Below, in pieces: positions 1-64,000 of a stretch of 64,000 bases of DNA; positions within the stretch are counted from its first letter, which is position 1, and each line of letters starts with the position of its first letter. The translations under genes and the position numbers were made by a program. The notes under the pieces are model-generated. The model was not told the origin of the DNA, did not search any database, and saw only the letters and a list, made by a program, of their open reading frames with translations. The stretch is from a virus. The stretch lies in the IMG/VR virus record IMGVR_UViG_3300033512_000218, positions 32,001 to 96,000 of that record; one strand, 5' to 3'.

Positions 1-45
1 GAAAGTGATTCATATGAGGTTAAAAATAAAAATACAAAAAAAATA

Positions 46-468
46 ATGAGCTTTATTAAAGTGGATGATGTTGTTGATTTTATGTATAATAAACATTTTT
101 CCCAATATGATATATTTAAAATCAAAAATGGTAAAAAAATAAAGATTCCATTTGAAACATCAAATTTAGAAAAATTTGCACTTCAATTAATAAATGAAGT
201 TACAATACCTCAAAATATTAAAGAATTTGCTAAAAGAAAAGGGGTTGAATCTTTAGTGAAACAAGTTGCATCATGGGTTGAAAAATCGGGTAAACATATA
301 GTAGGTGGTACTGCAATAGGTAAAAATTATGATACATTAATTTTAGATTTAACTTATCAAGGAGCAGAAATATATATTGATTTGGATACTGAAATAGTTA
401 AATTATATAGACAAGTAGTGGATAGTGCTAAATCATTTGCTACAGTAATAAAAAGTAAGGAAAAATAA
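46..468 (+). CDS. hypothetical protein
   Basis: 140-aa ORF with A-rich leader, ending at a hairpin terminator. Confidence 0.7.
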   Translation: MSFIKVDDVVDFMYNKHFSQYDIFKIKNGKKIKIPFETSNLEKFALQLINEVTIPQNIKEFAKRKGVESLVKQVASWVEKSGKHIVGGTAIGKNYDTLILDLTYQGAEIYIDLDTEIVKLYRQVVDSAKSFATVIKSKEK

Positions 469-470
469 AA

Positions 471-497
471 AAAAATAGGACTTAGTTGTCCTATTTT
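471..497. terminator. bidirectional intrinsic terminator
   Basis: AAAAATAGGAC-ttagtt-GTCCTATTTTT between convergent ORFs. Confidence 0.8.
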
Positions 498-500
498 TCT

Positions 501-560
501 TTTTTACGTATTTATTTTCTTTTTTACGTATTTATTTTCTTTTTTACGTATTTATTTTCC
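501..560. repeat. 3 x 20-bp tandem repeat TTTTTACGTATTTATTTTCT
   Basis: directly visible; third copy ends in CC. Confidence 0.95.
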
Positions 561-563
561 TTT

Positions 564-1064
564 TTATTTATTTATTCGACTTGGTTGAGAATTTTCATTA
601 TCCTCAAACCCAATATTAATTATTTTAGTTTCTTCATAATTATATTTATTATTTTCTATAAATTGAAAATCTTTGTCCCAACTCCCAACGTTTAAATCAA
701 CATACCAAGATACATCAAAATAATCAGTTTGGATATCAGACCTATCATAATGACCTTTGTATAATACACTAAATATTTTATCATATATATTTGCATATAA
801 AAAATCTTTCATAAAATATTGGTTTATTGAAAAATTTGTTATTTTTCTTGTCAATACTTCAAGACGTTCATTATCATTATATTTATCTTTTAATAAACAA
901 TTTCTATAATCTGTTATTAAATCAATTGGAGCTGATAAAATATCGACAACAATGGTTGAATAATGACGTCTTCTTATTGATAATTTCCAGCCATCTTTTG
1001 AAGGGAATAATTTTTTTATTTCACTTCTCATTTCATTTACTCTTTCAGTACTTATATATGCCAT
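564..1064 (-). CDS. LPD29-like (large polyvalent protein domain) protein
   Basis: RSEIKKLFP..KLSIRRRHYSTI and YDRSDIQTDYFDVSWY motifs. Confidence 0.65.
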   Translation of the reverse strand: MAYISTERVNEMRSEIKKLFPSKDGWKLSIRRRHYSTIVVDILSAPIDLITDYRNCLLKDKYNDNERLEVLTRKITNFSINQYFMKDFLYANIYDKIFSVLYKGHYDRSDIQTDYFDVSWYVDLNVGSWDKDFQFIENNKYNYEETKIINIGFEDNENSQPSRINK

Positions 1065-1098
1065 TTTGTTTAATTTTTAATTGTTAATAATTATAACA

Positions 1099-1155
1099 CA
1101 AAGATAAGCTATTTATTAACAAAATCAAAATTAATTTGTGTTAATAAATGTTAAA
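1099..1155 (-). promoter_or_regulatory. 57-bp early-type promoter (TTTAACATTTATTAAC..TTTG..TATCTTTG)
   Basis: Bacteroidota -33 TTTG and -7 TAnnTTTG boxes plus conserved upstream box; one of 14 copies. Confidence 0.8.
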
Positions 1156-1169
1156 TGTGTGTTTAACTG

Positions 1170-1430
1170 TTAATCAATTTGATGAATATTATTAGGGATA
1201 ATATTATTATTTTCATTAAAAACCAACCTAAAAGAAAAGGTATGAGTTTTATCATTAATTTTTAAATACATTAATACCTCATTTGGAGGGCTACAAGGAT
1301 GAAAACTAACTTGTTGTTTATCTTTAAAATTTAAAAATAAATGTTTATTTTCAAACACAATATTCAATAAATCATCTTGGTATTGATTTGAAGGTTTATT
1401 ATACCAATAATCATAATATACTTGTTCCAT
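1170..1430 (-). CDS. hypothetical protein
   Basis: ORF directly downstream of 1436-1954. Confidence 0.55.
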   Translation of the reverse strand: MEQVYYDYWYNKPSNQYQDDLLNIVFENKHLFLNFKDKQQVSFHPCSPPNEVLMYLKINDKTHTFSFRLVFNENNNIIPNNIHQID

Positions 1431-1435
1431 AATTT

Positions 1436-1954
1436 TTATTTATTTAAATTTTTGCTTTTATTTGTTTTTTTAACATCAAAAATAAAAGTTGGAATATGAT
1501 TATATAAAATTTCATAATTTTTTAATATAATTCCATTATTTATAATTTCCTTACGAGTAATATTCTTTTCTGAATATCCTTTCTTTGATGTTGTTGGTAA
1601 ACAATAAGGATTTTTAAATTTTAAATAATAAATATTGTTATTATAACTAACATAATCTATTTGTTTTAAAAAAATTAATTGTTGTTTTCTACAATCCAAA
1701 TATATCTCAAATAATTTAGGATTAGTTATATCTTCAGGACAAATTAAGTATTTTTCAAATATATAATTTGAGTTGTATTCATAATTAAAATTTGTATGAA
1801 ATGTCAATTCAGTTTTCTTTTCATTAAAAAATAAATTAAATGTTTTCTCATTTATGTTTAAATAATAAGAAAATAAATTAGTATTAAACGTAATACTATA
1901 TTCAATATCATGTCTCTTAATTGATTGTTTTATTTTCGTTAAAAATATTTTCAT
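1436..1954 (-). CDS. hypothetical protein
   Basis: ORF directly downstream of a promoter copy. Confidence 0.6.
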   Translation of the reverse strand: MKIFLTKIKQSIKRHDIEYSITFNTNLFSYYLNINEKTFNLFFNEKKTELTFHTNFNYEYNSNYIFEKYLICPEDITNPKLFEIYLDCRKQQLIFLKQIDYVSYNNNIYYLKFKNPYCLPTTSKKGYSEKNITRKEIINNGIILKNYEILYNHIPTFIFDVKKTNKSKNLNK

Positions 1955-1985
1955 TTTATTTTAATTTTAATTGTTAATAATAACA

Positions 1986-2042
1986 CAAAGATAAACTATT
2001 TATTAGCAAAATCAAAATTAATTTGTGTTAATAAATATTAAA
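1986..2042 (-). promoter_or_regulatory. 57-bp early-type promoter
   Basis: near-identical to 1099-1155. Confidence 0.8.
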
Positions 2043-2343
2043 TTTGTATTTTTTAAATTTGTGCATAATATATAGTTTTCATATACTATAAATGTCGGAT
2101 TTTGGTAAAAATCTGATACACAATATATTCTATATAATATTATTTTTATATTTTTAGATTTTAATTTATAATAAAACTCTAAAAATTTATACGAACAACA
2201 AGCATCAAATTTTTTTAGTTTTTATTTTACCATTATTATCTTTATAAGTTATACTATATTCAGGATTTTCAATTTTATCCTTTTCCGTTGGAGTTTTAAA
2301 CTCAGATAAATCAATTGCTACCATATATTTTATATTTATAATA

Positions 2344-2400
2344 CAAAGATACAATAAATAAAGTAAAAATACAAATTATTTATTGTTAATAAATGTTAAA
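2344..2400 (-). promoter_or_regulatory. 57-bp early-type promoter
   Basis: same motif, back-to-back with the GTATTTAT motif at 2403. Confidence 0.75.
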
Positions 2401-2402
2401 TA

Positions 2403-2410
2403 GTATTTAT
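2403..2410 (+). promoter_or_regulatory. putative late promoter GTATTTAT
   Basis: precedes the structural operon; recurs shortly upstream of 11 ATGs in the window. Confidence 0.6.
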
Positions 2411-2420
2411 ATAAAAACAA

Positions 2421-2684
2421 ATGAATAGATATTCCGATAATAAAATTATACGTACAGGAAAAAAGAATCATTATAAAGTATCCATATTACCAAATACAAC
2501 TGATAATGTAAATGATATATATATTGTAACAAAAAGAGGAGATAGATTAGATTTATTGGCATATAATTATTATAATGATAAAACAAAATGGTATATAATA
2601 GCAATAGCAAATAATTTAGGTAATGGTAGTATGATATTAGAACCGGGATTAAATATAACTATACCATATAATACTAATATTTAA
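2421..2684 (+). CDS. LysM-like baseplate / tail X protein
   Basis: TKRGDRLDLLAYNYYND..WYIIAIANNL...PG..I.IP pattern; first gene of the tail locus. Confidence 0.8.
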   Translation: MNRYSDNKIIRTGKKNHYKVSILPNTTDNVNDIYIVTKRGDRLDLLAYNYYNDKTKWYIIAIANNLGNGSMILEPGLNITIPYNTNI

Positions 2685-2698
2685 AAAATACATAAATA

Positions 2699-5600
2699 AT
2701 GAGTGAATTTTTAAGACCAGATGAAATATTAAATAATGTTTATCAAAATGGAGGAATTAATACATTTCTTCGTCCAGATGAAATATTAAATCTTGTATAT
2801 TCAGAATCAGAAAATGCTTTAGCTGTTAATATAATCGGTGGAGGTGGAACATCTAATTTATCTGTATTTGATACAGTTAGTTCCGCAGAAAGTACCCAAA
2901 CAAATTCATTAATATATGTTAAAGAAACTGATACATTTTATAAATATGAACTAAATGGTTCATCTTATATAGTAAATGATACATCAATTTTAAATACATT
3001 AAATGCTGGAAATACACGTTACATAGGTGTTTCAGGTAAATATACAGAAATATTATCAATTGAACAATTATCAACTAAAGAATTAACAGGTATTCCCACT
3101 CAGGAATTATCTAAATTTACAATAAATTATAATCCTACAAATAGAGTATTAACTTTAACTCGTATATCAGATTATACATTCTTTGTTCAAGGAAAACAAT
3201 TTACAAAAAATTCAACTATTATTATGCCTGCTCATAATAATACAACAGGATTGTATTATTATTATTTTGATACTGACGGAGTACTAAAAATGTCGTTATC
3301 AATGCCAGATGTATTTAATTCAGTTGCTTTTGTAACATATATTTATTATAATGCAGATTTAATTGATGGTTTTGCTGGTGATGAAAGACATGGAGTTATA
3401 ATGGATGGAGATACTCATAAACTATTACATTATACATTTGGAACTCAATATAAAACAGGATTAAATATAGATGGCTATACATTACAATCTGATTCTATTT
3501 TAGATACAGTGTATAATATAGAAGAAGGAACTATTTACGATGAAGATATTCAATTAACAATACCAGAATTAACAACTGATTATACTATATTTTATAAAAA
3601 CGGTATATTAGGAGATTGGTATTGGAATGATGCTCTATCTTTACCGTATTCAATTTCTAATGATAATATTCAATATAATGAATATACAGGAGTAACATGG
3701 CAATTAACAGAATTAAATGAAAATAAATTTTTTAATTCATATGTATGTGCAACTGATATTATTGACACAAGATTTAAAATTGTTATTGTTATAGGACAAT
3801 ATTTATATAATACACAAACCGAAGCAGAATCTCGTAGTTTTGCTGATTTGGATTTAACTAAATTCCCATTCACTGAAACACTTCCTATTTATCAAATAGT
3901 ACATAAATACGATACAACTTATTCAACAACAACAGGTAAAAGTAGATTTGAAACAGTTATACAACTTTTTAATAATAGAAAAATAGTTAATAATAATTGG
4001 TCAATTGACAAAATTAAAAAATATGTTGATAATAAAAGAGACCCAAAAATAATAAATGTAGCTAAAAATGGAGGACAATTTACAATTATTAACGAAGCAT
4101 TAAATTCCATTACAGATAATTCAATGATAAATCCTTATGTAATAAAAGTTGGAACAGGAATTTATATTGAAGATTCTATTATAATGAAAGACTATGTTTC
4201 AATTATAGGTTCTGGAGAACAAATTACTATTATACAAGCATTAAATACTACTCAAACAATATTTACAGGAGCAACAAATTGTGAATTATCATCTATGAAT
4301 ATAACAGGTGCAACTGGTTCTGGTGGAATTTGTATAAAAGTAAATAATTTAGCTTCTACTAATCCATTTAGAATGAGTAATATTTATTTCGGCTCAAATG
4401 AAACTCAATTAAATGTAACATCTACAACTGGAATTACAATATGTACACTGAAAAATAGTTATATTGGAAGTTCTTCTATTTTTACAAATGGATTTAAAGT
4501 AGATTCTATAAATGCTTCACAACCATCATTATTAGTTGTAGAAAACTTTTCATACTTAGATATTATTGCTCCATTTTTAACAACTTCATTATTTAATGCT
4601 GATGGAATAGGTGCTCAATTAGTATTATCAAGTGTTCTAACAAGAAGTTCAGGAAATACAGGAACAGCCATGTTAATTGAAAATGGTGCTTCATTAAGAA
4701 TACTTTCTGGTACATTTAGAGGATTTGCAAATGGAATACATTGTCCTGCTACAGGTACAGGACAAACAATAATAGCAAATGCAATTAATTTAGAATGTTT
4801 TTCAAAAGATGTATTAATAGAAAATGCAAATACAATAGGAAATTTAACGGGTTATACATCATATAATAAAACAAGTATAAACGATAATTGTTCCTTCTTT
4901 ATAATAAATAAAGATTTAAAAGTTATATCTGTTGCTAAAAGAGGAGGTGACTTTACTTCAATTGCTTTGGCATTAAATGCAATAACTGATTCAACTGCAA
5001 CAAATAGATATAAAGTAGATATTGGTCCTGGAATATTTATCGAACCAGAATTAACAATTCCTTCATACGTATCTTTAGTAGGTAGTTCAATAAATACAAC
5101 TGTTATTGAACCTGATACAAATGACCACAATGTTATAAATATGAATGAAATGACAGAAATTTCATTTTTAACTATTGAAAATGCAGGTGTCGGTTATTCA
5201 GCTGTATCATCAATTAATAGTGGTAATTTTACTCAACTACATAAAATATCAATATATAATTCTGATTATGGAGTTTATTTTAAATCCACAACAATTGATT
5301 CTCAATTATATTTAGAATATGTTGATATAAATGGAATTTATTCTGAAGCTATAACTTGTATATCTGAAAATGGATTTGAATCATATATAAATACAGAAAA
5401 TACATACACATTTCCAGACAATTTAAACATTGCATCAAATCAAGTATTAGTGGATGGTACAAATGCTATAATGAGAGTAGGAAATGCTGGTGTTTCAAAT
5501 GTAATTGGTAATGGAGGTATTGGATTTTTAGTTACAAATGGAGCTTCTTTATTTTTAAAAGGTAGTAGTGTATCAAATTGTTCAAAAGGTATTTATTTAG

Positions 5601-8600
5601 ATACTAATGGAATAAATCCATTTATACGAATGACAGGATTAACATTTAATGATAATACTATTAATTTTGATATATCAAATACAACGGCAAGTGGTGAATA
5701 TACAGGATATACAGAATATACTAAAAAATCAATTAATTCATCAAATAGTTTCTTTATAACAAATAAAGATAGTAATATTATTACAGTTGCTAAAAAAGGT
5801 GGAGATTTTGATTCCATAACAAATGCAATAAATTCCATAACAGATGCAACAGATATAAATCAATATATTATATCAATTGGACCCGGTTCTTTTATAGAAG
5901 ATACAATTCAAATGAAAGAATATATATCTTTATCTGGTAGTGGATATGAAACAATTATAGAACCGTCTGATTCAAATAATCATATTATATTAGGGCAAGA
6001 CCATTCACAAATAAGTTATATTACTGTAAACGGATGCACTAATAATTCCGCTATTTATTATTCAGCTAATTTGTCAAGTCCAAATGATTATTTTGTAATT
6101 GAACAATGCCTTTTTGGAAATAATTCGACACAAATAGAAATATACTCTGATGAAAATCCTACAATCATATACGCTAAATCTTGTGAATTAGGGGGCAATT
6201 TCCAATTTGATACATTTGCACATATTCATAATAATCCTACACATAATGCCATTGCATCATTAAGAATGTTTCAATTAGGTTCTCCAGGAGGAGTAGTTGC
6301 ACCTTATCCAAATCCTTTTATTTTATGTGAAGGTATAAATGCTGATTTTAGTGTTAATAGTTGCGGTTTAATAGGCGGAGGTACGGGTAATTGTATTCAA
6401 GTAAGAAATGGGTCACAAATAAGATTAAGTTCTGTTCAAATTATTAATTTTGGTACAGGTATATTATGTGAAAATATTGGAACTGCTCCATTGATAAATG
6501 CGACTGCTGTCACATTTGAAAATTGTATAACGGATATAAATATTGACCATCCTGGAACAAATGGTTCAATAAGTTGTAGTGCTGATAACTCAAAAGTATT
6601 TATTGATGAAAATTCCACAATAGGAATACAATATAATGAAAATTCAAATGATTTAATAGGAACAGTTACTGTTGGAGATATATATCAAGGAACACGACAT
6701 GATAGATTATTAAATTTATCCAAATTAACAACAAATTCATCCACATTGGGATTATATAGTGGAGGAACATTAGATGTGAGTTATTCAGGTATAGATATTA
6801 TTGTTAATGAAGGTGTTGGATTTTTACTTAACCCAACTGATTTTTACATTAAAGAAGTTAATTGGATTACAACAGAATTAGCCATACCAGATAATAATGA
6901 ATCATATATTTATATTGATACAAATTCTGATATACTATATTCATCTTCACTTGTTGATTTAGAGGAATATATTGTTTTAGGGCGTGTGTATAAAAACAAT
7001 TCAAATATTATTTTTATAGAGGAAACTCCAGTTAAAATAAATCATTATTCAAATGAAAATGAAGAATATATTAGAGATATAGTTGGTTCTATTTACAGCT
7101 CGGGTTCAATTGTATCAGAAAATATATCCGATAGAAAATTAGATATTACTTCTGGTTCTTACTATTATGGTACAAATAATTATTTACCTTCGGGAGGAAC
7201 AAATATAACATTTTTACATTTATATCATAATTCAGGAACATGGGATTATGTTTATACTGATACAATAAATAATACTCAATATGATAATGGAACTAATTTA
7301 GTTAATTTAACTGCATCTTATTATTCAAAACACTCATTATATATATCAAGTGAAGGATTAAATGAAAATTATTTTGTTATACATTCACAATTAGAATATG
7401 AAACATTACTTGAAGCACAAAACGGCACAATACCTACAACTCCTACTTGGATAAAAAACGGAATAACATTAATTGCATCAATAATTGTACAACAAGGAAC
7501 AAGTTCAATAATAGAAATTATAGATTTACGTCCTGTTTTTAATGGAAGTGCAAGCTCTTCATCTGAGGCAGTTACAAGTCATAGTGATTTAACAAATTTA
7601 GATTCTGATGATCATTTACAATATTTGTTAGCGACAGGTAGTAGAGTATTATCTGGAAATTTAGATTTAGGGAATAATAATATTACTAATGTAAATTTAG
7701 TCGATGGTATTGATGTAACTTCCCATAAATCAAGACACGATTTTAATGGGAGCGACCCATTGTTATCTGATATAGCATTACCAATTAGTGATTCAACAAA
7801 TTTAGAAGGAGTTAGTAATACAAAAGTTTCAAGATATGACCATGTCCATGCACACGGAAATAGAATAGGTGGAACATTACACGCAGCCGTAACAACTTCT
7901 GTAAATGGATTTATGATTGCTTCTGATAAAGTATTATTAAATAAATTAGCAAATACAAGAATACCAATATCAGATACTAATTATACTATAACATCAGCAA
8001 CGGATGTAACAGTATCGTATGTAACATTAACAGCGAATAGAACTATTACATTACCCGTTGCAACTAATTTAAATCAAACAATTATTATTTTAGATGAATT
8101 AGGAAATTGTTCTGTTGATAAATATTTGAAAATAGTACCAAATGGTTCAGATACTTTAAATGGATTTGTATATTCATTAATTGTAACTTCTTATAGTAGA
8201 GTTAGATTAGTTAGTAATGGTATATCTAATTGGTCATTTACAACAGAAGATATTCAATACTCAACAGGTACAATTAAAAAACCTACATATACAGATAATA
8301 ATAATGGTTCTATTACTATCGGAAATGAAGGTATTTATAATTTACATAAAGATACAACAGGATTAGATAATATATATCCTTATATTGTTAATGGAAATTC
8401 ATTTGTTTTAACTGATTTAACAACAAATTATATTGTTATTAATTATAATTCAGGTACACATGTTATGCAAAAAATAACAGATGTTAGTTTAATAAATGAA
8501 ACTACAATAATACCTATTTATACAATTTATAGAGAAGGTTTAAGATTACATACAATTGATTGGGATAGTTTAGGATTGAGTCTTGTAAATAAAATACATC

Positions 8601-9748
8601 AAAGTATAGTAAAAACACAAAGATACAGATTAGAATATGGATTGGGATTATCAGAAGCATCAACTCGAAAAGTTGTTGTTGAAGATGGAAAGGTTTGGAT
8701 AGGTGCAAATGGGTTTTTATTAGATTCATTTAATTCAAATACAAATGAAATGTTTTTCTTATTTCATTCAAGTAATGTTTGGGATACTCCTTCATTAGAA
8801 ACAGACTATAATAATACCCAATATGATGATGGTACTGATTTAAAAACATTGGATGATGGTAAATATGCAGTAAATTTTATTTATAGAGGTATTGAAGTTG
8901 AAAATGAATGTTATTTTGTTTTAGGACAAGGCAATTATACATTATTAGAAGCTCAAAATAGTATTCCTCCTGCTAATCTTCCTCATATTATTACATCACA
9001 TACAATGTTAATTGGTAGAATTATTGTAAAAAAGGGAGAAAATACAGCGACACAAATAGATAGTATATTTGAAGCGGCTTTTAGATTATCACCAGGTATT
9101 AACCATAATGATACAAGTGGAATTCAAAATGCTCCAAATAGTGTAGTAGGAGAACATTATCATTTATCATCTGCTCAAGCAACTGTTGTAAGTAACACAT
9201 CTAATACAAATACAGGAGATGAAACAGCGGCAAGAATAGGAGCAATAGTAAATGGAGCAACTAATTATACAACTCCATTAGATGCAGATAAGATTGGAAT
9301 TTGGGATACTTTAAATAGTTTATATAAAGCAGTAACTTGGACTAATATAAAAGCAACATTAAAAACTTATTTTGATACTTTATATCGTAAATTAAGTTGG
9401 AATTATAGAGCATCTACAAATGCAAATAATATAACAACTGATAGAGATTTAAGTGATGGAAACATTGCAACAAATATATCTCCTTTTATAATACCAGTAA
9501 CAAGTTCCTTAAAAAGAATATCAGGATTTGCAAATACAACCTCATCAGCCACATCATGGGTGATTGATATTTTAAAAAACGGAACTTCAGTTGTAACATT
9601 GATAGTTACTTCTCCAACTCAAAAAGCAGTATCAACTGATTTAAATGTTAGTTTTTCTGCATTAGATGAGGTAAGAATAAGAGTAACAACGATAACAGGT
9701 GGAAATATTGACAGTCCTTCTGTAGATATTTACTTTTTAGAAAATTAA
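2699..9748 (+). CDS. giant tail fibre/spike with pectin-lyase-like beta-helix repeats
   Basis: 2349 aa, rich in S/T/N/G/I; three VAKxGGxFxxIxxAxxxI..YxIxxGxGxxxE units; HxH motifs (HVHAHG). Confidence 0.75.
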   Translation: MSEFLRPDEILNNVYQNGGINTFLRPDEILNLVYSESENALAVNIIGGGGTSNLSVFDTVSSAESTQTNSLIYVKETDTFYKYELNGSSYIVNDTSILNTLNAGNTRYIGVSGKYTEILSIEQLSTKELTGIPTQELSKFTINYNPTNRVLTLTRISDYTFFVQGKQFTKNSTIIMPAHNNTTGLYYYYFDTDGVLKMSLSMPDVFNSVAFVTYIYYNADLIDGFAGDERHGVIMDGDTHKLLHYTFGTQYKTGLNIDGYTLQSDSILDTVYNIEEGTIYDEDIQLTIPELTTDYTIFYKNGILGDWYWNDALSLPYSISNDNIQYNEYTGVTWQLTELNENKFFNSYVCATDIIDTRFKIVIVIGQYLYNTQTEAESRSFADLDLTKFPFTETLPIYQIVHKYDTTYSTTTGKSRFETVIQLFNNRKIVNNNWSIDKIKKYVDNKRDPKIINVAKNGGQFTIINEALNSITDNSMINPYVIKVGTGIYIEDSIIMKDYVSIIGSGEQITIIQALNTTQTIFTGATNCELSSMNITGATGSGGICIKVNNLASTNPFRMSNIYFGSNETQLNVTSTTGITICTLKNSYIGSSSIFTNGFKVDSINASQPSLLVVENFSYLDIIAPFLTTSLFNADGIGAQLVLSSVLTRSSGNTGTAMLIENGASLRILSGTFRGFANGIHCPATGTGQTIIANAINLECFSKDVLIENANTIGNLTGYTSYNKTSINDNCSFFIINKDLKVISVAKRGGDFTSIALALNAITDSTATNRYKVDIGPGIFIEPELTIPSYVSLVGSSINTTVIEPDTNDHNVINMNEMTEISFLTIENAGVGYSAVSSINSGNFTQLHKISIYNSDYGVYFKSTTIDSQLYLEYVDINGIYSEAITCISENGFESYINTENTYTFPDNLNIASNQVLVDGTNAIMRVGNAGVSNVIGNGGIGFLVTNGASLFLKGSSVSNCSKGIYLDTNGINPFIRMTGLTFNDNTINFDISNTTASGEYTGYTEYTKKSINSSNSFFITNKDSNIITVAKKGGDFDSITNAINSITDATDINQYIISIGPGSFIEDTIQMKEYISLSGSGYETIIEPSDSNNHIILGQDHSQISYITVNGCTNNSAIYYSANLSSPNDYFVIEQCLFGNNSTQIEIYSDENPTIIYAKSCELGGNFQFDTFAHIHNNPTHNAIASLRMFQLGSPGGVVAPYPNPFILCEGINADFSVNSCGLIGGGTGNCIQVRNGSQIRLSSVQIINFGTGILCENIGTAPLINATAVTFENCITDINIDHPGTNGSISCSADNSKVFIDENSTIGIQYNENSNDLIGTVTVGDIYQGTRHDRLLNLSKLTTNSSTLGLYSGGTLDVSYSGIDIIVNEGVGFLLNPTDFYIKEVNWITTELAIPDNNESYIYIDTNSDILYSSSLVDLEEYIVLGRVYKNNSNIIFIEETPVKINHYSNENEEYIRDIVGSIYSSGSIVSENISDRKLDITSGSYYYGTNNYLPSGGTNITFLHLYHNSGTWDYVYTDTINNTQYDNGTNLVNLTASYYSKHSLYISSEGLNENYFVIHSQLEYETLLEAQNGTIPTTPTWIKNGITLIASIIVQQGTSSIIEIIDLRPVFNGSASSSSEAVTSHSDLTNLDSDDHLQYLLATGSRVLSGNLDLGNNNITNVNLVDGIDVTSHKSRHDFNGSDPLLSDIALPISDSTNLEGVSNTKVSRYDHVHAHGNRIGGTLHAAVTTSVNGFMIASDKVLLNKLANTRIPISDTNYTITSATDVTVSYVTLTANRTITLPVATNLNQTIIILDELGNCSVDKYLKIVPNGSDTLNGFVYSLIVTSYSRVRLVSNGISNWSFTTEDIQYSTGTIKKPTYTDNNNGSITIGNEGIYNLHKDTTGLDNIYPYIVNGNSFVLTDLTTNYIVINYNSGTHVMQKITDVSLINETTIIPIYTIYREGLRLHTIDWDSLGLSLVNKIHQSIVKTQRYRLEYGLGLSEASTRKVVVEDGKVWIGANGFLLDSFNSNTNEMFFLFHSSNVWDTPSLETDYNNTQYDDGTDLKTLDDGKYAVNFIYRGIEVENECYFVLGQGNYTLLEAQNSIPPANLPHIITSHTMLIGRIIVKKGENTATQIDSIFEAAFRLSPGINHNDTSGIQNAPNSVVGEHYHLSSAQATVVSNTSNTNTGDETAARIGAIVNGATNYTTPLDADKIGIWDTLNSLYKAVTWTNIKATLKTYFDTLYRKLSWNYRASTNANNITTDRDLSDGNIATNISPFIIPVTSSLKRISGFANTTSSATSWVIDILKNGTSVVTLIVTSPTQKAVSTDLNVSFSALDEVRIRVTTITGGNIDSPSVDIYFLEN

Positions 9749-9761
9749 ATTATTAAACATT

Positions 9762-10217
9762 ATGAATAAAATTTCATTATCAACCACAGGAATTATTTCA
9801 TCAATCACTATTAATGATTTATATGCATCAATATTCACTCATCCTTCTATAAATTTAATTTTGGTAGAAGAAAATAGTCATAATTATCCTTATACATTAG
9901 ATGAAATAAAAAATAGTGATGATTTACAAACTGCAATAGATAATGGATACATTGTTTTAAAAGATGAAAATGATATAGAAATACCAATAATTAAACAAGT
10001 GGAGATTGAATTATATAATCCAATTATAAATAATTTTACTAATGCAAAACATAATCATAGTAATGATACAACCGGAGGGGTATTAGAGAATGTTACTGTT
10101 CCGATAAAAACAACATTGGAAAGAATATCTATGATTACACATGTAGGATTAATCGTATATGATTCAAATTATAAAAGTATTTTTTCATTTGATGGTGAAT
10201 CATGGATTGAAAATTAA
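9762..10217 (+). CDS. virion structural protein sharing its N-terminal domain with 12024-15023
   Basis: LSTTGxISSITINDLxAS.F.HP...YPY..D.IKNS.D.QTA..NGYIVL.DEN shared. Confidence 0.7.
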   Translation: MNKISLSTTGIISSITINDLYASIFTHPSINLILVEENSHNYPYTLDEIKNSDDLQTAIDNGYIVLKDENDIEIPIIKQVEIELYNPIINNFTNAKHNHSNDTTGGVLENVTVPIKTTLERISMITHVGLIVYDSNYKSIFSFDGESWIEN

Positions 10218-10226
10218 AATAATAAG

Positions 10227-12008
10227 ATGGCTATAGATAAAGAAATAAAATTTAAAGGGACAAAAGCATATCAATATAATGCAAATGATAATACATGGTA
10301 TATATCAAAGAATATTCGACCGTTATGGTGGTTAAATATAGACGATAATTTGTCAATACAAAATAATTTAACTGTTCCTTTAAATGAATATTATTTTGGA
10401 AATGCTGGCACTGAAATTATACAAATTAAAACTATTATTACAAACAGAATATTAGTTCCAAGTACATCTAACATGACCATAGGAAATCCGAACATTCCTT
10501 GCATATGGCATACATTAGTACTCGGTGATATAATATCAATATCTGTAACAAATGCTGGATTTACTGCAAATTCATCGTATTATGTTACGTCAGTTAATCC
10601 AGGTGTTTCATTTCAATTGTCTTCATCATATACAAATACATCAAGAGTAATAAATCCAACATCTGCAACAATTGGATTGTTTTATAAAAAACAAGGAATT
10701 GCAATTTCCAATGCTTATATTACAGAAGGATATAGATCATTAACATTTGACCATGGAAATCATATTCAAGGCTCTTATCTTAGTGGCACTATACCTAACA
10801 ATAAAATATTAACTCAATGGGGCGTTCATATGTTTATAAAACCTTGGACAACAAACCAACCATTTCCTGTTGGAATTGCTCCAGAAAGAACTATTTTTCA
10901 CATTAAAGATTCTGTAAGTGGAAAATACATTAGAATATTTATTTCTACAACAAATTTAATGTCAGTTGATATTAATGGTAATCTACTTAATTTAGTAAAA
11001 GATTTATTTGCATCCAATTCATCAACAGCTGGATATGTTGTTGCTAAATACGATGGAACAAATTTAACATTACGTTCTTCTTCATTATTTTCAACACATT
11101 TTTCTGAAACATTATCAATTCCTGGATTAACATGGGAATTTAATAGTACAAATACTATTATAAGTATTGGAGCAAAAACAGATGGAACAACTGCATTATC
11201 AAAAATAAATATAGATAGTTTTAGATTTTATGATAGATATTTAACTGATGAAGAAGAAGTTGTTTTATATGGTAAAAACTATGGAAATGTATTTTCATCA
11301 TTTACTTCAACTGCTATGTATATGGATTATTTTAAATGGAGATGTGAAGAAACGAATGATACTCAACCAATGCAACAAACAGGATTTAATGGAACAATAA
11401 CTCCAGATAATGGAACTGTAAATTTAATAAGAAATGCAACAGGAACAGGAGTACTTATTAATCAATTAAATGAAAAAAATATTTGTTATGAATTTAATGA
11501 ATTATATAAAGGTTATTTATCATCTACAATAACTATACCTAATTTAAATGCTAATAGTGCTATAAGTATTGGAATGTGGTTTAAAGATACATCAACAACT
11601 ATTGATAATAGAAGATGGATTACTAATTCAACATTAAATAGCGGAATTGGATTAAAAATATTTAGTTTAGGACAAAGCAGTACAGGACAAAATATAATTC
11701 GTTTTAATAGTAATAATATTGAGAAATTGATTACAACAACCGATTGGAGAAATGTTTGGAATTATTGGACTATCGTTTTTGATTGTTATAAAAATATAGT
11801 TTTTTTATATAAAAACGGAATTTTATTAGATTCAATTACTCCAACAATATATACTCCTGTAGCAGGATTATTTATTGGAGGTAAAAATATTACAACCAAT
11901 ACAGAATATATTAATGGTTATATTAGAGATATTTCTATTAAACAATATCGAGTATCTGTCGGTGAAATGAAATTAACATATAATAACGGACATCCGTTAC
12001 AAACATAA
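10227..12008 (+). CDS. LamG/concanavalin-A-like lectin domain virion protein
   Basis: IDSFRFYDRYLT, ISIGMWFK, WNYWTIVFD..LYKNG and NGYIRDI motifs (two LamG-like domains). Confidence 0.7.
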   Translation: MAIDKEIKFKGTKAYQYNANDNTWYISKNIRPLWWLNIDDNLSIQNNLTVPLNEYYFGNAGTEIIQIKTIITNRILVPSTSNMTIGNPNIPCIWHTLVLGDIISISVTNAGFTANSSYYVTSVNPGVSFQLSSSYTNTSRVINPTSATIGLFYKKQGIAISNAYITEGYRSLTFDHGNHIQGSYLSGTIPNNKILTQWGVHMFIKPWTTNQPFPVGIAPERTIFHIKDSVSGKYIRIFISTTNLMSVDINGNLLNLVKDLFASNSSTAGYVVAKYDGTNLTLRSSSLFSTHFSETLSIPGLTWEFNSTNTIISIGAKTDGTTALSKINIDSFRFYDRYLTDEEEVVLYGKNYGNVFSSFTSTAMYMDYFKWRCEETNDTQPMQQTGFNGTITPDNGTVNLIRNATGTGVLINQLNEKNICYEFNELYKGYLSSTITIPNLNANSAISIGMWFKDTSTTIDNRRWITNSTLNSGIGLKIFSLGQSSTGQNIIRFNSNNIEKLITTTDWRNVWNYWTIVFDCYKNIVFLYKNGILLDSITPTIYTPVAGLFIGGKNITTNTEYINGYIRDISIKQYRVSVGEMKLTYNNGHPLQT

Positions 12009-12023
12009 AAAATAAAAAAATAA

Positions 12024-15023
12024 ATGGCAAATCAAATTAAATTATCAACAACAGGAACAATATCATCAATAACAATTAATGATTTATTTGCTTCTAAGTT
12101 TGTTCATCCTATCATAGATATGATATTGTGCGATATAACAAATCCTGCGGCATATCCATATTCAAACGATGATATTAAAAACAGTATTGATATTCAAACA
12201 GCAGTTACAAATGGCTATATTGTTTTACGAGATGAAAATAATAATATTATTTCTGATGTTACAGAAAGAAATTTTAATATATGGTCACCTGATGTAGATT
12301 CAACATCATCATTAAAAATAACAAAAGCAGATGGAACTACTGAAATATTAACTGTAGACAGTATAAATTCTATTATTAAAACAAATAGCATTGGAAATTT
12401 AGATGGAGTAGTTGTTTTTAATTTGCAAGATAGACAATTTTTTGATTCTGTAAATAAACAATCATTATCAACACAAGATAGAACTTTAAATAATACATCA
12501 GGAATTCCTATTATTCAATGGGGAAGTGGATTAAATGTATTTGATGATAGTGGCAACACATTGTTTTTAATATATCCTGAACACCCCGTTAGCAAAATAT
12601 CCATCAATAGAGAAAATCCTGTTAATTGTTTGGAAGTTGGAATGGAAAGTGATAATGACACTAATTATATTAGTGCTATGTCTTCTTCTGATAAAACTCG
12701 TGGTTTTAGTATTGATGATACAAATGGATATAAATGGGCAAATTATGTATTCAAAGAAGAAGATGGTGATACACAATATTTTGCTTCTGGAAATTCACAA
12801 AGAGATATTTTAGTTATGCAAAGTGATGGAAGAATCGGGATAAATATTCCAACTATAATAAACAATCTTGAAATTGTTAGAATAGTACAAACATCAAGTA
12901 ATACATATGCCACTGTTACAACTGAATTAACTCATAATTTAACAAACTTATCAATTGTTAAAATTATAAATGCTACTAATTCTAAATTTAATGGAACATT
13001 TTCAGTTGGTAATGTTGTTGGATTAACATTTAGAATTAATGGAGTATCAGTTGGTGCAATAACAGAAGAACCTACAAATGCTCAAGTGATTCAAGAAACA
13101 AATATTCCTATTGATTTTACTATAATGCCTCAGTTTTTAGATGCAATATATAGTTTTAATAAATCTTTAGATGTCGGAGTTGGAACAGGATTCATTGATT
13201 TAACTGCAAATATGCGTACATCATTTGGAACTGCTGATGTTATATTGCCTATTGCAACAGGTAGCTATTTATATGTAGGTCAAAAATATACATGGAAATC
13301 GACTTCATTTAATATTACAACTGCAACCGTTGGTTCTACTGCTATTACAGTAGAATATTCAAGTGGAACTAATTCTTGGACAGCTTTAACAACCTCCTCA
13401 ACATCAGGAAATGGATTAGTAGATGGAACAAGTAGATTAACTAAAGACGGAAATATTTCATGGAATCTTTCAACATTCAAATACTTATGGACAAGTAGAG
13501 AAATTATTATCGAAACGACTCCTCGTTCAACTGAAGAATTATATTGGATTAGAATAAGTTTAACAGGAACTATTACTGTTGCACCAACTGCTCAATCAAT
13601 TAGTAATAATGGAGGGAATAGAGTTGGAGTATACGCACAATCAGGAGATATAAATCCATTTTTTAAATTAGATAGTTTAGGTAGAGTAGGATTTTTACCA
13701 CCCGAATTAGAATCTCAATATAGTTTAGGTTCTTTAACTGGTCTTACAACGTCTAAATTTGAAGTTATTGCTGAAGATGGAGCAAGAAGTGATTTTATTT
13801 ATTACTTAGCAAATAGTACATCTGCTTCTCATCCTGCAATTGTATTAGCTAAAAGTGCTGGTACAATAGCTTCTAAAACACCTATAACAAATGGAAGTGA
13901 TATTGGAGCTGTATATGGATTTGGTTATGACGGAACAACTTTTAGAGAAAGCTGTAAAATTTTATTTGAAGCTGATGCTGGACATGGTGCAGGAGTTGTA
14001 TCAGGTAAAATGTCTTTATGGACAACAATAGGAACATCTGCAAACGAAAGAATGACAATAAAAAGCAGTGGTAATATCGGTATTGGAATAACAAGTCCTA
14101 CTGCAACATTACATTTAAAAGCAGGTACTGCAACAGCAAATACATCACCATTAAAATTAACAACAGGAGTTGCTTTAACAAATCCAGAAAATGGTTCATT
14201 AGAATATCATACTTCTCATTTATATTTTACAATTGGAACAACAAGATACCAATTAGACCAACCCACTATATTAGGTACTGTTACTTCGGGCGTTTGGAAT
14301 GGAACTACTATAGCAATTGCAAATGGTGGTACAAATTCTACAACAACCTTAAATAATGGTAGAGTAATGATTAGTGCAGGAGATTCAATTGTAGAGAATT
14401 CCGCATTAACATCATCAGCTTTAGTTTTGGGAGGTATTTCTTTATCTTCATTATCATTGGGAACTGCTAATCAAATAGTAGGAATGAATAATGCTGGTAC
14501 AGGAAATGAATATAAAACATTATCAGTAGGTACAAATGGAACAGATTTTAACATTGTATTAAATTCTGCAAATAGTATTGTTTTAAATTTACCAGATGCT
14601 TCTACTTCTAATAGAGGAGTTGTTACAACAGGAATCCAATCTTTTAGGGGACAAAAAACATTTACTAATTCAGTTATTTTTAATCAAAATATAGTAAATA
14701 ACGGAATTATAACAGTATCCATAACAGCATCTCAAAATAATTATAATCCTGTTGGATTATCAACTTGTAATGTAATAAGAATATCATCAAGTGCATCATA
14801 TAACATAACGGGTTTAACGGCTCAAGAATCTGGTAGAACTATTATGATAATTAATATAGGTACTCAAGCAATAACATTAGTAACTGAAAGTGCTTCATCT
14901 ACAGAATCAAATAGATTTGCATCACCATCAAATCAATTAGGAGCTAAAGAAAATGCTATTTTATGGTATGATATAACTTCAGCAAGATGGCGTGTAATAG
15001 CAAATAGTGTAAGACAATCATAA
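12024..15023 (+). CDS. tail fibre protein
   Basis: ERMTIKSSGNIGIGITSPTATLHL and GVWNGTTIAIANGGT fibre motifs. Confidence 0.75.
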   Translation: MANQIKLSTTGTISSITINDLFASKFVHPIIDMILCDITNPAAYPYSNDDIKNSIDIQTAVTNGYIVLRDENNNIISDVTERNFNIWSPDVDSTSSLKITKADGTTEILTVDSINSIIKTNSIGNLDGVVVFNLQDRQFFDSVNKQSLSTQDRTLNNTSGIPIIQWGSGLNVFDDSGNTLFLIYPEHPVSKISINRENPVNCLEVGMESDNDTNYISAMSSSDKTRGFSIDDTNGYKWANYVFKEEDGDTQYFASGNSQRDILVMQSDGRIGINIPTIINNLEIVRIVQTSSNTYATVTTELTHNLTNLSIVKIINATNSKFNGTFSVGNVVGLTFRINGVSVGAITEEPTNAQVIQETNIPIDFTIMPQFLDAIYSFNKSLDVGVGTGFIDLTANMRTSFGTADVILPIATGSYLYVGQKYTWKSTSFNITTATVGSTAITVEYSSGTNSWTALTTSSTSGNGLVDGTSRLTKDGNISWNLSTFKYLWTSREIIIETTPRSTEELYWIRISLTGTITVAPTAQSISNNGGNRVGVYAQSGDINPFFKLDSLGRVGFLPPELESQYSLGSLTGLTTSKFEVIAEDGARSDFIYYLANSTSASHPAIVLAKSAGTIASKTPITNGSDIGAVYGFGYDGTTFRESCKILFEADAGHGAGVVSGKMSLWTTIGTSANERMTIKSSGNIGIGITSPTATLHLKAGTATANTSPLKLTTGVALTNPENGSLEYHTSHLYFTIGTTRYQLDQPTILGTVTSGVWNGTTIAIANGGTNSTTTLNNGRVMISAGDSIVENSALTSSALVLGGISLSSLSLGTANQIVGMNNAGTGNEYKTLSVGTNGTDFNIVLNSANSIVLNLPDASTSNRGVVTTGIQSFRGQKTFTNSVIFNQNIVNNGIITVSITASQNNYNPVGLSTCNVIRISSSASYNITGLTAQESGRTIMIINIGTQAITLVTESASSTESNRFASPSNQLGAKENAILWYDITSARWRVIANSVRQS

Positions 15024-15039
15024 ATAAAAAAATAAAAAT

Positions 15040-15759
15040 ATGTATAATTTATATAGAGAAAATATAGAGAATTGGACTTCTATTAATGATAGTGGAATTC
15101 CAACTTTTAAATTTAGTAATTCTATTCCAAATGGATATGTACCATACGATTCGATATTAGAAATATTTAGTGCTATTGAATATTGTAAAATTTTAATTAT
15201 TGATAATATTGAATATTATTGTGATTATAAGTTTATAAGAGATAGAATAAAAGATAAGTTTACTGAATGGAATAATCATTCAATACAAGAAAAATCTATA
15301 TTTTGTCAATTAAAAATAGGAAGTGAAACTGAAAGAATTGAATTTTTAGAAAGTATATATCCAACGCAAGGATTTATTATAAATCAAAAAATGATGCTAA
15401 ATTATGCTTATAAAGCAACAACTATAAGCAGAGGAAATAGAGTTAAATTAGCATTTAATGAAATATGGTGTAGATTAAATCCAGACGATGCAAAAATAAT
15501 AGCTTCAAAAGGTTCAGAATCAGTTATAGCATATACTACTTTTGGTTCTGATGGAACAATAAATAATGACATGGACGGTATTTATGATTTTATTTATGGA
15601 ATATCAGGAACAAAATATGAAAATAATGGAATATTACAACAAAATCTAATAAGTGAACCAATTGGATATACTCAATTAGAGTTTTGTAACTTTTTATTTA
15701 ATCTTGCTATAACAGGTGAATATTTAAATTTACAAATGGCTCAAGCAATTGGATTATAA
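15040..15759 (+). CDS. hypothetical protein (possible tail fibre chaperone)
   Basis: position immediately after the fibre gene. Confidence 0.5.
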   Translation: MYNLYRENIENWTSINDSGIPTFKFSNSIPNGYVPYDSILEIFSAIEYCKILIIDNIEYYCDYKFIRDRIKDKFTEWNNHSIQEKSIFCQLKIGSETERIEFLESIYPTQGFIINQKMMLNYAYKATTISRGNRVKLAFNEIWCRLNPDDAKIIASKGSESVIAYTTFGSDGTINNDMDGIYDFIYGISGTKYENNGILQQNLISEPIGYTQLEFCNFLFNLAITGEYLNLQMAQAIGL

Positions 15760-15783
15760 AAATAAATACATAAACTAAATATA

Positions 15784-16080
15784 ATGAGTGAATTTTTAAG
15801 ACCAGACGAAATATTAAATAATATATATGATTCGTATACAATAGAAACATTTCAACGTATCGATGAAATTCTTAATGTAGTATATTCAACTGATGTTAAA
15901 GCATTAGCAATTAAAATAATAGATGGTATAACAATATCAAATATTATTGATGATGCTAATATTAATAATGTAGGTAAATTTAGATATTATGATGATGATA
16001 CTAATTCATATTTAGATATGTGTATGAAAACAGGATTAGATACGTATGAATGGATTAATATAAAAACAAATACTTGGTAG
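15784..16080 (+). CDS. small protein sharing the MSEFLRPDEILNN N-terminus with the 2349-aa fibre
   Basis: first ~45 aa align with 2699-9748. Confidence 0.7.
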   Translation: MSEFLRPDEILNNIYDSYTIETFQRIDEILNVVYSTDVKALAIKIIDGITISNIIDDANINNVGKFRYYDDDTNSYLDMCMKTGLDTYEWINIKTNTW

Positions 16081-16108
16081 AAATATTTAGTATTTATATA
16101 TAAATAAG

Positions 16109-16528
16109 ATGAAGATGAAAATATTAATAGTAGATGATTATCATATAGATTTATATTTAGCCAAAGAAACAATAAATGAATTAAATATACATTGTGAAAT
16201 CTTTGAAGCTGAAGATGGTGAAAAGGCATTACAAATATTAAATAGTAATAATATTGATATAGTGTTGTTGGATATTAAAATGCCTAAAATGGATGGAATT
16301 GAAGTATTAAAACAAATTCGTAAAAATAATAAAAATATAAATGTTATAATGCTTACAACAAGTGATATGGATGACGATATTAAAGAAACATATAAGGAAA
16401 AAGCAAATGGTTATATTATTAAACCAATTAAACCACAAATATTTGTAAATAGATTGAAAACAATGAAAGGAGTTTTTGTTGATAAAGATTTTGAATATAT
16501 TAACTTCTATAATACTTCTATTTTATGA
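16109..16528 (+). CDS. single-domain response regulator (receiver)
   Basis: ILIVDD, VLLDIKMPKMDG, MLTTS, YIIKP; GTATTTAT at 16090. Confidence 0.92.
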   Translation: MKMKILIVDDYHIDLYLAKETINELNIHCEIFEAEDGEKALQILNSNNIDIVLLDIKMPKMDGIEVLKQIRKNNKNINVIMLTTSDMDDDIKETYKEKANGYIIKPIKPQIFVNRLKTMKGVFVDKDFEYINFYNTSIL

Positions 16529-17034
16529 GAAAAATAATTTTAATTATATTATATATTCTTTTTTTTAATATAACATCTTATTCAATAGGTGATACAATAC
16601 CTAAACAACAAGTATATTATCAAGTACCAATTAAAAATAATAATGATACTACAAATCAATCCTATTTAATTGTAACAATAATTACAGTTTTATTTGGTGC
16701 AAGTGCTGGTATTTGGGGTATTATAAAAATAGCCCAACAAAATAATGTTCAAAAATACTTAAAATCAGAAAGTATAAAGGAAAAGAGTTTAGATTATAAT
16801 TTTAAAAACGATGAAGATTTTCAACAAGGTATTGTTAAAAGATTGATTGATGAATATGTTAATCAAAATAGTTGGATAACAACTGAATTTAGTGCAAGGT
16901 TGGATAAACTTATTACCGATACAGTTGAATCAAATAAATTAATTAAAGATATATATGCTCAATTAGATATTACTCGGAGAGAATTAAGAGAATATCAAAA
17001 ACAATTAGAAGAATTATTAAAAAAAGGGAAATAA
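16525..17034 (+). CDS. membrane protein with signal/TM segments and C-terminal coiled coil (holin-like?)
   Basis: hydrophobic N-terminus, TM LIVTIITVLFGASAGIWGII, coiled-coil tail; ATGA overlap with the receiver gene. Confidence 0.5.
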   Translation: MRKIILIILYILFFNITSYSIGDTIPKQQVYYQVPIKNNNDTTNQSYLIVTIITVLFGASAGIWGIIKIAQQNNVQKYLKSESIKEKSLDYNFKNDEDFQQGIVKRLIDEYVNQNSWITTEFSARLDKLITDTVESNKLIKDIYAQLDITRRELREYQKQLEELLKKGK

Positions 17035-17047
17035 ATTCCCTTTTTTA
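17019..17047. terminator. bidirectional terminator
   Basis: AAAAAAAGGGAA-ataaa-TTCCCTTTTTT between convergent genes. Confidence 0.75.
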
Positions 17048-17200
17048 TTTATAAATTAATATCTGGTTCAGAATGTTTATATTCTTTTAATGTTGTTTGC
17101 ATTGCATTAATTAAATAAGATACTTCTTTATATGGTTGTTCTTGTAAATAAGTAATTATTTTAACAGCCAATTCCTCTGTAATAATAAAGTCTTTCATGA

Positions 17201-17407
17201 TTATTGTAAAATAGTTTGAATGTTTGTTTCTGTTTGTGATTTAATAGTATAATCCGAATATACTCCTTCATAATATTTAGCAACAATTGCTTCAATTTCT
17301 GTCATTCCTGACGTATATACTATTAATCTTTCAGTTCTTTTTTTTGTTTTTTCTGTTTCTTCATCCATTGTATTAACAACAATTTTCACATCATAATATT
17401 TATTCAT
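17201..17407 (-). CDS. DUF4494-like protein
   Basis: KYYDVKI...KTKKRTERLIV..GMTEIEAIV resembles Bacteroidota DUF4494. Confidence 0.55.
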   Translation of the reverse strand: MNKYYDVKIVVNTMDEETEKTKKRTERLIVYTSGMTEIEAIVAKYYEGVYSDYTIKSQTETNIQTILQ

Positions 17408-17476
17408 CTTGTTAAATTTTTAAAAATTATTAATTAAGTTTGTTTTGTATTTATTTTAAAATAAAGTAAATAAAAA

Positions 17477-18418
17477 ATGATTAATACGATACTTCAACAA
17501 AATTCAATTGGTTTTTTATTGGCAGACGAAAACAAAAAAATTATATCATTAAATAAATATATAACTAATTTATTTAATATAAATAATTCTGAATTTATTG
17601 GAGCGGATGTTACTATTATGTTTAAAATAGATAAAAATAATCTACAAAAATTAAATATAATAGGATTTGTATCTTTTGATAGTTATGTAAATAATTATGA
17701 TAAATTAATAAATATTACAGTTATTAAAAATGACAAATTTTATTATGGTATTATATTGGATAAAACAAATGAAAATAATCTACATAATGAAATAATTAAA
17801 ATAAATAATTTATTTAAAAATAATATAAGTGAAAATGAAAGATATAAAACATTATTAAACAGTATAATTAATGCTTTGGCTCATAATTTTAGAACAAATA
17901 TTTATACTATAAAAAAATTATCAAATACTGATTCCATTAAATATTCAGATAATATTATTACTCTTATAGATGATATATTAAAATATTATAATGTATTTAA
18001 TCATGATGTATCAATATCAGATGTAAAATTAATTAACTTAATACATCCTAATACACTAATTGAAACAAATATAGATGATTTAATATATATAAAATCAGAT
18101 ACAGTATTATTAAATATTATATTTAATGAAATTATTGATAATGCTATAAAATTCGGTAATAACAATATAATAAAAATTATATATACTGATTTAGGATTTT
18201 ATCATAAAATAAGTATAAAAGATAATGGAATAGGATTTAATATAAAATATAAAAACGAAATATTTAAATTGTTTAGTAAATTAAATACAACTTTTACTGG
18301 TACAGGACTTGGATTAGCTATTGTAAAATTATGTATTGATAAACTAATAGGTAATATTAATGTAAACAGTCAAATAAATATAGGTAGTGAATTTATTATT
18401 TTACTTGATAAACAATAA
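17477..18418 (+). CDS. cytoplasmic sensor histidine kinase (PAS-like, HisKA, HATPase)
   Basis: H-box AHNFRT, N-box NEIIDNAIKF, G1 DNGIGF, F-box IFKLFSKL, G2 GTGLGL; GTATTTAT at 17447. Confidence 0.88.
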   Translation: MINTILQQNSIGFLLADENKKIISLNKYITNLFNINNSEFIGADVTIMFKIDKNNLQKLNIIGFVSFDSYVNNYDKLINITVIKNDKFYYGIILDKTNENNLHNEIIKINNLFKNNISENERYKTLLNSIINALAHNFRTNIYTIKKLSNTDSIKYSDNIITLIDDILKYYNVFNHDVSISDVKLINLIHPNTLIETNIDDLIYIKSDTVLLNIIFNEIIDNAIKFGNNNIIKIIYTDLGFYHKISIKDNGIGFNIKYKNEIFKLFSKLNTTFTGTGLGLAIVKLCIDKLIGNINVNSQINIGSEFIILLDKQ

Positions 18419-18465
18419 ATAAATTATTTAATTTAAAATAAAAATGATTATAACTTTATTTAAAA

Positions 18466-18798
18466 ATGAAAAATAAACTAAAAATTGAAATAAGATTAAT
18501 TTGGTATTTTATTGAATCAATGTATACAAAATTATTAAGACTGTTTCATATTAATAAAGATAAATCAATTATTCCTAAATGAATGTATTGCTATGTAATG
18601 GATGAAGAACTAAATAAACAAAAACCTACTTCAGAAGAGGGATATTATATAAAAACATGCAAATATTATAGAAGTACTCCAAAAACAAAAGGAATAGCAT
18701 GTACATATACAGGTTATTATGGATTTGATTTTGGTCTTTATGACCAATGCAAAATTTGTGGAGAAAATGATGAAATAGATGAAAGAGATTTAATATAA
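18466..18798 (+). pseudogene. Cys-rich protein gene with in-frame TGA at 18580-18582
   Basis: ATG at 18466 is in frame with ORF 18583-18798 across IPK*MYCY. Confidence 0.55.
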
Positions 18799-18814
18799 AT
18801 AAATATATTTAATT

Positions 18815-19024
18815 ATGATAGTTGATATTAAATGCCATAAATGTAAAAAAGAATTTGAAGCAGAATGGAATGTGAGAGGAAAATGTCCTAATTGTGAAAA
18901 CAAATATGATTGGACATGGGATGGTGAGTTGTGGAGTGATTTTGAAACTTGTTTTCCAATATTTGAAAGTGAAACGGAAGGTGTTAAAAACTCTTTTTTA
19001 CTTGTAATAGATTGGGATTTTTAA
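18815..19024 (+). CDS. zinc-ribbon protein
   Basis: CHKC...CPNC. Confidence 0.6.
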   Translation: MIVDIKCHKCKKEFEAEWNVRGKCPNCENKYDWTWDGELWSDFETCFPIFESETEGVKNSFLLVIDWDF

Positions 19025-19026
19025 AT

Positions 19027-19083
19027 TTTAACATTTATTAAGATAATTAAATTTGTATTTTTACTTTATTTATATTATCTTTA
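19027..19083 (+). promoter_or_regulatory. 57-bp early-type promoter upstream of cassette array 1
   Basis: motif copy with a variant -7 box (TATCTTTA). Confidence 0.65.
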
Positions 19084-19210
19084 TAATATAATTTAAAATG
19101 AATATTAACCAACAACTGATATTAGGACAGAAACAATGGCTTATATTTGTTGTAAGCAAATAATCACTAAATTGTATGTTATGTACTTTTATCATAATAC
19201 ATTAATCAAA

Positions 19211-19447
19211 ATGGAAAATATAAAAATGAGTTTTAAAGATGCCCCTGTCGGTGCAAGATTTAAGTATCCAAATGATACAAGCGGAAATATTTGGGTTAAA
19301 ATTAATTCATATCCACAAAGTAGATTTGAAAGCGGATTAGGATTGATTTGTAAATGGGAAGGAAATATAAAAAGTTATCAATCTTTTTGCTCGTTTAGTG
19401 ATGAAAATAATGGAATTTCATTTGAAACTGAAATCGAGTTATTATAG
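19211..19447 (+). CDS. cassette hypothetical protein
   Basis: likely start MENIKMSF; ends just before site A. Confidence 0.6.
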   Translation: MENIKMSFKDAPVGARFKYPNDTSGNIWVKINSYPQSRFESGLGLICKWEGNIKSYQSFCSFSDENNGISFETEIELL

Positions 19448-19451
19448 TTGC

Positions 19452-19578
19452 TAACGGTTGCAAATAAACACAGTAAAAGATATGAAAGAACAAATTTTAG
19501 AAATAGCAGAAAAACTTAGATTAGAACTAATAACTGAATACGAAGCACAAAACCTTTTATTTGGTTTATTTAGTGTTA
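19452..19578. repeat. attC-like site A
   Basis: TAAC..CAAATAAACACAGTAAAAG / CTTTTATTTGGTTTATTTAG..GTTA. Confidence 0.65.
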
Positions 19579-19691
19579 TACAACGAAGTGAACAGTTGGT
19601 TGCTTTTGTAAAATGGTTAGAAGCTAATTCAGACCACTCAATTGATAGAGGTTGGATAGAAGAATATATTGAAGCAACCAATTGTGTATAA
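19482..19691 (+). CDS. cassette hypothetical protein starting inside site A
   Basis: MKEQILEI...LFSVIQRSEQLVAF; stop codon is the TAA of the next TAAC. Confidence 0.6.
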   Translation: MKEQILEIAEKLRLELITEYEAQNLLFGLFSVIQRSEQLVAFVKWLEANSDHSIDRGWIEEYIEATNCV

Positions 19692-19804
19692 CGGCTGAGT
19701 ATTGGCGTTGTTGCCATCATAAACGATTATTAATAACACTAAATTATAAAATTATGACAAAAGTTTCAGAAAACCACGAAGGCAATAACGCTAATACTTT
19801 GTTA
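19689..19804. repeat. attC-like site B
   Basis: arms AGTATTGGCGTTGTTGCC (19698) / GGCAATAACGCTAATACT (19781). Confidence 0.85.
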
Positions 19805-19978
19805 GCCACAGTTATTCCTCAATCAAAAGAAGAGTTGTTAGAATGTATTCAAAATTTGATGGGTGTATTTGACACACCAGTTTCAAGAAGAGCAATAAAG
19901 GGTGAATTTGCCGATGAAGTTCGTAAGATAGGTCGTCAAATTTTGGAAAGTAATGGTAAATCAATGTACGATATATAA
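19754..19978 (+). CDS. cassette hypothetical protein starting inside site B
   Basis: MTKVSENHEGNNANTLLATVIPQ; A-rich leader lies in the hairpin loop. Confidence 0.65.
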   Translation: MTKVSENHEGNNANTLLATVIPQSKEELLECIQNLMGVFDTPVSRRAIKGEFADEVRKIGRQILESNGKSMYDI

Positions 19979-19985
19979 TTGTGGC

Positions 19986-20071
19986 TAACGTATCGTGTAT
20001 GAGCAGTGGCACTTGTACACACTTTCAAATTAGCTACAACGATTATGTGCCATTGCTTATACACGGTGTTA
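19986..20071. repeat. attC-like site C
   Basis: arms CGTGTATGAGCAGTGGCAC / GTGCCATTGCTTATACACG. Confidence 0.85.
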
Positions 20072-20109
20072 GTGACAGTACTTTTTTTAATAATCTAATA
20101 ATCAATTAT

Positions 20110-20664
20110 ATGAAAGCTGAAAAACAAATAATTTACGATGACGAAAATGCAGCCAGATTCGTTGAAAATATCAAAGGTTGGGTTGATATTAATAATCAAT
20201 TTTATGGGAATAATTCAGATTCTGAACATATGGCACGTTGGTCAAGTTGCACACATAAAAAATGTAAATGCGGAAAGCTAATAACTAAAGGATGGACGAA
20301 ATGCGATGAATGTAGAACTAACTCCGAAATTGAAAGATATAACCAACTTACATTTAAAGAATATAATGGTGATATAGTTTATTCACATTATGCTGACCGA
20401 TACTTTATGGATTCTGATGAAATAGAAGATTATTGCTCTGAGGAAGAAATTGAGACTAAAGATTTGAGGCTTGTATTTTGCGAACCAAATAAATTTAGCC
20501 AAATATATAGTGACTATTGGGAAGATGTATTGCAAGAAGATTCAGAAGGCGAATTACCTACGAAGTTACAAGAGGCTTTAGATAATTTAAATAAAATCAT
20601 TTCTGAAATGCCTCCAGCGAGTTATTGCCCAAGTAAAACACGAACTGAATATCGTAGCGTGTAG
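20110..20664 (+). CDS. cassette phage protein with Cys cluster
   Basis: likely start MKAEKQIIYDD; CTHKKCKCG..CDEC. Confidence 0.7.
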   Translation: MKAEKQIIYDDENAARFVENIKGWVDINNQFYGNNSDSEHMARWSSCTHKKCKCGKLITKGWTKCDECRTNSEIERYNQLTFKEYNGDIVYSHYADRYFMDSDEIEDYCSEEEIETKDLRLVFCEPNKFSQIYSDYWEDVLQEDSEGELPTKLQEALDNLNKIISEMPPASYCPSKTRTEYRSV

Positions 20665-20673
20665 TATTGGCAC

Positions 20674-20762
20674 TAACGGTTGGGTGTATGAAACGTAACC
20701 TAACTACAAACTTTAGTATTAACCACTGAACTATAATAGGTTATGTTTTATACACCTTGTTA
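20674..20762. repeat. attC-like site D
   Basis: arms GGTGTATGAAACGTAACCTA / TAGGTTATGTTTTATACACC. Confidence 0.85.
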
Positions 20763-20862
20763 TATGCAGTGCGGACTTATAGTGGAAATGTTGATACGAG
20801 AGATGAACCTTTTTGTTTTATTTTTTGTGCGGTGGGAAAGTAATTAACTTAATAACTAAAAT

Positions 20863-21435
20863 ATGAAATACGAAATAATATACGCTGATCCAGCTTGGGA
20901 ATACAATACAAAGGAATGTTTGGCTAAAACATCAATACTTAATGGAGAATTGAATACCCATTATAGCACAATGACATTGAAAGACTTAAAAGCATTAGAC
21001 GTGCAAAGTATTTCAAATAAAAATTGTATGCTGTTTTTGTGGGTTGTAAGCCCGATGTTAAAAGAAGGTATTGAAGTGATGGAAGCGTGGGGCTTTAAAT
21101 ATGCCACAATAGCTTTTATATGGCACAAGCAAAGAACAAACCCTGGACATTATACAATGAGTGAATGTGAAATTTGCTTGGTAGGGAAGCGTGGCACAAT
21201 ACCAACTCCAAGAGGAGCAAGGAATGTAAGGCAATTTTTATCTGAAATGCGAGGCAAACATTCTGCTAAACCTAATGAAATAAGAACGAGAATTGATACA
21301 ATGTTTCCAACTCAAAATAAAGTAGAATTATTTGCAAGGCAGAATGTTTTAGGATGGGATGCTTGGGGTAACGAATGCGAAAACTCTATAACTATTGGAG
21401 GGGAGGAAAAAAAAATTAAAACAAATTGCGTATAA
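20863..21435 (+). CDS. MT-A70 family N6-adenine methyltransferase (cassette)
   Basis: IYADPAW, LFLWV, WGFKY, HSAKP, ELFAR..GWDAWGNE. Confidence 0.9.
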   Translation: MKYEIIYADPAWEYNTKECLAKTSILNGELNTHYSTMTLKDLKALDVQSISNKNCMLFLWVVSPMLKEGIEVMEAWGFKYATIAFIWHKQRTNPGHYTMSECEICLVGKRGTIPTPRGARNVRQFLSEMRGKHSAKPNEIRTRIDTMFPTQNKVELFARQNVLGWDAWGNECENSITIGGEEKKIKTNCV

Positions 21436-21497
21436 CGAATGGTGCTATGAGCAGGTTTGTGTTGCGCCTGCGGCAAACTTGCTTATAGCACGTGTTA
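21433..21497. repeat. attC-like site E
   Basis: arms GTGCTATGAGCAGGTTTG / CAAACTTGCTTATAGCAC. Confidence 0.85.
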
Positions 21498-21568
21498 CTG
21501 GCTGGCTCGGTTAATTAACCACTAAACTCAAATCGAAGCATTAAACAAAAGAATTTAAAAAAAGAGGG

Positions 21569-22330
21569 ATGGAAAAAAATAAAATATATAACGAAAATTG
21601 CCTTGAAACAATGGCTAAAATGCCTGATAAGTTTGTGGACTTAACGGTTACTTCACCGCCTTATAATATGCGAACACGTATAAGAAACGGACAATATACC
21701 ACAAGAGAGAAAAGCGAACATTTTAGCAAAAAGTATAAGTATTTTGACGATGCTTTACCAATAAATGATTTTTACGAATTTCATAGCAGCGTATTGACTG
21801 AACTATTGAGAGTATCAAAAATTGTTTGCTACAACTTTCAAATAGTGACAGGAAGCAAAGAAGCGTTTTTTAAAATCATTGGCGACTTTAACAAGGATAT
21901 TAAGGATATTATCATTTGGGATAAAGGAAGCGGACAGCCTGCAATGCACGGAATGGTTTTAAATAGCTGCTATGAAATGGTATTGATATTAGAAGATGAT
22001 AAAAGAGCAGGGAGAGCAATACAAAATGCTAAATTCAAAAGAGGTGAAATGAATAACATTTTGAGAATCGGCAGAGGCAAAAAAGTATCTGATGTTCACG
22101 GTGCAATTTTTCCAGAACAACTACCATTTGATTTGATAAACGCTTTTTCAGAAAAAGAAGCATTGATTTACGACCCTTTTATGGGAAGTGGAACTACTGG
22201 ATTAGTAGCAAGTAAATTAGGTAGAAACTATATTGGAAGTGAAATAACAGAAGAATATTGTCAAATAGCTGAAAATCGTATTAAAGAGTGCGGTGGGCTT
22301 TTTTTGAACTCTTTTGAACCGAAATGTTAA
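21569..22330 (+). CDS. N4-C/N6-A DNA methyltransferase, beta class (cassette)
   Basis: TSPPY, HGAIFP, YDPFMGSGTT. Confidence 0.9.
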   Translation: MEKNKIYNENCLETMAKMPDKFVDLTVTSPPYNMRTRIRNGQYTTREKSEHFSKKYKYFDDALPINDFYEFHSSVLTELLRVSKIVCYNFQIVTGSKEAFFKIIGDFNKDIKDIIIWDKGSGQPAMHGMVLNSCYEMVLILEDDKRAGRAIQNAKFKRGEMNNILRIGRGKKVSDVHGAIFPEQLPFDLINAFSEKEALIYDPFMGSGTTGLVASKLGRNYIGSEITEEYCQIAENRIKECGGLFLNSFEPKC

Positions 22331-22358
22331 ATCGCAGCACAAATGTAGAGCTTGCCAG

Positions 22359-22447
22359 TAACGTTGGTGCTATGAGCAGGTTTGCCTTGCAGAAATGTTC
22401 AAATTTAGCACTAATGTTATTGGCAAACTTGCTTATAGCACGTGTTA
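22359..22447. repeat. attC-like site F
   Basis: arms identical to site E, different loop. Confidence 0.85.
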
Positions 22448-22483
22448 TGTGCCGTTTTTATTCACGAATTTAAAATTAGTAAG

Positions 22484-22996
22484 ATGAAAAAATATGATGT
22501 AATTTATGCCGACCCTGCTTGGCGATATGACTTTAGCAAAAGTAATAGCAGGGAAATTGAAAACCAATACCCAACAATGACCATAGATGAAATATGTGGA
22601 TTAAAAGTACCTGCAAAAGATAACGCTGTGCTTTATATGTGGGCAACTGCACCAAAGCTATTGGAAGCAATAAAAGTATTAAATGCGTGGGGCTTTGAAT
22701 ATAAAACACAAGCAGTTTGGGATAAGGAAATTATCGGAATGGGTTATTGGTTCAGAGGACAACACGAAATATTAATAGTTGCTACAAAGGGTAAATTTTC
22801 ACCACCCGAACAACCATTAAGAATAAGTAGTGTGATTAAGGAAAGGAGAACCAAGCATAGCAAGAAACCGATTTATGTAAGAGATATGATTGAAAAATGG
22901 TTTCCCGATTCTGAACGATTAGAAATGTTTGCCCGAACAAGCGGTGAAAATTGGGATGTTTGGGGAAATGAAGTTGAGAGTAGTGTCGCTCTTTAA
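22484..22996 (+). CDS. MT-A70 family methyltransferase (cassette)
   Basis: IYADPAW, WGFEYKT, HSKKP, EMFAR; likely ATG at 22484. Confidence 0.9.
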   Translation: MKKYDVIYADPAWRYDFSKSNSREIENQYPTMTIDEICGLKVPAKDNAVLYMWATAPKLLEAIKVLNAWGFEYKTQAVWDKEIIGMGYWFRGQHEILIVATKGKFSPPEQPLRISSVIKERRTKHSKKPIYVRDMIEKWFPDSERLEMFARTSGENWDVWGNEVESSVAL

Positions 22997-23005
22997 AATG
23001 GCACA

Positions 23006-23093
23006 TAACGGTTGCGTGTATATTTCAGGTTTGCTTGTACGAACTTTGAATTATGCACAAATGCTGATGCAAACTTGAATATACACGTTGTTA
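23006..23093. repeat. attC-like site G
   Basis: arms CGTGTATATTTCAGGTTTGC / GCAAACTTGAATATACACG. Confidence 0.85.
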
Positions 23094-23167
23094 GTAACAG
23101 TAGCATACGACAATGTTAATTTGAAACGCTACACTTTTTATTTTAAATTTTTAAGGAGGGATTTTTT

Positions 23168-24148
23168 ATGAATATTTTGAGTTTATTTGATGGTATAAGT
23201 TGTGGGCAAATAGCGTTGGAACGTGCTAATATTAAAGTTGATAAATATTACGCAAGTGAAATTGATGCCAATGCTATTAAAGTTACGAAACACAACTACC
23301 CAAATACAATACATATTGGAAGTGTGAATGATATTGATTTTAGTAAATACCAAGATATTGATATTTTAATTGGTGGTAGCCCCTGCCAAGACTTATCACG
23401 TTGTAATTTAGAAAATAAGGGATTAGAAGGAGAACGATCTAAATTATTTTTTAAATACATAGAATCGTTAAAAATTACTAAGCCTAAATATTATGTATTT
23501 GAAAATGTTGGAAGTATGACCAATGAGAATATGGAAACCATAAGTGAATATTTCGGACATAAACCAATTTGTATAAACTCAAATTTAGTTTCTCCACAAA
23601 GCAGAGAAAGATATTATTGGACAAATATACCAAACGTAATACCACCAATAGATAAAAACATTTTGGTTAAGAATATAATTGAAAAAACCGTACCCGAAAA
23701 GTATTACTTAAAAATGGATTATGCTTATGTACCAAAGGAAACAAAACATAATTCAAAAAGCGGATTACAATTTGTTTGTGGTATTATTAGCAAAAAGAAA
23801 TGGCTTGATGATGGGAAAGGAAATTCACGTAATTTTTCACAAGGAAATAGAGTTTATTCGATAAATGGAAAATCTTGTACTATAAATGCAAATGCTGGAG
23901 GATTAGGTGGTAAAAGTGGATTATATTATTTAGAAGATGGAAAGGAATTTAGCAAAAGCAATATAAGAAGATTAACACCATTAGAAACAGAACGATTACA
24001 AACAATACCTGACAACTATACCGATATAATAAACGAAACAAATAGGTACAAATGTATTGGCAATGGTTGGACGGTAGATGTAATTGCACATATTCTTTCT
24101 TTTATAAATGGTTTTGAAAAAACCACAGATCGTGGGCAAAAAATTTAA
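23168..24148 (+). CDS. C5-cytosine DNA methyltransferase (cassette)
   Basis: LSLFDGI, GGSPCQDLS, FENV, QSRERYY, RRLTPLETERLQ, IGNGW. Confidence 0.93.
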   Translation: MNILSLFDGISCGQIALERANIKVDKYYASEIDANAIKVTKHNYPNTIHIGSVNDIDFSKYQDIDILIGGSPCQDLSRCNLENKGLEGERSKLFFKYIESLKITKPKYYVFENVGSMTNENMETISEYFGHKPICINSNLVSPQSRERYYWTNIPNVIPPIDKNILVKNIIEKTVPEKYYLKMDYAYVPKETKHNSKSGLQFVCGIISKKKWLDDGKGNSRNFSQGNRVYSINGKSCTINANAGGLGGKSGLYYLEDGKEFSKSNIRRLTPLETERLQTIPDNYTDIINETNRYKCIGNGWTVDVIAHILSFINGFEKTTDRGQKI

Positions 24149-24199
24149 AATAAAAAATTATTATGCACGAACCTTGCTACGAAGAAAGGCTATTGTTAC

Positions 24200-24302
24200 T
24201 AACTATTATATATAAACAAGTGTATTTAATTTATTGATTATGAATACAAAAGACAAAACAAATCTTGAAATTTTCGAAGATATTTCTTGAGTTGAAAATT
24301 AT
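24200..24302. other. attI-like terminal site plus putative integrase 5' remnant
   Basis: TAACTATTATATATAAA..TTATTGATTATG then MNTKDKTNLEIFEDIS*VENY; ~100 bp shared with 42846-42950. Confidence 0.6.
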
Positions 24303-24306
24303 AAAT

Positions 24307-24363
24307 TTTAACATTTATTAACACAAATTAATTTTGATTTAGTTAATAAATGTTTTATCTTTG
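24307..24363 (+). promoter_or_regulatory. 57-bp early-type promoter
   Basis: motif copy. Confidence 0.8.
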
Positions 24364-24388
24364 TGATATAATTTAAAAAATTAAACAA

Positions 24389-24820
24389 ATGAAACATTTT
24401 ATTACATCATTAAGAGCAACCTCAAAAGAAGAAACATTAAATCGTTTTAAAGAAACAAATGATTATAATGAAAATAAAGTATATTCTGCTAATCTCAATT
24501 GGTATACACAGGATTGGGATATATACGAATATGATTTAAAAGAAGGTGATTATATTGCATTTGAATATGAATATGAAATAGGTGACCCTGAAATAATAGT
24601 TGATAATATTTCATTTGTATATGAAGATAGAGTAATCGTACACTTTTTATATGGTTATAAATCTGAAACTTGTACTATTTTAAAAAAAGATATTTTAGCA
24701 ATAGGAAATAAACTAAATGGAACAACAAAATTATTAGGTTGGACTGGCTTATTTGATATTGTAAATGAAACAGATTTTTTAATTAAAAATATAGAATATG
24801 AAACAAAATCTAATAGTTAA
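24389..24820 (+). CDS. hypothetical protein
   Basis: ORF after promoter. Confidence 0.65.
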   Translation: MKHFITSLRATSKEETLNRFKETNDYNENKVYSANLNWYTQDWDIYEYDLKEGDYIAFEYEYEIGDPEIIVDNISFVYEDRVIVHFLYGYKSETCTILKKDILAIGNKLNGTTKLLGWTGLFDIVNETDFLIKNIEYETKSNS

Positions 24821-25010
24821 AAAAGGACAAATAATTAAAACCGAGAGAAATGAAATTTTCAAAGTTAAATTGGAAAATGATAATATTATTACCTGTACAA
24901 TATCAGGTAAAATGAGATTAAATAAAATTCATTTAATTGAAGGTGATTTCGTAACGGTTGAATTATCTCCTTATGATATGACACGAGGTAGAATTAGTTG
25001 GAAAGGATAA
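24798..25010 (+). CDS. infA: translation initiation factor IF-1
   Basis: FKVKLEND..ISGKMRLNKIHLIEGDFVTVELSPYDMTRGRI. Confidence 0.93.
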   Translation: MKQNLIVKKGQIIKTERNEIFKVKLENDNIITCTISGKMRLNKIHLIEGDFVTVELSPYDMTRGRISWKG

Positions 25011-25069
25011 ATTCTATAATATTAAATTTATTATCTATTTTATTATTGGTTTTATAAGATTATATGTTT

Positions 25070-25393
25070 ATTTTATTAAAGTTGATACTGTTTCTTCTTC
25101 TTCTTCAGTAAAATATGATAATAAATATTTAATTAATTCAATTGATTTTTTGGCGTATTTTTATTTAGTTTTCTTTTTAAATTATCTAATCTATCTGCTA
25201 TTTTAATAATTATTAATTTATTTCTTGTATCAGAATCGAGTTGTGGTAATATTTGAGTTAAATGATGTAAAGGTTCATTATCAATATTATCAGATGTTTT
25301 GGTTTCACTACTTATATATCTGATTATTTTTTTAGCTTTATCATATATATTAAGTTTATCGATATCTCCTCCTTGTTCTATATAATCATGAAA
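25070..25393 (-). pseudogene. 5'-truncated RelA/SpoT-type HD hydrolase fragment
   Basis: minus-strand translation FHDYIEQGG...IIIKIADRLDNLK; frameshift near 25165; no start codon, cut off at the attC-like site. Confidence 0.65.
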
Positions 25394-25399
25394 TGTTTA

Positions 25400-25882
25400 T
25401 AGCAGTTTGCAATATGAAACGGTTGCATTATAAAACGTTTCAATTTTAGTAATAGCTTGACAGCAACAGTTTTATATTGCTTGTTAGGTATAATAATTTT
25501 TATTATGGGAATGTACACACAATTTATTATCGAATGCAAGTTAAAAGAAGAAACTCCTTACAAAATTATCGAATGTTTAGAAGATATGATAAACGACATT
25601 GATAATGATTTATTTACTTATAATCGAAATCCTTTAAACAATTATTGTGAAAGCAATAAATATTTTAAATCATTTAAAGATTTAGTGTTAAAAGCACATG
25701 GGGATATAAAAAACTATCAGACTGATATTGATAGGTTTACTGATTTTATAAAACCTTATGTGGAAATAGGGTTTTTAGAAAATAATTCTTTTGCTAAATC
25801 ATTATACGAAGGATATGATGAGTGGACGTATTATTGTACCTAACTATTATATATAAAAATCTCAACCTAAGTTATTGACTAT
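25400..25882. mobile_element. integron-like array 2 (attC-like hairpin, one gene, attI-like end)
   Basis: arms GCAATATGAAACGGTTGC / GCAACAGTTTTATATTGC; ends GTTAGGTATAATAA / TTATTGTACCTAAC; then TATTATATATAAA..TTATTGACTAT. Confidence 0.75.
25505..25843 (+). CDS. cassette hypothetical protein
   Basis: likely start MGMYTQF; stop codon is the TAA of TAAC. Confidence 0.7.
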   Translation: MGMYTQFIIECKLKEETPYKIIECLEDMINDIDNDLFTYNRNPLNNYCESNKYFKSFKDLVLKAHGDIKNYQTDIDRFTDFIKPYVEIGFLENNSFAKSLYEGYDEWTYYCT

Positions 25883-25897
25883 ATTTAAAATTATATT

Positions 25898-25954
25898 TTT
25901 AACATTTATTAACATAATTAAATTTGTATTTTTGATTTATTTAATCTATCTTTG
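25898..25954 (+). promoter_or_regulatory. 57-bp early-type promoter
   Basis: motif copy. Confidence 0.8.
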
Positions 25955-25978
25955 TAATATAATTTAAAAAATAATAAA

Positions 25979-28900
25979 ATGAAAGATTTATCAAATTTAT
26001 CAATTAGTCAATTGGAAAAATATAAGGATGATTATATTGCCTTATACGTTGGTGATTTTTATAAACCTTTGGATTATAAAAAAACAATTCAATATATTAA
26101 TCAATTATTGGATTATAAACAAATTAAATTAAAAAATAAAATTCAGAAAAAAATATATACTCAAAATGAAGTATTTGGATTATTATCAAAAATATTACAG
26201 GACTATGACACTGTACTACAAGATAATAATATTAATACATTATTGATACAGTTTGATAAAAGGGAATGGTTTAATAAACACAAAAAATAAAAAAATATGA
26301 AAATAATTTATTTAGGACAAGAAATTGATAATTCAGTTGAACAAGAAATTATCAGTGATGAGGAAATTGGATTTAATGTTTCTTATAACTTTAAAGAAGG
26401 AACAAGACCTTATAAAAGTGTAACAGTATATAATGTATCTGGATTTTATTATTTAGGAGAACAATTGGAAAATGGCTTTTCCTTACATAGTCAAATACAT
26501 GACAATGAAATTAATAGTAACATTAAAGATATTGATATAATCAAAATAGATATATCTGATAGAGTATATACTGAATTTAAAAGGTATGAATAAAGAAATA
26601 AAAATAGGTAATAATATTTATACGGATAATCTTAAATCATTAAATCCTACTTATGAAAATAGTGGGATTTATGAAAATGAAAGTTGTTTTAAAATAAGCA
26701 ATCTATTATTTGATTATGAAATTTATATATCTAAAAAACATAAAGAAGGTATTAGATTAAAAAATATGATTTATGATAAAAAAAATATAAATGATATTAT
26801 AAACTATTTAAATCTTATAATAATAAAATCAATAAAAATAAGTGATATTAAACGTGAAATTAATTATTTGGAAAATATTGCTTATCTTAAAGGTAAAGAA
26901 GATATGAAAACTGAATTTAGAAACTTATTAAATTTAAAATAAAATGGATACAAATTATATATTAAAACCTGTTTCAATAAGTGAACGATTAACTGAATAT
27001 TTAATCGAAATACCAGTAATTAGTTCTGGAATTAATAGAACTGCATATTTGGATAGGGATAAAAAATTTTATTTAGTAACAGGTGAAGAAATAGATGTTG
27101 AATATTGGTATGAACCAATAAAATTATCTGAATTAGATAGTTTTAAAATATTACCTACTGAAAAAAGGTTGAAACAAAGAGAGGAATTGGATTGGATGCA
27201 TCCTTCTGATATAGCATTACTATATCATAAAGCTCTTGAATACACTGAAAAACAAAACATTAAATTACAATTAGAAATTAAAAAATTAGAAGATTTATTA
27301 TCTGCTACAGTTATGTCTGATTTAGAAAGACATAATGATTTAATTGAAAAACATGGAGAAATTTCTTGGCAAATTGAAGAACTTGCCAATAATAGAGATA
27401 GCGAAGATGGAATGTCAAATTCATTATTCAGACAATTAGTTAGAGAATTATTGGAACAGGGAGCAAATAAAAGATATATTAATTCAATTGATTCTATTAA
27501 AGAATCATATTGTTATAAAACATATGATAAATTTTTAAATAATGCATTAAAAATAGCATCATATGGAAAACTTAAAAAATAATTAAAATTATGAAAATAC
27601 AATTAAACTAATTTTTAAACACTTAAAATACAAAATATGAAAAATAAATTATTACATATATTAGAAAAAATTAAATCATTTACAAAATATTATATAACAA
27701 ATAAAAATGGAGTTTCTGAAGTAAAATATCAAAACTTAAATCTTAAAGTTAGTATTAAAAATAGTAAAATTGATATTGCAGTTGAATCTAAAACAAAAGA
27801 ATTGATTATTTATTGTTGTTTAGACTTTATTATTGATACAGAAATTGAGTTTTTTATTGAAAATGATTCATTTATACTTCTTTTAACTCAATTAAATGAT
27901 GAAATACAATTTATTAGTATTGAAAATGGATTACTAAATATAAATAATATTTATAGTAATATAATTAACCCCGATTTATGTTATGCTTTCCCTAAAATAA
28001 CAAAATTACCTGAATTTATTCCGTTTGATTTATCATTTTTAAACGATAAATTACCAATAAAATACAATGATAAATCAGAAATAAAAATATCTGATAGTAA
28101 ATTACAATTAAATCAATGTAATAATTTTAAATTGTATATTGATAATTATTATACATATAATAATAGTATTATAGAAATTATAAATAATAATCCTATTATA
28201 AATTGTTATAAACAATCATCATTGTTATTATTTAAATTTGAGTTAGATAATATTCTATGTTTTTTTAGCTTAACACATATTTAATATAAAATTATGATAC
28301 AATTAACAAAAGATTTATTAATAACCGAATTTAATAAAATTACACTCGTTAAAACCCAAAAAACAATATTAAAAAAATGTATAAATAATTTCAATGATAC
28401 TGATTTAATTGTGGATAATAGTACCACTGACCTTCATGTTCTTATGGGACATATATCATCTGAAATTAAAATTAATTTATCTGATGCTAAATTAGTTTTT
28501 AATAATGTTTTAACTTTTATCAATAATTATAAAATATGAAAATAGTAGATTTTATTTCAAAAATGATACAGAAATATCCTAAATTGTTTAAAGATATTGA
28601 TTATGAAAAATCAAAATTTAAAGTATTAAATCAAGTATTTTTTAGTTCTACAGATGATTTTGTAATAGCAAAAATAAAAAATCCATCAGAAAGTGGTTAT
28701 ATTGTTGAACCTAAATATAAAAAAGATAAAAAAACAAGTAAATATAATAGAATTATAGATAAACCGTATGGAAAAGAAAAGTATAAACTGATACCTAAGG
28801 AATATTTTGATAATGATGTTTATTATGTTTATACCAATGAAATTCCTTTGAATACAGTTTATATAAAAAATAAACACAAACGTGATAAAGTTTATTTTCT

Positions 28901-29342
28901 TTATAAAAAAACAAATGATGAATTTATGGAACCTAAATTATATAAAGCAAATAATTTACGTTATTTTCAACCATATCCATTTAGTAAAGAATCTTCTATT
29001 GTATGTGACATATTTTATAATAATATTTTCCTACAAGATGACTGGATGTATGAGTTGATTTTATTATGCAAAAGAACTTTGGAATATTTTAATGATGAAA
29101 ATCAATATAAAAATGATATATTTTATCCAAACCAAATAAATATTAATAAGGAATTAAAACGTGTTAAAGATTATTTTAATCAAAATGGATTAAATGAACT
29201 GCAAAAAGATTTAGGTTATATAATAAAAGAAACTTTACCTGATAATAATGAAATTGAAATTAGATTAACTAATATTTGGAATAATTATCGTAATGACCAA
29301 ATAGAATTTTTAAATAATTTTTTGCAAAAATATACTAATTAA
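25979..29342 (+). other. run of seven co-oriented hypothetical ORFs (25979, 26297, 26586, 26944, 27637, 28294, 28536)
   Basis: tightly packed ORFs with A-rich leaders; no recognisable motifs. Confidence 0.65.
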
Positions 29343-29371
29343 ATCATTTTAACTTATATTAATAATACATT

Positions 29372-29545
29372 ATGAAAGATAAATATATAATTATTGACCT
29401 TAGAAATATGAATGTCATGAAAAATAAAGAAGGTAAAATAATTTTTTATAATACAGAAGATGAAGCATATGAAGTATGAGGAATGTATGAATTTGAAAAT
29501 GTCTGGGTTATGAAGTTAATTTATAATCATATTGAAAATTATTAA
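29372..29545 (+). pseudogene. small gene with in-frame TGA at 29477-29479
   Basis: MKDKYIIIDL...EAYEV*GMYEFENVWVMKLIYNHIENY. Confidence 0.5.
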
Positions 29546-29594
29546 ACAATACAAATTTTATAGAATGGAAATTAATTTTACATACAAAAATAAT

Positions 29595-30086
29595 ATGAAT
29601 ACAAATAAAAAATATGAATTAACAAATGAAACAATTAGTCTTAATGGTTATACGTTATATAGAATTAAAGCATTAAAATCATTTTCAGATGTAAAGGAAG
29701 GAGATTTAGGAGGTTTTATACAATCAGAAAAAAATCTATATCAAAAAGATGAATGTTGGGTTTATGATAATGCAATGGTGTTTAATGAAGCAAGAATATT
29801 TGAGAATGCTACAATATCCGAAAACACTAAGGTTTTTAATAATGCATGGGTTTTTAACAATGCTAAAGTTTATGGAAATTCCCAGATTTATGGTAATGCT
29901 AAAATTTATAGAAATGCTAAAGTTTTCGGTGATACTAAGATTTATGATAATGCTAAAGTTTTTGGGAATACCAGAGTTTATGGAAATGCTAAAGTTTATG
30001 GTGATGCTAAAATATTCGTAAATAGTTTAATTTGTGGAACTGCAAATGTGGATTATGATGTTAGTAGAGGTGAAATAAACGAATAA
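29595..30086 (+). CDS. hexapeptide-repeat (left-handed beta-helix) phage protein, paralog 1
   Basis: KKYELT..LYRIKALKSFSDVKEGDLGG then (V/I)xxNAx repeats; likely start MNTNKK. Confidence 0.8.
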   Translation: MNTNKKYELTNETISLNGYTLYRIKALKSFSDVKEGDLGGFIQSEKNLYQKDECWVYDNAMVFNEARIFENATISENTKVFNNAWVFNNAKVYGNSQIYGNAKIYRNAKVFGDTKIYDNAKVFGNTRVYGNAKVYGDAKIFVNSLICGTANVDYDVSRGEINE

Positions 30087-30195
30087 GTACAGCTATTTCA
30101 ATTATTTTATTTTCCTAAACAAATACACTACATTGAAATAATATTTGTTTAGAATCAAAATAAACATTTAAAGAATTAATATATTAATCCATATT

Positions 30196-30229
30196 AAAAA
30201 CATTTGATTGCATACATCAAATGTTTTTT
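30196..30229. terminator. intrinsic terminator
   Basis: AAAAACATTTGAT..ATCAAATGTTTTT. Confidence 0.7.
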
Positions 30230-30285
30230 ATTATAAAAGTTTAAATAGTATTTATATTAAATAAACAATTTAAAATAAAAACAAT

Positions 30286-30888
30286 ATGGATAAAAACGAA
30301 TTGAACAATTTAATTAAAAAAATTGTTAGTGAAAATACTATCAATGAAGATATTAATAAAAAATATGAATTAACTAAAGACAGTATTAATATTAATGGAA
30401 ATAAATTATATCGAATCAAAGCATTAAGGTCATTTTCACATGTTAAAAAAGGAGATTTAGGAGGATATATTCAATCAGAAAATAATTTATCACATGAAAA
30501 AAAATGTTGGGTGTATAATGATGCTAAAGTATATGGAAATGCTGAAGTTTCTGATAATGCAACAATTTCTATGGATGCTTTAATTCTTGACAATGCTAAA
30601 GTATATGGAAATGCTGAAGTTTCAGGTAATGCTAAAGTTTACGGAGATTCTAAAGTGTTTGGTAATGCGTATGTATATCAAAAATCTGATATTTATGGAA
30701 ATGCTAAGGTTTATGGTCATGCTCAAATATTTGGGTATGCGAAAGTTTATGATAATGCGAAAGTTTATGATACAGCTGAAGTATTAGCACATGCAGAAAT
30801 ATTTGGGGATGCCCAAGTTTTTGGAGATGTATTAGTTTATAATGCTAAAGTTAATTATAAAATTAATAAAGGTGAAATAAACGAATAA
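30286..30888 (+). CDS. hexapeptide-repeat protein, paralog 2, with N-terminal leader
   Basis: VYGNAK repeats; leader IKKIVSENTINED; GTATTTAT at 30248. Confidence 0.85.
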   Translation: MDKNELNNLIKKIVSENTINEDINKKYELTKDSININGNKLYRIKALRSFSHVKKGDLGGYIQSENNLSHEKKCWVYNDAKVYGNAEVSDNATISMDALILDNAKVYGNAEVSGNAKVYGDSKVFGNAYVYQKSDIYGNAKVYGHAQIFGYAKVYDNAKVYDTAEVLAHAEIFGDAQVFGDVLVYNAKVNYKINKGEINE

Positions 30889-30971
30889 GTACAGTTATTT
30901 TAATTATTTTCTTTTCATAAACAAATATACTACTCTAAAATAAAAATCGTTTAGAATTAAAATACACAAGT

Positions 30972-31006
30972 AAAAAACCTAATATATTTAATCTATATTA
31001 GGTTTT
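30972..31006. terminator. bidirectional terminator
   Basis: AAAACCTAATATA..TATATTAGGTTTT between convergent genes. Confidence 0.75.
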
Positions 31007-31011
31007 ATTAT

Positions 31012-32184
31012 TTATTGTATTTGTAAAGGTTGCCAATTTTGGTCTTCAGTATAATCCCAATCAACTGTACAATGTCTATGTGATTTAATATAATCATTTA
31101 TTTCAGTTGGAATTAGTCTTGCACTTCTTTTACAAAGTATTTTTTTTAAGTTGGGTAAATTCCAAATAGGTTTAAAACTTGTAGCCATTGTAAACGTTAT
31201 ATCTAAATATTCTAATTTTTTTAAATTTTTTAATGGAGTTAAATCAGATACAGCAGTATTTCGTACATTAAGTTTTTTTAAATTAATTAATTGAGATAAA
31301 GGTTCTAATGTTTTTAAATTAAAATGTTCTCCGTTTATATATGTTAAGTTTATAATTTTACTTAAATCATTTTGAGTTGGATTTCCTTGAATATTTATAT
31401 GTTTTTTAAATATTGATTTCCAATCCTGATTTAAATTATTCCACCAAACAACTAATTGGTTATTATTATTGTTTTCTATTGGTTTATCATTATTTTCTTT
31501 ATTTGATAAATATTTTTCTACAACATCATATATTATTTTTTTTAAATCATGTATATTTATTTCATTTACTGATTTAGGTATTATTTTATCTTTATTATCT
31601 TCTAACCATTTAATTAAAATAGGATAATCACTTTTAGTATATGTGTATTTATCAATAATATTATTATCTATTAAATCATTTGCTAATTGTTTATTATCAT
31701 TGATTATTTCGTTATAATATTCATCATCCTCTTTTTTTAATGATGATAAATAATCACTTACTATATTTATAGCTGTTTCATTATTTTTTGTATTAAATAA
31801 AATATTATAATCTGTATACATTAAATCTTTTTGTGTACTTTTATTATCAGATATTTCAATTATATCATAAATCATTTTAGGAATAACTATATATGATTTA
31901 TCTTTAAATATTAATGTGTATATTTTATTTTCATTTAATTTTTTGATATACATATCATAATCAGTATCCTTTAGTTTATTGGTATATTTAGTATTTTCGG
32001 CTTTAGTCATTATTTTTTTATCCACAATTAAATTACTGTTAATAATTTCTTTTAACGACATAATATATCCATCTATATCAAATTCTTTTTTTAATAAATT
32101 TTCTATTCTTACTTTATTTTTACCATCTATATTATCCATATTTAAATGATTATTTTCATTTAATATACTAACATTATTTTTCAT
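31012..32184 (-). CDS. protein with C-terminal leucine-rich repeats
   Basis: LEPLSQLINLKKLNV..VSDLTPLKNLKKLEYLDI; GTATTTAT upstream. Confidence 0.75.
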   Translation of the reverse strand: MKNNVSILNENNHLNMDNIDGKNKVRIENLLKKEFDIDGYIMSLKEIINSNLIVDKKIMTKAENTKYTNKLKDTDYDMYIKKLNENKIYTLIFKDKSYIVIPKMIYDIIEISDNKSTQKDLMYTDYNILFNTKNNETAINIVSDYLSSLKKEDDEYYNEIINDNKQLANDLIDNNIIDKYTYTKSDYPILIKWLEDNKDKIIPKSVNEINIHDLKKIIYDVVEKYLSNKENNDKPIENNNNNQLVVWWNNLNQDWKSIFKKHINIQGNPTQNDLSKIINLTYINGEHFNLKTLEPLSQLINLKKLNVRNTAVSDLTPLKNLKKLEYLDITFTMATSFKPIWNLPNLKKILCKRSARLIPTEINDYIKSHRHCTVDWDYTEDQNWQPLQIQ

Positions 32185-32226
32185 ATATATTTTGTTTGAT
32201 TATTATTTTTATATAAATACTTAAAA

Positions 32227-34617
32227 TTAATAAATAAATTCATCACTAATTGTAAGTGGTAAATTAGAATATACATAAGTTGTACAATCATTTCTTAATG
32301 TTCTATTTCTTCCTACTGCTTGTATTAAATCTGATTCAATTAAACTTAATTGTAATTCTCTTAATTCATCGTGTTCAAAAGCATTAAACTTAAATTTCAT
32401 TCCTTTCCATTCAATTAATCTATAACTAATATTTGAATTAATATCTACATTTGATAAATCTATTCCTAAAGCATTTGCATATAAAGAATATACATAATTA
32501 GGTTTATGATTCGTACCTATTACTGTAATATCTTTTCCGTTTAATTCATCATAACCTAAACAATTTCCTAAATGAATATCATTTACTGAAGTATCAAAAT
32601 CTTTTTTATTATCTTTAAAAGTAATAACAGGATTGTTATTTATTTGTGATTTAATTTCAGTAATATATTTATAATTATTTAATCCATATCTGGAACAAGA
32701 ATTTTGTGTATATTGGATTATATTGCCTACTGTTTCAACATTATTTAAATCATATACATATACATCATCTTTAAATAAATATTTGTATAATGGAATTAAA
32801 GCAGTTGAACTTAGTATGATTGTTTTTCTTCCTTCTTTAATTTTAAAGTTATCTAAATTTAATGTTATATAATGAATTATATTTTTATCAGTTGAATCAA
32901 TATAATAAGAATGAGAATGTATTAATTTAAGTAAATCTCCAATATGTTCATTTTTAACTTCATCTAAAAAGTTACTATATTGTTTAGTAAACATAGGATT
33001 TACTTTAATTGGTTTATTATATTTTACTCGTTGTTCTGTTGTATATTCCCATAGTAAAGAATTTAATCTTTTTTGTTCTATTGCATTAAAATCTTTTAAC
33101 CATCTAATATCAAATGAATTTATTTCAAATATATAAGAAATAGGGTCTTCATCAAATATTACTGTATTAAACATATGATTTGTATGAATAGCTTTTTGAT
33201 GAGTAGTAAACATTGATAAATGAGTAAATAATTTTAATCTTCCATTTGAATCCAAATATTCTTTAGCTTTCATTCGTTCATTCATATCTAATTTATCATT
33301 ACTTAATATACGGGTTAGATATAGAATAGCTTCTTGATATAAGTGTTTATTATATAACTCTTTTATATCAATATTATATTTATTATTTTCAAATGTAGGT
33401 AATTTAAGTGTTTTATCTTTTAATTTATTAGGATTTTTTACTGTACATCTATCAAAAACTTCATCTTTCAATTTATGTGTTGGAAATGAATATAAAAAGT
33501 TTCCTTTTAAATCTATTTCACATTCAGTTTTACCAAGTCCTGTTGGACTTGTTATTATATGAATACCTGGTTTACCTTTTTTAATAACTTGATTTAATGT
33601 TTCTTTTAGTTTAATTTCTGCTGTTTCTAAACTCATTTTTATTGGTTTTTCAGTTAATATATCTACTCTTCCCTTTTTCCAATTGGAATCAATGTTTAAT
33701 AAATCATTATATTTCCAATCTTCTTTATATGGACTAAAATATTTTAATTGTATTGGATTATATTTATACTTTTTAATAATATTGAATAAAGCGAAATTAT
33801 TCAGTGTATAATTAGTTTTACCTATACTATTATAATACAACATAGTATCTCTAATTAATTTATTTCCTCCTTTTATATAACTTGTATTTGTTATTAATCC
33901 TATTAAAATATCTTGACTTTTTAAATCTCCTTTTAAAAATTCATCTAATACTTGAATTTTTGAACTTGATTCAGTGAAATTATAATTTTGGATTAGTTTT
34001 GTTTTATTATTTAATGTATGTTTATTATTATTGTTATAAAAATTTAACATGTAATTTTCATTAATATTATTGAAATTAGATGTTAAATATCGGAATGTAT
34101 TTTTTTTCTTACTTCCTATTCTACATAAATTACTTGTATATGTTAAATATTCTAAATCTGTTAAATTTTCATTAATATATAAACAATCATTATATAATTT
34201 ATCAATATTATTAATTGGTACAATTGAAGATGCATTGAATAATAATGATATGTTTTTATATATAAAATTACGATGTTTAATATTATTAATTGATTTATCC
34301 AATACAAATATAATACTAAATGTTTTATCACTACTTAATATTAAATTAGGGGATAAATTATTATGTTTTAATATATTTAAAACATTTTCGGCGGAATAAT
34401 CCGAAATAAATTCAAATGATAGTAATTGTTGAGATAACCACTTTGTGGTTAATGTAATATTGCTTTTAAAAATTGAAGTTGAAATAATATTTCTATTATC
34501 TATTAAATGATGTTTTAATTCTTGAATATTATTTAAAACAGATACTTCAGTTGGAAGTTTTTTTAATATCTTCTTGGATAGTTGTTTATTATTTAAATAT
34601 GTGGTAAATTGTATCAT
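32227..34617 (-). CDS. primase-like / SF2 helicase (origin-binding-type) replication protein
   Basis: Walker A SPTGLGKT, Walker B VIFDED, motif VI QAVGRNR; N-terminal domain assignment is weak. Confidence 0.65.
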   Translation of the reverse strand: MIQFTTYLNNKQLSKKILKKLPTEVSVLNNIQELKHHLIDNRNIISTSIFKSNITLTTKWLSQQLLSFEFISDYSAENVLNILKHNNLSPNLILSSDKTFSIIFVLDKSINNIKHRNFIYKNISLLFNASSIVPINNIDKLYNDCLYINENLTDLEYLTYTSNLCRIGSKKKNTFRYLTSNFNNINENYMLNFYNNNNKHTLNNKTKLIQNYNFTESSSKIQVLDEFLKGDLKSQDILIGLITNTSYIKGGNKLIRDTMLYYNSIGKTNYTLNNFALFNIIKKYKYNPIQLKYFSPYKEDWKYNDLLNIDSNWKKGRVDILTEKPIKMSLETAEIKLKETLNQVIKKGKPGIHIITSPTGLGKTECEIDLKGNFLYSFPTHKLKDEVFDRCTVKNPNKLKDKTLKLPTFENNKYNIDIKELYNKHLYQEAILYLTRILSNDKLDMNERMKAKEYLDSNGRLKLFTHLSMFTTHQKAIHTNHMFNTVIFDEDPISYIFEINSFDIRWLKDFNAIEQKRLNSLLWEYTTEQRVKYNKPIKVNPMFTKQYSNFLDEVKNEHIGDLLKLIHSHSYYIDSTDKNIIHYITLNLDNFKIKEGRKTIILSSTALIPLYKYLFKDDVYVYDLNNVETVGNIIQYTQNSCSRYGLNNYKYITEIKSQINNNPVITFKDNKKDFDTSVNDIHLGNCLGYDELNGKDITVIGTNHKPNYVYSLYANALGIDLSNVDINSNISYRLIEWKGMKFKFNAFEHDELRELQLSLIESDLIQAVGRNRTLRNDCTTYVYSNLPLTISDEFIY

Positions 34618-34639
34618 TTTTTGCTTTCGATTTAAATTA

Positions 34640-35105
34640 TTTTAATAAAATAGATTGATGAGTTCTATTTTATATATATACTATAAAATATTTTTTAAAA
34701 ATTAAAATATTTAAATTAAACGGAAATAAATTAATTAAGCAAAAAATGAAAAAGACATTAATTTATATTCAAGACATCACTCTTTTATCCATTTAATTTA
34801 AATATTAGAACTGTTAAAATTTACTTTATATAATAAATTAAAAAAAATAAAAATAATTGAATGTATTATCATTTTTATTTTATATAAATACAATAAAATA
34901 TTTTTATAAAAAGTATATCAATTATTTTTTTACTTTAGTAAAAAAATTTTTGCGTAGCAAAAAGAAATATTAGTAAAATTGAACGTATTGTAATACATTG
35001 AATATCAATTTATAATATAAGAAAAATAAAAAAATAGTGTAAAAAAGTTTAATATACAATATATAGTATTTAATACTTTTAAAATTTTTTGCTTTGCAAA
35101 AAATC
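34640..35105. other. long AT-rich palindrome-dense intergenic region (candidate replication origin)
   Basis: IR AATATTTAAATTAAACGGA / TCCATTTAATTTAAATATT; two TTTTTGC-nnn-GCAAAAA palindromes; further hairpins. Confidence 0.4.
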
Positions 35106-35117
35106 AATTGTATTAAT

Positions 35118-35174
35118 TTTAACATTTATTAACTATTAAATATTTTGATTTTAAATTAATTATATTTATATTTG
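35118..35174 (+). promoter_or_regulatory. 57-bp early-type promoter
   Basis: motif copy with -7 box TATATTTG. Confidence 0.75.
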
Positions 35175-35199
35175 TAAAATATAATTTAAAACTCAAAAA

Positions 35200-36318
35200 A
35201 TGAATAAACTTAAAGAATTAATAAAATCAGAAGAAAATGAAAAATATCATTTATCTTTAAATTATATTGATTATATAAATAATTTCAATTTAGATGGCGG
35301 ACAAATATCTTCTGAATTATATAATAATTTATTATCAAAAGTAAAAAATATTGAGACATCATTTGATGTTTATAAATATTATCAAAATCAAAATTTATTT
35401 GATTTTTCCGAAAAATATGGAACATTATTAACAGGTATATTTAAAAGTGATAAATTAAATCCAAGAATTAATGTTGATAATGTATTACAACAAATATTAA
35501 TTAATAGTGATTCCACTACAATTAAAAAATACTATAAATATTATAATAAATTAGGTAAAGTTGAAAAACAAATTATTGATGATTTTAAAGAACATGAAAT
35601 TCTTAAAAAAGAAATAACCGAATTTAAACAAAAGTTTAAATTAATGAAAAATAATATAGTCTCAAATCCTACTAAATCAGATATAAAAAATAAACAACAT
35701 GAATATATCAAAGGTAAAATTGATACAAAATTAAAAAATATAATAGAAAAAATAGCAGAAGAATACAGAAAAAGTATTGAATTAAATTATGCTAAATATT
35801 ATATTCAAATAATTGAAAACTACAACGATTCACAAAAAACAGAACCAAATCCATATATTTTATATATGAAAAATCCAGATTATAGAGAAAATATTTTAAA
35901 GTTTTTAGATGAAAAACAAGATAATACTAATAAATTAAAATATGTTTATAACGGAACAAAAACATACGAATTAAAAAGTAATTATAAAGAAATAATAAAA
36001 CAAGAATCTAAAAAACAATCTGATAATATTATATCTGATTATATAAATAAAATGTTTTATAAATTAGGTGGATTATTAATTGATATAAATAAAGAAGTAA
36101 AAAATATTGTTAAATCAGGAAATGAAAGTGAAGGAACAATAATATTCCAATTTACTGATAATAGTCAATTTACTATAAAAAACAGTATAGTTAAATCATA
36201 TTCAAAATTAAGTACTCCTTTTTATCGCTATCCTTTAACATTTCATAATATAATTAATAGCAAAGGCGAATATATAAAAAATCCAAGTGAATTAACATTA
36301 AAAAAATATTTTAACTAA
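35200..36318 (+). CDS. hypothetical protein
   Basis: 372-aa ORF after promoter. Confidence 0.7.
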   Translation: MNKLKELIKSEENEKYHLSLNYIDYINNFNLDGGQISSELYNNLLSKVKNIETSFDVYKYYQNQNLFDFSEKYGTLLTGIFKSDKLNPRINVDNVLQQILINSDSTTIKKYYKYYNKLGKVEKQIIDDFKEHEILKKEITEFKQKFKLMKNNIVSNPTKSDIKNKQHEYIKGKIDTKLKNIIEKIAEEYRKSIELNYAKYYIQIIENYNDSQKTEPNPYILYMKNPDYRENILKFLDEKQDNTNKLKYVYNGTKTYELKSNYKEIIKQESKKQSDNIISDYINKMFYKLGGLLIDINKEVKNIVKSGNESEGTIIFQFTDNSQFTIKNSIVKSYSKLSTPFYRYPLTFHNIINSKGEYIKNPSELTLKKYFN

Positions 36319-36507
36319 TATGCTAATAAAAAAAGAAAAATTAAAATCAGGAAGATATATGATAGGTATTCATTTTGAAAATGATGACCATTATGTTGAT
36401 TATGTTTTTTGTGATGAATCTGAAATAGAAATATATACTCAATGGGCTTTGGATAGAATAAAAGAATTAAATTAAATTGTATTTATATAAAAAATAAACT
36501 AAAAATT

Positions 36508-36960
36508 ATGAATGAGAAAATTATAAACATGATAACCGAAGAAATAGAAGAACAATTATTATTAAAATCGTTTGTTCCAAAAAATTTCTTTTTTAAATTA
36601 TCAAAACGTGAAACAGGTCTTTCATCAATTGGAGCAAGTCCAAGAAGTATAAACGTACAATTTAAATATAATAATAAAAAAATTGATATTGGTGAAATAT
36701 ATCGACCAAGAATATGTATGAAATTTGAGTAGGAAGATTTTTTTGTTTTTATGTTTTACATGAGAACATCAAGAAATATAATATTGAATAAAAAAATACC
36801 AACTAATAAACAAGACCCACAATATGATAAATCATTTTTCGAAGAATTAAAAAACGAGTTTATTAAATCAATCATGAATATAATGTCATATACTGATGGT
36901 AACGGAATAGAATTAAAAAATAAAATATTAACTTCTATAAAATATGAATTAGAAAAATAA
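36508..36960 (+). pseudogene. single gene split by in-frame TAG at 36730-36732
   Basis: ORFs 36508 and 36751 share a frame with one stop between them; GTATTTAT at 36479. Confidence 0.55.
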
Positions 36961-36995
36961 AATAAGACCTACTTAATTAAAGTAGGTCTTATTAT
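36960..36995. terminator. bidirectional terminator
   Basis: AATAAGACCTACTT..AAGTAGGTCTTATT. Confidence 0.8.
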
Positions 36996-36998
36996 TTA

Positions 36999-37802
36999 TT
37001 AAAATTCAAATAAATCTAATGTTTTATTATTTAATTCGGGTATTTCTTTTAATAATACATCATAAATATCATGAATATTTAAATATGGTATAGAAACAAA
37101 TTCTCTTATATTTAACCAATTATAATTATTAAAAACATCAATTATTTTATTTTTTAATTGAATATTTGTTGTGTTAATTTTTATAACGTGATATGATTTT
37201 ATATTTTCTGTATCCTTTATAATTCTTCCAATCATTTCACCTAATCTTTTAACTTTAAAATCGTATTGTTTTAAATTATTATATGCTTCCTGTCTAATAT
37301 CAATAAAATCTATTTTATTATAATGTATTTTATTTGTGTATATATTATAGATATTAAAACAAGGTTTTATTAATCTATCTGAATATAATATATTATCTAA
37401 TTTAATACTTAATAGAACTTTATTTTTATTATAATACGAAATAGGTAATATAAATGCAATATATTTTGATAAATTAGACGATTTAATTAAAAATTGAGTT
37501 AATAAATGTCTATTTCATCCAAAAGGTGGATTACCAATAATTAAACATCTATCATTATATTCTAAATCTAACTTTAAAAAATCTTGTTTAATTATTCTAT
37601 TTTATTCTGGTTCAATATCATAAGCTAATATTTTATATTTACTTGAATATTTATCAAACAGATAATTACTAAAACTACCATTACCAGCAGAAGGTTCGAT
37701 AATAGTATTAATATTATCTCTACCGATAAAATCCAAAGTTTGTTCAACCAATTTAATAGCTAAATCAACTGGAGTATAATATTTATCTAAATATAATTTC
37801 AT
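36999..37802 (-). pseudogene. N6-adenine methyltransferase pseudogene
   Basis: single frame: DKYYTP, IEPSAGNGSF, YDIEPE*NRIIKQDFL, IGNPPFG*NR, AFILP; stops TAA (37602-37604) and TGA (37515-37517). Confidence 0.8.
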
Positions 37803-37947
37803 TATTTTTAAAAATTAAAAAGATTATTATCTATAACTATATTTGTATTAATATTAGGTTTTTTCATTGTTTATTTTAGTTTTAAACGATTTTTATTTTA
37901 ATGTAGTATATTTGTTTAGGAAATAAAAATAATTGAAATAAACGTAT

Positions 37948-38553
37948 TTATTTTGATATTTTTTGATTTTTAACATCATAATCTACCTTAGCATTTCCAA
38001 AAACTATTGCGTTTTCACTAATAGTAGCATCACCATATATTTTTGCTTGTTGAAATATTTGGGCATTACGAAATATATATGCTTTCCCAAAAATTTGTAC
38101 ATCATCATAAACTTGTGCGTTACCAAAAACCTTAGCATTTTTATAAACTTTAACATTATCAAATACTCTTGCATTATCATATACCTGAGCATTATCAAAT
38201 ACTTTCGCTTTTCCATAAACTTTAGCGTTATCAAATACTTTTGCATTATCAGATATTATAGCTTCATGATAAACTTGGGCATCATCATAAACTTTAGCAT
38301 TTCCATATACTTTAGCATTATTATCAATCCAACAATCATCTTCGTGTGATAAATTATTTTCAGATTGAACATATCCTCCTAAATCTCCCTCTTTTATATT
38401 TGAAAATGATTTTAATGCTTTTATACGATATAATGTATTTCCATCAATATTAATTGTTTCATTGGTTAATTCATATTTTCTATCATTATCTTCATTGATA
38501 GTATTTTCGGAAATAATTTTTTTAATTAATTTGTCTAAATCTTTTATGTTCAT
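37948..38553 (-). CDS. hexapeptide-repeat protein, paralog 3, with N-terminal leader
   Basis: leader IKKIISENTINED; VYGNAK repeats; flanks homologous to those of paralog 2. Confidence 0.85.
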   Translation of the reverse strand: MNIKDLDKLIKKIISENTINEDNDRKYELTNETINIDGNTLYRIKALKSFSNIKEGDLGGYVQSENNLSHEDDCWIDNNAKVYGNAKVYDDAQVYHEAIISDNAKVFDNAKVYGKAKVFDNAQVYDNARVFDNVKVYKNAKVFGNAQVYDDVQIFGKAYIFRNAQIFQQAKIYGDATISENAIVFGNAKVDYDVKNQKISK

Positions 38554-38595
38554 AGTATTTTATTTTAATATAAATACTATTTAAACTTTTATAAT

Positions 38596-38628
38596 AAAAA
38601 AACATCCAACGTATATGATTGGATGTTT
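38596..38628. terminator. intrinsic terminator
   Basis: AAACATCCAA..TTGGATGTTT. Confidence 0.65.
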
Positions 38629-38662
38629 AAAGAAATATATATTGAGTTTATAAATATTCTCT

Positions 38663-39982
38663 TTACTCAAAATATAAATTATATTGTTTTTTAATATTTT
38701 TTAATAAATCCAATATATCTTTTTTATAATATTTTAAAAACTCCATAAATGTTTCAATATATGATTCATCATACTCATTGGATATTAAAAAACATTCATT
38801 TCTTAATTTATTAAATTTATCTTTTTTTAATAATTTATAGAATATTTTAAATATCCATTCTTCATTATCAGTAATCCATTGTTTATTTGAATTATTGGGA
38901 GAATATAATAAATACAGTGAATAAAATTCTTTACCTTCAATATCTAAATTAGATAAATCATCTTGTTTAAATCTATCTCTATCAACTAAAGCACAAAAAG
39001 AGAAATTAGGAATATCATTATCAAATTCTATGTTTAAATGATTTAAAATGTTTGTTTTCATTATATATTATTTTTTATTGTTTTTATAAATTAAGTAATT
39101 TTTTTTATTTTTTATTGAAAAAACTTAATAAAAAATCTACAACTTCTGATTTTTCTGTATTATTGGTTGAATCATCATTATTATTATTAATTTCTATTTT
39201 ATTAAATATAATTTTGTCCCTTATAATTTCTTTTGCTTTTAGTTCATTTTCTGCAATTATATCAGTTTTTAGTTTTTTACCGAAAATCTCAAAATAAATA
39301 GTATAATTTTTCATAATTATAATTTTAAATATTAATACCCATAATAAATTAAAATATTTCTTTTCCAATCAAATGATTTATAAATACGAACAAGTTCAAA
39401 AATATTATATTCATATTTCCAACTATCAGTTATTTGATTTTGATTATCATCCAAATTAATAGGAGATAAACAAGTCCATTCTATTCTCATTGAACGAATG
39501 TGTTCAAATATTTTAAATAAAGCTGTTTGTTCTTCTTCAGTTATTAATGAAAAATCAAATGTATGTTTTCCATATTCTGTTTTAATTGAATTTAAAAATA
39601 ATGATGGTTCAGTTTTATCAAAAATAGTATCTTTCGTACCAAAGAAAGGAGTTACCATATCATTATAATATTTTTTAATTCGTTCTTTATATGTATCAAT
39701 TATATATAATAAAAAATACTTATTAACTATAAATAATTCATTATCACCATTATAATAATTGTGTATCTCTTTTTGTTTAAAAAAAGGTTTGGATGAATTT
39801 TTAGGAGGATTGAAATTAGCATATTTTCCAAATCCATATAAAATAGTACATAAATCATAAACTCCTATATAATCATCATCTATATTTTTATTATAATATT
39901 CATATAGTTGAGTACGATTTAATGATTTTATTTTATTATATTCTTTTTTAGGTATTAAACCTATATAATTTCTATATCCCAT
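38663..39982 (-). other. three minus-strand hypothetical ORFs (39332-39982, ~39105-39314, 38663-39061)
   Basis: co-oriented ORFs with no recognisable motifs. Confidence 0.6.
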
Positions 39983-40044
39983 AATAAGTCTTTTTTATAT
40001 TAAATTAAATAAAAATTATTTAATTTAATAGAAAACAAAATATT

Positions 40045-40266
40045 ATGAATAATAATTATAAGTGTCCTACATGCAATCATATATTAAATGAAAAGGAATG
40101 TCATGATTTAATGGATAAAGATACAGTTGAAAGAATATTAGATTTTAAATTTGAACAAATGTGTAATTTATATGGGGATTGTAGTTATGTTTCAGTTGAA
40201 GTGGAAGATATTGAAATAAAATGTCCTAATTGTCATGAATATAATATTTTTGAATATATAAACTAA
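40045..40266 (+). CDS. zinc-ribbon protein
   Basis: CPTC...CPNC. Confidence 0.6.
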   Translation: MNNNYKCPTCNHILNEKECHDLMDKDTVERILDFKFEQMCNLYGDCSYVSVEVEDIEIKCPNCHEYNIFEYIN

Positions 40267-40267
40267 T

Positions 40268-41041
40268 ATGATAATAGATTTAAGATTTGGTGATACAATA
40301 GAACAAATGAAATTAATACCTAATAAAAGTATTGATTTTATTTGTTGTGATTTACCGTATGGTACAACTAAAAATCATTGGGATATTGTTATTCCATTTG
40401 ATAAATTATGGGAACAATATGAACGAATTATTAAAAATAATGGTGCTATTGCTTTATTTGGTCAAGGATTGTTTTTTATAGATTTAATAAACTCAAATAG
40501 AAAATTATTCAGATATGATTTAGTTTGGGATAAACAATTAACAAGTGGATTTTTAAATGCAAATCGTATGCCATTAAGAGTACATGAAAATATTGCTATT
40601 TTTTATAAGCAACCACCTATATATAATTCACAATATACAGAAGGTAAGCCACTACATTCAAAAGGAAAATCATATCTAAATAAAGAACATAAAAATGAAA
40701 ATTATGGTAAATTTAAAATGATTGAAGATATTAATGTTGGTAATACACAAAAACATTCTAAAAGTATTATATCTTTTCAAAAACCACATCCAAGTAAATC
40801 CTTACATCCCACACAAAAACCAGTTGAATTGATTGGATGGTTAATAATGTCATATTCAAATGAAAATGATACTGTATTGGATAATACATTTGGAAGTTGT
40901 ACAACAGGAATTGCATGTATAAATACAAATAGAAATTTTATTGGAATAGAAAATAATATTCATTATTTTAATATTTCATTAAAAAGAATAAATGAAAAAC
41001 AAAAAGAAAAAGAATTTATATTATTAAATTCAATGATTTAA
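40268..41041 (+). CDS. N6-A/N4-C DNA methyltransferase, beta class
   Basis: CDLPYG, HPTQKP, LDNTFGSCTTG. Confidence 0.9.
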   Translation: MIIDLRFGDTIEQMKLIPNKSIDFICCDLPYGTTKNHWDIVIPFDKLWEQYERIIKNNGAIALFGQGLFFIDLINSNRKLFRYDLVWDKQLTSGFLNANRMPLRVHENIAIFYKQPPIYNSQYTEGKPLHSKGKSYLNKEHKNENYGKFKMIEDINVGNTQKHSKSIISFQKPHPSKSLHPTQKPVELIGWLIMSYSNENDTVLDNTFGSCTTGIACINTNRNFIGIENNIHYFNISLKRINEKQKEKEFILLNSMI

Positions 41042-41093
41042 CATTTATTAACACAATAATATTTGTATTTTAAAAATAAATGTTTTATCTTTG
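41037..41093 (+). promoter_or_regulatory. 57-bp early-type promoter
   Basis: motif copy. Confidence 0.8.
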
Positions 41094-41300
41094 TTGTATA
41101 ATTTAAAAACTTAAACAAAATGAAAAAACTTACAATTTGGTTAATGAAATACAACCTAAAAAAGGCAATTAAACAACAAGAATTACATGATAATTCTATT
41201 ATAAAATCAGCATACAATAATCTTATTAAAAACTATAGAGACACAATAATGTATATGGAAGCAGAAATAAAATCTAAAAATACACAAAAACAATAAAACA

Positions 41301-41660
41301 ATGAAAAATAGAGATAAATTTAAAAAAGTTATAGAAAAATATTGTAAGGATTTTAATTTGAACAATAAAGAAAATCAAATTAAAAATATACATATATTAT
41401 ACGGAGGATGTAGAGTATCAATTAATGAATTTATTATTGATTTTGATATTATACGATTTTTAGTTGATAAAAATATTAGTTTTCAATATTATTATAAATG
41501 GATTGATTTTGAAAAATTTTTAAAAAAAACAAATACAAATATAAGTATTTATTTATTCATGTATTTAGCGGATATGTACAAAAACTGTACAAATGAAAAA
41601 AGACTTATATCTTTTATAAAACAATACAAACGATATAGAAATAAAAAAAATAAACATTAA
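41301..41660 (+). CDS. hypothetical protein
   Basis: ORF with A-rich leader. Confidence 0.55.
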   Translation: MKNRDKFKKVIEKYCKDFNLNNKENQIKNIHILYGGCRVSINEFIIDFDIIRFLVDKNISFQYYYKWIDFEKFLKKTNTNISIYLFMYLADMYKNCTNEKRLISFIKQYKRYRNKKNKH

Positions 41661-41676
41661 GAATAATAGAAAAATA

Positions 41677-41733
41677 TTTAACATTTATTAACACAAATTA
41701 ATTTGTATTTATGAAATAAATGTTTTATCTTTG
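41677..41733 (+). promoter_or_regulatory. 57-bp early-type promoter upstream of array 3
   Basis: motif copy. Confidence 0.8.
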
Positions 41734-41871
41734 TGATATTATTAACAATTAAAAAAATAAACAAAATAGAAAATCCACAAATTATTGAATCAAATGGTAA
41801 ATTTAATACAATTAAAAAACTTCATAAATTTGAAACATAAAATTTAATTAACAGATAAAACTTAATAAAAG

Positions 41872-42162
41872 ATGAAAACTTTGAGTACAAAAGAAACTGC
41901 CCAATTGGGTATAGGTGGTGTTATGCACCGTGAATTTCAAGAAAAGTTATTTAATGATATAAAAGCTATGCAATACAGAATACAAGGGCTTGCTGCTTAT
42001 GTACAGAATGACTTTGAAAGAATGTTGGAAGATGGTACAACAACAAAAGAAACTATTAATACTGAAATTACAGAAATGGATGAACAGTATAATAAGTTTA
42101 TTAACGACCTTAATATATTGAGAAAGCAAACCCGTGATTTAATGACTTTTCATGTTGCATAA
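41872..42162 (+). CDS. cassette coiled-coil protein
   Basis: reads through the GTTA core at 41920; stop codon is the TAA of TAAC. Confidence 0.7.
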   Translation: MKTLSTKETAQLGIGGVMHREFQEKLFNDIKAMQYRIQGLAAYVQNDFERMLEDGTTTKETINTEITEMDEQYNKFINDLNILRKQTRDLMTFHVA

Positions 42163-42950
42163 CGAAAAACGGTATGTGCCGTGATGTTTTTCGTATCTAA
42201 ACGGCTCAAAAGTATCAATAACCACAAATGTAAATAAGTAAGTAGACTGTATCAAAATAGCACTAAAAACAGCATGGACACTATACCGTATGTTATGCGT
42301 ATTAATCATATTATCAATAATTTAATTTTATAAAAATGGAAAATATCACAAATTTTGAAACATTAAACAGTTTTTTAGAAAAATTAGAAACTGAAAAAGA
42401 GGAATTAAATAGAAAAATAGAAATTTTGGAAGAAGAAAAAGATCATCAAAAATGGCAATGGATGAAACACATTGCAGTGCCAAAAGATGATTTTCTTAAA
42501 CAATTGCCTTGTCCACGAATAGAAATGAAAATATTTGGTGATAGATATGAATGTGGATGGATTACAGGAATTGTTTTTCCTGATTATGCAGACGAGGAAA
42601 AAAACAGATTTATTCCTTTTTCAATGACTACTACAAGTGGAAAAGATTTAATCGAAAATAAAAATCCGCGTTTGCCCTGGCGTGATGAGTTTCATATTTA
42701 TTCTTATTCACGAATATTTAATTTACGAATGTTTTTAACACGAGAAAATGATAATTTAATTACAGAATTATTTGTAAAACCTGAATTTATAAATCCTTTA
42801 TCAGATTTTGAAAGTAAAAATGTTATCGTTTAAATTTATTACGCATAACTATTATATATAAACACACATTTAATTTATTGATTATGAATACAAAAGGTAA
42901 ATCAACTCTTGAAATTTTTGAAAATAATTTAAGAGTTAAAAAAATTATAA
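41896..42950. mobile_element. integron-like array 3 (2 cassettes, attI-like end, integrase remnant)
   Basis: GTTATGCACCGTGAA / TTCATGTTGCATAAC; hairpin 42160-42295; GTTATGCGTATTAAT / TTTATTACGCATAAC; terminal site at 42846. Confidence 0.75.
42336..42833 (+). CDS. cassette hypothetical protein
   Basis: ORF between hairpin and terminal site. Confidence 0.7.
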   Translation: MENITNFETLNSFLEKLETEKEELNRKIEILEEEKDHQKWQWMKHIAVPKDDFLKQLPCPRIEMKIFGDRYECGWITGIVFPDYADEEKNRFIPFSMTTTSGKDLIENKNPRLPWRDEFHIYSYSRIFNLRMFLTRENDNLITELFVKPEFINPLSDFESKNVIV

Positions 42951-42972
42951 TAAAACTAAAAAATACATAAAT

Positions 42973-44265
42973 ATGAATAACGAAATAAAAGAATTTATAG
43001 TAAAAATGAACTCAAGTAATTCAAATAATGAAAAACTTAGCATTTTAACATCCTATGAAAATAATACATTAATAAAAGATATATTATTCTATACATACAA
43101 TCCATTTATTAATTATCATCTAACAAGTGAAAATTTAATAAAGAATAATAATATTGTGGTTAATACCGATTTAGATTTATTTTCTATATTAAATATTCTA
43201 TCCAAACGACAAAAAACAGGACATGATGCAATTGGTATTGTAAATGGACTTATTAAAAATAATATTGATTATAAAGATATTATTTATAAAATAATTGATA
43301 AAAATTTAGAAATAAGAATAGATATAAAAACAATCAATAAAGTATTTTCTAATCTAATCCCAACGTATGATGTTGCATTAGCAAATAAATTGGATGATAA
43401 GTTAAAAAATAGTATTAATTGGAAAACCGAACATTGGTTAGCAAGTAGAAAATTAGATGGTATTAGATGTGAAATGATAGTAGATGAAAATTATAATGTT
43501 ACTTCATTTAGTAGAGAAGGAAAAGAAATAGAAACATTAACCACATTAAAAAAATATATTTACGATATTTGTATTTCAAATAAAATCAGTAATGTTGTAT
43601 TTGATGGAGAAATATGTATTATAAATGAAAAAGGAGAAGATGATTTTCAAGGTATTATGAAACAAATAAGAAAAAAGAATCATGATATTATAAATGCAAA
43701 ATATTATATATTCGATTTTCTTAATAAAATAGATTTTGAAAATCAAACAAGTAAAGAAACATTTAGTGAACGTTTATTAAAATTAAATAATCTTAATTAT
43801 AATAATGATAAAATAATTGTACTACCTCAATATGATTTTGATATGTATATTGATTATGAAAAATGGAATAAATTAGTAAGTGATAATAATTGGGAAGGAT
43901 TTATGCTTCGTAAAAATACAATATACAAAGGTAAACGAAGTAATGATATTCTTAAAGTTAAAATTTTTTTTGATAATGAATATATTGTTAAAAAAATAGA
44001 AACAGGTAATTTTAGAGTAATAAATAAAGAAACTAAATTAGAAGAAGTTATTGAAACTCTAACAAATGTTATTATAGAACATAAAGGATATGAAGTATCT
44101 GTTGGTAGTGGATTTTCATTGGAACAACGTAAATTATACTATAATAATCCTACTTTACTATTAAATAAAAATATTACTGTTTCATACTTTGAAGAAACAT
44201 TAGACCAAAATAATAAAATATCATTGAGATTTCCAACTTTCAAAGGTATTAGAGAATTAATTTAA
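42973..44265 (+). CDS. ATP-dependent DNA ligase
   Basis: KLDGIR, FDGEI, YIFD, EGFMLR, LKVK, GSGF, SLRFPTF. Confidence 0.93.
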   Translation: MNNEIKEFIVKMNSSNSNNEKLSILTSYENNTLIKDILFYTYNPFINYHLTSENLIKNNNIVVNTDLDLFSILNILSKRQKTGHDAIGIVNGLIKNNIDYKDIIYKIIDKNLEIRIDIKTINKVFSNLIPTYDVALANKLDDKLKNSINWKTEHWLASRKLDGIRCEMIVDENYNVTSFSREGKEIETLTTLKKYIYDICISNKISNVVFDGEICIINEKGEDDFQGIMKQIRKKNHDIINAKYYIFDFLNKIDFENQTSKETFSERLLKLNNLNYNNDKIIVLPQYDFDMYIDYEKWNKLVSDNNWEGFMLRKNTIYKGKRSNDILKVKIFFDNEYIVKKIETGNFRVINKETKLEEVIETLTNVIIEHKGYEVSVGSGFSLEQRKLYYNNPTLLLNKNITVSYFEETLDQNNKISLRFPTFKGIRELI

Positions 44266-44320
44266 AAATTACTTTATTTAAAATAAAATATTAGTTATGA
44301 TAAATTTAAATATGTAAAAA

Positions 44321-44902
44321 ATGGAAATTTGGACAAAAAAATATAGACCTAAAACAATAAACGATATAATATTAGAAGATAATATTTTATATAAATTAAA
44401 ACAATTTATGGAAAAAACAAATGATTTACCTAATTTATTATTATACGGTGAATCTGGTATTGGTAAAACATTAATTGCAGATATAATAACAACACAATTG
44501 TCTTCTTATTATACAGTTTTAAAATTAAATCATTCCTTTGATATAAACCATACATTTAAAGTTATTAATTTTGACTCTCATTATTATGGTAAACCAAAAA
44601 TATTATTTATTGACGAGTTTAACAAAGCATTAAATAATCAATATTATGATGAAAAAACATTAATATATACTTGTAATCACTTGGATGATTTAGGTGTACA
44701 AAATGTAAGATTTAATGATGATTGGATATTGGAAATAAAAAATCCTAACAAATTAAAAATTAAAACATTGATATGTAAAATTCTTGATTGTGAAAAAATA
44801 ATTTATAATGAATCGGATATAGATATTATTATTAATAAATTTTATCCATCAATTAGTGATATAATAAATAACACACAATTATATTATAATAATTTAAAAT
44901 AA
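44321..44902 (+). CDS. clamp-loader (RFC small subunit-like) AAA+ protein, short/divergent
   Basis: WTKKYRPKTINDII, LLYGESGIGKT, FIDEF. Confidence 0.75.
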   Translation: MEIWTKKYRPKTINDIILEDNILYKLKQFMEKTNDLPNLLLYGESGIGKTLIADIITTQLSSYYTVLKLNHSFDINHTFKVINFDSHYYGKPKILFIDEFNKALNNQYYDEKTLIYTCNHLDDLGVQNVRFNDDWILEIKNPNKLKIKTLICKILDCEKIIYNESDIDIIINKFYPSISDIINNTQLYYNNLK

Positions 44903-44908
44903 AAACAA

Positions 44909-45261
44909 ATGGAAAATTTAGTAGACTGGAAATTTAATCATATAAAAAAATAGAGGATTGTGATATTACTTTAGAATATGAAGAAGATAAAGACGACTAT
45001 AAACTAAGCCAACGTAGAATATATGTCTGTAAAATTAAAAAATATCTACTTCAATATGGAACAGCAATAAAAGATGGATTTATTTTTGAAAACAATATGA
45101 ATAATAAAAAATTATACATTTCATTAATATACGATTATGAAAAAGTAAATGAAAAATATAAAATATCTTGTTTCATAAAAAGAAATAATTCAAGTGATGA
45201 TATATATTCATTATTAGAGATGGAAGAAATATACAATCATTTAATTCAAATTAAAATATAA
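44909..45261 (+). pseudogene. frameshifted paralog of 45284-45856
   Basis: after the A7 run at ~44944 the alternative frame gives KIKKYLLQYG..NKKLYISL, matching the neighbour's KIKYWLQQYG..DKRLYISL. Confidence 0.6.
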
Positions 45262-45283
45262 ATAAATTTAAAATAATAATTAT

Positions 45284-45856
45284 ATGGAAAATATAGTAGG
45301 ATACACTGTTTATTATTTGAAAAAAATAAACGAAACAAATAATATAGAAATAGCATATCAAATAATACCAATAACTTTTAAAGATTCTTTTGAGGAATTT
45401 ATTAAAAATAATAATATTAGTATGCCAACGGAAGATGAATTTAATGATTGGTATATAAATCAAAAAAAGTATTATGTTATAAATAAAATCAAATATTGGT
45501 TACAACAATACGGTAATAGAACCAATGAATCGTTTGTGTTTGATGGCAAAATGAATGATAAAAGATTATATATTTCATTAGAATATAATTATGATGATGA
45601 AGGAGATGAACATGATACGAATTGTATATTAAAAAGAAATAATAAACTAAATGCTGAATATATGGATGATTATACATTAATTGAATTAGAGGAAATATAT
45701 ACTTTTTTAACACAATTAAATATAAAAAATAAATCAAAAAAATATTCAAAAAAATATTCAAAAAAAGATTTGAAACAAGCATATGAAATTGGTTATATAT
45801 CATCACAAACAAATGATTTAACATTCAAAGAATGGTATTTAGAATATAATAAATAA
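45284..45856 (+). CDS. hypothetical protein
   Basis: ORF; tandem paralog upstream. Confidence 0.65.
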   Translation: MENIVGYTVYYLKKINETNNIEIAYQIIPITFKDSFEEFIKNNNISMPTEDEFNDWYINQKKYYVINKIKYWLQQYGNRTNESFVFDGKMNDKRLYISLEYNYDDEGDEHDTNCILKRNNKLNAEYMDDYTLIELEEIYTFLTQLNIKNKSKKYSKKYSKKDLKQAYEIGYISSQTNDLTFKEWYLEYNK

Positions 45857-45872
45857 TTTAAAAATAAAAAAC

Positions 45873-46091
45873 ATGAATTGGAAATTAAACACAGAATATG
45901 AAAATCCATTATGGAGAAATTATATGGATAATGTAAATGATAATAGATGGTTAAAAAAAGTTGATTTGAAATTACCTTTTATTGTTGAAAGTTTTGCTAC
46001 TTATGATGAAGATGAGTTTTTAGAAAAATTAAAAACAGATGAAGAATTTAACAAGATTTGGGGAACTCCATTTAAATCTGATAATGATTGA
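45873..46091 (+). CDS. hypothetical protein
   Basis: ORF with A-rich leader. Confidence 0.55.
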   Translation: MNWKLNTEYENPLWRNYMDNVNDNRWLKKVDLKLPFIVESFATYDEDEFLEKLKTDEEFNKIWGTPFKSDND

Positions 46092-46109
46092 TTAATTTAA
46101 TCAAAAATA

Positions 46110-46166
46110 TTTAACATTTATTAACATAAATTAATTTTGATTTAGTTAATAAATGTTTTATCTTTG
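46110..46166 (+). promoter_or_regulatory. 57-bp early-type promoter
   Basis: motif copy. Confidence 0.8.
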
Positions 46167-46190
46167 TAGCATAATTTAAAATTAAATAAA

Positions 46191-46736
46191 ATGAGTGTAG
46201 AATATATAGACAGAGAAAGTCTTTTTGATATTGAAAATTATAAAGTGATTTTTGAAAAGGAAAAACACTACCACAAAATAGTTAAAATAAATGATATTAT
46301 AAGATGGGAAGAACATCCCGGAAAAACAGAATTTATAAAAGAAAAAGGATTAAATCATTGTGTAAACCAAATGATACTACTTGGACTTAATAAAAATTCA
46401 GAAGAATGGAGAGCATTATATCGGAATTTAGGTTATTCATTATCTGGTTATTGGGAAGTTTTTTATTGGGAATGGAATAATCCTATAGCAGAAGAGTATA
46501 ATTATAATGAAAACAGTATTATAAAAAAAGTAGGATACATAAATAATAATATTTATAATTCATCAGTTGTTTATGAAGTTTATGAAGAAAAGGAAACCGC
46601 TAAATTTTATTTTGGTGCTACAAAAGTAAATGAAACAACTGATTATGCTTGTTTTGTTGTTTATGATAGAAAAATATTTAGAGATAAAGAATTTTTATCA
46701 TACGAACAAGCAAAACAATATTATGACTCTATTTAA
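46191..46736 (+). CDS. hypothetical protein
   Basis: ORF after promoter. Confidence 0.65.
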   Translation: MSVEYIDRESLFDIENYKVIFEKEKHYHKIVKINDIIRWEEHPGKTEFIKEKGLNHCVNQMILLGLNKNSEEWRALYRNLGYSLSGYWEVFYWEWNNPIAEEYNYNENSIIKKVGYINNNIYNSSVVYEVYEEKETAKFYFGATKVNETTDYACFVVYDRKIFRDKEFLSYEQAKQYYDSI

Positions 46737-46787
46737 CATTTATTAAGATAATATATTTGTATTTTATTAAAAAATATATTATCTTTG
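46732..46787 (+). promoter_or_regulatory. early-type promoter (56 bp)
   Basis: motif copy. Confidence 0.75.
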
Positions 46788-46818
46788 TAATATTATTAAC
46801 AATCAAAAATAAACCATT

Positions 46819-47343
46819 ATGCTTTTATTAATTTTAACCCTTTTATTTAATTATAATATACAAAGTAATAATACAATAAGTAATAAATTTTATATAAAGA
46901 TTGATAGCATTATTATAAATGTCAAAATAAATAAAACAATTGATGTTTTAAAACATTATGAAAAATACGAATCTACTCCTTATTATTCAAATAATTATTG
47001 GTATATTGGATATGGACACATGATATTAAAAGGCGAACATTTTACAACATTAACAGAAAAACAAGCTGATTCATTATTTAAAGTAGATTTTGAAAAACAT
47101 AAAAAACAAATAACTAAGTATCTAAACAAAGATACAAAAATAGAATATGTTTATTTATGTACTATGTTAGCATTTAATATTGGAGTTTATAAAGTTAAAA
47201 ATTATGATATTGTTAAGTATATAAATGAAAATAAAGATGTTGAAATAATAAAAGATAAATATATCCAATATTGTATAAATGAAGGTAATCTTCACAAAGG
47301 ACTATTAGAACGAAGAAAACAAGAATTAAATATTTGGCTATAA
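46819..47343 (+). CDS. GH24 lysozyme-like protein with N-terminal hydrophobic segment
   Basis: LKHYE..PY..WYIGYGH, LTEKQADSLF, AFNIG, GLLERRKQE. Confidence 0.8.
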   Translation: MLLLILTLLFNYNIQSNNTISNKFYIKIDSIIINVKINKTIDVLKHYEKYESTPYYSNNYWYIGYGHMILKGEHFTTLTEKQADSLFKVDFEKHKKQITKYLNKDTKIEYVYLCTMLAFNIGVYKVKNYDIVKYINENKDVEIIKDKYIQYCINEGNLHKGLLERRKQELNIWL

Positions 47344-47648
47344 TTTAGAAAATATATCTAAATAAATATTCAATATAATTATACTCTATCTTTTGCATAA
47401 TAATAAAAAAATTATTTAATTTAAAATATAAATCAAATTAAACATGAAAACAAACTATTTTTTTATTCAATATATTCAAACAAATGAATATGATGACTTT
47501 AAAAGTCATCAATTAAGAGATATTAAAACAACAATATTAGGTATTAGTGAAGATATAAGTCCATTAAATTATATAATATATCTTGAAAAAGAATTAAAAT
47601 CATATTATAAATACATATCCATTATTAATATAAATAAATTATAATAAA

Positions 47649-49033
47649 ATGAAAATACAAGAACCAAAAAATAAAAACTATTGCTTTACTGTTGTTACAG
47701 TAGGTAAAGATATTCCGTTAGAATGAAGAGATAGAATTGTCCACAAAAACGTTTTTGGTAATTTAGTTATAACTGAAAAAGATAAATATCCTGAAGGAAC
47801 ATTAATGTTATATATTCCAGTAGAAACACAATTATCAGAAGATTATTGTAAATATAATAATTTATATGATAAAAAAGAATATAATATTGATACAAATATA
47901 AAAGGATATATATCATATAATAAAAGAAGAATTAAAGCATTACCTTTAGGAGGATATGAAAGTAATGGATTAATAATGCCAATTGAATCTATCACAAATA
48001 TATTTACTGATTCAGGAAAACTTCCGACAAATTGGAAAAACGAAGGAACTGAATTTGATGAATTAAATGGAGTTGAATTATGTAGAAAATATATTCCTAA
48101 TCAAACTAAAAAACAACATACGACAGATAAAAAAAATACTAAAAAAAGAAAACAAATATTGAAATCAAAATTGTTTGTCAACCAATTTTGATTTCATATT
48201 GATACATCACATTTAGGAAGAAATACTCAAAAATTAAATCCAACTGATTTAATTCAAATTTCAGATAAATGGCATGGAACTTCAGGTATTTCAAATAAAT
48301 GTTTAGTTAAAAGAAATTTAACTTTTATAGAACGTATTCTTATTAAATTAGGATTAAAAATTCAAACTGAACATTATGATAATGTAGGTATATATGCTTC
48401 AAGAAAAGTTATTAAAAATAGCAAATTTACAACTGAAAATGATTATTATAATAATGATATTGATTGGAGAGAAGTAGTACATAAGAATTTATTACCTCTT
48501 ATTTCAAATGGAATGTCTGCTTATTATGAAATTGTTGGATTTTTACCTAATGGAGCACAAATTCAAAAATCATATGATTATGGATATGTGCCTCCTACTG
48601 ATAAAAATTGGATTGAAGGTACACATTACGGAGTTCATATATATCGTTTAACTTATACAAATACAGAAGGTATTGTATATGAATTTTCTGCAAAACAAGT
48701 TCAAGATTATTGTAAAACACATGGATTAAAATCAGTAGTTGAATTATACTATGGATATGCAAATCAATTATTTGATGTTGTAGATGAAAAAGGAGAAAAA
48801 TTATCAGAAACTAATGTAGATGAATGGAAAACTCAATTTATTGAATTTTTAAAGAAAAAATATTGGTATAAACAATGTAAATATTGTAAAAATAAAGTAC
48901 CTAATGAGTAATAGTATTAAGAATTGAAGATAGTGGTTTAACTGTATTTAAACATAAAAACTTTGATTTCTTAAAATATGAAACAAAACAACTTGATACC
49001 GAAACATTAAATATTGAAGATGAAGAAATATAG
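47649..49033 (+). pseudogene. RNA ligase (Rnl2/DRB0094-like) with two in-frame TGA and a 3' frameshift
   Basis: IPLE*RDRI (47724), NQF*FHIDT (48189), motif I KWHGTS, YYEIVG; after 48908 the alternative frame reads IVLRIE..FKHKNFDFLKYE. Confidence 0.75.
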
Positions 49034-49562
49034 TATTATTTATGCTGACCCCCCTTGGAGGTATAAAGACCAAAAGAATAACGACCCAAATATGGGTGGA
49101 ATAACATATCCTACAATGGATTTAGAGGAAATAAAATCATTACCTATTAATGATATATCTGATAAAGATTGTGCGTTATTTCTTTGGGCTACAATGCCAT
49201 TATTACCCGAAGCATTAGAAGTTATCAAATCATGGGGATTTAAATATACAACTTGTGCTTTTACTTGGGTAAAACAAAATCCAAAAGGAGAAGGTATTTA
49301 TTCTGGTTTAGGACATTGGACAAATGGTAATGCTGAATTATGTTTATTTGCTAAAAAAGGAACACCTAAAAGAAATGAAAAAAATGTTAAACAAATAGTG
49401 TTATCACCACGTTCAAGACATTCTGAAAAACCAAATGAAGTTAGAAATAGAATAGTACGTTTAATAGGTGATTTACCTCGTATTGAATTATTTGCAAGAC
49501 AAAAAATAGAAGGATGGGATATTTGGGGGAATGAATTAACAAATGATATAGAAATAAATTAA
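49020..49562 (+). CDS. MT-A70 family methyltransferase
   Basis: IYADPPW, WGFKYTT, HSEKP, ELFAR. Confidence 0.9.
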   Translation: MKKYSIIYADPPWRYKDQKNNDPNMGGITYPTMDLEEIKSLPINDISDKDCALFLWATMPLLPEALEVIKSWGFKYTTCAFTWVKQNPKGEGIYSGLGHWTNGNAELCLFAKKGTPKRNEKNVKQIVLSPRSRHSEKPNEVRNRIVRLIGDLPRIELFARQKIEGWDIWGNELTNDIEIN

Positions 49563-49995
49563 AATTAAATAAAATGGAAAATTTAAAATATTTATTATTG
49601 CAAGAAGATGATATAATATTAAAACCATCGGAGTTAAAATCAATAATTAAAGACTGTTTAATGGAAGGATTTAATTTGTCAAATTGTGGAGAAAATGGTG
49701 AATGTTCAAGTGGTAGAAACTAATATCAAATTTATAATGAATGGTATAATGAAATGTTTGAACCAAATAGAATTAAATTAAATACTATTATAAATAATAA
49801 AATTAGAGAAATAAATGATTTTCATAAATATAAAATCAAAATACAAATTCCAAATGACTTGGAATTAATTAATCTCAATTTAGGGAATTGTAACATATTT
49901 GAATTTGAGAATGATTTATATTATTTTATTGAATCATTGGATTATAATACAGTAACAGAATATTTAAACAAAATAACAAATTAAAATTAATAAAA

Positions 49996-50466
49996 ATGAA
50001 AACAATTAAATTAAAAATCCACAGTTCATTCGATTTAATCACCAATTCAAGTACAGTTATTTTTACTTATAGTGATGGTTCATTAACCGCAGTTGAAGAA
50101 TTGGTAAATGAAATGTTAAAAGTATTTAATTCAGATAAAACATTCAATGATATTTTTTATGCTGATGTATTTTTAGAAGACGACTATAATTATTATGAAT
50201 GGATGGATGAAGAAGAATTAGAACAATATGGTTTACCAACAGAAAATACATTGGATTATATAAACGATATTAGACTTAAAGTATTAAAAAAAGAAATTGA
50301 ACAACCTGAATGGATGAAAATATCTGAAAAAAGAGAAAATTATAGTGGATATCCATTGGATACTGTATTAGAATTATTACCTAAAGATGAAAAATATATT
50401 GATTTATCAAATAAATTATTAAATTATCTTTATTCAACTTCACATGAAGCCACCAGAGATGGATAA
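49996..50466 (+). CDS. hypothetical phage protein
   Basis: N-terminal SFDLITNSSTVIF motif. Confidence 0.65.
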   Translation: MKTIKLKIHSSFDLITNSSTVIFTYSDGSLTAVEELVNEMLKVFNSDKTFNDIFYADVFLEDDYNYYEWMDEEELEQYGLPTENTLDYINDIRLKVLKKEIEQPEWMKISEKRENYSGYPLDTVLELLPKDEKYIDLSNKLLNYLYSTSHEATRDG

Positions 50467-50501
50467 TATAAATTATTAATTATTTTAATAAATAAAAAAT
50501 C

Positions 50502-51224
50502 ATGACTATTAGTTTAAAAAATATATTTTTGGTTATGTTATTTAGTATCATTATAATTGGAGTTGCAATTATAACACAAAATAATATTAAAAATAATGAA
50601 GAAAATTCATCTCCTGAAAGTAATCCTATATTTATTATAAATCCTTCAACAGGAAATGGAGATAATGAAGTTATACAAAATATTGATTTATCAAATGAAG
50701 AACATGTAAATGCGGTATTAAATGATAAAAACTTTGAATATGAGTATATAAATAATGAATTATTAAATACTGTATATGGTATTACACCAAACCCACAAGG
50801 ATTTGATATTAAAAATGAAGAAGGAATTAATAAACTTTATTTTCGTTCATTACCACTTATAGTAAAGAAGAATGAACCTATTGTATGGAACAATGCATTA
50901 AATAGAGTAGTAAAATGTTCCTATTTTAAAAAAGATTATCCTAATGAAGTAGTATTTAATATTGACCCATTTGAAGAATTTGTTGCTGGAGTATGGCAAT
51001 CTGTACTCAATACAAATTTAACTGAAAATGATATTGTTTGTATTATACTTATTAAATGGGTTATATTAACAAAAAGTCAATGTACTAAATACACATACTA
51101 TACTGAAAATACTATTGCTGTTTATTCTATTCCTATTTATAAGAAAGAATTAAAACAGGTAATAAATGATAAATATGTCAATAATTTATTAAATCAAAAA
51201 TTAAAATATAATAATTTAAATTAG
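50502..51224 (+). CDS. membrane-anchored hypothetical protein
   Basis: N-terminal TM IFLVMLFSIIIIGVAII. Confidence 0.65.
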   Translation: MTISLKNIFLVMLFSIIIIGVAIITQNNIKNNEENSSPESNPIFIINPSTGNGDNEVIQNIDLSNEEHVNAVLNDKNFEYEYINNELLNTVYGITPNPQGFDIKNEEGINKLYFRSLPLIVKKNEPIVWNNALNRVVKCSYFKKDYPNEVVFNIDPFEEFVAGVWQSVLNTNLTENDIVCIILIKWVILTKSQCTKYTYYTENTIAVYSIPIYKKELKQVINDKYVNNLLNQKLKYNNLN

Positions 51225-51226
51225 TT

Positions 51227-51829
51227 ATGGAAGGAAGTGCAACATTAAAATTTGGAAAACCAGCAATTTTTATTTTATTAATTGTTTTAGTTGTTTTTTT
51301 TATAATTAAATTTAGTACTACAACAGTAATACAAACAACAAAGGAAATAGATATTACAAGCAATTGGACAATACCATCAACTTGGGTAGGTGTTAATAGT
51401 ACTACAGATTTTCTTTTATATAGAGGAGTACCACAAGGTCATTATAATTATTATCAAGCATTAGAAGGAACTGCAATGCCATTAAATCCAACATATGGGC
51501 ATACAAATCCAACTCTTCATAGAGATGGAAATACAAATAGTAAGTTTACAAGTTGGACAATAAATCTTATGGTAGCATATCATTTTGCAACTAATTTTGA
51601 TGGTGTTGAACCTACAAATGGATTTATATTAGTTACTACATATAGTAATTTAATAAAACAAAAAGCAAAAGTATATTCAACAGAAACATCTACATTTGAA
51701 GGAGATATTTATGGAGAAAATGAATATTTAGTTACAGATATAATTGATGGTTGTATAGTTATTCCTGTATCACATATAAGTAAAATTGATGTTAAATTAA
51801 TCAAAAATATATTACTTAATTTAAAATGA
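51227..51829 (+). CDS. membrane-anchored ADP-ribosyltransferase-like (R-S-E) toxin domain protein
   Basis: TM AIFILLIVLVVFFII; LYRG, FTSWT, ENEYLV. Confidence 0.6.
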   Translation: MEGSATLKFGKPAIFILLIVLVVFFIIKFSTTTVIQTTKEIDITSNWTIPSTWVGVNSTTDFLLYRGVPQGHYNYYQALEGTAMPLNPTYGHTNPTLHRDGNTNSKFTSWTINLMVAYHFATNFDGVEPTNGFILVTTYSNLIKQKAKVYSTETSTFEGDIYGENEYLVTDIIDGCIVIPVSHISKIDVKLIKNILLNLK

Positions 51830-52366
51830 AAAAAATAACATTATTTGATTATAATCGTATATATAGAAATGTACGTAAAATATTTATTAGTGAATTAAAC
51901 GAAAATGATATTATTCATATTGATAATTATATATATAATAAAGATTGTATTTATATATTATTAGTTAATGATAATATTAAAGAAATATCAATATCAAATA
52001 ATGTTGTTTTTAATAAGTTAAATAATAATACATATGATAATTAATACATTAGAACAATTAAATGTAACTAATCAAGGAGTATTTTCAGATTTTAGATTTT
52101 CTTTTTATGCTATATATGAAAGTGATACCCAAATTATTTTGTTACAAGTTTTACGAAATAATGATGGAACATATCAATGGTTTGCAATAGGAAAACCAAT
52201 AGTATTTAAAGAACAATTTAAGTATATTAAACATGCATTAGAATATATGTTAAAAGATGAAAATACTATATATTGTGTATTAGTTGATAATAGTTCTTAT
52301 GCAACTCTTATAGAATTGTTAAACTTTGTTAGTAATATACCTTATTTAAAAGGAATTAAATTATGA
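51826..52366 (+). other. two small hypothetical ORFs (51826-52044, 52034-52366)
   Basis: overlapping start/stop coupling with the ART-like gene. Confidence 0.55.
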
Positions 52367-52692
52367 AATACGCAAAATTATTATTAAATGAATTAAATTG
52401 GGGAAATAATACCATAACTAATAATGACATATTATATTTAAAAGATAATAGTTCATTATATGGAAGTAATAATGTATATATTGATTATGAATTTGTTTAA
52501 CAAAATCCATTGATATTTAAAATAGGAACATTATTCAACATAGGTGATAAAATAAAATATAAAAATCAAGTTACTTCAATTTATCTTACAATTGAATCAA
52601 TTGATTATACTTCTAAGAAATATATGTTATCTAATTGGCAATCCGTTGAATTTGATGATATGAATGATTTTGAATTAATTTTAAATTAAAAA

Positions 52693-52764
52693 TGCCCATG
52701 TGATGTAATGGTAGCACGAATGATTGTGGTTCATTTAGTCCGAGTTCGAATCTCGTCATGGGTA
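52693..52764 (+). tRNA. tRNA-His (GTG)
   Basis: acceptor (T)GCCCATG/CATGGGT(A), anticodon arm AATGA-TTGTGGT-TCATT, T-loop GTTCGAATC; no encoded CCA. Confidence 0.85.
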
Positions 52765-52954
52765 CAAAAATGATACAATTAGAAATTTCATTTAAATTGG
52801 TATATAAGGAAAACATATGTTCCTTTTGCAAAAAACATGATATTGATATTGAGTGTCATAAAAAAATAAATAATCATTTAATAAAATATAATTTCAATGG
52901 ACAAATAGATGATATTGACAAGTTATATAAATTTTTCAACACATAATATAAAAT

Positions 52955-53437
52955 ATGGCAAAAAAAACAACTGAAGTAAAGGAAAAACATTTTACATTAT
53001 TTGAACATATTAGTAATTTAACTCAACAAAAAGTAAGTTGGGATAAATATAAACCAGAAGATATAGCTGATTTTAATCCGTTTATGATTAATCTTATGCT
53101 TAGTCATAATATTGAATTAATTGAATTAGTTAATATGTTTCAACAATATACTGTAGGAGTATTGGATAAACGTGAAGTTTATAAACTATATCTTGGACTA
53201 CTTCCTAAAAAGAAAATATTTATAAAATATATTAAAGGTGATGAAACAGAAGAAAATAAATACTATAAGGAAGCAAGTCAATACATTAAACACTATTTTA
53301 AAAATGAAATTAGTACTGATGAAGCATTTGAATATATTCAATTTATTTCAAGTGATGATATGACAAATATATTAAATAGTTTGGGAGTAGAAGATAAGGA
53401 AATAAAAAAAATAATTAAACATATATATGAACAATAA
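52955..53437 (+). CDS. T4 gp62-like clamp loader subunit
   Basis: FNPFMINLMLS..ELVNMFQ..YLGLLPKKKIFIKYIK. Confidence 0.65.
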   Translation: MAKKTTEVKEKHFTLFEHISNLTQQKVSWDKYKPEDIADFNPFMINLMLSHNIELIELVNMFQQYTVGVLDKREVYKLYLGLLPKKKIFIKYIKGDETEENKYYKEASQYIKHYFKNEISTDEAFEYIQFISSDDMTNILNSLGVEDKEIKKIIKHIYEQ

Positions 53438-53849
53438 TAACTATAAATCAGTTGAACCAAGACAAAATAATTTATTTTCAGTTGAATTTCCTGATGAATT
53501 TAATGGTCTTAATTTCAGTGTTTCAAAAATAAATAAACCTAAACTTATAAATAATAAATGGCAGGATATAGAAATTGAGTTTATGGATTTTATTGACCCA
53601 ATTGTTTCATATGAATTATATAAAATTGCTGAATATTCATTAAATAATGTGATGTTTGATTTTAAAATCAATACATTTAATTCATCGATGGAATTAGTGG
53701 AACAATGGAATATTTATATTGATAAAATAATATTTATAGATTTTGGAAAAATATGGGACTATACCAACTGTTTAATTAATGCTGAAATACAACGTCCCCG
53801 ATTATGTATATCTCCATCAAATTGTGTATTGAATAAAATATTATACTAA
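53427..53849 (+). CDS. tail tube (T4 gp19-like) paralog
   Basis: EPRQNNLFSVEF, KINKPK, WQDIEIEFMDFIDP, VEQWNI. Confidence 0.55.
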   Translation: MNNNNYKSVEPRQNNLFSVEFPDEFNGLNFSVSKINKPKLINNKWQDIEIEFMDFIDPIVSYELYKIAEYSLNNVMFDFKINTFNSSMELVEQWNIYIDKIIFIDFGKIWDYTNCLINAEIQRPRLCISPSNCVLNKILY

Positions 53850-53990
53850 TTAATATATACCAGCAAAGTAGGTTTTTATTTTTGAGTGTACAATCAAAAT
53901 AATTAATTCATATGATGAAACACTGTTCAAAATATATTTTTTAGTCTATATTTTATTTTTAATATATTTGTATTTATATTAAAAATATAT

Positions 53991-54923
53991 ATGAATATTA
54001 ACGAAATATCAACTGTAGAACGAAGTTTAGGACAAATAGATGCAGAAGTTTCTACCTTTCATAGTACATTAAAAAATTATACTGATAAATTCCAATCATT
54101 AACTGATACAAGTCAAATGACTGTATTAAATAATTTAATGGATAAAGTTACAAGAGATAATTTTGACCCAGAATTAAGAGTTGATTTTTATCCATATTCA
54201 ACACCATTTCCAAAGGGTGTAGGAACAGAGGATACAGGAGCAAGAGCATTACAATTAAAGGGTAAACCTGCATATAATAAATGGATGCAAATTATTAAAC
54301 CTATTGCAACAATCGATGGATGGACAATTGTAGATGATTTAGGAGCAGAGGAAAGTGTAGATGATACTAAAAAGCAAAATATAGTTGATAAAGAAACAGA
54401 AATATCAGAGGCAATATTAAATAATATATTAAATTCAACATATCTAAAAAAACAATATTTAAAAGAAATATCAAATTTATCAGGTAATTATGTTGTACAA
54501 AAAAATAATATAACAAATAAAAATACAATCATTGAAAACTTAAATGAAATTTTAAAAAATAAACAAATATTAGAAATGATATATACAACACAAATAACAC
54601 AAAATACTGATTTTGAAGGATTATATGAATTAATACGTGATAAATATAAAATTAAAATAAACTTTAGTGATGTTGATTTAGAAAAAGATTATAAAATATT
54701 ACGTATAAAAAAAGAAGGAATTAATCAATTTGAACGTATGTTTGGAACATTACCTAATCCAAATAAACATAAAATATATTTAATAATACGTTTTAATGAA
54801 AATAATAATGAAGCATCTTTATTTGTTATAAATGAAGATAAAAAAATTGTTAATAATACAAGTATTATTAAATTCTATAAAAGAGGTAAATATAAATGGA
54901 TGGAAGAAAATAATAATGTATAA
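53991..54923 (+). CDS. hypothetical protein, putative head-packaged
   Basis: GTATTTAT at 53970; MNINE start; terminator at 54933-54959. Confidence 0.6.
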   Translation: MNINEISTVERSLGQIDAEVSTFHSTLKNYTDKFQSLTDTSQMTVLNNLMDKVTRDNFDPELRVDFYPYSTPFPKGVGTEDTGARALQLKGKPAYNKWMQIIKPIATIDGWTIVDDLGAEESVDDTKKQNIVDKETEISEAILNNILNSTYLKKQYLKEISNLSGNYVVQKNNITNKNTIIENLNEILKNKQILEMIYTTQITQNTDFEGLYELIRDKYKIKINFSDVDLEKDYKILRIKKEGINQFERMFGTLPNPNKHKIYLIIRFNENNNEASLFVINEDKKIVNNTSIIKFYKRGKYKWMEENNNV

Positions 54924-54961
54924 ATTATATTTAAAACCTACAATTATTTGTGGGTTTTTAT

Positions 54962-55018
54962 TTTAACATTTATTAACAATATTGTATTTGTATTTTGAAA
55001 ATAAATAGTTTATCTTTG
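54962..55018 (+). promoter_or_regulatory. 57-bp early-type promoter
   Basis: motif copy. Confidence 0.8.
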
Positions 55019-55043
55019 TAATACAATTTAAAAATTAAATAAA

Positions 55044-55805
55044 ATGATTATACCTTATAAATATTATTATTACGGTTCTTCTGATTCAATTGATAAAGTT
55101 TTAATTGAATTACCTTCAAATGTATTTCCTAATACACAAGAGCAACGGAAATTATTTTTAAAACAATTGGAATTAAAATATAATTTAAATTGGAATACTA
55201 ATATTATTATTATAAACAATGGTTATATATCCGATACGATTTATCCTAAAAGTTGGATTGATTCATTAAATAATGCGTTTTATACAACTTATAATAATCA
55301 TAAACAAATATATGAATTACCAATAAAAGGATTAGTTAAAAGAAATAAACTGTTGGCTATTTATAAAACAGTTAGAACAGTTTTATGTTTATTAAGTAGA
55401 ACTAATTATAGAAATATTATTAAACCTATATTAAATGGTTGTCATGATTTTAATTTAAAATTAAATGCTTTAAATAAAATTAGGTTTAATAATATTATAA
55501 GTTTTAATCAAAAGAATACTTCTGATATTGATATTTGGAAAATTATATCTTTTTATTTAGGTCAAAATATATCATTAATTCAAGATAACATAGAAATATA
55601 TTCAAAGCAAGATTTAATAATACATCATCCTAAACTATATAATTTTATTTATAGAAAAAATATAAATAATACAGATATTGATTATTTAAATGATTATTTA
55701 AAACAATATATATCTATAATTAATAATTATGGTACATATATAAGCAAAAATAATTATTTATATTGCCATGATGAAATAATAGATATGAAAAAAGAAATAT
55801 ACTAA
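55044..55805 (+). CDS. hypothetical protein, possibly a degenerate nucleotidyltransferase fold
   Basis: YYYGSSDSIDKV resembles GS-x-DxD. Confidence 0.4.
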   Translation: MIIPYKYYYYGSSDSIDKVLIELPSNVFPNTQEQRKLFLKQLELKYNLNWNTNIIIINNGYISDTIYPKSWIDSLNNAFYTTYNNHKQIYELPIKGLVKRNKLLAIYKTVRTVLCLLSRTNYRNIIKPILNGCHDFNLKLNALNKIRFNNIISFNQKNTSDIDIWKIISFYLGQNISLIQDNIEIYSKQDLIIHHPKLYNFIYRKNINNTDIDYLNDYLKQYISIINNYGTYISKNNYLYCHDEIIDMKKEIY

Positions 55806-55809
55806 TAAT

Positions 55810-56604
55810 ATGAACATACATTTTACCGATAAACAGTTATTCGATAACCTAATAAATGCTACATTATACAAAATAAAAATAGGTTCATACATGTATGGAA
55901 CAAACAATGATAAATCTGATACTGATTATCTTTATATATATGCTACTTCAGAGAATGAATTATTAAGTCCTATTCAAACTCAACAACAACTTCAATATAA
56001 GGATAATAATATTGATTATAATTTCACTTCAATTCATAATTTTATTAAAAATTGTATTAGTGGAGACAGTACCATAAATTTTGAATGTATCCAATCAGAT
56101 GAATTTAATAATACTTCCTTAGAATGGATTAATAAATATAAAGATACATTTAAAACATATACTATTATAAGAAGTTATTTAGGTTTTGCTCGCAGAGATA
56201 TTAAACACTATTTTAAATATAATGATACATATAATAAAGAAAAAAGATTAAAACATATTATTAGAGGATACATTTATACGTATAATTTAATTAATCACAC
56301 ATTTAATTTTAAACAATGCAATAAAGAATTAATTAATACAATTAAATATATTGATGTGTCAAATAATAAACAACTAAAACATTATGAAAGTTTAATATCG
56401 AACCTTAGAGAAGAATTAACCGAAAAATTTAATAATCATACTTTAAATTTATCACAAAAAATAGATGTTGAACAAGGAATTAAATTAACAAATGATTTAA
56501 TAACTTTTTGTAATTCAACTTATTATAAGGATAAACAATTATATTTAACAAATTTTGATTTAACTATGTTTATAAATAGTTTTGAAAATTGGGTTGAATA
56601 TTAA
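55810..56604 (+). CDS. Pol-beta-superfamily nucleotidyltransferase
   Basis: IGSYMYGTNNDKSDTDYLYIY; SYLGFA; LKHIIRG. Confidence 0.8.
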   Translation: MNIHFTDKQLFDNLINATLYKIKIGSYMYGTNNDKSDTDYLYIYATSENELLSPIQTQQQLQYKDNNIDYNFTSIHNFIKNCISGDSTINFECIQSDEFNNTSLEWINKYKDTFKTYTIIRSYLGFARRDIKHYFKYNDTYNKEKRLKHIIRGYIYTYNLINHTFNFKQCNKELINTIKYIDVSNNKQLKHYESLISNLREELTEKFNNHTLNLSQKIDVEQGIKLTNDLITFCNSTYYKDKQLYLTNFDLTMFINSFENWVEY

Positions 56605-56688
56605 ACCCATAAACTATATAATTGTTCAATATTGGTGCTAATGGTTATATAATAAAAAATAAATTTTAAGTATTTATATATAAAAAAT

Positions 56689-57054
56689 ATGAATCTACAA
56701 AAATTTATAACCGATACCATTCATAAATATTTGAATGAACAACAAAACATTAAAGGTGATGAAATTATTGCATATCATGGAACAAGATATAAATTTGATA
56801 ATTTTAAAACGTCACATCCAAAAGGTGCAGTAGGTAATGAAAAAGGTGTTTATTTTACACGTGATTTGAGTACAGCAAAAGAATATGCAGAGGATGTTGA
56901 TGGAGCTTTAGATGATAAATCAATAGTTATTAAAGTGAAATTAACTATTAACTCTGATACAGATGGTAAAATAATTAATCATTCGTATAGAGGAGAAGAG
57001 ATTATAATGTTTAATTTGAATAATATAAAAATATTGGATAATAATATTTTATAA
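56689..57054 (+). CDS. ADP-ribosyltransferase-like (H-Y-E) protein with leader
   Basis: AYHGT, GVYFT...AKEYA, EEIIMF; GTATTTAT at 56670; leader ends YLNE. Confidence 0.65.
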   Translation: MNLQKFITDTIHKYLNEQQNIKGDEIIAYHGTRYKFDNFKTSHPKGAVGNEKGVYFTRDLSTAKEYAEDVDGALDDKSIVIKVKLTINSDTDGKIINHSYRGEEIIMFNLNNIKILDNNIL

Positions 57055-57108
57055 AATATATAATGGTAATATTTGTTATTTTCCCAAGATTCAATTTAAA
57101 ACTTTAAA

Positions 57109-57165
57109 TTTAACATTTATTAACATGAATTAATTTGTATTTTTACTTTATTTATATTATCTTTG
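57109..57165 (+). promoter_or_regulatory. 57-bp early-type promoter
   Basis: motif copy. Confidence 0.8.
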
Positions 57166-57190
57166 TTGTATAAATTTAAAAACTAATAAG

Positions 57191-58308
57191 ATGAAAACTA
57201 AAATCCAAATAATTAGTGTTAAACAAGTTGAAGGGGTTATACATCCATCAGATTACCATAATTATGCTACAAAAACAGCAAGAACTGCAACACATTATGA
57301 ACCGATTGCATTATTTATTGATGCAATTGATTTGGAAACAAATAACATGATTAAATTTTATTCTCCGACTGTTCTTTTATCAGTTACAACAGGATGGTTA
57401 TTTTTTAAAGATATTCCGTTAAATGATTGGTTTGAATTAATTGAAACAAATATAATAAGTGCAAAAGGATTGAATGTGTTTGATGGAGGGGATACACCTA
57501 ATGTAGCAATTAAACAAAAATCTGAAATTGTACCCAAAATAAAAGTAGGAGATAATATTAATATATCATATTCAATTTCAAAAACAAATAAAATAAATAG
57601 AGTTAAAATATTATAAACAATAATAACGGTAATTCAATGGAGATAATATCATACTTAGCCGTATAAAGATAAAGAAGAGTTGATAAACTTTCTGAATTAT
57701 TATTGTTTTATATTAATAATCAATTAAAATTAAATTATGTTACCAAACAAAGAAAAGTTAAATAGTAAAATAGAGGAACTTTCGAATTATTATAATGTAT
57801 ATAATCCATCTCTAATGGATTTAATTAATGATTATAATAAATGGTATGCAGAACAACTATTAAATCATACAGTGGAAATGGTAAAGGTTAAAATGGTTAA
57901 ACATGCATATATCGGAGTATTAACTGAAGTAGATAAAGAAAGTATTTTAAACATATTAAATGAAATATAATGAAAAAATTAACAAAAAAAGAAAATACTG
58001 AGTTTTATAAACAAATTTGTAACATTTTATTAAATGATTATAAATGTAAATTAGTTCACGATAATGAAACATATACTCAATTTATTTTAAATTTAAATAA
58101 CAAAATAGATTGCAATATAAGTATTCATAAAATAAATACTTATCTATTTTCTATATTTACAAATTTTACTGATGATAATTTTGAAACTATTTTGGGGGAT
58201 AATATCCCTAAAACAGGCAAGTGGAATTTATTTTCTTCTGATTTAGAAAATATAAAAAATGAATTAAAAGAGTTATTAAATTTTTATTTAAAATTAACGA
58301 ATGAATAA
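57191..58308 (+). other. hypothetical ORFs 57191-57616, 57737-57970, 57970-58308
   Basis: co-oriented ORFs after promoter. Confidence 0.6.
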
Positions 58309-58759
58309 ATATAAATTTTTCTGGGAGGGTCCATTTAGTAATTGGTTTTTAAGTGGATTTATAGTTGATGATATTGCATATAATTGTGGAGAACAATATA
58401 TGATGTATCAAAAGGCAGTATTATTTAATGATACTGAAATAGCTGATAAAATATTAAATGAAACAGAACCTAAAAAACAAAAACAATTAGGTAGAAAAGT
58501 AAGAAATTTCAATGTAAACGTTTGGGACTCTGTTAGATATGATATAGTTAAAAAAGGATTGTATCATAAATTTACTCAAAGTGTTTTTTTAAAAAGTGAA
58601 TTATTAAAATATAAAGAGTATCGGTTTGTTGAAGCATCTCCTTATGATACTATTTGGGGTATTGGTTTCATTGAAAAAGATGCAATGAGTAATATTTCGA
58701 AATGGGGTAAAAATTTATTAGGAAAAATACTAACAGAATTATCATACGAAATAATTTAA
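58301..58759 (+). CDS. NADAR (YbiA-like) family hydrolase
   Basis: FSNWF, EQYMMYQKAVLFND, KQLGRKV, EASPYDTIWGIG, GKNLLG. Confidence 0.92.
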   Translation: MNKYKFFWEGPFSNWFLSGFIVDDIAYNCGEQYMMYQKAVLFNDTEIADKILNETEPKKQKQLGRKVRNFNVNVWDSVRYDIVKKGLYHKFTQSVFLKSELLKYKEYRFVEASPYDTIWGIGFIEKDAMSNISKWGKNLLGKILTELSYEII

Positions 58760-58958
58760 TTATGTGGACAAATATAAATGCATTGCACGGTAATTCTTTA
58801 AAATATATAACGTTAAGATTAAATAATAAAAGATGTATTTTTCATAAATGGAGTAAATATACTATTTTTTCCTTAAGAGATACATATCCTTATGATTTAG
58901 GTGACAAAAAGATAAAATCGTGTCTAAAATGTGGACTTATAAAAGAATATATATGGAT

Positions 58959-60737
58959 TTAGATTTTAGTAAATGTTAAAGTTGAATTTATATCCTCATT
59001 TTGATAAACTAAATAATCTTTTTCATTTAACCAATGTTTAGGTGTTGATGTTGTATTCATTTTGATTGTTTTACCTTCTTCTTTAACAATATGACACCAA
59101 CACCAATCGTGTGTTTTAATGTTATCTATTTTTGAGGTATATAATGGACATTTATTTTTCCAAATCATAATATATCCTGTACCTGTATAACTTATATTAA
59201 TAATATCATCGTATTTTTTTGATATTTTATGTTTAAGTGATTGTTCTTTTTTTATTCTTTCATGTTGTTTTCTATTTAAATATACAGAACTAACAGCAAT
59301 AACATTATTTTCTTTTTTTATTATTTCGTTATATAATTTTTGAAATGATTTATTGTAAGAAGTTAAATCGTCTTCCCTAAAGTGTATTATATTTCCATTT
59401 GCTTTGTTTAATATAGTGTTATACGAATCAGTTAATAATTCACTTACTTTATTTTTTTGTTCTATTTGATTTTTATATTTTATGGGTTTTTGTCCTTGTA
59501 TTATTTCTATATTATTAAAACTATCATAATATTTTTCATTTACTATTATTCCATTTTCACTATTATCAATAATAATAAGTTCTGGTTTATTATTTAGTAT
59601 AATAATATCTTCTATTAAAGAATTCATCCATATATCAAAAAAATTATTTATTCTACCACTATAAACAAGTCCAATAGTCATTAACTCCTCATTATTGATT
59701 TGTTTCGTTTGATTTAAAGGGGTATTTATGGTTTGTGTTATTGTAGTATTAAATATTTCATAACTTGTTGTAGGCTTTAAATAAAGCTGTGATTTTACAT
59801 TTTTACCACATGAATAATCTTCAATTATTTCTGAACACCATCCAAAGTCAATAATATATAGTTTATCATTTTTAATTGTAAAATTTTCTAATTTAAAATC
59901 AGTATAATAACATTTGTTTTGATTTAATATTTTTAATATATCTAATAATTGAATATATAATTCATTTGTTAATTGTTCTTTTTTTACTGTTTCACCACAA
60001 TAACTCATAATAATTGTATTTCCATCTTGTTTAATAAAACGAGGACTTATATTGTAAGATTCTAATTTTTTAAGCCAATATATTTCTCGTTTAATTAGTT
60101 CATTAGTATATGTTTTATAATTAACAGTTTTATATACCTTATCATTTATTATTTTTATTTTGGAAGTATTTCCTTTGTGTGTATATTCAATTTCACTTTC
60201 ATTATTAACAATATTCTTTTTGATTGGTTTATTATTTAAATTCCAATATAAAATAACATTATCAGAATATTTACATTTTGTAAATTGAGGATTATCTATA
60301 TTTTTATATTTATTTGCATAATACAATGGTATAACAAGTATAATATGATTTGATATTCTACTTAATTCTTTAATTATATTTTCAGGAGATATATTTTTTA
60401 TGTGTTGATATGTTTGTACTGATACCAATGCTTCATATTGTTTATTTTTTATTGGATAAGGTAATACTTTTAAATCATGTCTAATTTTAGGAATATAATT
60501 TAAACGTTTATCTTTATTAATAGTATAATACATACTATAACTATCTTCATATATATTAGTTGTGGAACCTATTTCTATTATATTTGATGTCCCTATGTTT
60601 TTAATTATATTAATTATATTTTCATAATATTCCCACTCAATATTTATTATCGTTGTATATTTATTATTTTTATTTTCTGGAAAATAACTATAAAATTTTT
60701 CTTTTGTTAATAATTTTGATATATTTAATGTATTCAT
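58959..60737 (-). CDS. multidomain protein: SAM-methyltransferase-like, kinase-like, GT-A glycosyltransferase-like
   Basis: IIEIGS..LPYPIKNKQYE; YTDFKLENF..IIDFGW; IIIDNSE..FREDD..GTGYIMI. Confidence 0.6.
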   Translation of the reverse strand: MNTLNISKLLTKEKFYSYFPENKNNKYTTIINIEWEYYENIINIIKNIGTSNIIEIGSTTNIYEDSYSMYYTINKDKRLNYIPKIRHDLKVLPYPIKNKQYEALVSVQTYQHIKNISPENIIKELSRISNHIILVIPLYYANKYKNIDNPQFTKCKYSDNVILYWNLNNKPIKKNIVNNESEIEYTHKGNTSKIKIINDKVYKTVNYKTYTNELIKREIYWLKKLESYNISPRFIKQDGNTIIMSYCGETVKKEQLTNELYIQLLDILKILNQNKCYYTDFKLENFTIKNDKLYIIDFGWCSEIIEDYSCGKNVKSQLYLKPTTSYEIFNTTITQTINTPLNQTKQINNEELMTIGLVYSGRINNFFDIWMNSLIEDIIILNNKPELIIIDNSENGIIVNEKYYDSFNNIEIIQGQKPIKYKNQIEQKNKVSELLTDSYNTILNKANGNIIHFREDDLTSYNKSFQKLYNEIIKKENNVIAVSSVYLNRKQHERIKKEQSLKHKISKKYDDIINISYTGTGYIMIWKNKCPLYTSKIDNIKTHDWCWCHIVKEEGKTIKMNTTSTPKHWLNEKDYLVYQNEDINSTLTFTKI

Positions 60738-60760
60738 ACTAATTTTTAAAATAAATACAT

Positions 60761-60817
60761 TTTAACATTTATTAACACTAATTAATTTGTATTTTTACTT
60801 TATTTATATTATCTTTG
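60761..60817 (+). promoter_or_regulatory. 57-bp early-type promoter
   Basis: motif copy, back-to-back with minus-strand GTATTTAT at 60751-60758. Confidence 0.8.
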
Positions 60818-60844
60818 TGGTATAACAATTAAAAATAAAATACA

Positions 60845-61204
60845 ATGACAAGATATAATTTATTTAATGAAATAAATAAACTGTGTGAATTAACTCAAAC
60901 AGGAGAACATCAGTATAATAAAATGGTACATACAGGATTATTAGAGTTTTGTGATTATAATACAGGACTGTTGGATATATGTATGTATTATTTATATCAG
61001 GATAATAATCACATTGTTCGTATTTGGTTTGGTACAATTGATGATGGTGATTTTGGTAGTTGGACAATATGTGATTCAAAAGAAGAAGCATTGGAATTAT
61101 TAAATAAAGTAGTTGATAAATTTAAAGATATAACTGTATTACCTACAATAAATCAATTAAATAAGGAATTTGAAAAATTAAAAATATATTTTTGCTATGA
61201 ATAA
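60845..61204 (+). CDS. hypothetical protein
   Basis: ORF after promoter. Confidence 0.6.
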   Translation: MTRYNLFNEINKLCELTQTGEHQYNKMVHTGLLEFCDYNTGLLDICMYYLYQDNNHIVRIWFGTIDDGDFGSWTICDSKEEALELLNKVVDKFKDITVLPTINQLNKEFEKLKIYFCYE

Positions 61205-61655
61205 AGTTATATTTTTAGATATTGATGGCGTATTAAATTTAATATCACAAGGACACGATAAATTTGGAAGTATATTTCATTCTAATTTTACTGATAATTT
61301 AAAATATATAATTGATAAGACCAATGCTAAAATAGTCATCAGTTCAAGTTGGAGATTAAGTGGATTAAATTGGATTAAAGATTTATGGTTATATAGAAAT
61401 TTACCAGGTGAAATTATTGATAGAACAAAATCAATATATCCAAGTACTAAACGTGGTTATGAAATACAAGATTGGTTAGATAATAATAAATATATAAATT
61501 ATTGTATTATAGATGATGATACAGATATGTTAGAACATCAATTTAATAATTTTGTTCAAACATCAAATAATTATAATCATACTGATAATATTGAAGGATA
61601 TGGCTTAACAAAACAATGTTCTGATAAAGTGATTAAAATATTAAATAGAATTTAA
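61197..61655 (+). CDS. HAD-family phosphatase (RNA-repair 'Swiss army knife' HAD-like)
   Basis: FLDIDGVLN, IVISSSWR, RGYEIQDWL, IIDDD, GLT. Confidence 0.85.
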   Translation: MNKVIFLDIDGVLNLISQGHDKFGSIFHSNFTDNLKYIIDKTNAKIVISSSWRLSGLNWIKDLWLYRNLPGEIIDRTKSIYPSTKRGYEIQDWLDNNKYINYCIIDDDTDMLEHQFNNFVQTSNNYNHTDNIEGYGLTKQCSDKVIKILNRI

Positions 61656-61945
61656 AATAACAAATACAAATAAAAAATGGAAAACAATTGGAAAGAAAAA
61701 ATATAAGAACTATTAGATAAACATATAGGAGAACACGGAGTTCCTTATTCGACTTATCCTAAATTATACAATGCATTTGAAGAATTTGGTAATTTAGTAT
61801 TCGAATCAACAAAACAAGAATGTTCAGATAAAGTCGAATTAATTGATAATGGATATTCTGATGAGTTACCTAATGGAAATATGCATTATTTTGAAAAAAT
61901 ATGTGTCGATACATTTTCAATTTTAAATATTAATAAACCAAATTT

Positions 61946-62908
61946 ATGAGTGAAACAGTAACATATAAAGGAAAATTGCAAGAGGTAGTTTTAATTAATG
62001 ATAATTTAGAAGAAACTTGCAAAGATATATTATTGAAAAATAATATTGAAATACATAATGATTTTTCATATCAGGAACAATTATCTGATAATTTTTATAA
62101 AGAATATGTATCGACAAATAATAAACTTTATAGAGTATTATATAAAGAAAATTTTGAGTTCGATAATATATTTAATGCTGAATTAAATTTAGATGGAACC
62201 ATAAGTTTTTTAGTTAAATATTATGATGGAGGATGTAGTTTTAATGAGGCAATAGAAAAAGCAATGGATAATATTCCAAATGAAATCAATGTTAAATGGT
62301 ATAATACAGAAAAAAATGAATTTCCTGAAATTAACAAACGTATAATAACATCGGAACATGAAATAGGATATTTTAATGCAAATTATAAATTTATGAATGA
62401 AATAACCAAAGAAAGTTCTATTGATGAAATTATTTGGACTTATTTACCTGTTTATAATAATAACTAAAAAGAAAAAAATAATATGATAACACATTTAATT
62501 AGCACGACAGAGTTTATAAACTTTATACATCAAAATTATAATCAATTAGGAATTGAATTTCCATTTGATATTATAGTTAATTATGTAAACTTTATATCTC
62601 AAAAACCAACATTAAGTATGTTTGTACCTTGTGATGAAAATGGGAATGTATTAGACGAACCAGAAATATACGATACTTGGATAATGTATTCTATAAGTAA
62701 CCTTGATACTAAATTTGAAACTAATACTCAATGTGAACAATATAAGGAAGCCAAATCCAATATATTATTTAAAGACAAAATGTGGGATATAAAATCATTA
62801 AAAGAAAAAATAGAATATTATGATACAATTGAAAATTTTGCAATTAAAGAACATTTTTTTAATAAATTAGTATTGACAAAAACATCATTAAAACAAATAG
62901 GATTATAA
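61946..62908 (+). other. hypothetical ORFs 61946-62467 and 62483-62908
   Basis: co-oriented ORFs. Confidence 0.6.
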
Positions 62909-62926
62909 TTTAAAAAACAAACAATT

Positions 62927-63236
62927 ATGATAACAAAAAAAATTCGAAATTGGGTATGGATTAGCATTAACATTAGATATATATGAAATAACAAGTGATG
63001 GTGATAATATTGATTATAAAACAATATATACCAAAACACACTCCGATGGATGGACAATTACAGGAATAGTTCAGGAGGATTATTATCAATAGGTAAATTA
63101 TTTTGAAGCGGTTCATCCTATTTATGGAAAAGTATAGGGAGATTTTGAAGATGAAGTTTATGCTGACACTGAAGAAGGATATAATCATTTTTATGAAAAT
63201 CATACTCCAGAAGGATGGGATTATGGTGATATATAA
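62927..63236 (+). pseudogene. gene with an A-run frameshift and two in-frame TAG (63090, 63135)
   Basis: HSDGWTITGIVQEDYYQ*VNYFEAVHPIYGKV*GDFEDEVYAD..WDYGDI. Confidence 0.6.
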
Positions 63237-63275
63237 AAGAAATAAATTAATTTTAATAATATAAAACAATTAAAT

Positions 63276-63509
63276 ATGAAAACTGAAGAGAAAATTCAAA
63301 AAAATAAACAATTAAAAAAATTAAAATTGAAAAAATTAAAATTGAAAAAAGAAGATTTAATAGATTCAATTGCGGATTGTAGATATAAAGGATGGATGAG
63401 TGATGAATGTATGCATATAAATGAATTAGATATTGTCTTGGATAAAATAGCAAAACTAACCAATAAACCAAAAATTAAACCACGTATTCCTATATATACA
63501 AAAGTATAA
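63276..63509 (+). CDS. hypothetical protein
   Basis: ORF containing a duplicated KKLKL segment. Confidence 0.5.
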   Translation: MKTEEKIQKNKQLKKLKLKKLKLKKEDLIDSIADCRYKGWMSDECMHINELDIVLDKIAKLTNKPKIKPRIPIYTKV

Positions 63510-63528
63510 TGATAATAAACAATTAAAT

Positions 63529-63762
63529 ATGAAATGGATTAATATAAAAGATGAATTACCTAAAGATAATACTAATTGTATTATTTGGTACGATGAAAAA
63601 GAAGGAAATGATATTTTCGGTTACTTTATAAGGGTTATATTCTACAAGAATTATAATGGTAAAAATAATAGATTTATTTTGTCTGAAAATGCAGATGAAT
63701 ATCACACAGATTATACAGACAGTGTTACACATTGGATGATTCCAACAAATCCGAATGTATAA
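63529..63762 (+). CDS. DUF551-like protein
   Basis: MKWINIKDELP...VTHWMIP. Confidence 0.75.
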   Translation: MKWINIKDELPKDNTNCIIWYDEKEGNDIFGYFIRVIFYKNYNGKNNRFILSENADEYHTDYTDSVTHWMIPTNPNV

Positions 63763-63773
63763 ATATTAAAATT

Positions 63774-63798
63774 AAGAGTTCCAATTAGGAACTCTTTT
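63774..63798 (+). terminator. intrinsic terminator
   Basis: AAGAGTTCC-aatta-GGAACTCTTTT. Confidence 0.75.
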
Positions 63799-64000
63799 GT
63801 TTTATAAACATTTTAATAAATGTATTTATTTAAAAGTACATAATATTAATAATGAAATTAAATATACAAATAAAAACAAAAGAAGAGATAATAAAATCTA
63901 TTTACGAATATACCAATTTTGATTTTATTAATAACAATCTTTTTATAAATATTAAAGATTTATATAATAATATTAAATATGGAGATTTTGATACAAATAT

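Follow-up and report, generated by a model that had tools for sequence, protein, structure and literature searches.

A gene-cassette array in a large phage probably belongs to an integron-like capture system of Bacteroidota phages

We identified an array of seven one-gene units in a row, at positions 19452-24203 on the plus strand of a 64,000-nucleotide stretch of viral DNA (hereafter the window) from a large phage (genome 139.6 kb, estimated to be 60% complete). We conclude, with a probability of roughly 75%, that these units are the cassettes of an integron-like system for gene capture, one widespread among Bacteroidota phages and for which the published record consists of fragments only (Qi et al. 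2023). A first-pass annotation had proposed one-gene mobile cassettes of a non-canonical integron-like system. Reordering of cassettes, boundaries at TAAC and a linked recombinase, all described below, support that proposal. The build of the units, their covariation, the breakpoints, the link to the recombinase and the cargo were observed, whereas recombination itself, with its strand, cut position and circular intermediate, we infer.

Every unit has a TAAC...GTTA hairpin at its head and a 14-nt tail that is complementary to the segment immediately 3' of its own hairpin. On the coding strand, the mobile unit runs from the C of TAAC through the hairpin, GTTA and a 10-nt segment specific to the unit to the gene, and closes with a 10-nt segment complementary to the first, followed by TAA. 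The GC content of the array is 0.32-0.36 against 0.16-0.25 for the backbone, confirming an earlier impression formed by eye. Immediately 5' of the array, on the plus strand, is a promoter-like 87-nt direct repeat (family D1; 19012-19098), with further copies at 24292-24378, about 25890-25960 and about 41670-41745 (the latter two by sequence reading). This repeat carries a Bacteroidota-type -7 box, TAnnTTTG (TAAATTTG at 19048 and TATCTTTG at 24356), and is a candidate promoter. The first ORF after it in the ORF list, also read in the sequence (19136-19447, plus strand, 103 aa), matched no family in a Pfam scan, and it is not a complete cassette because its 5' end lacks a matching segment.

The seven hairpins are all on the plus strand. 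Hairpin A (19452-19578), a weak site of the long type recognised by its TAAC...GTTA frame and its homologues, heads cassette 1 (19452-19691), whose 69-aa ORF (19482-19691) has its start codon inside the hairpin loop. Cassette 2 (19689-19988) is headed by hairpin B (19689-19804; found by hairpin scan, fold z -3.3), and its 74-aa ORF (19754-19978) begins in the loop and runs through the 3' arm and GTTA. Hairpin C (19986-20071; 76.8 bits with a covariance model, z -4.2) heads cassette 3 (19986-20676), where a 184-aa ORF (20110-20664) has a weak match to DUF7952, under the Pfam cut-off. The next gene is an MT-A70 family DNA methyltransferase (20863-21435; PF05063, E 2e-23), carried by cassette 4 (20674-21435) behind hairpin D (20674-20762; 81.6 bits). 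Cassette 5 (21433-22361), with the short-loop hairpin E (21433-21497; 48.6 bits, z -4.6), encodes an N6/N4 DNA methyltransferase (21569-22330; PF01555, E 6e-33). Hairpins F (22359-22447) and G (23006-23093), each supported by hairpin scan, covariance model and fold, head cassette 6 (22359-23008), with a second MT-A70 methyltransferase (22484-22996; PF05063, E 7e-23), and cassette 7 (23006-24203), with a C5 cytosine DNA methyltransferase (23168-24148; PF00145, E 2e-42). The last unit terminates at the TAAC at 24200-24203; its end segment (GGCTATTGTTACTAAC, 24188-24203, plus strand) pairs with 23090-23105 and is not followed by a hairpin. Thus, the cargo consists of seven accessory genes: four orphan DNA methyltransferases of three classes, and small genes of unknown function. 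The four methyltransferases probably block host restriction enzymes, and such a cargo fits a shuffled stock of anti-restriction functions. Across loci, the longest ORF is on the same strand as the site in 286 of 300 cassettes.

Hairpins B to G are built alike: 2-4 nt separate TAAC from an arm of 16-23 pairs, and after the loop and the inverse arm GTTA follows directly or after 1 nt. The first-pass annotation had ascribed a common layout to all seven sites; hairpin A has the TAAC...GTTA frame, but its fold is no better than that of shuffled sequence. Homologues of hairpin A occur in another phage locus (L088, 3554-3679) and in a lake-metagenome contig that matches only 19461-19580. A hairpin scan of the whole 139.6-kb genome yielded no further such sites except a few weak matches with 15-17 pairs and spans of 150-245 nt. 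As single-stranded DNA, the plus strand of hairpins B to G folds with z-scores of -3.3 to -4.6, in each case better than the minus strand. Hairpin B is 79.5% identical to a site in the huge phage LR756500.1, with similarity ending at the TAAC and GTTAG edges. Construction of a new covariance model had been suggested earlier; a model trained mainly on sites from other phages, with hairpin E absent from the training set, recovers hairpins B to G on the plus strand. Its window matches are confined to array sites: on the plus strand, five sites score 49-82 bits and hairpin B (matched at 19696-19799) scores 25.8 bits (E 0.037), against 22-27 bits on the minus strand.

Arm sequences vary while pairing is kept, as had been noted from the window sequence: in 57 non-redundant 88-nt sites, 19 of 24 pairs show compensatory changes. 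Paired cells make up 96.5% of this alignment, compared with 69.5% for shuffles and 31-50% for slid partners, although these pairing statistics are inflated because pairing, with G.T included, was itself a selection criterion of the hairpin scan; position-specific and directional results are unaffected. G.T wobbles at columns 5/92 and 23/78 are kept in 54 of the 57 sites. On the coding strand, such wobbles are also compatible with a structure acting in mRNA.

The complementary 12-16-mers reported earlier at the unit ends are all present in the sequence. Of the 14 possible pairs of the end stem, cassettes 1 to 7 form 10, 14, 13, 12, 13, 14 and 14, respectively, and position 11 is a G.T in every one. 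The same holds more widely: among 93 unique cassettes the end stem is 14 bp long, with covariation at positions 5-10 and 12-14 and a G.T at position 11 without exception (93 of 93). At least 10 of 12 pairs are formed in 37% of 300 neighbouring site pairs from 121 loci, compared with 2.9% of random combinations; as a control, the two flanks of one hairpin reach this level in 3%.

We detected the hairpin family in no fewer than 119 IMG/VR viral contigs and 75 assemblies, the latter mostly of Bacteroidota, using loci gathered with a pattern from a single hairpin type. The commonest start of similarity between unrelated phages is the T of TAAC. Of 867 left ends of between-locus similarity, 212 are exactly on this T and ~61% are within 12 nt of it, whereas only ~2% of positions are that near any core landmark. 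Similarity rarely ends at GTTA; therefore, the hairpin travels with the downstream gene. Judged from these sequence comparisons, the unit boundary is TAAC, on the 5' side of the hairpin, and the hairpin moves with the downstream gene, whereas in classical integrons it goes with the upstream one. In one pair of cassettes, only the GTTA...TAAC body is common, with different hairpins on both sides, indicating that exchange on the GTTA side also occurs or that hairpins get replaced. Cassettes are found in other orders and contexts: a cassette found inside the array of L029 closes that of L062 (94% identity), and L012 has two blocks in the reverse of their order in L106. In a 2119-nt contig from a lake metagenome, the match covers 23006-24203, exactly cassette 7, with 30 differences (~97.5% identical), and both flanks are unlike the window. 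Contigs from other metagenomes match lone units or lone hairpins, with ends at 23006/24203, 19986, 21433, 19804 and 23009; for hairpin C, they match 19986-20070 only, and contigs from two runs match through 23009, the final letter of TAAC, and then diverge. In all, single units of the window array were found in 20 runs of 15 studies. The occurrence of cassette 7 in another context at ~97.5% identity, together with these single units, suggests recent exchange. We saw no recombination product, circle or excision joint; the joints in these metagenome contigs derive from related hairpins in other organisms.

These breakpoints bear on an explanation in which the hairpins are mRNA regulatory or processing structures, acting in stability, RNase cleavage or translation control, and shuffling reflects homologous recombination between conserved hairpins, as suggested for promoter-stem-loop cassettes of T4-type phages, with no dedicated recombinase. 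The wobbles are G.U on the transcribed strand, the hairpins are located in 5' untranslated regions and some enclose a start codon, their 80-100% conservation between unrelated phages provides 60-120 nt of homology, and many arrays lack a recombinase. However, homologous exchange predicts breakpoints anywhere in the hairpins, and we found them on the first letter of TAAC, even beside an unrelated hairpin or none. This explanation also does not account for the 14-bp end stems that span the genes, always with the same G.T, nor for a recombinase gene that starts 30-65 nt past the last TAAC in ten loci, and the hairpins and leaders of the window array contain no promoter box. Hence, we consider it highly improbable, although the hairpins may have a second, RNA-level role.

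A tyrosine recombinase adjoins such arrays in many phages. We found a Xer-like enzyme of ~270 aa encoded by 29 of 96 array-bearing viral records (18/50 and 11/46), with PF00589 matches whose E values range from 1e-23 to 1e-45 for 28 of them. Its gene sits no farther than about 8 kb from the array in 25 of these 29 records, 24 of which have it downstream and on the cassette strand. The interval from the terminal TAAC to the gene start was 30-65 nt in ten loci (35-65 nt to the ATG in a six-locus count). Conversely, four loci picked by recombinase alone all have covariance-model matches, only upstream and only on the same strand.

Phage attC clusters have been read as ordinary integron cassettes (Qi et al. 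2023, PMC9892861), and by the same logic the present units could be an attC cluster without an integrase, derived from a host integron and served by host IntI. The AAC...GTT cores and the cassette logic fit attC, and the homologous array of Polaribacter phage P12002L has two sites recognised by HattCI (PMC9892861). Of these, a site that on our placement spans the terminal core was recombined by IntI1 at G|TTAGGC in E. coli, but the other, a true member of the hairpin family, was not recombined with IntI1 (PMC9892861). Moreover, the array-linked enzyme matches IntI models in two pieces and lacks the segment where integron integrases hold an extra domain; by its sequence it is Xer-like and no IntI integron integrase. 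The hairpins have no extrahelical bases, yet they have conserved G.T pairs; the coding strand folds better, and the hairpin is 5' of its gene. We therefore regard ordinary integron cassettes as very unlikely, and favour a distinct integron-like system.

All three arrays of the present genome terminate in attI-like sequence. For the main array, the terminal site (24204-24239, TATTATATATAAAC...TTATTGATT) aligns with the stretch from terminal TAAC to recombinase ATG in L202, L203, L204, L201 and L075. It is followed by a 16-codon ORF (24240-24290, MNTKDK...), which occupies the place of the recombinase gene in related arrays; this whole feature (24204-24290) is on the plus strand. The second locus (25400-25844, plus strand; covariance-model match 54.4 bits, E 3e-7) is a single cassette with a hairpin at 25400-25486, a first core mutated to TAGC, and an end at the TAAC at 25841-25844 plus the common terminal motif. 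The third (42160-42849, plus strand), delineated by reading and alignment, has a hairpin at 42160-42295, a gene, and an end consisting of TAAC (42846-42849), the common terminal motif and a short MNTK... ORF; another unit lies upstream, at about 41873-42163.

We detected no tyrosine recombinase in the 139.6 kb of this ~60% complete genome; thus, the present arrays are like the integrase-less attC clusters known as CALINs. We looked for a remnant of the recombinase N-terminus at the array end by an HMM rank test, with a negative outcome. It could be that the arrays no longer move in this phage and are fossils of once-active cassettes that became fixed, ordinary genes after recombinase loss. Along with the missing enzyme, the mere 16-codon ORF where its gene should begin, the chance-level folding of hairpin A and the TAGC core of the solo cassette are consistent with such decay. 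We nonetheless consider it rather doubtful, since six of the hairpins remain intact, as do the seven end stems with every invariant G.T, a ~97.5% identical copy of cassette 7 and single units of the array occur elsewhere as described above, the genome is incomplete, and an enzyme could act in trans. Arrays without a recombinase also occur in complete phages such as P12002L and in several records of 280-430 kb, indicating that the enzyme is not always in cis.

Under the favoured reading of a mobile cassette array, the two end segments of an excised circle would flank and lengthen the hairpin. The folded circle site would have an outer arm of 14 bp, made up of TAAC/GTTA and the unit-specific segments, and a 19-bp hairpin stem, parted by an asymmetric internal loop in which 5 nt on one strand face 1 nt on the other. 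In each arm, a G.T wobble that hardly varies lies ~10 bp from this loop, which would give a two-fold symmetry, the geometry expected for a tyrosine recombinase dimer. The folding strand would be the coding strand, on which the Xer-like recombinase would most likely cut at TAA|C or just after TAACG; TAACG is invariant, so these positions are indistinguishable by sequence. The enzyme would swap units hairpin-to-hairpin or hairpin-to-attI-like end site, much as IntI works on the bottom strand of attC sites and XerCD on the CTX phage genome in its folded form. A phage promoter at the array's far end would drive the promoterless cassette genes. The present phage would have lost, or never had, a recombinase in the 139.6 kb, and any exchange today would depend on a co-infecting phage or the host to provide the enzyme in trans.

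The system resembles integrons in its co-oriented row of one-gene, mostly promoterless cassettes, its folded imperfect-palindrome sites with AAC...GTT cores, cassette ends that become complementary in the circle, the unequal folding of the two strands, and a hairpin-free end site that adjoins a tyrosine recombinase gene whose sense strand is the folding strand. It differs in that it is phage-borne, its recombinase is Xer-like and lacks the segment bearing the IntI-specific domain, and its outer arm is 14 bp and unit-specific rather than a 7-bp consensus. Site asymmetry derives from G.T wobbles and an internal loop, whereas integron sites use extrahelical bases, and the candidate promoter of the phage array is at the far end. 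Since phage genes share the folding strand and lie 3' of their hairpins, the cargo is flipped relative to integrons. XerCD, a pair of host enzymes, integrates the folded single-stranded CTX phage genome at chromosomal dif. There, too, a Xer-family recombinase acts on a one-strand hairpin that mimics a two-arm core site, but a whole phage genome is integrated at dif by host enzymes, without cassette arrays. Promoter-stem-loop (PeSL) mobile regulatory cassettes of T4-type phages, reportedly described by Arbiol, Comeau and Krisch in 2010, are said to carry a promoter and to move by homologous recombination. They likewise involve small accessory genes in plastic regions of phage genomes with repeated stem-loops on their flanks, whereas the present hairpins have no promoter box and are associated with site-specific breakpoints and a linked recombinase. 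In the pdif modules of Acinetobacter plasmids, discrete genes are similarly flanked by sites for XerC/XerD (PMC7399989), but these are 28-bp double-stranded dif-like sites in alternating orientation, described there without hairpins, end complementarity or a dedicated recombinase. Closest are the phage attC clusters of Qi, Rajabal, Ghaly, Tetu and Gillings (2023, PMC9892861). The first-pass annotation had called integrons an unusual finding in a Bacteroidota phage, which is only partly true, as phage attC clusters with methyltransferases, including that of a Polaribacter phage, were already published. That study detected 2 of at least 5 P12002L sites and took them as divergent classical attC of bacterial integrons (PMC9892861); it does not cover the Xer-like recombinase linked to the arrays, the flipped orientation of the genes, the end stems of 14 bp or the breadth of the family. 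The P12002L array (L002, minus strand, 32700 to 29240) nevertheless has the end complementarity, methyltransferase cargo and hairpin-less end seen in the window, and with P12002L_attC1 as a short-type member it belongs to the same element family.

The genome is a single IMG/VR virus record of 139,610 bp, estimated to be 60% complete, of which the window spans bases 32001-96000. Both strands of the whole genome were scanned for hairpins framed by TAAC and GTTA, with a short spacer between TAAC and the first of two inverse arms that enclose a loop; G·T was counted as a pair. We identified six strong hairpin sites, at window positions 19689-19804, 19986-20071, 20674-20762, 21433-21497, 22359-22447 and 23006-23093, all on the + strand and all within 19452-24203, an interval in which every gene is on the + strand with hairpin sites in between. 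The rest of the genome yielded just weak matches, with 15-17 pairs and spans of 150-245 nt. Folded as single-stranded DNA, the six strong sites gave z-scores of -3.3 to -4.6 relative to shuffled sequences, and the + strand folded better than the - strand. Our scan thus recovered the layout described for these six sites in a first-pass annotation made from the sequence alone. A seventh site proposed there, 19452-19578, stood in part: the TAAC/GTTA frame is present, and the site belongs to a long (about 125 nt) hairpin class that also occurs in other phages, but its fold is no better than chance. Across sites, which are 65-127 nt long, TAAC and GTTA are invariant or nearly so. The GC content of the array is 0.32-0.36, as compared to 0.16-0.25 for the backbone, which bears out by computation a difference previously noted by eye. 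The cargo includes four methyltransferase genes (two MT-A70, one N6/N4 and one C5) and ORFs of 103, 69, 74 and 184 aa that have no significant family match; the 103-aa ORF is upstream of the first hairpin, and the 69-aa and 74-aa ORFs start within hairpin loops and read through the 3' arm. Two further cassette loci, a solo cassette at 25400-25844 and a two-unit array at 41873-42849, each follow a copy of a promoter-like repeat and end in TAAC + TATTATATATAAA...

We refer to this virus as a phage based on its IMG/VR classification, a match to Cellulophaga phage phi46:3, and the phage context of related arrays. A blastn search of GenBank phages with the array region matched cassette genes and one hairpin, with no near relative of the phage, and a protein search with the upstream backbone likewise found no near relative. 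Searching PHROGs with eight ORFs (six of the largest in the window and the two flanking the array) identified a DNA ligase and a kinase-like domain only. Very large ORFs of 2349, 999, 796 and 593 aa are found at 2699-15023 and 31012-34617, the latter three with no PHROG match; much of the AT-rich (about 20% GC) virus backbone is uncharacterised. An Rfam scan of 18500-25000 gave just two chance microRNA matches far under threshold; Rfam contains no attC family.

We aligned 57 non-redundant 88-nt sites. The consensus has 24 pairs, 19 of them with compensatory changes, and pairing holds in 96.5% of cells, as compared to 69.5% for column shuffles and 31-50% for slid partners; since the sites were pre-selected for pairing, this covariation indicates that the arms vary with pairing kept, and is not independent proof of structure. 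In the consensus fold, the 19-bp stem is free of bulged bases and the internal loop is asymmetric (5 nt versus 1 nt). A G·T pair is found at columns 23/78 in 54 of 57 sites, and a second, at the base of the stem (columns 5/92), also in 54 of 57. Hairpin loops share a motif (about ACTTTCAAATTAGCAC; columns about 38-56 of alignment A2) despite their differing arms. From the 57-site alignment we built a covariance model, a kind of check proposed in the first-pass annotation for the window sites; its E-values are rough. In the 64-kb window, the model matched array sites exclusively: on the + strand, five of them scored 49-82 bits and the one at 19696-19799 scored 25.8 bits, as compared to 22-27 bits for the - strand. 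Three matches (25400-25486, 21433-21497 and 19696-19799) were outside the training set. The window matches therefore provide independent support for the structure of the hairpin family.

Pairing extends beyond the hairpins. In the window, the 16 nt from each GTTA pair with the 16 nt ending at the next TAAC, the final TAAC being at 24200-24203. The first 14 positions of these end stems form 10, 14, 13, 12, 13, 14 and 14 pairs, so that cassette ends of the complementary kind reported earlier are present in all seven units. Of 300 pairs of neighbouring sites, 37% form 10 or more of 12 possible pairs outside the core, as compared to 2.9% of random combinations. The corresponding value for the left and right flanks of one hairpin is 3%, equal to chance; hence, there was no sign of empty or self sites. 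The end stem measures 14 bp in the 93 unique cassettes. Positions 5-10 and 12-14 show covariation that takes in all four Watson-Crick types, and position 11 always combines a 5'-segment G with a 3'-segment T (93/93). We conclude that the end stems are a defined structure and not a relic. In a circular form, the two end segments would flank the hairpin, the outer-arm and inner-arm G·T pairs would each lie about 10 paired positions from the internal loop (5 nt versus 1 nt), and in both pairs the T would be on the strand running 5' to 3' towards the loop. Judged from sequence, this two-fold G·T arrangement may reflect the requirement of a tyrosine-recombinase dimer for two half-sites.

We compared all loci pairwise. 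Similarity ended on the left exactly on the T of TAAC in 212 of 867 cases, and in about 61% within 12 nt of it, whereas about 2% of positions are that near any core landmark. Right ends at GTTA were rare. Since the collection is symmetric about the hairpin and the ends are asymmetric, the hairpin travels with its downstream gene. For example, a unit with 94% identity between two loci (L029, 1258-1629; L062, 2384-2753), from ATAAC through CACATAAC, precedes another hairpin in L029 and the terminal non-hairpin sequence in L062. Loci L012 and L106 carry two blocks in reversed order, answering the earlier call to look for the same cassettes in a different arrangement, and one cassette pair shares the GTTA...TAAC body alone. 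We found no clean one-cassette insertion or deletion between near-identical loci. Independent cases come from public metagenome assemblies, compared as Logan contigs: 20 runs from 15 studies contain about a tenth of the array and no run contains all of it, and the joints in these contigs belong to related hairpins in other organisms. One lake-water contig of 2119 nt aligns over precisely the extent of cassette 7 (23006-24203), with 30 differences, and to either side its sequence is unlike the window. In other contigs the similarity is confined to hairpins, with ends at 19986, 21433 and 19804. A further group matches as far as 23009, where TAAC ends, and diverges from there; in one run the sequence continues into ATAAATATAGAC..., which is similar to the end site of another array-bearing locus (L123). 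Thus, similarity edges do fall at TAAC, one of the two cores at which the first-pass annotation expected the boundaries of mobile units. We also considered that the sites might be RNA hairpins shuffled by homologous recombination. We disfavour this explanation, given the site-exact breakpoints beside unrelated sequence, the invariant end stem, and the recombinase gene that abuts related arrays.

Cassette ORFs are on the site strand in 286 of 300 cases. AT-rich repeat copies of 87 nt, at 19012-19098, 24292-24378, about 25890-25960 and about 41670-41745, contain a Bacteroidota-type -7 box (TAnnTTTG), with one copy at the head of each cassette locus; these copies probably represent a family of phage promoters that delimit transcription units. 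On the + strand of 19452-24203 there is a single TAnnTTTG box, at 21628, inside a coding region. Other boxes in 18901-24400 are in the flanking promoter-like repeats or before the first hairpin, at 19142 and 19321, and we found none in hairpins or leaders. Given the box in the preceding repeat and none in hairpins or leaders, the cassettes appear to be promoterless and read towards the end site. T4-type PeSL cassettes carry a promoter within each repeated stem-loop unit; the hairpins and leaders of the array differ in having no promoter box.

The first array ends in TAAC (24200-24203) followed by TATTATATATAAAC...TTATTGATT, with an ATG at +36, and the same array end is found at 25841 and 42846. 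It aligns with the stretch from TAAC to the recombinase ATG of five related loci (L202, L203, L204, L201 and L075), with the first 14 nt identical in L202, and the common layout is TAAC, N3, TATATATAA, about 11 nt, TAAyTnATTGATT, ATG. In related loci, conserved non-hairpin sequence thus lies between the last TAAC and the recombinase ATG; in the window, the sequence is present and the gene is absent. The array end is a putative, attI-like recombination site. Two loci (L053 and L049) have a different end site just before the recombinase ATG, in which 5-6 G-rich letters separate TAAC from GTTAGA(T/C)(G/A)TCAC. With its double-stranded, inverted TAAC/GTTA pair and short spacer, this second type resembles the core site of a classical tyrosine recombinase. 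The ATG at the end of the first array opens an ORF of only 16 codons (24240), and that at 42884 an ORF of about 28 codons. The end ORF starts MNTK; the recombinases start MNDK, MNKK or MNNK. A tblastn search of the genome for recombinase remnants gave low-complexity noise only, and in a search with an HMM of the recombinase N-terminus the ORFs at 24240 and 42884 were outside the top 15 of 1149 ORFs. The idea of a decayed integrase draws on three features: position, the MNxK start, and the DNA alignment of the ends. With PF00589 we detected no tyrosine recombinase in the genome at E up to 1. An enzyme missing from the genome is consistent with a possible fossil array in this phage, although the intact sites and the near-identical cassettes found elsewhere make this reading less likely.

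Tyrosine recombinases are found beside many related arrays. In two sets of array-bearing viral records, 18 of 50 and 11 of 46 have a PF00589 match, with E-values of 1e-23 to 1e-45 in 28 of these 29 and open frames of about 265-300 aa in nearly all. The recombinase gene is within about 8 kb of the array in 25 of 29 records; hence, a recombinase is linked to such sites, the absence of which anywhere had been named as grounds for abandoning the cassette interpretation. By contig coordinates, 24 of these 25 genes share the strand of the cassette genes and lie downstream of the array in their reading direction. At six loci, its start codon is 35-65 nt past the terminal TAAC or CAAC. To remove ascertainment by the hairpin pattern, we picked four recombinase homologues by protein search alone; the search gave 7661 matches with E below 1e-20, annotated merely as 'XerD' or 'integrase'. 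All four loci lie in phage contexts in which small genes or methyltransferases are lined up before the recombinase. In each, matches to the covariance model are restricted to the recombinase strand and to the upstream side, and 30-36 nt separate the terminal TAAC from the recombinase ATG. Outside the window, at genome positions 103815-104201 and about 48 kb from the array, is a resolvase-domain gene, which we rejected as the cassette enzyme because it is unlinked to arrays in this genome or elsewhere. This serine recombinase gene is followed by a large ORF (103731-105484 in all), with a second copy of the ORF at 136228-136947; the pair, with its TnpB-like gene, looks like an IS607-type element.

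The linked recombinases are closest to the archaeal XerA type (PDB 4A8E, E 3e-44; NF040815, 206 bits against a cut-off of 220). They score under the cut-offs of the integron-integrase models TIGR02249 and NF011946, which they match in two pieces. The match to VchIntIA is also in two pieces, with about 43 residues absent at VchIntIA 180-247; about 25 residues are found where IntI has about 68, in the region of the IntI-specific domain. We therefore disfavour a classical integron cluster serviced by a host IntI, against which both the enzyme linkage and the site features argue.

Using a strict pattern from one hairpin type, we searched IMG/VR and GTDB species genomes, and found matches in at least 119 IMG/VR contigs and in 75 stretches of GTDB species genomes, many of them short contigs of metagenome-assembled genomes. 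The GTDB matches are mostly in Bacteroidota (Flavobacteriaceae, Saprospiraceae, Bacteroidales and others). The largest arrays have 18 sites in 13 kb, and arrays are also found in the huge phage LR756500.1 and in Polaribacter phage P12002L. Assemblies labelled Patescibacteria (Parcubacteria, Gracilibacteria and Saccharibacteria; L128, L159, L167 and others) likewise contain pattern matches and recombinase homologues, some of them on contigs longer than 0.3 Mb; either mis-binning of phage DNA or a broader host range may account for this. Of 17 attC-site clusters described previously in phages (Qi et al. 2023, PMC9892861), one is that of P12002L, which includes two methyltransferases. Published pipelines called two sites in P12002L, of which attC1 did not recombine with IntI1, and attC2, called on the opposite strand and across the array end, did (PMC9892861). 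We find that attC1 is a short-type member of the phage hairpin family. The published 'CALIN' is an array of at least five sites of this family (- strand, 32700 to 29240), in which some cores are CAAC/GTTG, one loop contains the whole 50-aa gene gp41, and another contains the start of gp37. Full-text literature searches turned up no paper that describes the linked Xer-like enzyme, the flipped gene orientation or the end stems.

In related loci, the folding strand is the sense strand of the recombinase, and the non-hairpin site is between the array and the enzyme. The array relative to the recombinase gene is classical integron geometry read along the bottom strand, and on the basis of this geometry of array, end site and recombinase we read the window region as an integrase-less array of an integron-like system. 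We infer the catalysis, strand, cut point and circular intermediate; the cut would be on the side of the 5' foot of the hairpin. A more far-reaching interpretation, to which we give a probability of roughly 60%, is that there is a second kind of integron, a very abundant phage-borne platform for gene capture that uses a Xer-type recombinase without the IntI domain and recognises coding-strand hairpins via two symmetric G·T wobbles. Through it, anti-restriction methyltransferases and other small accessory genes would be traded among Bacteroidota phages, and perhaps also among their hosts, with integrase-less arrays such as that in the window serviced in trans. If so, integron logic (folded single-stranded sites, one-gene cassettes, and an end site beside a tyrosine recombinase) would be at work in phages with a different recombinase clade and flipped cargo, with a bearing on the origin of integrons from Xer-like enzymes. 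Such a system would explain by what means phages build up and rearrange their sets of orphan methyltransferases against host restriction, and thousands of proteins annotated only as 'XerD' would be enzymes of a phage cassette system. The small, defined site with its invariant G·T wobbles would be a testable model for strand-selective recombination.

Several known systems invite comparison. IS200/IS605 single-strand transposons have a Y1 HUH transposase (TnpA) and subterminal hairpins; this identity was ruled out, since the Y1 transposase domain PF01797 has no match in the genome and none was seen beside related arrays. Xer/dif systems are defined by a Xer-family enzyme and a site in which a 6-8-bp central region separates two inverted arms of about 11 bp. 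We identified no double-stranded dif-like site for the linked recombinases; the folded phage site has two arms with symmetric G·T pairs around an internal loop. A CALIN has at least two attC sites and no integron integrase nearby. The window has seven attC-like sites, in a genome where no tyrosine recombinase was detected, and may be a putative CALIN if such sites count as attC. Integrons are the textbook bacterial device for gene capture and are defined by the IntI integrase, an enzyme with an additional domain encoded beside the array, which fits neither the window genome nor the enzyme of related arrays. The phage sites resemble attC in having inverted AAC...GTT cores around an imperfect palindrome and a size within the 57-141 nt of attC, and the start of an integron cassette pairs with its own attC in the circular form, as in the phage units. 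However, attC has the cores RYYYAAC and GTTRRRY, and letters outside the TAAC/GTTA cores of the phage sites are off the RYYY/RRRY consensus. The strand of attC is marked by extrahelical bases and an unpaired central spacer, and is the bottom (non-coding) strand; the phage sites have an asymmetric internal loop but no bulged bases in the stem, their strand bias comes from conserved G·T pairs, and the better-folding strand is the coding strand. An integron ORF is upstream of its attC, with the Pc promoter at the attI end, whereas a phage unit is a hairpin with its downstream gene, and a phage array has its promoter-like repeat and its attI-like site at opposite ends. Thus, the phage arrays differ from integrons in the clade of the enzyme, in a 14-bp unit-specific outer arm, in G·T wobbles that replace extrahelical bases, and in cargo that is on the folding strand, with the hairpin in the leader of the gene.

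Follow-up and report, generated by a model that had tools for sequence, protein, structure and literature searches.

Candidate start codons within the hairpin sites of an integron-like cassette system in Bacteroidota-type phages

The window analysed here is a stretch of 64,000 nt (positions 32,001-96,000 of the IMG/VR virus record IMGVR_UViG_3300033512_000218), taken from a source record of 139,610 bp that is ~60% complete according to CheckV. It contains imperfect hairpins bordered by TAAC and GTTA cores, and some of its open reading frames begin inside such a hairpin or end on the core of the next one. The locus thus raises the question whether a recombination site can double as the translation-initiation region and N-terminal coding sequence of the gene behind it and, further, whether each hairpin travels with its downstream gene or crossover at the other core exchanges N-termini. 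We consider it probable that the hairpins serve as recombination sites for an integron-like cassette system of Bacteroidota-type phages, in which the unit consists of a hairpin plus its downstream gene, and translation is inferred to start in the hairpin loop.

Hairpin sites and reading frames in the window

The sites were found by reading 19.2-26.4 kb and 41.0-42.5 kb, together with a gapped, GC-weighted arm-alignment scan (Table 1). Gapped and GC-weighted alignment of the arms was required, as an ungapped arm comparison of the window recovered no sites and a repeat search across this AT-rich DNA returned chiefly AT-rich noise; the GC content is 23% overall and 33% in a block at 19.4-24.2 kb. 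From 5' to 3', a site comprises a ..YTAAC core, 4-6 unpaired nt, an arm of 18-23 nt, a variable loop, the second arm, 2-3 nt and a GTTRRRY core. The four variable nucleotides of each GTTRRRY complement the next RYYYAAC and not the one in the same site. In the window this chain rule holds across six successive sites, with exact or 6/7 matches, and such complementarity to the neighbouring site is, judged from the sequence alone, a footprint of circular cassettes.

Table 1. Hairpin sites, array end and reading frames of the window (positions counted from its first letter)
Feature	Position	Strand	Description
Site A	19449-19581	+	AT-rich long-loop hairpin ("module A"), from sequence; cores TAAC 19452-19455 and GTTATAC 19575-19581
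ORF-A	19482-19691	+	69 aa; leader aa 1-31, Val32 = GTT at 19575, 37-aa C-module; stop TAA 19689-19691, inside GTATAAC of site B
Site B	19686-19807	+	GTATAAC (19686-19692), 23-nt arm, loop with A-rich leader and ATG 19754, second arm, GTTAGCC (19801-19807)
ORF-B	19754-19978	+	74 aa; residues 1-16 from loop and 3' arm of site B; end 4 nt before GGCTAAC of site C
Site C	19983-20074	+	Short-class hairpin, GGCTAAC ... GTTAGTG; gene behind starts outside, ATG 20110
Site D	20671-20765		Clear hairpin site (sequence reading and arm-alignment scan)
MT-A70 methyltransferase cassette ORF	20863-21435	+	Stop = TAA of GTATAAC, site E
Site E	21430-21500		Clear hairpin site; GTATAAC at 21430-21436
Site F	22356-22450		Clear hairpin site (sequence reading and arm-alignment scan)
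Site G	23003-23096		Clear hairpin site; single extra T, seen in this site only
Right end of main array	24168-24190	+	TACTAAC, then non-hairpin AT-rich sequence; candidate attI
Site H	25414-25489	+	AT-rich hairpin, degenerate 5' core GAAAC, GTTAGGT; fold z = -3.8
Cassette ORF	25505-25843	+	Stop = TAA of ACCTAAC (25838-25844); shared non-hairpin terminal sequence after
96-aa ORF	41872-42162	+	GTTATGC 41920-41926 read through; stop TAA 42160-42162 in GCATAAC
Long hairpin site	42157-42298	+	GCATAAC ... GTTATGC; heads next cassette, ORF 42336-42833

The individual sites differ in their state of preservation. Site A has a stem of 8+8 AT pairs, and its fold in the window is no better than those of shuffled sequences (z = +0.8). 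Homologues of this hairpin follow TAAC in eight related contigs (L013, L014 and L019-L024), each with an identical ATG and leader, and site A is accordingly taken to be a diverged and AT-rich member of this genuine family of long-loop hairpins. Site B folds more stably as the top DNA strand than as the bottom one (-18.6 vs -14.1 kcal/mol; z = -3.6) and reaches -33.1 kcal/mol as RNA, while site H is the head of a single-cassette locus. The non-hairpin sequence that terminates the main array is repeated at 25841 (25838-25860), with a recombinase gene beside neither copy; its counterpart in relatives lies just upstream of the recombinase gene.

A search of the whole 139.6-kb record with the IntI model TIGR02249 and with the recombinase of the relatives detected no tyrosine recombinase. 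A decayed integrase N-terminus at 24240 had also been considered and is unsupported by both searches, though a 16-residue remnant would lie below their reach. With at least seven attC-type sites in the window and no tyrosine recombinase in the record, the definition of a CALIN, an integrase-less attC cluster, is met. The system in the window is a decaying, recombinase-less one, its leftmost sites being in decay, and with no recombinase in the record the window alone gives no sign of current mobility. Among its cargo are four phage-type orphan DNA methyltransferases, which points to counter-defence. A promoter-like repeated element is found elsewhere in the window, separate from the hairpins.

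The sequence-only reading had proposed that three frames, opening at ATG 19482, 19754 and 41872, read through a GTTA core and that four cassette ORFs stop on the TAA of a TAAC (19691, 21435, 25843 and 42162); when checked on the sequence, every one of these coordinates proved correct. The ATG of ORF-A lies between the two cores of site A, so that the loop and 3' arm of this site form the codons for residues 1-31. AlphaFold predicts helices at residues 2-15 and 19-49, the latter spanning the junction, at moderate confidence with a mean pLDDT of 73. A homology of ORF-A to the N-terminal half of a 122-aa protein of contig L001 was rejected (E = 0.77). In ORF-B, the start follows an A/T-rich leader in the loop, the 3' arm is read as GNNANTLLA, GTTAGCC is read through, and the conserved core of three helices sets in at IPQSKEE (aa 21). 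The AlphaFold model has residues 1-16 disordered (pLDDT <50) and a three-helix core at residues 25-66 (~90), and on this prediction the leader looks like a passive tag. In the 96-aa ORF that starts at 41872, the 17 residues ahead of Val-Met are encoded by the remains of a hairpin, namely its loop and 3' arm, the 5' arm having been lost in the window (z = -0.7); relatives (L074-L076) retain the hairpin whole. An open frame through a hairpin alone proves nothing, since ORF 19981-20664 spans the whole of site C without a stop although its PHROG match begins only at ATG 20110.

Loop starts and core stops in related arrays

To place these frames in a wider context, we used 44 related viral contigs that encode the recombinase and tabulated 81 non-redundant units from them. 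Hairpin lengths are bimodal, with a short class of ~85 nt, behind which a conventional start follows 20-120 nt further downstream, and a long class of ~125 nt. The ORF starts at an ATG in the hairpin and reads through GTT in 32 of the 81 units (~40%), and 31 of these 32 have long hairpins. The modal distance from loop ATG to GTT is 63 nt, and the mean P(unpaired) around this ATG is 0.70. Adenine makes up 58% of the 20 nt ahead of it, as would be expected in Bacteroidota hosts, which initiate translation on unstructured A-rich leaders. Open frames that begin with ATG and reach GTT share the phase of the downstream ORF in 33 of 44 long hairpins vs 33 of 88 for the other phases (Fisher p = 8e-5); the short hairpins of the 44 contigs have no in-phase enrichment of ATG frames. 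The phase of GTT is likewise biased (25:0:7, p = 2e-7), being the codon GTT in 25 units and xxG-TTA in seven, with no instance of the third phase, which would often yield TAG or TAA.

The most likely account of these features is a model in which the loop of a long hairpin, with its A-rich, mostly unpaired leader and ATG, acts as the initiation region. Translation is inferred to start there and to proceed across the 3' arm and GTT, a core mostly read as valine, into the body of the cassette. With the hairpin formed on the transcript, the loop start would remain accessible and the elongating ribosome would open the 3' arm, the site thereby supplying the start codon and the first about 15-45 residues, or the first 17-32 in the phage of the window. 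The ORF would then continue to the next site, where the TAA of TAAC provides the stop in roughly one fifth of the units.

A competing reading, which we regard as very improbable, is that the upstream frames are fortuitous, the real starts lying at or after GTT (ATG 41923, TTG 19799 and ATG 19859) and the hairpin being a 5' untranslated structure. ATG 41923 is indeed in frame directly behind GTT, and a GTT-ATG is found in most copies of the C-module of ORF-A; the copy in the window, however, has ATA instead of ATG at this position and hence no start of its own. Of the two candidates in ORF-B, ATG 19859 falls within the conserved, confidently folded core, and TTG 19799 is not conserved (CCG in L005 and L006, CTG in L004), and both were rejected. 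That a frame may stay open without being used is plain from 19981-20664, and in-frame ATGs are present in the non-ORF phases of 37% of long hairpins too, but chance frames do not account for the phase enrichment, the fixed 63-nt spacing, the A-rich leader or the existence of a separate class of long hairpins. The predicted disorder of the 74-aa protein's leader also suits an untranslated hairpin; against it stands the codon-position periodicity of a recurrent leader ending in ..NISD|V. In the loop part of this leader, the entropies of the three codon positions are 0.68, 0.52 and 1.11, the third position being the most and the second the least variable. Against a coding role, codon differences of a single nucleotide in this leader are mostly non-synonymous (113 vs 37).

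Conservation among homologous cassettes bears on the same point. We compared the 74-aa cassette (ORF-B) of the window with the DNA of nine further metagenome contexts encoding relatives of its protein. Every copy, including those only 69-74% identical, has the loop ATG and an open frame through the 3' arm, and both are likewise kept in copies with a different hairpin sequence. In two of the contexts (L005 and L006; P0006), the 3' arm has been converted to the perfect complement of the 5' arm with the gain of one codon (3 nt), and the frame stays open. The alignment of the 74-aa family offers no alternative conserved start upstream of the IPQSKEE core. The loop part of the leader is poorly conserved in this family, and the leader peptide, modelled as disordered, may be functionless. 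In the family of the 41872 protein, the N-terminal 17 residues before Val-Met are conserved in two subfamilies with different hairpin sequences. The earlier proposal that the site serves both as initiation region and as N-terminal coding sequence would have been refuted by upstream frames that are not conserved; the 74-aa copies and the 41872 family do conserve them, and the retained ATGs and frames support it. Translation from the loop ATG itself remains an inference, with no expression, ribosome-profiling or proteomic evidence.

The stops on the next core are real but are the less surprising half of the finding. The ORF ends in, or within 16 nt of, the next 7-mer in 60 of 77 units, and in 15 of the 77 the core TAA is itself the stop. 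A further pattern is formed by 19 ORFs that end 9 nt ahead of the 7-mer in the same phase, so that the core TAA becomes a second stop. In total, 36 of the 60 ends near a core are in phase with its TAA (p = 3e-5). Overlaps between ORF ends and cores are common in classical cassettes too; we found no citation for stops inside attC cores.

The mobile unit and the associated recombinase

In classical integrons, a cassette consists of a promoterless gene followed by its attC, the folded bottom strand of which is recombined by IntI, whose special domain reads extrahelical bases. Applied to the phage arrays, this geometry would assign each hairpin to the gene upstream of it, place the crossover at G|TT and give the downstream gene a new N-terminus upon rearrangement. 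The chain rule by itself fits equally well with this arrangement and with its mirror image, a gene joined to its upstream hairpin and cut at AA|C. A pairwise count of hairpin similarities was uninformative, most downstream hairpins being uncalled, and we used clustering of the flanks instead.

In all 10 contexts the 74-aa cassette keeps its upstream hairpin, with arms, loop and ATG position, and nine of the 10 copies have the same one; its flanks switch at TAAC on both sides (nine kinds of preceding and eight kinds of downstream sequence). Contigs L005 and L007 share a left flank that is 99.8% identical, after whose TAAC L005 contains exactly 300 bp more, namely one hairpin plus a DUF551 gene with GGCTAAC at the end. 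The flanks of the module-A cassette of L013 and L014 likewise switch at TAAC on either side, and family P0032 (22 contigs on record) has one and the same hairpin in the four contexts fetched (L015-L018), with both flanks different. In two DUF551 cassettes, the flanking 7-mers co-vary across the gene, GTTAGCC occurring with GGCTAAC and GTTATAC with GTATAAC. A single exception is L006, whose only differences from L008 lie in the 3' arm and in the 6-7 nt that follow TAAC, a pattern not accounted for by a strict AA|C junction.

The conserved upstream hairpin, the flank switches at TAAC and the L005/L007 indel together identify the mobile unit as a hairpin plus its downstream gene. Sequence comparison places its borders on the coding strand at the AAC of its own core and at that of the following core, which makes it a mirrored classical cassette, and only this AAC boundary is in use for recently moved cassettes. 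Of the two outcomes that the sequence-only reading had left open, travel of the hairpin with its downstream gene is therefore borne out by the 10 contexts and the L005/L007 comparison, and crossover at the other core is not sustained as the main route. The classical geometry, in which that crossover would be the rule, is accordingly rejected as the main route and retains very little credibility: recently moved cassettes (the 74-aa gene, P0032) keep the upstream hairpin and change the downstream one, the 300-bp indel comprises a hairpin and the gene behind it, all arrays end on the recombinase side in a RYYYAAC without hairpin, and the better-folding strand is the coding strand.

What the classical geometry would explain well are the sharp mosaic junctions at GTT. 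Shared C-termini whose N-termini switch at the GTT codon had been suggested as a search, and this search was positive: N- and C-modules re-assort exactly there. In the alignment of ORF-A relatives (A5), Val32, encoded by GTT, is the sole invariant column. At least 10 unrelated C-terminal parts, many of which are small zinc-ribbon-like peptides, follow the 31-residue leader of module A, and at least 14 follow the ..NISD|V leader. Conversely, the 37-residue C-module of ORF-A (19575-19691) is joined to at least five unrelated N-terminal parts, its DNA being 81-97% identical behind five mutually unrelated hairpins, each with a loop ATG 84-147 nt before GTT. Where two units have the end of the hairpin in common but different genes, similarity is lost 4-7 nt past the G of GTT (42 pairs); where they have the start of the hairpin in common but different DNA ahead of it, similarity sets in 1-3 nt before AAC (58 pairs). 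Both cores, AAC and GTT, thus appear from these alignments as sharp mosaic boundaries.

Under the hairpin-plus-downstream-gene reading, the GTT joints possibly stem from rare recombination of the complementary strand, from an unknown cassette-making process or from homogenisation of hairpin families, as is seen in sedentary integrons. The same site-encoded leader occurs on many unrelated proteins because hairpin families are common to unrelated cassettes. A bolder version, which we put forward tentatively as possible but not favoured, is that the system shuffles protein modules, the recombinase occasionally swapping at the in-frame GTT via the other strand and so rejoining N-modules (including folded helices such as module A) to unrelated C-modules. 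If true, exchange at GTT would be a prokaryotic-virus counterpart of exon shuffling by site-specific recombination within coding sequence.

Folding of the hairpins is strongly asymmetric. Among 151 distinct hairpins of the relatives, the coding (top) strand is the more stable in 144, by a mean of 3.1 kcal/mol, and the G.T pairs show a polarity: in 431 of them the 5' arm contributes the G, in 58 the T. The continuous stems contain two conserved G.T positions and no extrahelical bases for strand choice. As RNA, the hairpins average -32.8 kcal/mol; with the best fold on the coding strand, the hairpin is present in the mRNA too. No T-run follows the stems. The polarity of the hairpin relative to recombinase and docking site is that of a classical integron read on the other strand, with inverted gene orientation. 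The two ends of each gene together form a stem that goes past the 7-mers (R stem ~12-15 bp), and an invariant T stands four nt ahead of the 7-mer; as this stem extends beyond the 7-mers, the first and last codons of the cassette genes are structurally constrained.

The full system is preserved in relatives such as L018 and L013, where the array is followed by the RYYYAAC that ends its last unit, AT-rich non-hairpin sequence and a co-oriented tyrosine recombinase gene. Across the 44 contigs, 104 hairpin sites are found in 225 kb upstream of the recombinase vs four in 309 kb downstream (p = 6e-34), and 100 of the 104 have an exact 7-mer partner downstream. The non-hairpin RYYYAAC with its AT-rich sequence lies 50-150 nt ahead of the recombinase start, as expected of an attI-type array end. 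The recombinases comprise 265-308 aa and score 142-159 bits against TIGR02249 (cut-off 265), with the match split in two; their best matches are XerA models and archaeal XerA (PDB 4a8e), and VchIntIA (2a3v) aligns in two stretches only. This split, sub-cut-off match and the two-stretch alignment indicate a recombinase without the IntI-specific insertion. The absence of extrahelical bases from the stems accords with such an enzyme. That the recombinase acts on the hairpins rests on association, not on demonstration, and excision and insertion of cassettes are seen only through natural presence/absence variants.

The remaining alternative, that the hairpins function chiefly in RNA or transcription (as terminators or translational operators) and the mosaicism arises by homologous recombination as in PeSL cassettes without a site-specific recombinase, could appeal to the stability of the RNA hairpins, the G.T polarity favouring the transcript strand, the lack of a recombinase in the window, its repeated promoter-like element and the documented PeSL-mediated shuffling (PMC2839356), but we consider it very improbable given junctions that are exact at 3-4-nt cores, 7-mers that co-vary across the gene in the two DUF551 cassettes, the near-exclusive position of the arrays just upstream of a tyrosine recombinase (104 vs 4) and stems with no T-run behind them.

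Relation to known cassette systems

The phage arrays share much with classical integrons. Their sites are imperfect hairpins whose cores, RYYYAAC and GTTRRRY, complement each other across the gene in their variable bases, and one-gene promoterless units are arrayed next to a tyrosine recombinase and a non-hairpin docking site; as in sedentary integrons, hairpin families are common to unrelated genes. They differ in that the hairpin lies 5' of the gene, the unit borders are at AAC on the coding strand and this strand folds better, owing to polarised G.T pairs and not to extrahelical bases. The recombinase, in turn, is Xer-like, of 265-308 aa, falls under the IntI cut-off and lacks the IntI insertion. 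Further differences are genes that face the recombinase, an R stem of ~12-15 bp and start codons in loops.

Several published observations come close to parts of this arrangement. CALINs have been described in virulent phages, including a Polaribacter phage, with orphan methyltransferases as cargo (Qi et al. 2023, PMC9892861). There the sites are handled as classical attC (bottom strand, G|TT), and the section consulted mentions no phage-specific recombinase family, hairpin-first unit or in-site starts. ORF-11, ORF-17 and ORF-18 of attI1 and short ORFs in some attC sites provide an initiation region and cross the crossover point, and the stop of such a short ORF can come from the 7-bp core of the inserted cassette (PMC8876359). 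These attI1 ORFs encode helper peptides of 11-18 aa that act by translational coupling, whereas the phage ORF continues in frame into the cassette protein. In fused class 1 cassettes, such as ant(3'')-Ii/aac(6')-IId, the N-terminal part comes from outside the cassette body (PMC8876359); such fusions arise from rare accidental loss of attC, whereas in the phages an entire class of sites is regularly built this way. Finally, promoter/stem-loop (PeSL) cassettes shuffle small accessory genes of T4-type phages (PMC2839356, PMC4122927). They are promoter-terminator motifs thought to recombine by homology, without TAAC/GTTA cores, core complementarity, a recombinase or a coding role, and the phage hairpins, as read from sequence without a formal promoter scan, have no PeSL-type promoter-terminator composite.

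Our literature search on starts within attC, Xer-like phage integrons and inverted cassettes returned only the CALIN study (Qi 2023), the attI1 ORF-11 work, the fused cassettes and the PeSLs. In the literature covered by this incomplete search, a hairpin-first cassette, a coding-strand attC, a Xer-like recombinase downstream of the array and full-length proteins starting in the site are undescribed. On this reading, the phage family keeps the logic of the cassette and differs in the placement of the site before the gene, the coding-strand fold, the plain Xer-like enzyme and the start and N-terminal coding role of a whole class of sites. Small genes translated right behind a hairpin of ~-33 kcal/mol, in hosts without Shine-Dalgarno initiation, here have a testable answer as to how this is achieved. 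The origin of cassettes is an open question in integron biology, on which the natural in-frame joining of one leader to many unrelated proteins bears; the same joining is a possible design for modular expression.

Cassette borders and starts in such phages will be placed wrongly, and systematically so, by gene callers and integron finders. Among cultured phages, those of Polaribacter and Cellulophaga are the nearest relatives, their recombinases showing 36-38% identity. In the Polaribacter phage Freya_10, the annotated ORF Freya10_10 starts at 3844, inside a hairpin at 3791-3976, and forms the unit immediately upstream of the integrase gene, which starts at 4147 behind a TGCTAAC at 4094.

Pairing between the two ends of cassette genes

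In the 77 hairpin-plus-gene units that we analyzed from L025-L067, loci drawn from contigs with a co-oriented Xer-like tyrosine recombinase, the stem that joins the two ends of each gene reaches past the 7-mers. An ATT(G/A)Y motif with an invariant T at -4 precedes the 5' core, RYYYAAC, and pairs with the RYAGT that follows the 3' core, GTTRRRY. The stop codon in these units is often fixed 9 nt upstream of the 7-mer.

The C-module of ORF-A, the 111-bp segment that follows the leader module of this gene, carries its own 14-bp inverted repeat, with one G.T pair, at both of its ends. The entire gene body could therefore fold as a long panhandle. The same inverted repeat was also detected in the copy of the C-module in a related locus, L017.

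Coordinates of repeats, third-locus features and the flanking reading frame
Feature	Window position	Remark
C-module inverted repeat arms	19592-19605 and 19672-19685	adjoining the GTTATAC and GTATAAC cores
AT-rich repeat copy	19027-19100	
AT-rich repeat copy	24300-24390	
AT-rich repeat copy	25895-25980	
AT-rich repeat copy	41031-41120	
AT-rich repeat copy	41676-41760	
AT-rich repeat copy	46087-46160	
Leftmost unit, third locus	41790-41926	
Core upstream of the preceding gene	41920-41926	GTTATGC
Next hairpin, third locus	42157-42298	
3' core of that hairpin	42292-42298	GTTATGC
70-aa ORF	24798-25010	+ strand

Altered hairpins in relatives and at the third locus

Hairpin B, which heads the gene for a 74-aa protein, has differing counterparts in related loci. 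In phage contigs of 308 kb and 501 kb (L001 and L002 2809-3177), an ordinary operon contains a 122-aa ORF whose C-terminal half is the 74-aa protein. Homology in the DNA begins with the 3' arm of hairpin B, and the longer ORF encloses a weak residual hairpin (z about -3). This hairpin looks like the remnant of a site that decayed and became part of a fused gene. In two further loci (L005 3440-3560 and L006 1177-1297), the 3' arm of hairpin B has changed so that it complements the 5' arm exactly. Here, TTT is replaced by TCGACC with the gain of one codon, a change that looks like conversion within the hairpin, by which the N-terminal peptide was rewritten and the frame left intact.

At the third locus, the leftmost unit retains the hairpin loop, the ATG, the 3' arm and the GTTATGC core; it has lost the 5' arm and the TAAC core, both of which are still present in L074 and L075. 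Its cassette appears to be immobilized. The 3' core of the next hairpin has the same sequence as the core that lies upstream of the preceding gene, and thus one core pair is common to these two neighboring units.

Surroundings of the arrays and cultured phages

The Polaribacter phages Freya_1 to Freya_10, sibling isolates in culture, differ in length by up to 4.9 kb, and the distance between the record start and the integrase gene ranges from 68 to 4165 nt. The 4.1 kb that precede the integrase in Freya_10 (L080, MT732472; 1-4147) do not match anything in the final 6 kb of Freya_1 (L081). These differences may represent cassette-array variation in cultured phages.

Directly right of the main array lies a 70-aa ORF with clear homology to translation initiation factor IF-1; it scores 72.8 bits with PF01176, for which the cut-off is 30.2. 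This phage-encoded IF-1 may or may not be linked to the adjoining cassettes with their unusual initiation sites.

An AT-rich element of ~80 bp, distinct from the hairpin sites and containing an extended -10-like TGnTATAAT, is repeated in the window upstream of several genes, including one left of the main array and those right of each array. The element resembles an early promoter module of a phage.

Follow-up and report, generated by a model that had tools for sequence, protein, structure and literature searches.

The central question of integron mechanics is how the recombinase chooses between two nearly identical folded strands. In classical integrons this choice is made via extrahelical bases, to which a diffuse bias in G:T and purines is added. 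Among 263 classical attC sites, G:T mispairs average 1.24 on the recombined bottom strand, in which IntI cleaves AA|C, versus 0.39 on the top strand, and the bottom strand folds 2.12 kcal/mol better (PMC5027507). Classical attC sites, in other words, are already known to be enriched in G:T on the strand that is recombined (Nivina 2016, PMC5027507). Between the folded ssDNA of a phage and dsDNA, Xer recombinases exchange a single pair of strands (PMC3442271). In CTX-phi, the host XerCD enzyme joins a folded single-stranded phage hairpin, in which the strand specificity resides, to the duplex chromosomal dif site, and the whole phage genome is integrated once (PMC3442271).

Here we describe an array of hairpin sites in a large phage, a carrier unlike that of classical integrons. 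The window is a stretch of 64,000 nucleotides (IMG/VR record IMGVR_UViG_3300033512_000218, positions 32,001 to 96,000). The array spans 19452-23093 and consists of seven sites, A-G, with coordinates counted from TAAC to GTTA. Wobbles are written as left base·right base, and positions are counted from the G of the right GTT; the register of site G was read by hand from the sequence.

19452..19578, + strand: site A, a weak hairpin with TAAC at 19452-19455, GTTA at 19575-19578 and G19473·T19560 (-15); the loop contains an ATG at 19482
19689..19804, + strand: site B, an 18-bp stem with G·T at 19704·19792 (-9) and 19710·19786 (-15); the large loop contains an ATG at 19754
19986..20071, + strand: site C, G·T at 20001·20058 (-10) and 20006·20053 (-15)
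20674..20762, + strand: site D, G·T at 20690·20749 (-10) and 20695·20744 (-15)
21433..21497, + strand: site E, G·T at 21449·21484 (-10) and 21454·21479 (-15)
22359..22447, + strand: site F, G·T at 22374·22434 (-10) and 22379·22429 (-15); the loop holds an additional partial right arm and a GTTA
23006..23093, + strand: site G, right core GTTA at 23090-23093 and G·T at 23028·23075 (-15); the 5' arm has one bulged T

The first-pass annotation of this DNA had claimed that mismatches in the hairpins are mostly G·T on the + strand, and the pattern proves stronger than that. In 7/7 sites a + strand G·T precedes the right GTT core by exactly 15 nt, and 5/7 have another at -10 or -9; A·C is absent from the seven stems over positions -2 to -21, where G·T occurs 12 times. 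Both quoted examples are present, GAGCAGTGG/CCATTGCTT in site C and TATGAAACGTAACC/GGTTATGTTTTATA in site D, each with two G·T pairs on the + strand. The wording 'substitutions between arms' needs one correction, since the differences are not scattered but consist of wobble pairs kept at fixed positions. Sites E and F have identical arms and are therefore not independent. Folding both strands, as had been proposed, makes the + strand the more stable in sites C to G with DNA parameters: -19.5 vs -16.4 kcal/mol (+ vs -) in C, -16.0 vs -10.0 in D, -17.2 vs -11.9 in E, -19.5 vs -15.4 in F, and -14.9 vs -13.4 in G.

The array carries genes and is followed by an attI-like site and the remnant of a recombinase gene.

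19012..19100, + strand: phage promoter-like repeat, copy upstream of the array
20863..24148, + strand: cassette payload, four methyltransferase genes
20863-21435, + strand: orphan DNA methyltransferase (MT-A70), cassette payload
21569-22330, + strand: orphan DNA methyltransferase (N6_N4), cassette payload
22484-22996, + strand: orphan DNA methyltransferase (MT-A70), cassette payload
23168-24148, + strand: orphan DNA methyltransferase (C5), cassette payload
24200..24239, + strand: attI-like terminal site, TAAC|TATTATATATAAAC...
24240..24290, + strand: recombinase gene stub of 16 codons, MNTKDKTNLEIFEDIS*
24292-24380: phage promoter-like repeat, second copy, after the array

The conserved part of the attI-like site starts at TAAC, with the polarity of the left cores of the hairpins. 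Related phages encode an intact recombinase of 265-269 aa where the window has the stub. No PF00589 match and no intact recombinase were found in the window record, which retains only the 16 codons, so the pattern here may be a relic. With four orphan DNA methyltransferases as payload, the device may serve the swapping of anti-restriction genes. The GC skew of the + strand is positive along the whole window; it was rejected as a guide to the replication strand because it tracks gene orientation.

The recombinase encoded beside the array in related phages is ∼266 aa long and Xer/XerA-like. Its best matches are NF040815 (183-197 bits, under the curated cut-off of 220) and PDB 4a8e (138 bits). 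Against the IntI family model TIGR02249 it scores 143-164 bits, where the cut-off is 265, and the match is broken into two stretches. When aligned to IntI4 (PDB 2a3v), residues 179-213 of the query stand opposite IntI4 182-264, and ∼48 residues are missing. Judged from its sequence, the enzyme is not an IntI and is missing the IntI-specific insertion in the catalytic domain. The attI/integrase remnant of the first-pass annotation is present as an attI-like site and a recombinase stub, but the enzyme is Xer/XerA-like. The phage recombinase resembles the archaeal XerA or 'tyrosine recombinase/integron integrase' family (NF040815; 4a8e, 5hxy) in its size, which is ∼265 aa in that family, and is similar in domain order, with SAM_4 followed by the catalytic domain. 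XerA acts on duplex dif sites, unlike the hairpin use that we propose for the phage enzyme. We know of no description of cassette arrays or hairpin sites for the XerA family.

To obtain a larger set of sites, viral contigs were searched for exact copies of the attI-like/stub sequence; only one locus was returned, and the recombinase there became the query. Related phage contigs were then scanned upstream of the small Xer-like tyrosine recombinase, with G·T and A·C treated alike, which yielded 223 unique sites. The link to the recombinase is evident in the density of AAC...GTT hairpins, with 252 in 483 kb upstream of the gene versus 30 in 687 kb downstream (∼12x denser). With the register anchored on the right core, the pair at -15 is G·T in 205/223 sites (92%), the G being in the 5' arm and the T in the 3' arm. 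G·T pairs are also found at -10 in 78 sites and at -12 in 40, and about half of the sites have a second G·T at one of these positions. Altogether the stems contain ∼406 wobbles versus 49 A·C mismatches (∼8:1); 24 of these rare A·C lie at -6. The G·T-type pairs are strongly oriented, with G on the 5' arm in 349 of them and on the 3' arm in 34. The first-pass annotation had named the lack of a significant G·T excess on one strand in a larger set as what would refute it, and the excess is very large.

Around these fixed pairs the stems vary. Arm-to-arm Watson-Crick covariation is observed at nearly every stem position, with three to four pair types near -15; at -16, for example, the pairs are T-A in 121 sites, G-C in 68 and A-T in 16. 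Folded as DNA, the + strand is the better in 208/223 sites (mean difference -2.89 kcal/mol), with 2.87 G·T pairs per fold versus 0.78 on the - strand. Control hairpins downstream on the same contigs contain 33 G·T vs 35 A·C, and 29 control hairpins showed no bias between the folded strands. Kinship among the sites means that raw counts overstate independence; the counts remain significant after the arms are clustered at 70% identity (30 clusters richer in G·T, 4 richer in A·C). The proposal that selection acts on a folded + strand gains support from the covariation, the ∼8:1 ratio in 223 sites of independent context set against 1:1 in controls, and the energy difference of 2.9 kcal/mol.

Outside the stem, a T precedes AAC in 208/223 sites and an A follows GTT in 192/223; letters are also conserved at -8 from AAC (T) and at +10/+11 from GTT (G/T). 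In 189 folded sites we found no conserved extrahelical bases: single-base bulges are rare and unplaced (24 in the left arm, 15 in the right), and the only regular bulge is a spacer of 3-4 nt on the AAC arm. The extrahelical base positions numbered 16, 20 and 23/24 are not taken here to match -10, -12 and -15, as we have no stated origin for that numbering. The position of the second wobble showed no link to recombinase clade, and all site types coexist within single arrays.

Two lines of evidence that do not depend on the wobbles bear on which strand is recombined. The attI-like site reads variable...TAAC|TATTATATATA on the recombinase-sense strand ahead of more than 60 intact recombinase genes. 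Cassette boundaries provide the second line. L009:399-893 equals L011:7688-8182 at 99.4% identity, with two TAAC cores at its bounds; the identity of L025 and L059 ends directly after CTAACG; the cassette boundary seen in L017/L019 is also at the left TAAC; and a lake-water contig matches the window from 23006 to 24203 only, that is, from TAAC to TAAC. The clean boundaries, about five events, all coincide with the left TAAC core; the right GTT core has none. This evidence is comparative, with a resolution no finer than TAAC(G). It indicates crossover in the AAC of the + strand, and the coding strand, rich in G·T, would then correspond to the 'bottom' strand of integrons. The same equivalence had been drawn in the first-pass annotation, and both the boundaries and the polarity of the attI-like TAAC support it.

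Crossover evidence was restricted to a strict census and individual alignments. Most 'left-core starts' of a first census were rejected as shared hairpin families, whose similarity begins at TAAC and ends shortly after GTTA. Both arms are alike (90% or more) while both flanks differ in 232 cross-locus pairs, which are uninformative on crossover. Among public sequencing runs, none covers more than 17% of the window, and most of the joints and loose ends trace to short contigs with 90-95% likeness. Some of these begin their match at 22443, in the right core of site F, continue for only ∼30 nt and then jump to 22951; we attribute them to relatives or repeats and did not count them as right-core crossovers. 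A classical-integron control run through the same pipeline gave three attC sites upstream of IntI-like genes, 3/3 of which favour the intI-sense strand, a sample too small to weigh.

The phage sites share much with classical attC sites, among them those of class 1 and the Vibrio VCR sites. Both are imperfect hairpins with inverted AAC/GTT cores at cassette boundaries and an unpaired spacer between core and stem; both appear to cross over in the AAC of one folded strand, although for the phage sites this is inferred from few events; and both systems have an attI-type partner beside the recombinase gene, on its sense strand. The G:T excess and lower folding energy of the recombined strand are shared as well (2.87 vs 0.78 and -2.89 kcal/mol in the phage sites). 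What is new here is the fixed position of the wobble (92% at -15), which in classical attC is a diffuse bias; the lack of conserved extrahelical bases; a recombinase that falls under the IntI cut-offs and has no IntI insertion; and cassette genes that share the recombined strand and are read towards attI, where the promoterless classical ones occupy the opposite strand and are read away from it. The phage sites also differ from classical attC in their asymmetric spacers, one of 5-7 nt and the other of 1-2 nt. CTX-phi resembles the proposed system in that a Xer-type enzyme works on a phage hairpin, folded from a single strand, together with a duplex site. The phage system differs from it in having a single phage-encoded recombinase and arrays of small cassettes with one hairpin each.

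We propose, with a probability of about 0.64, that the hairpins are attC-like recombination sites of a phage-borne integron-like system, in which the + strand G·T wobbles select the strand that is recombined. No experiment on recombination, ssDNA use or strand choice underlies this proposal. The cassettes would be moved by a small Xer/XerA-like tyrosine recombinase, whose gene has apparently been lost from the window record to leave the stub. On the + strand, a cassette would consist of C, a G/T-rich spacer of 5-7 nt, a stem of ∼19-20 bp with its loop, a spacer of 1-2 nt, and GTTA, followed by a leader, an ORF and a terminal ...TAA, with crossover predicted within the 5' TAA|C. Wherever the + strand has a wobble, its complement has A·C, so that the + helix is continuous while the - hairpin is interrupted and ∼3 kcal/mol weaker. 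The wobbles may in this way be a strand-selection device for a recombinase acting on the folded + strand, although the ssDNA substrate and the identity of the cleaved strand are both inferences. Because that strand is the sense strand of the recombinase and cassette genes, cassettes would enter in one orientation only. The arrangement of the sites counts against use of the + strand in one respect: under the classical extrahelical-base rule it is of the 'top strand' type. The fixed position of the wobble on the arm opposite the AAC presumed to be cleaved, in the absence of extrahelical bases, suggests that the enzyme may read the wobble directly, by analogy with the reading of extrahelical bases by IntI. 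It is a tentative extension of this idea, and one we would not yet rely on, that the G·T at -15 (with a second at -10/-12) is a structural code that replaces extrahelical bases and is read by a small Xer-like enzyme without the base-flipping insertion of IntI. The system would then be a second, phage-carried kind of ssDNA-hairpin cassette recombination, coupled to transcription: the recombined strand is the coding, non-template strand, so transcription of the array would expose the hairpin and couple expression to cassette mobility.

The same strand is transcribed, and selection at the RNA level is the alternative we take most seriously, even if we consider it unlikely. The hairpins would act in a polycistronic + strand mRNA, where they would give each cassette gene a 5' stabiliser, a processing site or a translational insulator, with G·U tolerated or required, and recombination would use the duplex TAAC core only. 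An RNA role is not excluded, since the ORF is on the G·T strand in 161/166 cassettes, pointing towards the attI-like site and recombinase gene, and selection for G·U gives the same bias. An attempt to separate DNA from RNA by gene orientation failed, as the longer ORF is on the - strand in only 5/166 cassettes, at ambiguous or doubtful sites. Promoter-like repeats flank the array, two of the loops contain a start codon, and as RNA the hairpins fold very stably (mean -31.7 kcal/mol for + vs -26.2 for -). Metatranscriptome contigs cover several hairpins, but RNA contigs show no strand and DNA carry-over is possible. RNA stability does not, however, need a wobble fixed relative to the GTT core with its G so consistently in the 5' arm (349 vs 34), and the inverted TAAC/GTTA cores, asymmetric spacer and position at cassette boundaries mirror attC, an ssDNA substrate. 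No Rfam family was matched apart from two chance microRNA-type hits (E 0.16 and 0.33), and a terminator scan found 2 where 2.3 were expected, none of them equal to a whole site. Classical attC sites show the same bias on a recombined strand that is non-coding, where RNA offers no explanation (PMC5027507).

It is also conceivable, if improbable, that the - strand is the real substrate and the + hairpin is ignored, the fixed A·C mismatches and spacer bulge being read like extrahelical bases. Position-specific mismatches do resemble recognition marks, and here the bulge and the A·C mismatches are all on the arm opposite the - strand's own 5' AAC, which is the classical bottom-strand arrangement. 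Cleavage at that AAC predicts boundaries at the right GTT, yet every clean one is at the left. The attI-like TAAC is moreover on the + strand only, with its conserved part to the right, so the strand joined to the attI-like site is the G·T strand, and in classical sites it is the G:T-rich strand that is recombined. We give as little weight to the idea that the arms are two different double-stranded half-sites (G vs A), bound unfolded. The left G (190/223) and right T (202/223) are each conserved separately and the flanking letters are conserved beyond the stem, as such recognition would have it; but the arms vary widely between sites and remain complementary within each, which points to selection on intrastrand pairing and not on a fixed sequence, and loops of 10-150 nt are unfit for a duplex core site. 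Least credible is a functionless G·T pattern, left by strand-biased C-to-T or A-to-G mutation or inherited from one ancestral hairpin. The positive GC skew throughout the window and the relatedness of many sites (the 232 pairs above) would fit. Against this, the wobbles at -15, -10 and -12 persist where other stem positions have turned over with compensatory changes, control hairpins on the same contigs are balanced, and a strand-wide bias would not be expected to produce the asymmetry between the arms.

Strand choice appears to be accomplished here by a different and simpler mark, a single wobble at a fixed distance from the core, in sites used by an enzyme without the IntI insertion. If correct, this would provide a minimal, testable model of strand selection with a single base pair to mutate, and capture of cassettes by ssDNA hairpins would not be limited to IntI or to bacteria. 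Genomes of phages and Bacteroidota could then also be searched for a practical signature that consists of TAAC, a ∼20-bp stem whose G·T lies at -15, and GTTA, in that order. Such arrays may escape current integron finders, which are optimised for IntI and for attC sites that have extrahelical bases. In a separate collection of Bacteroidota genomes and MAGs, the G·T at -15 is present in 16 of about 19 sites.

Sites A–G, seven hairpins between window positions 19452 and 23093, have 12 G·T pairs in their stems, and A·C pairs are absent. The count rests on an ungapped alignment of each site's left and right arms, which scores G·T and A·C alike (site G was read by hand). All seven sites carry a G in the 5′ arm opposite a T in the 3′ arm at exactly position −15, counted upstream from the first base of the right GTT core. 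A second G·T pair lies at −10 in sites C, D, E and F and at −9 in B; site G has a single bulged T in its place. In site G, the right core corresponds to the second of the two GTT triplets in GTTGTTA (23090), in agreement with the end coordinate in the first-pass annotation. That annotation had described the mismatches as mostly G·T on the + strand and inferred selection on a folded single + strand, and both of the arm pairings it quoted are present in the sequence. Folding with DNA energy parameters favours the + strand over the − strand in every one of sites C–G, with margins of 1.5 to 6 kcal/mol. The loop of site F (22405–22425) includes an extra partial right arm and core, TTTAGCACTAATGTTATTGGC, whose pairing with the left core and spacer yields a different fold, reminiscent of a fusion of two sites.

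The hairpins separate the genes of a + strand row, with TAAC at their left edge and GTTA at their right edge. The window (bases 32001–96000) comes from a viral record of 139.6 kb, estimated to be ~60% complete; its G+C content is ~20%, rising to 33% at 20–24 kb. The four final genes of the row encode orphan DNA methyltransferases (two MT-A70, one N6_N4 and one C5). No tyrosine recombinase match was found in the record, and a relaxed scan of the whole 139.6 kb found no other sites of A–G quality. The elements bordering the row, and the copies of one of them elsewhere in the window, are as follows.

24200–24203, TAAC of the attI-like site at the end of the gene row
24240–24290, 16-codon gene stub after the attI-like site
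19012–19100 and 24292–24380, two copies of a phage promoter-like repeat, flanking the + strand gene row
25883–25971, 35103, 41022, 41662, 46095, 54947, 57094 and 60746, further copies of the same repeat

The repeat is ~89 nt long (TTTAACATTTATTAAC...TTTGTATTT...TATCTTTGTAATATAATTTAAAA), occurs ten times in the window, and resembles the Bacteroidota-type TTTG / TAnnTTTG promoter pattern. A second locus with a single cassette (25418–25488 and 25832–25882) has a short hairpin with a 12-bp stem, from AAC at 25418 to GTT at 25483, and its own attI-like copy. The attI-like sequence recurs a third time, together with a recombinase stub, at 42853–42942, just before a DNA ligase gene (42973–44265). Outside the array, ORF 49014–49562 is a third MT-A70-like gene, of which 52 nt (49485–49536) are 79% identical to positions 21325–21376 of a cassette gene.

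Used as a query, the stub sequence retrieved a single viral contig in which a tyrosine recombinase gene (PF13495 and PF00589) follows the match immediately, and the recombinase protein of that contig retrieved 80 further viral loci. In most of these the gene encodes 260–269 residues with the full R-K-HxxR-H-Y set. We scanned all loci for hairpins running from AAC to GTT with at least 12 Watson-Crick pairs in 16 and no more than one transversion mismatch; in the score, G·T and A·C counted equally. The scan gave 252 sites in 483 kb upstream of the recombinase versus 30 in 687 kb downstream. Within the 16-bp scan window, the 224 unique upstream sites contain 383 G·T-type pairs versus 38 A·C pairs, with the G in the 5′ arm in 349 of the 383; the 29 downstream hairpins that served as controls hold 33 G·T versus 35 A·C. 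Setting the register on the right core sharpened the pattern (223 sites): G·T occupies −15 in 205 sites, −10 in 78 and −12 in 40, with T·G at −13 in 19 and C·A at −6 in 24. Summed over −2 to −21 there are ~406 wobbles versus 49 A·C pairs, and wobbles still outnumber A·C by ~82 to 49 once −15, −10 and −12 are left out. The columns adjoining −15 vary among three or four different Watson-Crick pairs, indicating that the stem has been turned over by compensatory change while the −15 pair stayed a wobble.

DNA folding favours the + strand in 208 of the 223 sites (mean difference 2.89 kcal/mol; 2.87 G·T pairs per site on the + strand versus 0.78 on the − strand), and no folding-energy strand bias was found in the control hairpins. 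When the arms were clustered by single linkage at 70% identity, 30 clusters favoured G·T and four favoured A·C. An independent collection of Bacteroidota genomes and MAGs, a Flavobacterium isolate among them, has the −15 wobble in 16 of ~19 sites. The first-pass inference would have been refuted had a larger set of sites lacked a G·T excess on one strand; the excess is present by a wide margin.

Several further features recur in these sites. C·A at −6 (C in the 5′ arm, A in the 3′ arm), near the stem base on the + strand, is the one place where A·C is frequent, and it characterises a sub-family of sites (e.g. in loci L066, L046 and L048). A ~20-nt motif, (A)TGTAGCAnTTGnnnnTAAC, is shared by the ends of many cassettes (20655–20677 and 22343–22362 in the window) and also lies just left of the attI-like TAAC in loci L008, L018, L020, L045, L059, L077 and L079. 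A T stands eight nt before AAC in 213 of the 223 sites, opposite a conserved G at +10 after GTT; the two could add another T·G wobble to the site, within an extended outer box. Some hairpins are followed by a conserved leader, CCTTTTT...TTTTGTGCGGTGGGAAA, which precedes unrelated genes in different phages and may be a cassette-borne promoter or translation signal.

Window 20804–20848, CCTTTTT leader
Locus L041, about 8400–8425, CCTTTTT leader
Locus L050, about 7410–7434, CCTTTTT leader

In classical integrons, IntI cleaves the bottom-strand AAC between A and C, and that strand has more G:T pairs (1.24 versus 0.39) and folds 2.12 kcal/mol better (PMC5027507). In the phage loci, the attI-like site consists of variable sequence up to TAAC and then conserved TATTATATATA, ~50 nt upstream of the recombinase start codon, and it precedes more than 60 intact recombinase genes. 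Its variable side is on the left, like that of the left cores of the hairpins. Segment L009:399–893 is 99.4% identical to L011:7688–8182 over a stretch between two successive TAAC cores, and the hairpins that follow it differ; identity between L025 and L059 ends directly after CTAACG, and that between L017 and L019 starts at ATAAC. The only part of the window matched by a 2.1-kb lake-water contig is 23006–24203, from the TAAC of hairpin G to the attI-like TAAC (97.5% identity). This span comprises hairpin G and the C5 methyltransferase gene, a near-identical cassette in a different context. All of these clean cassette boundaries lie at the left core, and in a census of the related loci none of the boundaries that take in gene body lay at the right core. 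Wastewater, lake and sediment runs belonging to 16 studies also contain small pieces of the array.

Without relying on the wobbles, the attI-like polarity and the left-core boundaries both locate the crossover in the + strand AAC. Judged from sequence comparison, the cassette is predicted to be C-spacer-hairpin-GTTA-leader-ORF-...TAA, and the G·T strand is inferred to be the one with the exchanged AAC. It is the sense strand of the recombinase gene and also bears 161 of 166 cassette genes, directed towards the attI-like site. The earlier assignment of the + strand as the equivalent of the integron ‘bottom’ strand is thus supported by polarity and boundaries, and selection on its folded form is supported as well; the evidence is comparative throughout, clean boundary events are few, and the sites have shared ancestry.

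RNA-level selection on G·U pairs remains the serious rival explanation of the strand bias, since the messenger is the same strand and G·U would be selected in the same direction. It is weakened, however, by the constant spacing between the wobble and the recombination core, the preference of the G for the 5′ arm (349 versus 34), the attC-like architecture of the sites and the same bias in classical sites, where it lies on the non-messenger strand. If the − strand were the true substrate, the unpaired features would lie opposite AAC, as the classical rule has it, but the polarity of both cassette boundaries and attI-like sites contradicts this. Covariation of the arms likewise contradicts an asymmetry between half-sites in duplex DNA, and a mutational bias is at odds with the position-specific wobbles and the unbiased control hairpins.

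With the folded + strand as substrate, the wobbles would make the two complementary hairpins unequal, leaving the + strand helix unbroken and the − strand helix interrupted by A·C and ~3 kcal/mol weaker. This inequality would fix the recombined strand and thereby the orientation of each inserted cassette. The location of the wobble is fixed and falls where a second subunit of the recombinase would be expected. From this position and the T on the arm opposite the cleaved AAC, we infer that the recombinase reads the wobble directly, beyond any added stability. The window array has lost its recombinase, so its pattern is inherited and not maintained by ongoing recombination.

The recombinase most resembles enzymes of the XerA type (NF040815, 183–197 bits against a cut-off of 220; PDB 4a8e). 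The IntI model matches it in two pieces only, under the cut-off, and relative to IntI4 ~48 residues are missing where the IntI insertion sits. The system is integron-like in its working and lies outside the IntI family. The recombinase-sense strand is the recombined strand in classical integrons and, by inference, here; unlike in classical integrons, the phage cassette genes lie on that strand and are read towards the attI-like site. Conserved single-base bulges are absent from the hairpins, whose only regular unpaired stem element is a 3–4 nt G/T-rich bulge of the left spacer. The arm with the T of each wobble corresponds to the arm that holds the extrahelical bases in classical sites, opposite the cleaved AAC. 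In CTX-phi, Xer enzymes act on folded single-stranded phage DNA (PMC3442271). Among the papers searched, none described such phage arrays. That the recombined strand has an excess of G:T is an established principle; new here are the near-invariant wobble, the absence of extrahelical bases, the Xer-like enzyme, the genes on the recombined strand and the phage carrier.

Other repeats in the window lie away from the array. Two arrays of 18-nt tandem repeats (29763–30077 and 30496–30846; the repeat table lists 11 and 13 copies) fall inside neighbouring ORFs (29532–30086 and 30286–30888) and would encode six-residue protein repeats. The start of a 2349-aa ORF (upstream region and first ~15 codons, MSEFLRPDEILNN..., 2668–2743) recurs at 15753–15828 with 80–93% identity, at the start of a 98-aa ORF (15784).

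Follow-up and report, generated by a model that had tools for sequence, protein, structure and literature searches.

Cassette arrays of a phage that end in probable attI-like sites with relics of a Xer-like recombinase gene

Integron-type gene capture is thought to depend on the integrase IntI and to belong to bacteria. In the phage genome described here, three arrays of gene cassettes end on the right in the same short sequence, which raises the question of what this sequence is and which enzyme, if any, it belonged to. The window, i.e., the whole stretch of 64,000 nt that was analyzed, comprises bases 32001-96000 of the 139,610-bp IMG/VR virus record IMGVR_UViG_3300033512_000218 and has a G+C content of ~20%. 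The record is estimated to be 60% complete, leaving ~40% of the genome unseen. Positions refer to the window unless stated otherwise, and the features are collected in Table 1.

Several direct searches gave zero matches: an Rfam E-value scan of 18-44 kb of the window, a megablast of window 18-27 kb against cultured phages, and a blastn of one array hairpin against cultured phages. The exact two-block pattern of the terminal site was absent from IMG/VR. As the IMG/VR search for relatives of the window's DNA ligase returned one weak match only, there was no close relative of the phage to compare. Scanning for sigma-70 promoters and terminators was uninformative in the AT-rich DNA of the window. 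With direct searches for the site unproductive, its relatives were reached via the hairpin family and then via the recombinase.

Table 1. Positions of the arrays, terminal sites, relics and adjoining features in the window (a slash marks the junction)
Feature	Position	Strand	Remarks
Cassette array 1	19178..24203	+	six clear TAAC-hairpin-GTTA sites
Array 1 sites	19689-19804, 19986-20071, 20674-20762, 21433-21497, 22359-22447, 23006-23093	+	TAAC-hairpin-GTTA
3′ end of last array 1 cassette (C5 methyltransferase)	24188..24203	+	GGCTATTGTTACTAAC
attI-like site, copy 1	24200..24241	+	core TAAC/TATTATATATAAA, 10-nt spacer, block 2 TAATTTATTGATTAT
Recombinase N-terminus relic, copy 1	24240..24302	+	16 codons, in-frame TGA, VENY; homology ends ..AATTAT
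D2 early promoter repeat, Bacteroidota-type, replacing the recombinase body after copy 1	24292..24380	+	TTTG and TAnnTTTG boxes
Array 2, single cassette	25413..25844	+	..AAAC, hairpin 25418-25482, GTTAGGTATAATAAT, 128-aa ORF, ..TAAC
attI-like site, copy 2	25829..25882	+	cassette end TATTATTGTACCTAAC, core, spacer, block 2 (13/15), no ATG
Array 3, two cassettes	41872..42849	+	ORF 41872-42162, attC-like site 42160-42295 (GCATAAC...GTTATGC), ORF 42336-42833
attI-like site, copy 3	42834..42885	+	cassette end ATTTATTACGCATAAC, core, 8-nt spacer, block 2; end/start complementarity 13/16
Recombinase N-terminus relic, copy 3	42884..42948	+	MNTKGKSTLEIFENNLRVKK..; homology ends ..AAATTAT
Small AAC...GTT hairpin inside copy 3 relic	42904..42937	+	arms AACTCTTGAAA / TTTAAGAGTT; conserved in the recombinase subfamily
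ATP-dependent DNA ligase gene, following copy 3 in the recombinase's place	42973..44265	+	PF01068 1.8e-15, PF14743

The arrays and their terminal sites

The hairpins of the arrays answer the description of attC sites: they are imperfect inverted repeats with outer ..AAC and GTT.. boxes, and a cassette's own ends complement each other at 13-14 of 16 positions. Their extrahelical bases are not consistent; the array 3 site has two extra bases on the 3′ arm, and the common hairpin family has three on the 5′ side and none inside its 20-bp stem. Array 1, with its six sites and no recombinase in 139.6 kb, also falls under the definition of a CALIN (at least two clustered attC sites without an integron-integrase nearby). 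Its last four cassettes encode, in order, MT-A70, N6_N4, MT-A70 and C5 DNA methyltransferases, and the gene at 23168-24148 matches PF00145. All cassette genes of the window lie on the + strand and read towards the terminal site, with phage early promoters at the distal array ends (19012, 41662).

The hairpin of array 1 sites 5 and 6 is found almost unaltered, in differing surroundings, in 41 contigs of IMG/VR (L005-L045). This ~90-nt hairpin, TAACGTATGGTGCTATGAGCAGG...CTTGCTTATAGCACGTGTTA, is nearly identical in contigs from many samples; the sequence to its left varies, and that to its right belongs to one of at least seven recurring classes, which resembles homogeneous attC sites of the VCR type.

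On the right the arrays run into the 17-mer TAACTATTATATATAAA, of which exact copies start at 24200, 25841 and 42846, all on the + strand. Even when one mismatch was allowed, no others were found in the whole 139,610-bp record, and ~0.003 exact matches per genome are expected from base composition. A second block, TAA(T/G)TTATTGA(T/C)TAT, starts at 24227, 25868 and 42871, separated from the 17-mer by 10, 10 and 8 nt (copies 1, 2 and 3, respectively), and occurs nowhere else in the genome. The two-block ending had been proposed by a first-pass annotation, and these matches are in full agreement with it. The same annotation held that the right ends are not hairpins. This is true of the site as a whole, as the stretch from TAAC to the end of the relic folds no better than shuffled sequence (z = -0.25, +0.07); on the same grounds we rejected the idea that the whole site, from TAAC to the GTTA in codon 18-19, is a disguised attC hairpin.

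Block 1 is identical at 17/17 positions in all three copies. Block 2 is the same in copies 1 and 3, and copy 2 matches it at 13/15; the spacer is mostly different. Thirty-three positions of blocks 1 and 2 are identical between copies 1 and 3, whereas the spacer and the relic have diverged by ~20-50%. The contrast hints at constraint on the blocks, although gene conversion could also account for it.

Each site lies directly to the right of the inverse-complementary end of the last cassette of its array. That cassette ends in TAAC, and its last 16 nt are inversely complementary to the 16 nt after the preceding hairpin at 14/16, 14/16 and 13/16 positions. Thus, the reverse complement of GGCTATTGTTACTAAC matches the start of its own cassette at 23090 (GTTAGTAACAGTAGC..) at 14/16, and the cassette end at copy 2 complements its start at 25483 at 14/16. 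The TAA of the copy 2 core also serves as the stop codon of ORF 25457-25843.

Relics of a recombinase gene behind copies 1 and 3

Translation from the ATG after copy 1 (24240) gives MNTKDKTNLEIFEDIS, a stop, VENYKF and another stop, and that from the ATG after copy 3 (42884) gives MNTKGKSTLEIFENNLRVKKIIIKLKNT followed by a stop; copy 2 has no ATG and lacks the ORF. The two ORFs differ at 12 positions and by a 2-nt indel over 63-65 nt. We searched the 139.6-kb genome with an nhmmer profile built from 66 foreign integrase-proximal sites and 120 nt of each adjoining gene. Two matches only were obtained, one at copy 1 (window 24190-24282, genome 56190-56282, E = 1.3e-11) and one at copy 3 (window 42837-42937, genome 74837-74937, E = 2.4e-10), both ending at node 95-106 of the 178 in the model; copy 2 alone is too short for significance. 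The 17-mer of the window is essentially the consensus of the sites of this recombinase family. When the 20-aa peptide of copy 3 was compared with 915 kb of foreign loci in six frames by tblastn, the best matches fell at residue 1 of recombinase ORFs (L122, 1.1e-6; L127, 1.7e-5; L105, 3.5e-5). An intact metagenomic relative of 269 aa (L231) starts with MNTKGKATLEKFSNILRVKNYS, almost exactly the consensus that had been drawn from the two relics in the first-pass annotation. At the level of sequence, the searches demonstrate the homology of both site and relic.

Aligned with intact 5′ regions, the homology extends through ..AGAGTTAAAAATTAT (LRVKNY), up to codon ~22, and is followed by unrelated sequence, i.e., the D2 promoter after copy 1 and the leader of the DNA ligase after copy 3. 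The peptides and the abrupt end of their similarity are thus as the first-pass annotation had described them. It had also likened them to the N-terminus of XerD/IntI-type enzymes; the alignment from residue 1 of tyrosine recombinases supports the link to a recombinase start, and the enzyme proved Xer-like rather than IntI (see below). None of the catalytic residues R-K-H-R-H-Y is present in the relics, which retain only codons 1-16 or 1-22 of the N-terminal SAM-like domain.

The three copies have a common 3′ breakpoint, ...AAAATTAT/A. Copy 2 runs directly into ..AAAATTAT and a D2 promoter (25883-25971), which it shares with copy 1. Because of this single breakpoint, one truncation followed by duplication is more parsimonious than the three independent integrase losses assumed before, and nothing shows three separate captures of the platform.

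A tyrosine recombinase was sought across the 139.6-kb contig and none was found, nor any trace beyond the relics; the intact copy that might have been expected elsewhere in the record is absent from it. The search of the six-frame genome with a protein HMM of 61 integrases gave nothing (best E = 0.96) and did not detect the relics either. A hidden pseudogene body of the recombinase was ruled out by this result. As the contig is only 60% complete, it cannot be stated that the integrase was lost from the phage as a whole.

The relic of copy 3 contains a small AAC...GTT hairpin at codons 8-18, which has decayed in copy 1. In an alignment of 20 sequences 87% of the cells are paired, compared with 80% in shuffles (0/500 reach the observed value), and 18 compensatory cells were counted where 6.2 are expected (0/500 shuffles); in slid controls pairing was at most 56%. 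Most truncation points of cut recombinase genes lie within ~15 nt after this inner hairpin. The stretch could either be part of the functional site or a preferred break point, and we cannot tell which.

Repeats of the D2 promoter type were seen in ~10 copies of ~89 nt on the + strand (19012, 24292, 25883, 35103, 41022, 41662, 46095, 54947, 57094 and 60746), with reverse copies near 1088-2409. They contain a conserved TTTAACATTTATTAACA, often together with GTTAATAAATGTT as a 13-bp inverted repeat, and then TTTG..TATCTTTG. They are likely early promoters with an operator or stem-loop.

The recombinase and its site in related phages

In L020, from a 288-kb contig that is one of the 41 with the hairpin of sites 5 and 6, a 268-aa ORF starting with MNEKGKSTLKICEQKLNYLNYS comes directly after a close variant of the terminal site. 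The encoded enzyme is a tyrosine recombinase with an N-terminal SAM-like domain (PF00589, 5.9e-34; PF13495). The best NCBIfam models are those of XerA_Arch, and the integron integrase model remains below its cut-off (TIGR02249, 152 bits vs. a cut-off of 265). Among solved structures the best match is P. abyssi XerA (4a8e), which aligns in one stretch (E = 3e-32). The match to VchIntIA (PDB 2a3v) is split in two (residues 19-180 with 16-181 and 211-267 with 260-316); between them the L020 enzyme has 30 residues where IntIA has 78, so that ~48 residues of the IntI-specific segment are missing. The feature that defines the IntI clade, an additional segment with the I2 helix between patches II and III, is therefore lacking, and the enzyme is Xer-like, not IntI.

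Three such enzymes were aligned, and the alignment retrieved 178 relatives from IMG/VR. The best 80 of these (52-78% identity) are largely on big contigs of up to 362 kb, many carriers measuring 100-360 kb. Where enough upstream DNA was available, the core TAAC-TAT(T/C/A)ATATAT was located 36-56 nt before the start codon in 70/75 IMG/VR loci; the remaining five have core variants or miscalled starts. R134, K159, H218, R221, H244 and Y253 are kept in all 61 distinct full-length enzymes, which are 263-269 aa long except for two that were called longer (296 and 300 aa). The homologous sites in other phage contigs thus run on into a full tyrosine recombinase with R-K-H-R-H-Y, as should be the case if the first-pass inference was right.

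The arrangement around these genes is the same as that around the relics. TAAC-hairpin-GTTA sites number 101 upstream and 4 downstream of the recombinase gene (34-fold denser upstream), and of the upstream ORFs 424 are co-directional with this gene, i.e., read towards the site, vs. 30 in the opposite direction. The layout suspected from the window, that of a canonical integron on the other strand, with the integrase beyond the site and pointing away from it and the cassette genes pointing towards attI, is thereby borne out in the relatives, whose architecture we regard as established from these loci. In a strand-blind test, the fold criteria were met on the recombinase-sense strand only for 77/81 distinct hairpins (p = 9e-14), and the comparison of the two strand folds gave 277 vs. 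55 G.T pairs. An RNA-level cause of this asymmetry is not excluded, because the cassette genes lie on the recombinase-sense strand too.

Scanning metagenomes for the site gave 20 contigs, 18 of which had enough downstream DNA. The recombinase was intact in 7 of these, a full-length pseudogene in 3 (a stop codon interrupts one, and the other two are identical and share a frameshift) and cut after 5-31 codons in 8. Contig Ga0307376_10000499 (47.9 kb; L225 and L228) has an intact recombinase next to its site and, in a different place, another site followed by a stump of 30 codons; L225 is the same as the IMG/VR locus L127. At another IMG/VR locus (L033) the gene is cut after ~93 codons.

Bacterial genomes contain hardly any close relatives of the phage recombinase. 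More distant ones, with 40-50% identity, are common in Bacteroidota and Ignavibacteriota, and only a few of them carry a core variant. In six Bacteroidota MAG contigs (L134, L135, L166, L177, L183 and L207), a variant core, ..TAAC or CAAC followed by nnTATATGTAC.., lies before a recombinase that shares 42-47% identity with the phage family, and these may be chromosomal or prophage versions of the system.

The cultured Polaribacter phage Freya and Cellulophaga phage Ingeline encode recombinases of this family, with 36-39% identity to that of L020, and in both a ..ATTGTTGCTAAC/ACCC.. junction is located ~50-60 nt before the recombinase gene. The ten strains Freya_1 to Freya_10 (MT732463-72; L046/L050, L211-L220) are otherwise identical and differ only by a modular block immediately upstream of the "integrase." Comparing Freya_1 with Freya_10, the flanks are 100% and 99.9% identical, and the 4.94 kb by which Freya_10 is longer sit precisely at the boundary of ..CAAC/ and ACCCCTATAAC.., 52 nt ahead of the recombinase ATG. 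In seven strains the module sets are none, A, AB, ABX, ACD, ABC and ABCD, all of them inserted at this boundary. Every module junction ends in (T/C)AAC/, and the two modules that were checked, A and B, start with a hairpin and then GTTA. The polymorphism at the site is directly visible in these sequences and is what precise site-specific gain and loss of cassettes beside a recombinase would produce. These are published assemblies whose record origins fall within the variable block or beside it, so that an artefact of assembly cannot be wholly ruled out; the exactness of the AAC junctions and the fact that the module sets are not nested speak against one. The definition of attI, a primary site beside the integrase gene at which cassettes are inserted, is met on comparative and not on biochemical evidence, and recombination at the site is likewise inferred from comparative data without experiment.

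Interpretation of the sites and comparison with known systems

It is highly probable, in our judgment, that the three window sites are recombinase-proximal, attI-like sites of a phage integron-like cassette system. In the intact layout of the relatives, a cassette array is followed on one strand by ..nnnTAAC/TAT(T)ATATAT.., ~40-55 nt and the ATG of a Xer-like recombinase. A cassette consists of a folded AAC...GTT hairpin, GTTAnnn, the gene and nnnTAA, and would enter or leave beside the recombinase gene by strand exchange right at or after AAC; both catalysis by the recombinase and the exact position of cleavage are inferred. Seen on the strand of the recombinase gene, this is the "bottom strand" topology of a classical integron, with the cassette genes inverted towards the site. 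The chemistry may differ from that of integrons, since the IntI-specific segment is missing and the extrahelical bases are inconsistent.

In the phage of the window, the recombinase gene would have been deleted after codon ~22, with an early promoter (copies 1 and 2) or the DNA ligase gene (copy 3) taking its place. Duplication of the truncated unit probably came next, after which copy 2 would have lost the codons that were left. The arrays would thus now be attC-like clusters without an integrase. Their sites may still be usable by a recombinase acting in trans, whether encoded in the ~40% of the genome that is missing or brought in by a co-infecting phage. That the three sites are active today is an inference, to which we would give nearly an even chance.

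Could the TAAC-TATTATATAT site instead be the attP of an ordinary lysogeny integrase, with the window copies as module remnants and the hairpins as unrelated elements, e.g., terminators? An attachment site beside int is typical of temperate phages, the enzyme is Xer-like without the IntI insertion, and the Freya and Ingeline enzymes are annotated as integrases and were taken as a sign of temperate phages (PMC8776804). It is nevertheless a very improbable explanation. It does not account for the cassette end that is always found left of the core and complements its own start, or for the 34-fold enrichment of hairpins on exactly this side. Internal losses of Freya modules (ACD, ABC) are not expected from aberrant prophage excision. 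Three copies in one genome, the size of many carrier contigs and the near absence of close relatives from bacterial genomes also argue against it. We find it hardly credible that the repeat is merely a promoter, or the duplicated leader or 5′ end of a resident gene, without any link to recombination. Copy 3 does lie 89 nt before the ligase ATG, and the core is AT-rich with a 10-bp palindrome, as a promoter might be, but the same segment precedes two unrelated downstream contexts, the profile and peptide searches connect it specifically with recombinase genes, at residue 1, and three copies in 139.6 kb are too few for a promoter class. By frame count, a -1 slip in the run of seven A residues at 42935-42941 of the copy 3 relic would fuse the short ORF, without a stop, to the ligase ORF at 42973, which we judged a coincidence. 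The short ORF as a frameshifted N-terminal extension of the ligase was rejected: it matches recombinase starts and recurs before unrelated genes.

Another explanation accepts the same origin and takes the three sites for dead fossils on which no recombinase acts, their identity reflecting recent duplication only. That no recombinase was found in 139.6 kb is consistent with this, as are the in-frame stop and decayed inner hairpin of copy 1 and the missing relic of copy 2, and the identity of the cores could indeed stem from recent duplication or gene conversion and not from functional selection. The identity of the blocks beside a diverged spacer and relic points to constraint, however, another phage contig carries an intact copy together with a relic site, and ~40% of the genome is unseen. 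We regard fossil sites as a real possibility that nonetheless stops short of an even balance. On the side of living sites, we tentatively propose that Bacteroidota phages run their own integron-like capture with a short Xer-like enzyme without the IntI insertion, that one enzyme serves several landing pads and that the window sites are live in trans; for this proposal as a whole our confidence is a little under one half. If it is true, a jumbo phage swaps anti-restriction methyltransferase cassettes at live secondary platforms, and the system is an independent invention or a simpler relative of the bacterial integron that explains the origin of phage CALINs.

Compared with classical integrons (class 1; Vibrio cholerae IntIA/VCR, 2a3v), the proposed system has in common a recombinase gene beside a non-hairpin primary site for cassette addition, cassettes split by imperfect hairpins with ..AAC and GTT.. 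bounds, and cassettes whose own two ends complement each other, not the ends that physically adjoin them. In both, the single strand that folds well is that of the recombinase gene, and the implied exchange is AA/C. Unlike IntI, the phage-family enzyme has only 263-269 aa, lacks ~48 residues of the IntI-specific segment and scores below the integron-integrase cut-off. The cassette genes have the opposite orientation, being read from distal phage promoters in the direction of the site, so that the Pc-type logic of expression, with promoterless cassettes reading away from attI, is not followed. The hosts are phages, and in the window the recombinase is gone. Xer-type recombinases (archaeal XerA 4a8e; XerC/D) share the simple layout of a SAM-like N-terminal and a catalytic domain. 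They resolve chromosome dimers at a single dif site, whereas the phage family is found at the ends of cassette arrays, beside a different, conserved AT-rich core.

Phage CALINs with orphan DNA methyltransferases have been reported, including that of Polaribacter phage P12002L, one attC of which was recombined by IntI1; neither a cognate phage recombinase nor an attI was named (Qi et al. 2023, PMC9892861). The window arrays resemble them as attC-like clusters without an integrase that carry orphan DNA methyltransferases, and the P12002L cassettes have the same ATTGTTGCTAAC-hairpin-GTTAGGCAC ends. They differ in that a conserved site with a recombinase relic closes the window arrays and connects such clusters with a dedicated phage enzyme. 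When P12002L was checked as a carrier, it contained neither the site nor the recombinase. Its CALIN (L221 29100-32290, minus strand) has cassette ends of the ATTGnnnnTAAC / GTTAnnnn type, and the last cassette ends in ..ATTGTGCCTAAC without a following hairpin, attI-like core or recombinase.

The integrases of Freya and Ingeline have been taken as markers of a temperate lifestyle, without mention of the module variation (Bartlau et al. 2021, PMC8776804). Both are members of the recombinase family described here and share the ..ATTGTTGCTAAC/ACCC.. junction, and the strain comparison points instead to turnover of cassettes there. In cultured flavobacterial phages, "lysogeny integrases" can thus be re-read as cassette recombinases, and Freya and Ingeline, with cultured Polaribacter and Cellulophaga hosts, offer a tractable test system.

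A literature search found no description of this pair of recombinase and site in phages. The arrays of the window appear to be a degenerate, integrase-less member of an apparently undescribed phage integron-like system that is widespread in Bacteroidota phages. Orphan phage cassette arrays would thereby be tied to a large phage-borne family of short Xer-like recombinases, and phage CALINs would gain a cognate enzyme and a primary site. The system also illustrates a way in which anti-defence genes, orphan methyltransferases among them, may be shuffled by phages. That stumps of 20-30 codons recur hints that the functional site reaches into the 5′ end of the recombinase gene.

Some further features were seen near the arrays. 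Orphan methyltransferases lie outside them at 49209-49536 and 40268-41041, namely a third MT-A70 paralogue, whose nucleotide identity to those in the arrays is 62-79%, and a second enzyme of the N6_N4 type. A 70-aa ORF located between the first two site copies (24798-25010, +) matches translation initiation factor IF-1 (PF01176, 1.8e-20). Long runs of 18-nt tandem repeats are present at 29763-30077 and 30496-30846 (+) and at 37974-38328 (-), inside ORFs 29532-30086, 30286-30888 and 37948-38553, which implies proteins with repeats of the hexapeptide type. The first two of these ORFs are paralogous, with 75-81% identity over 135-220 nt.
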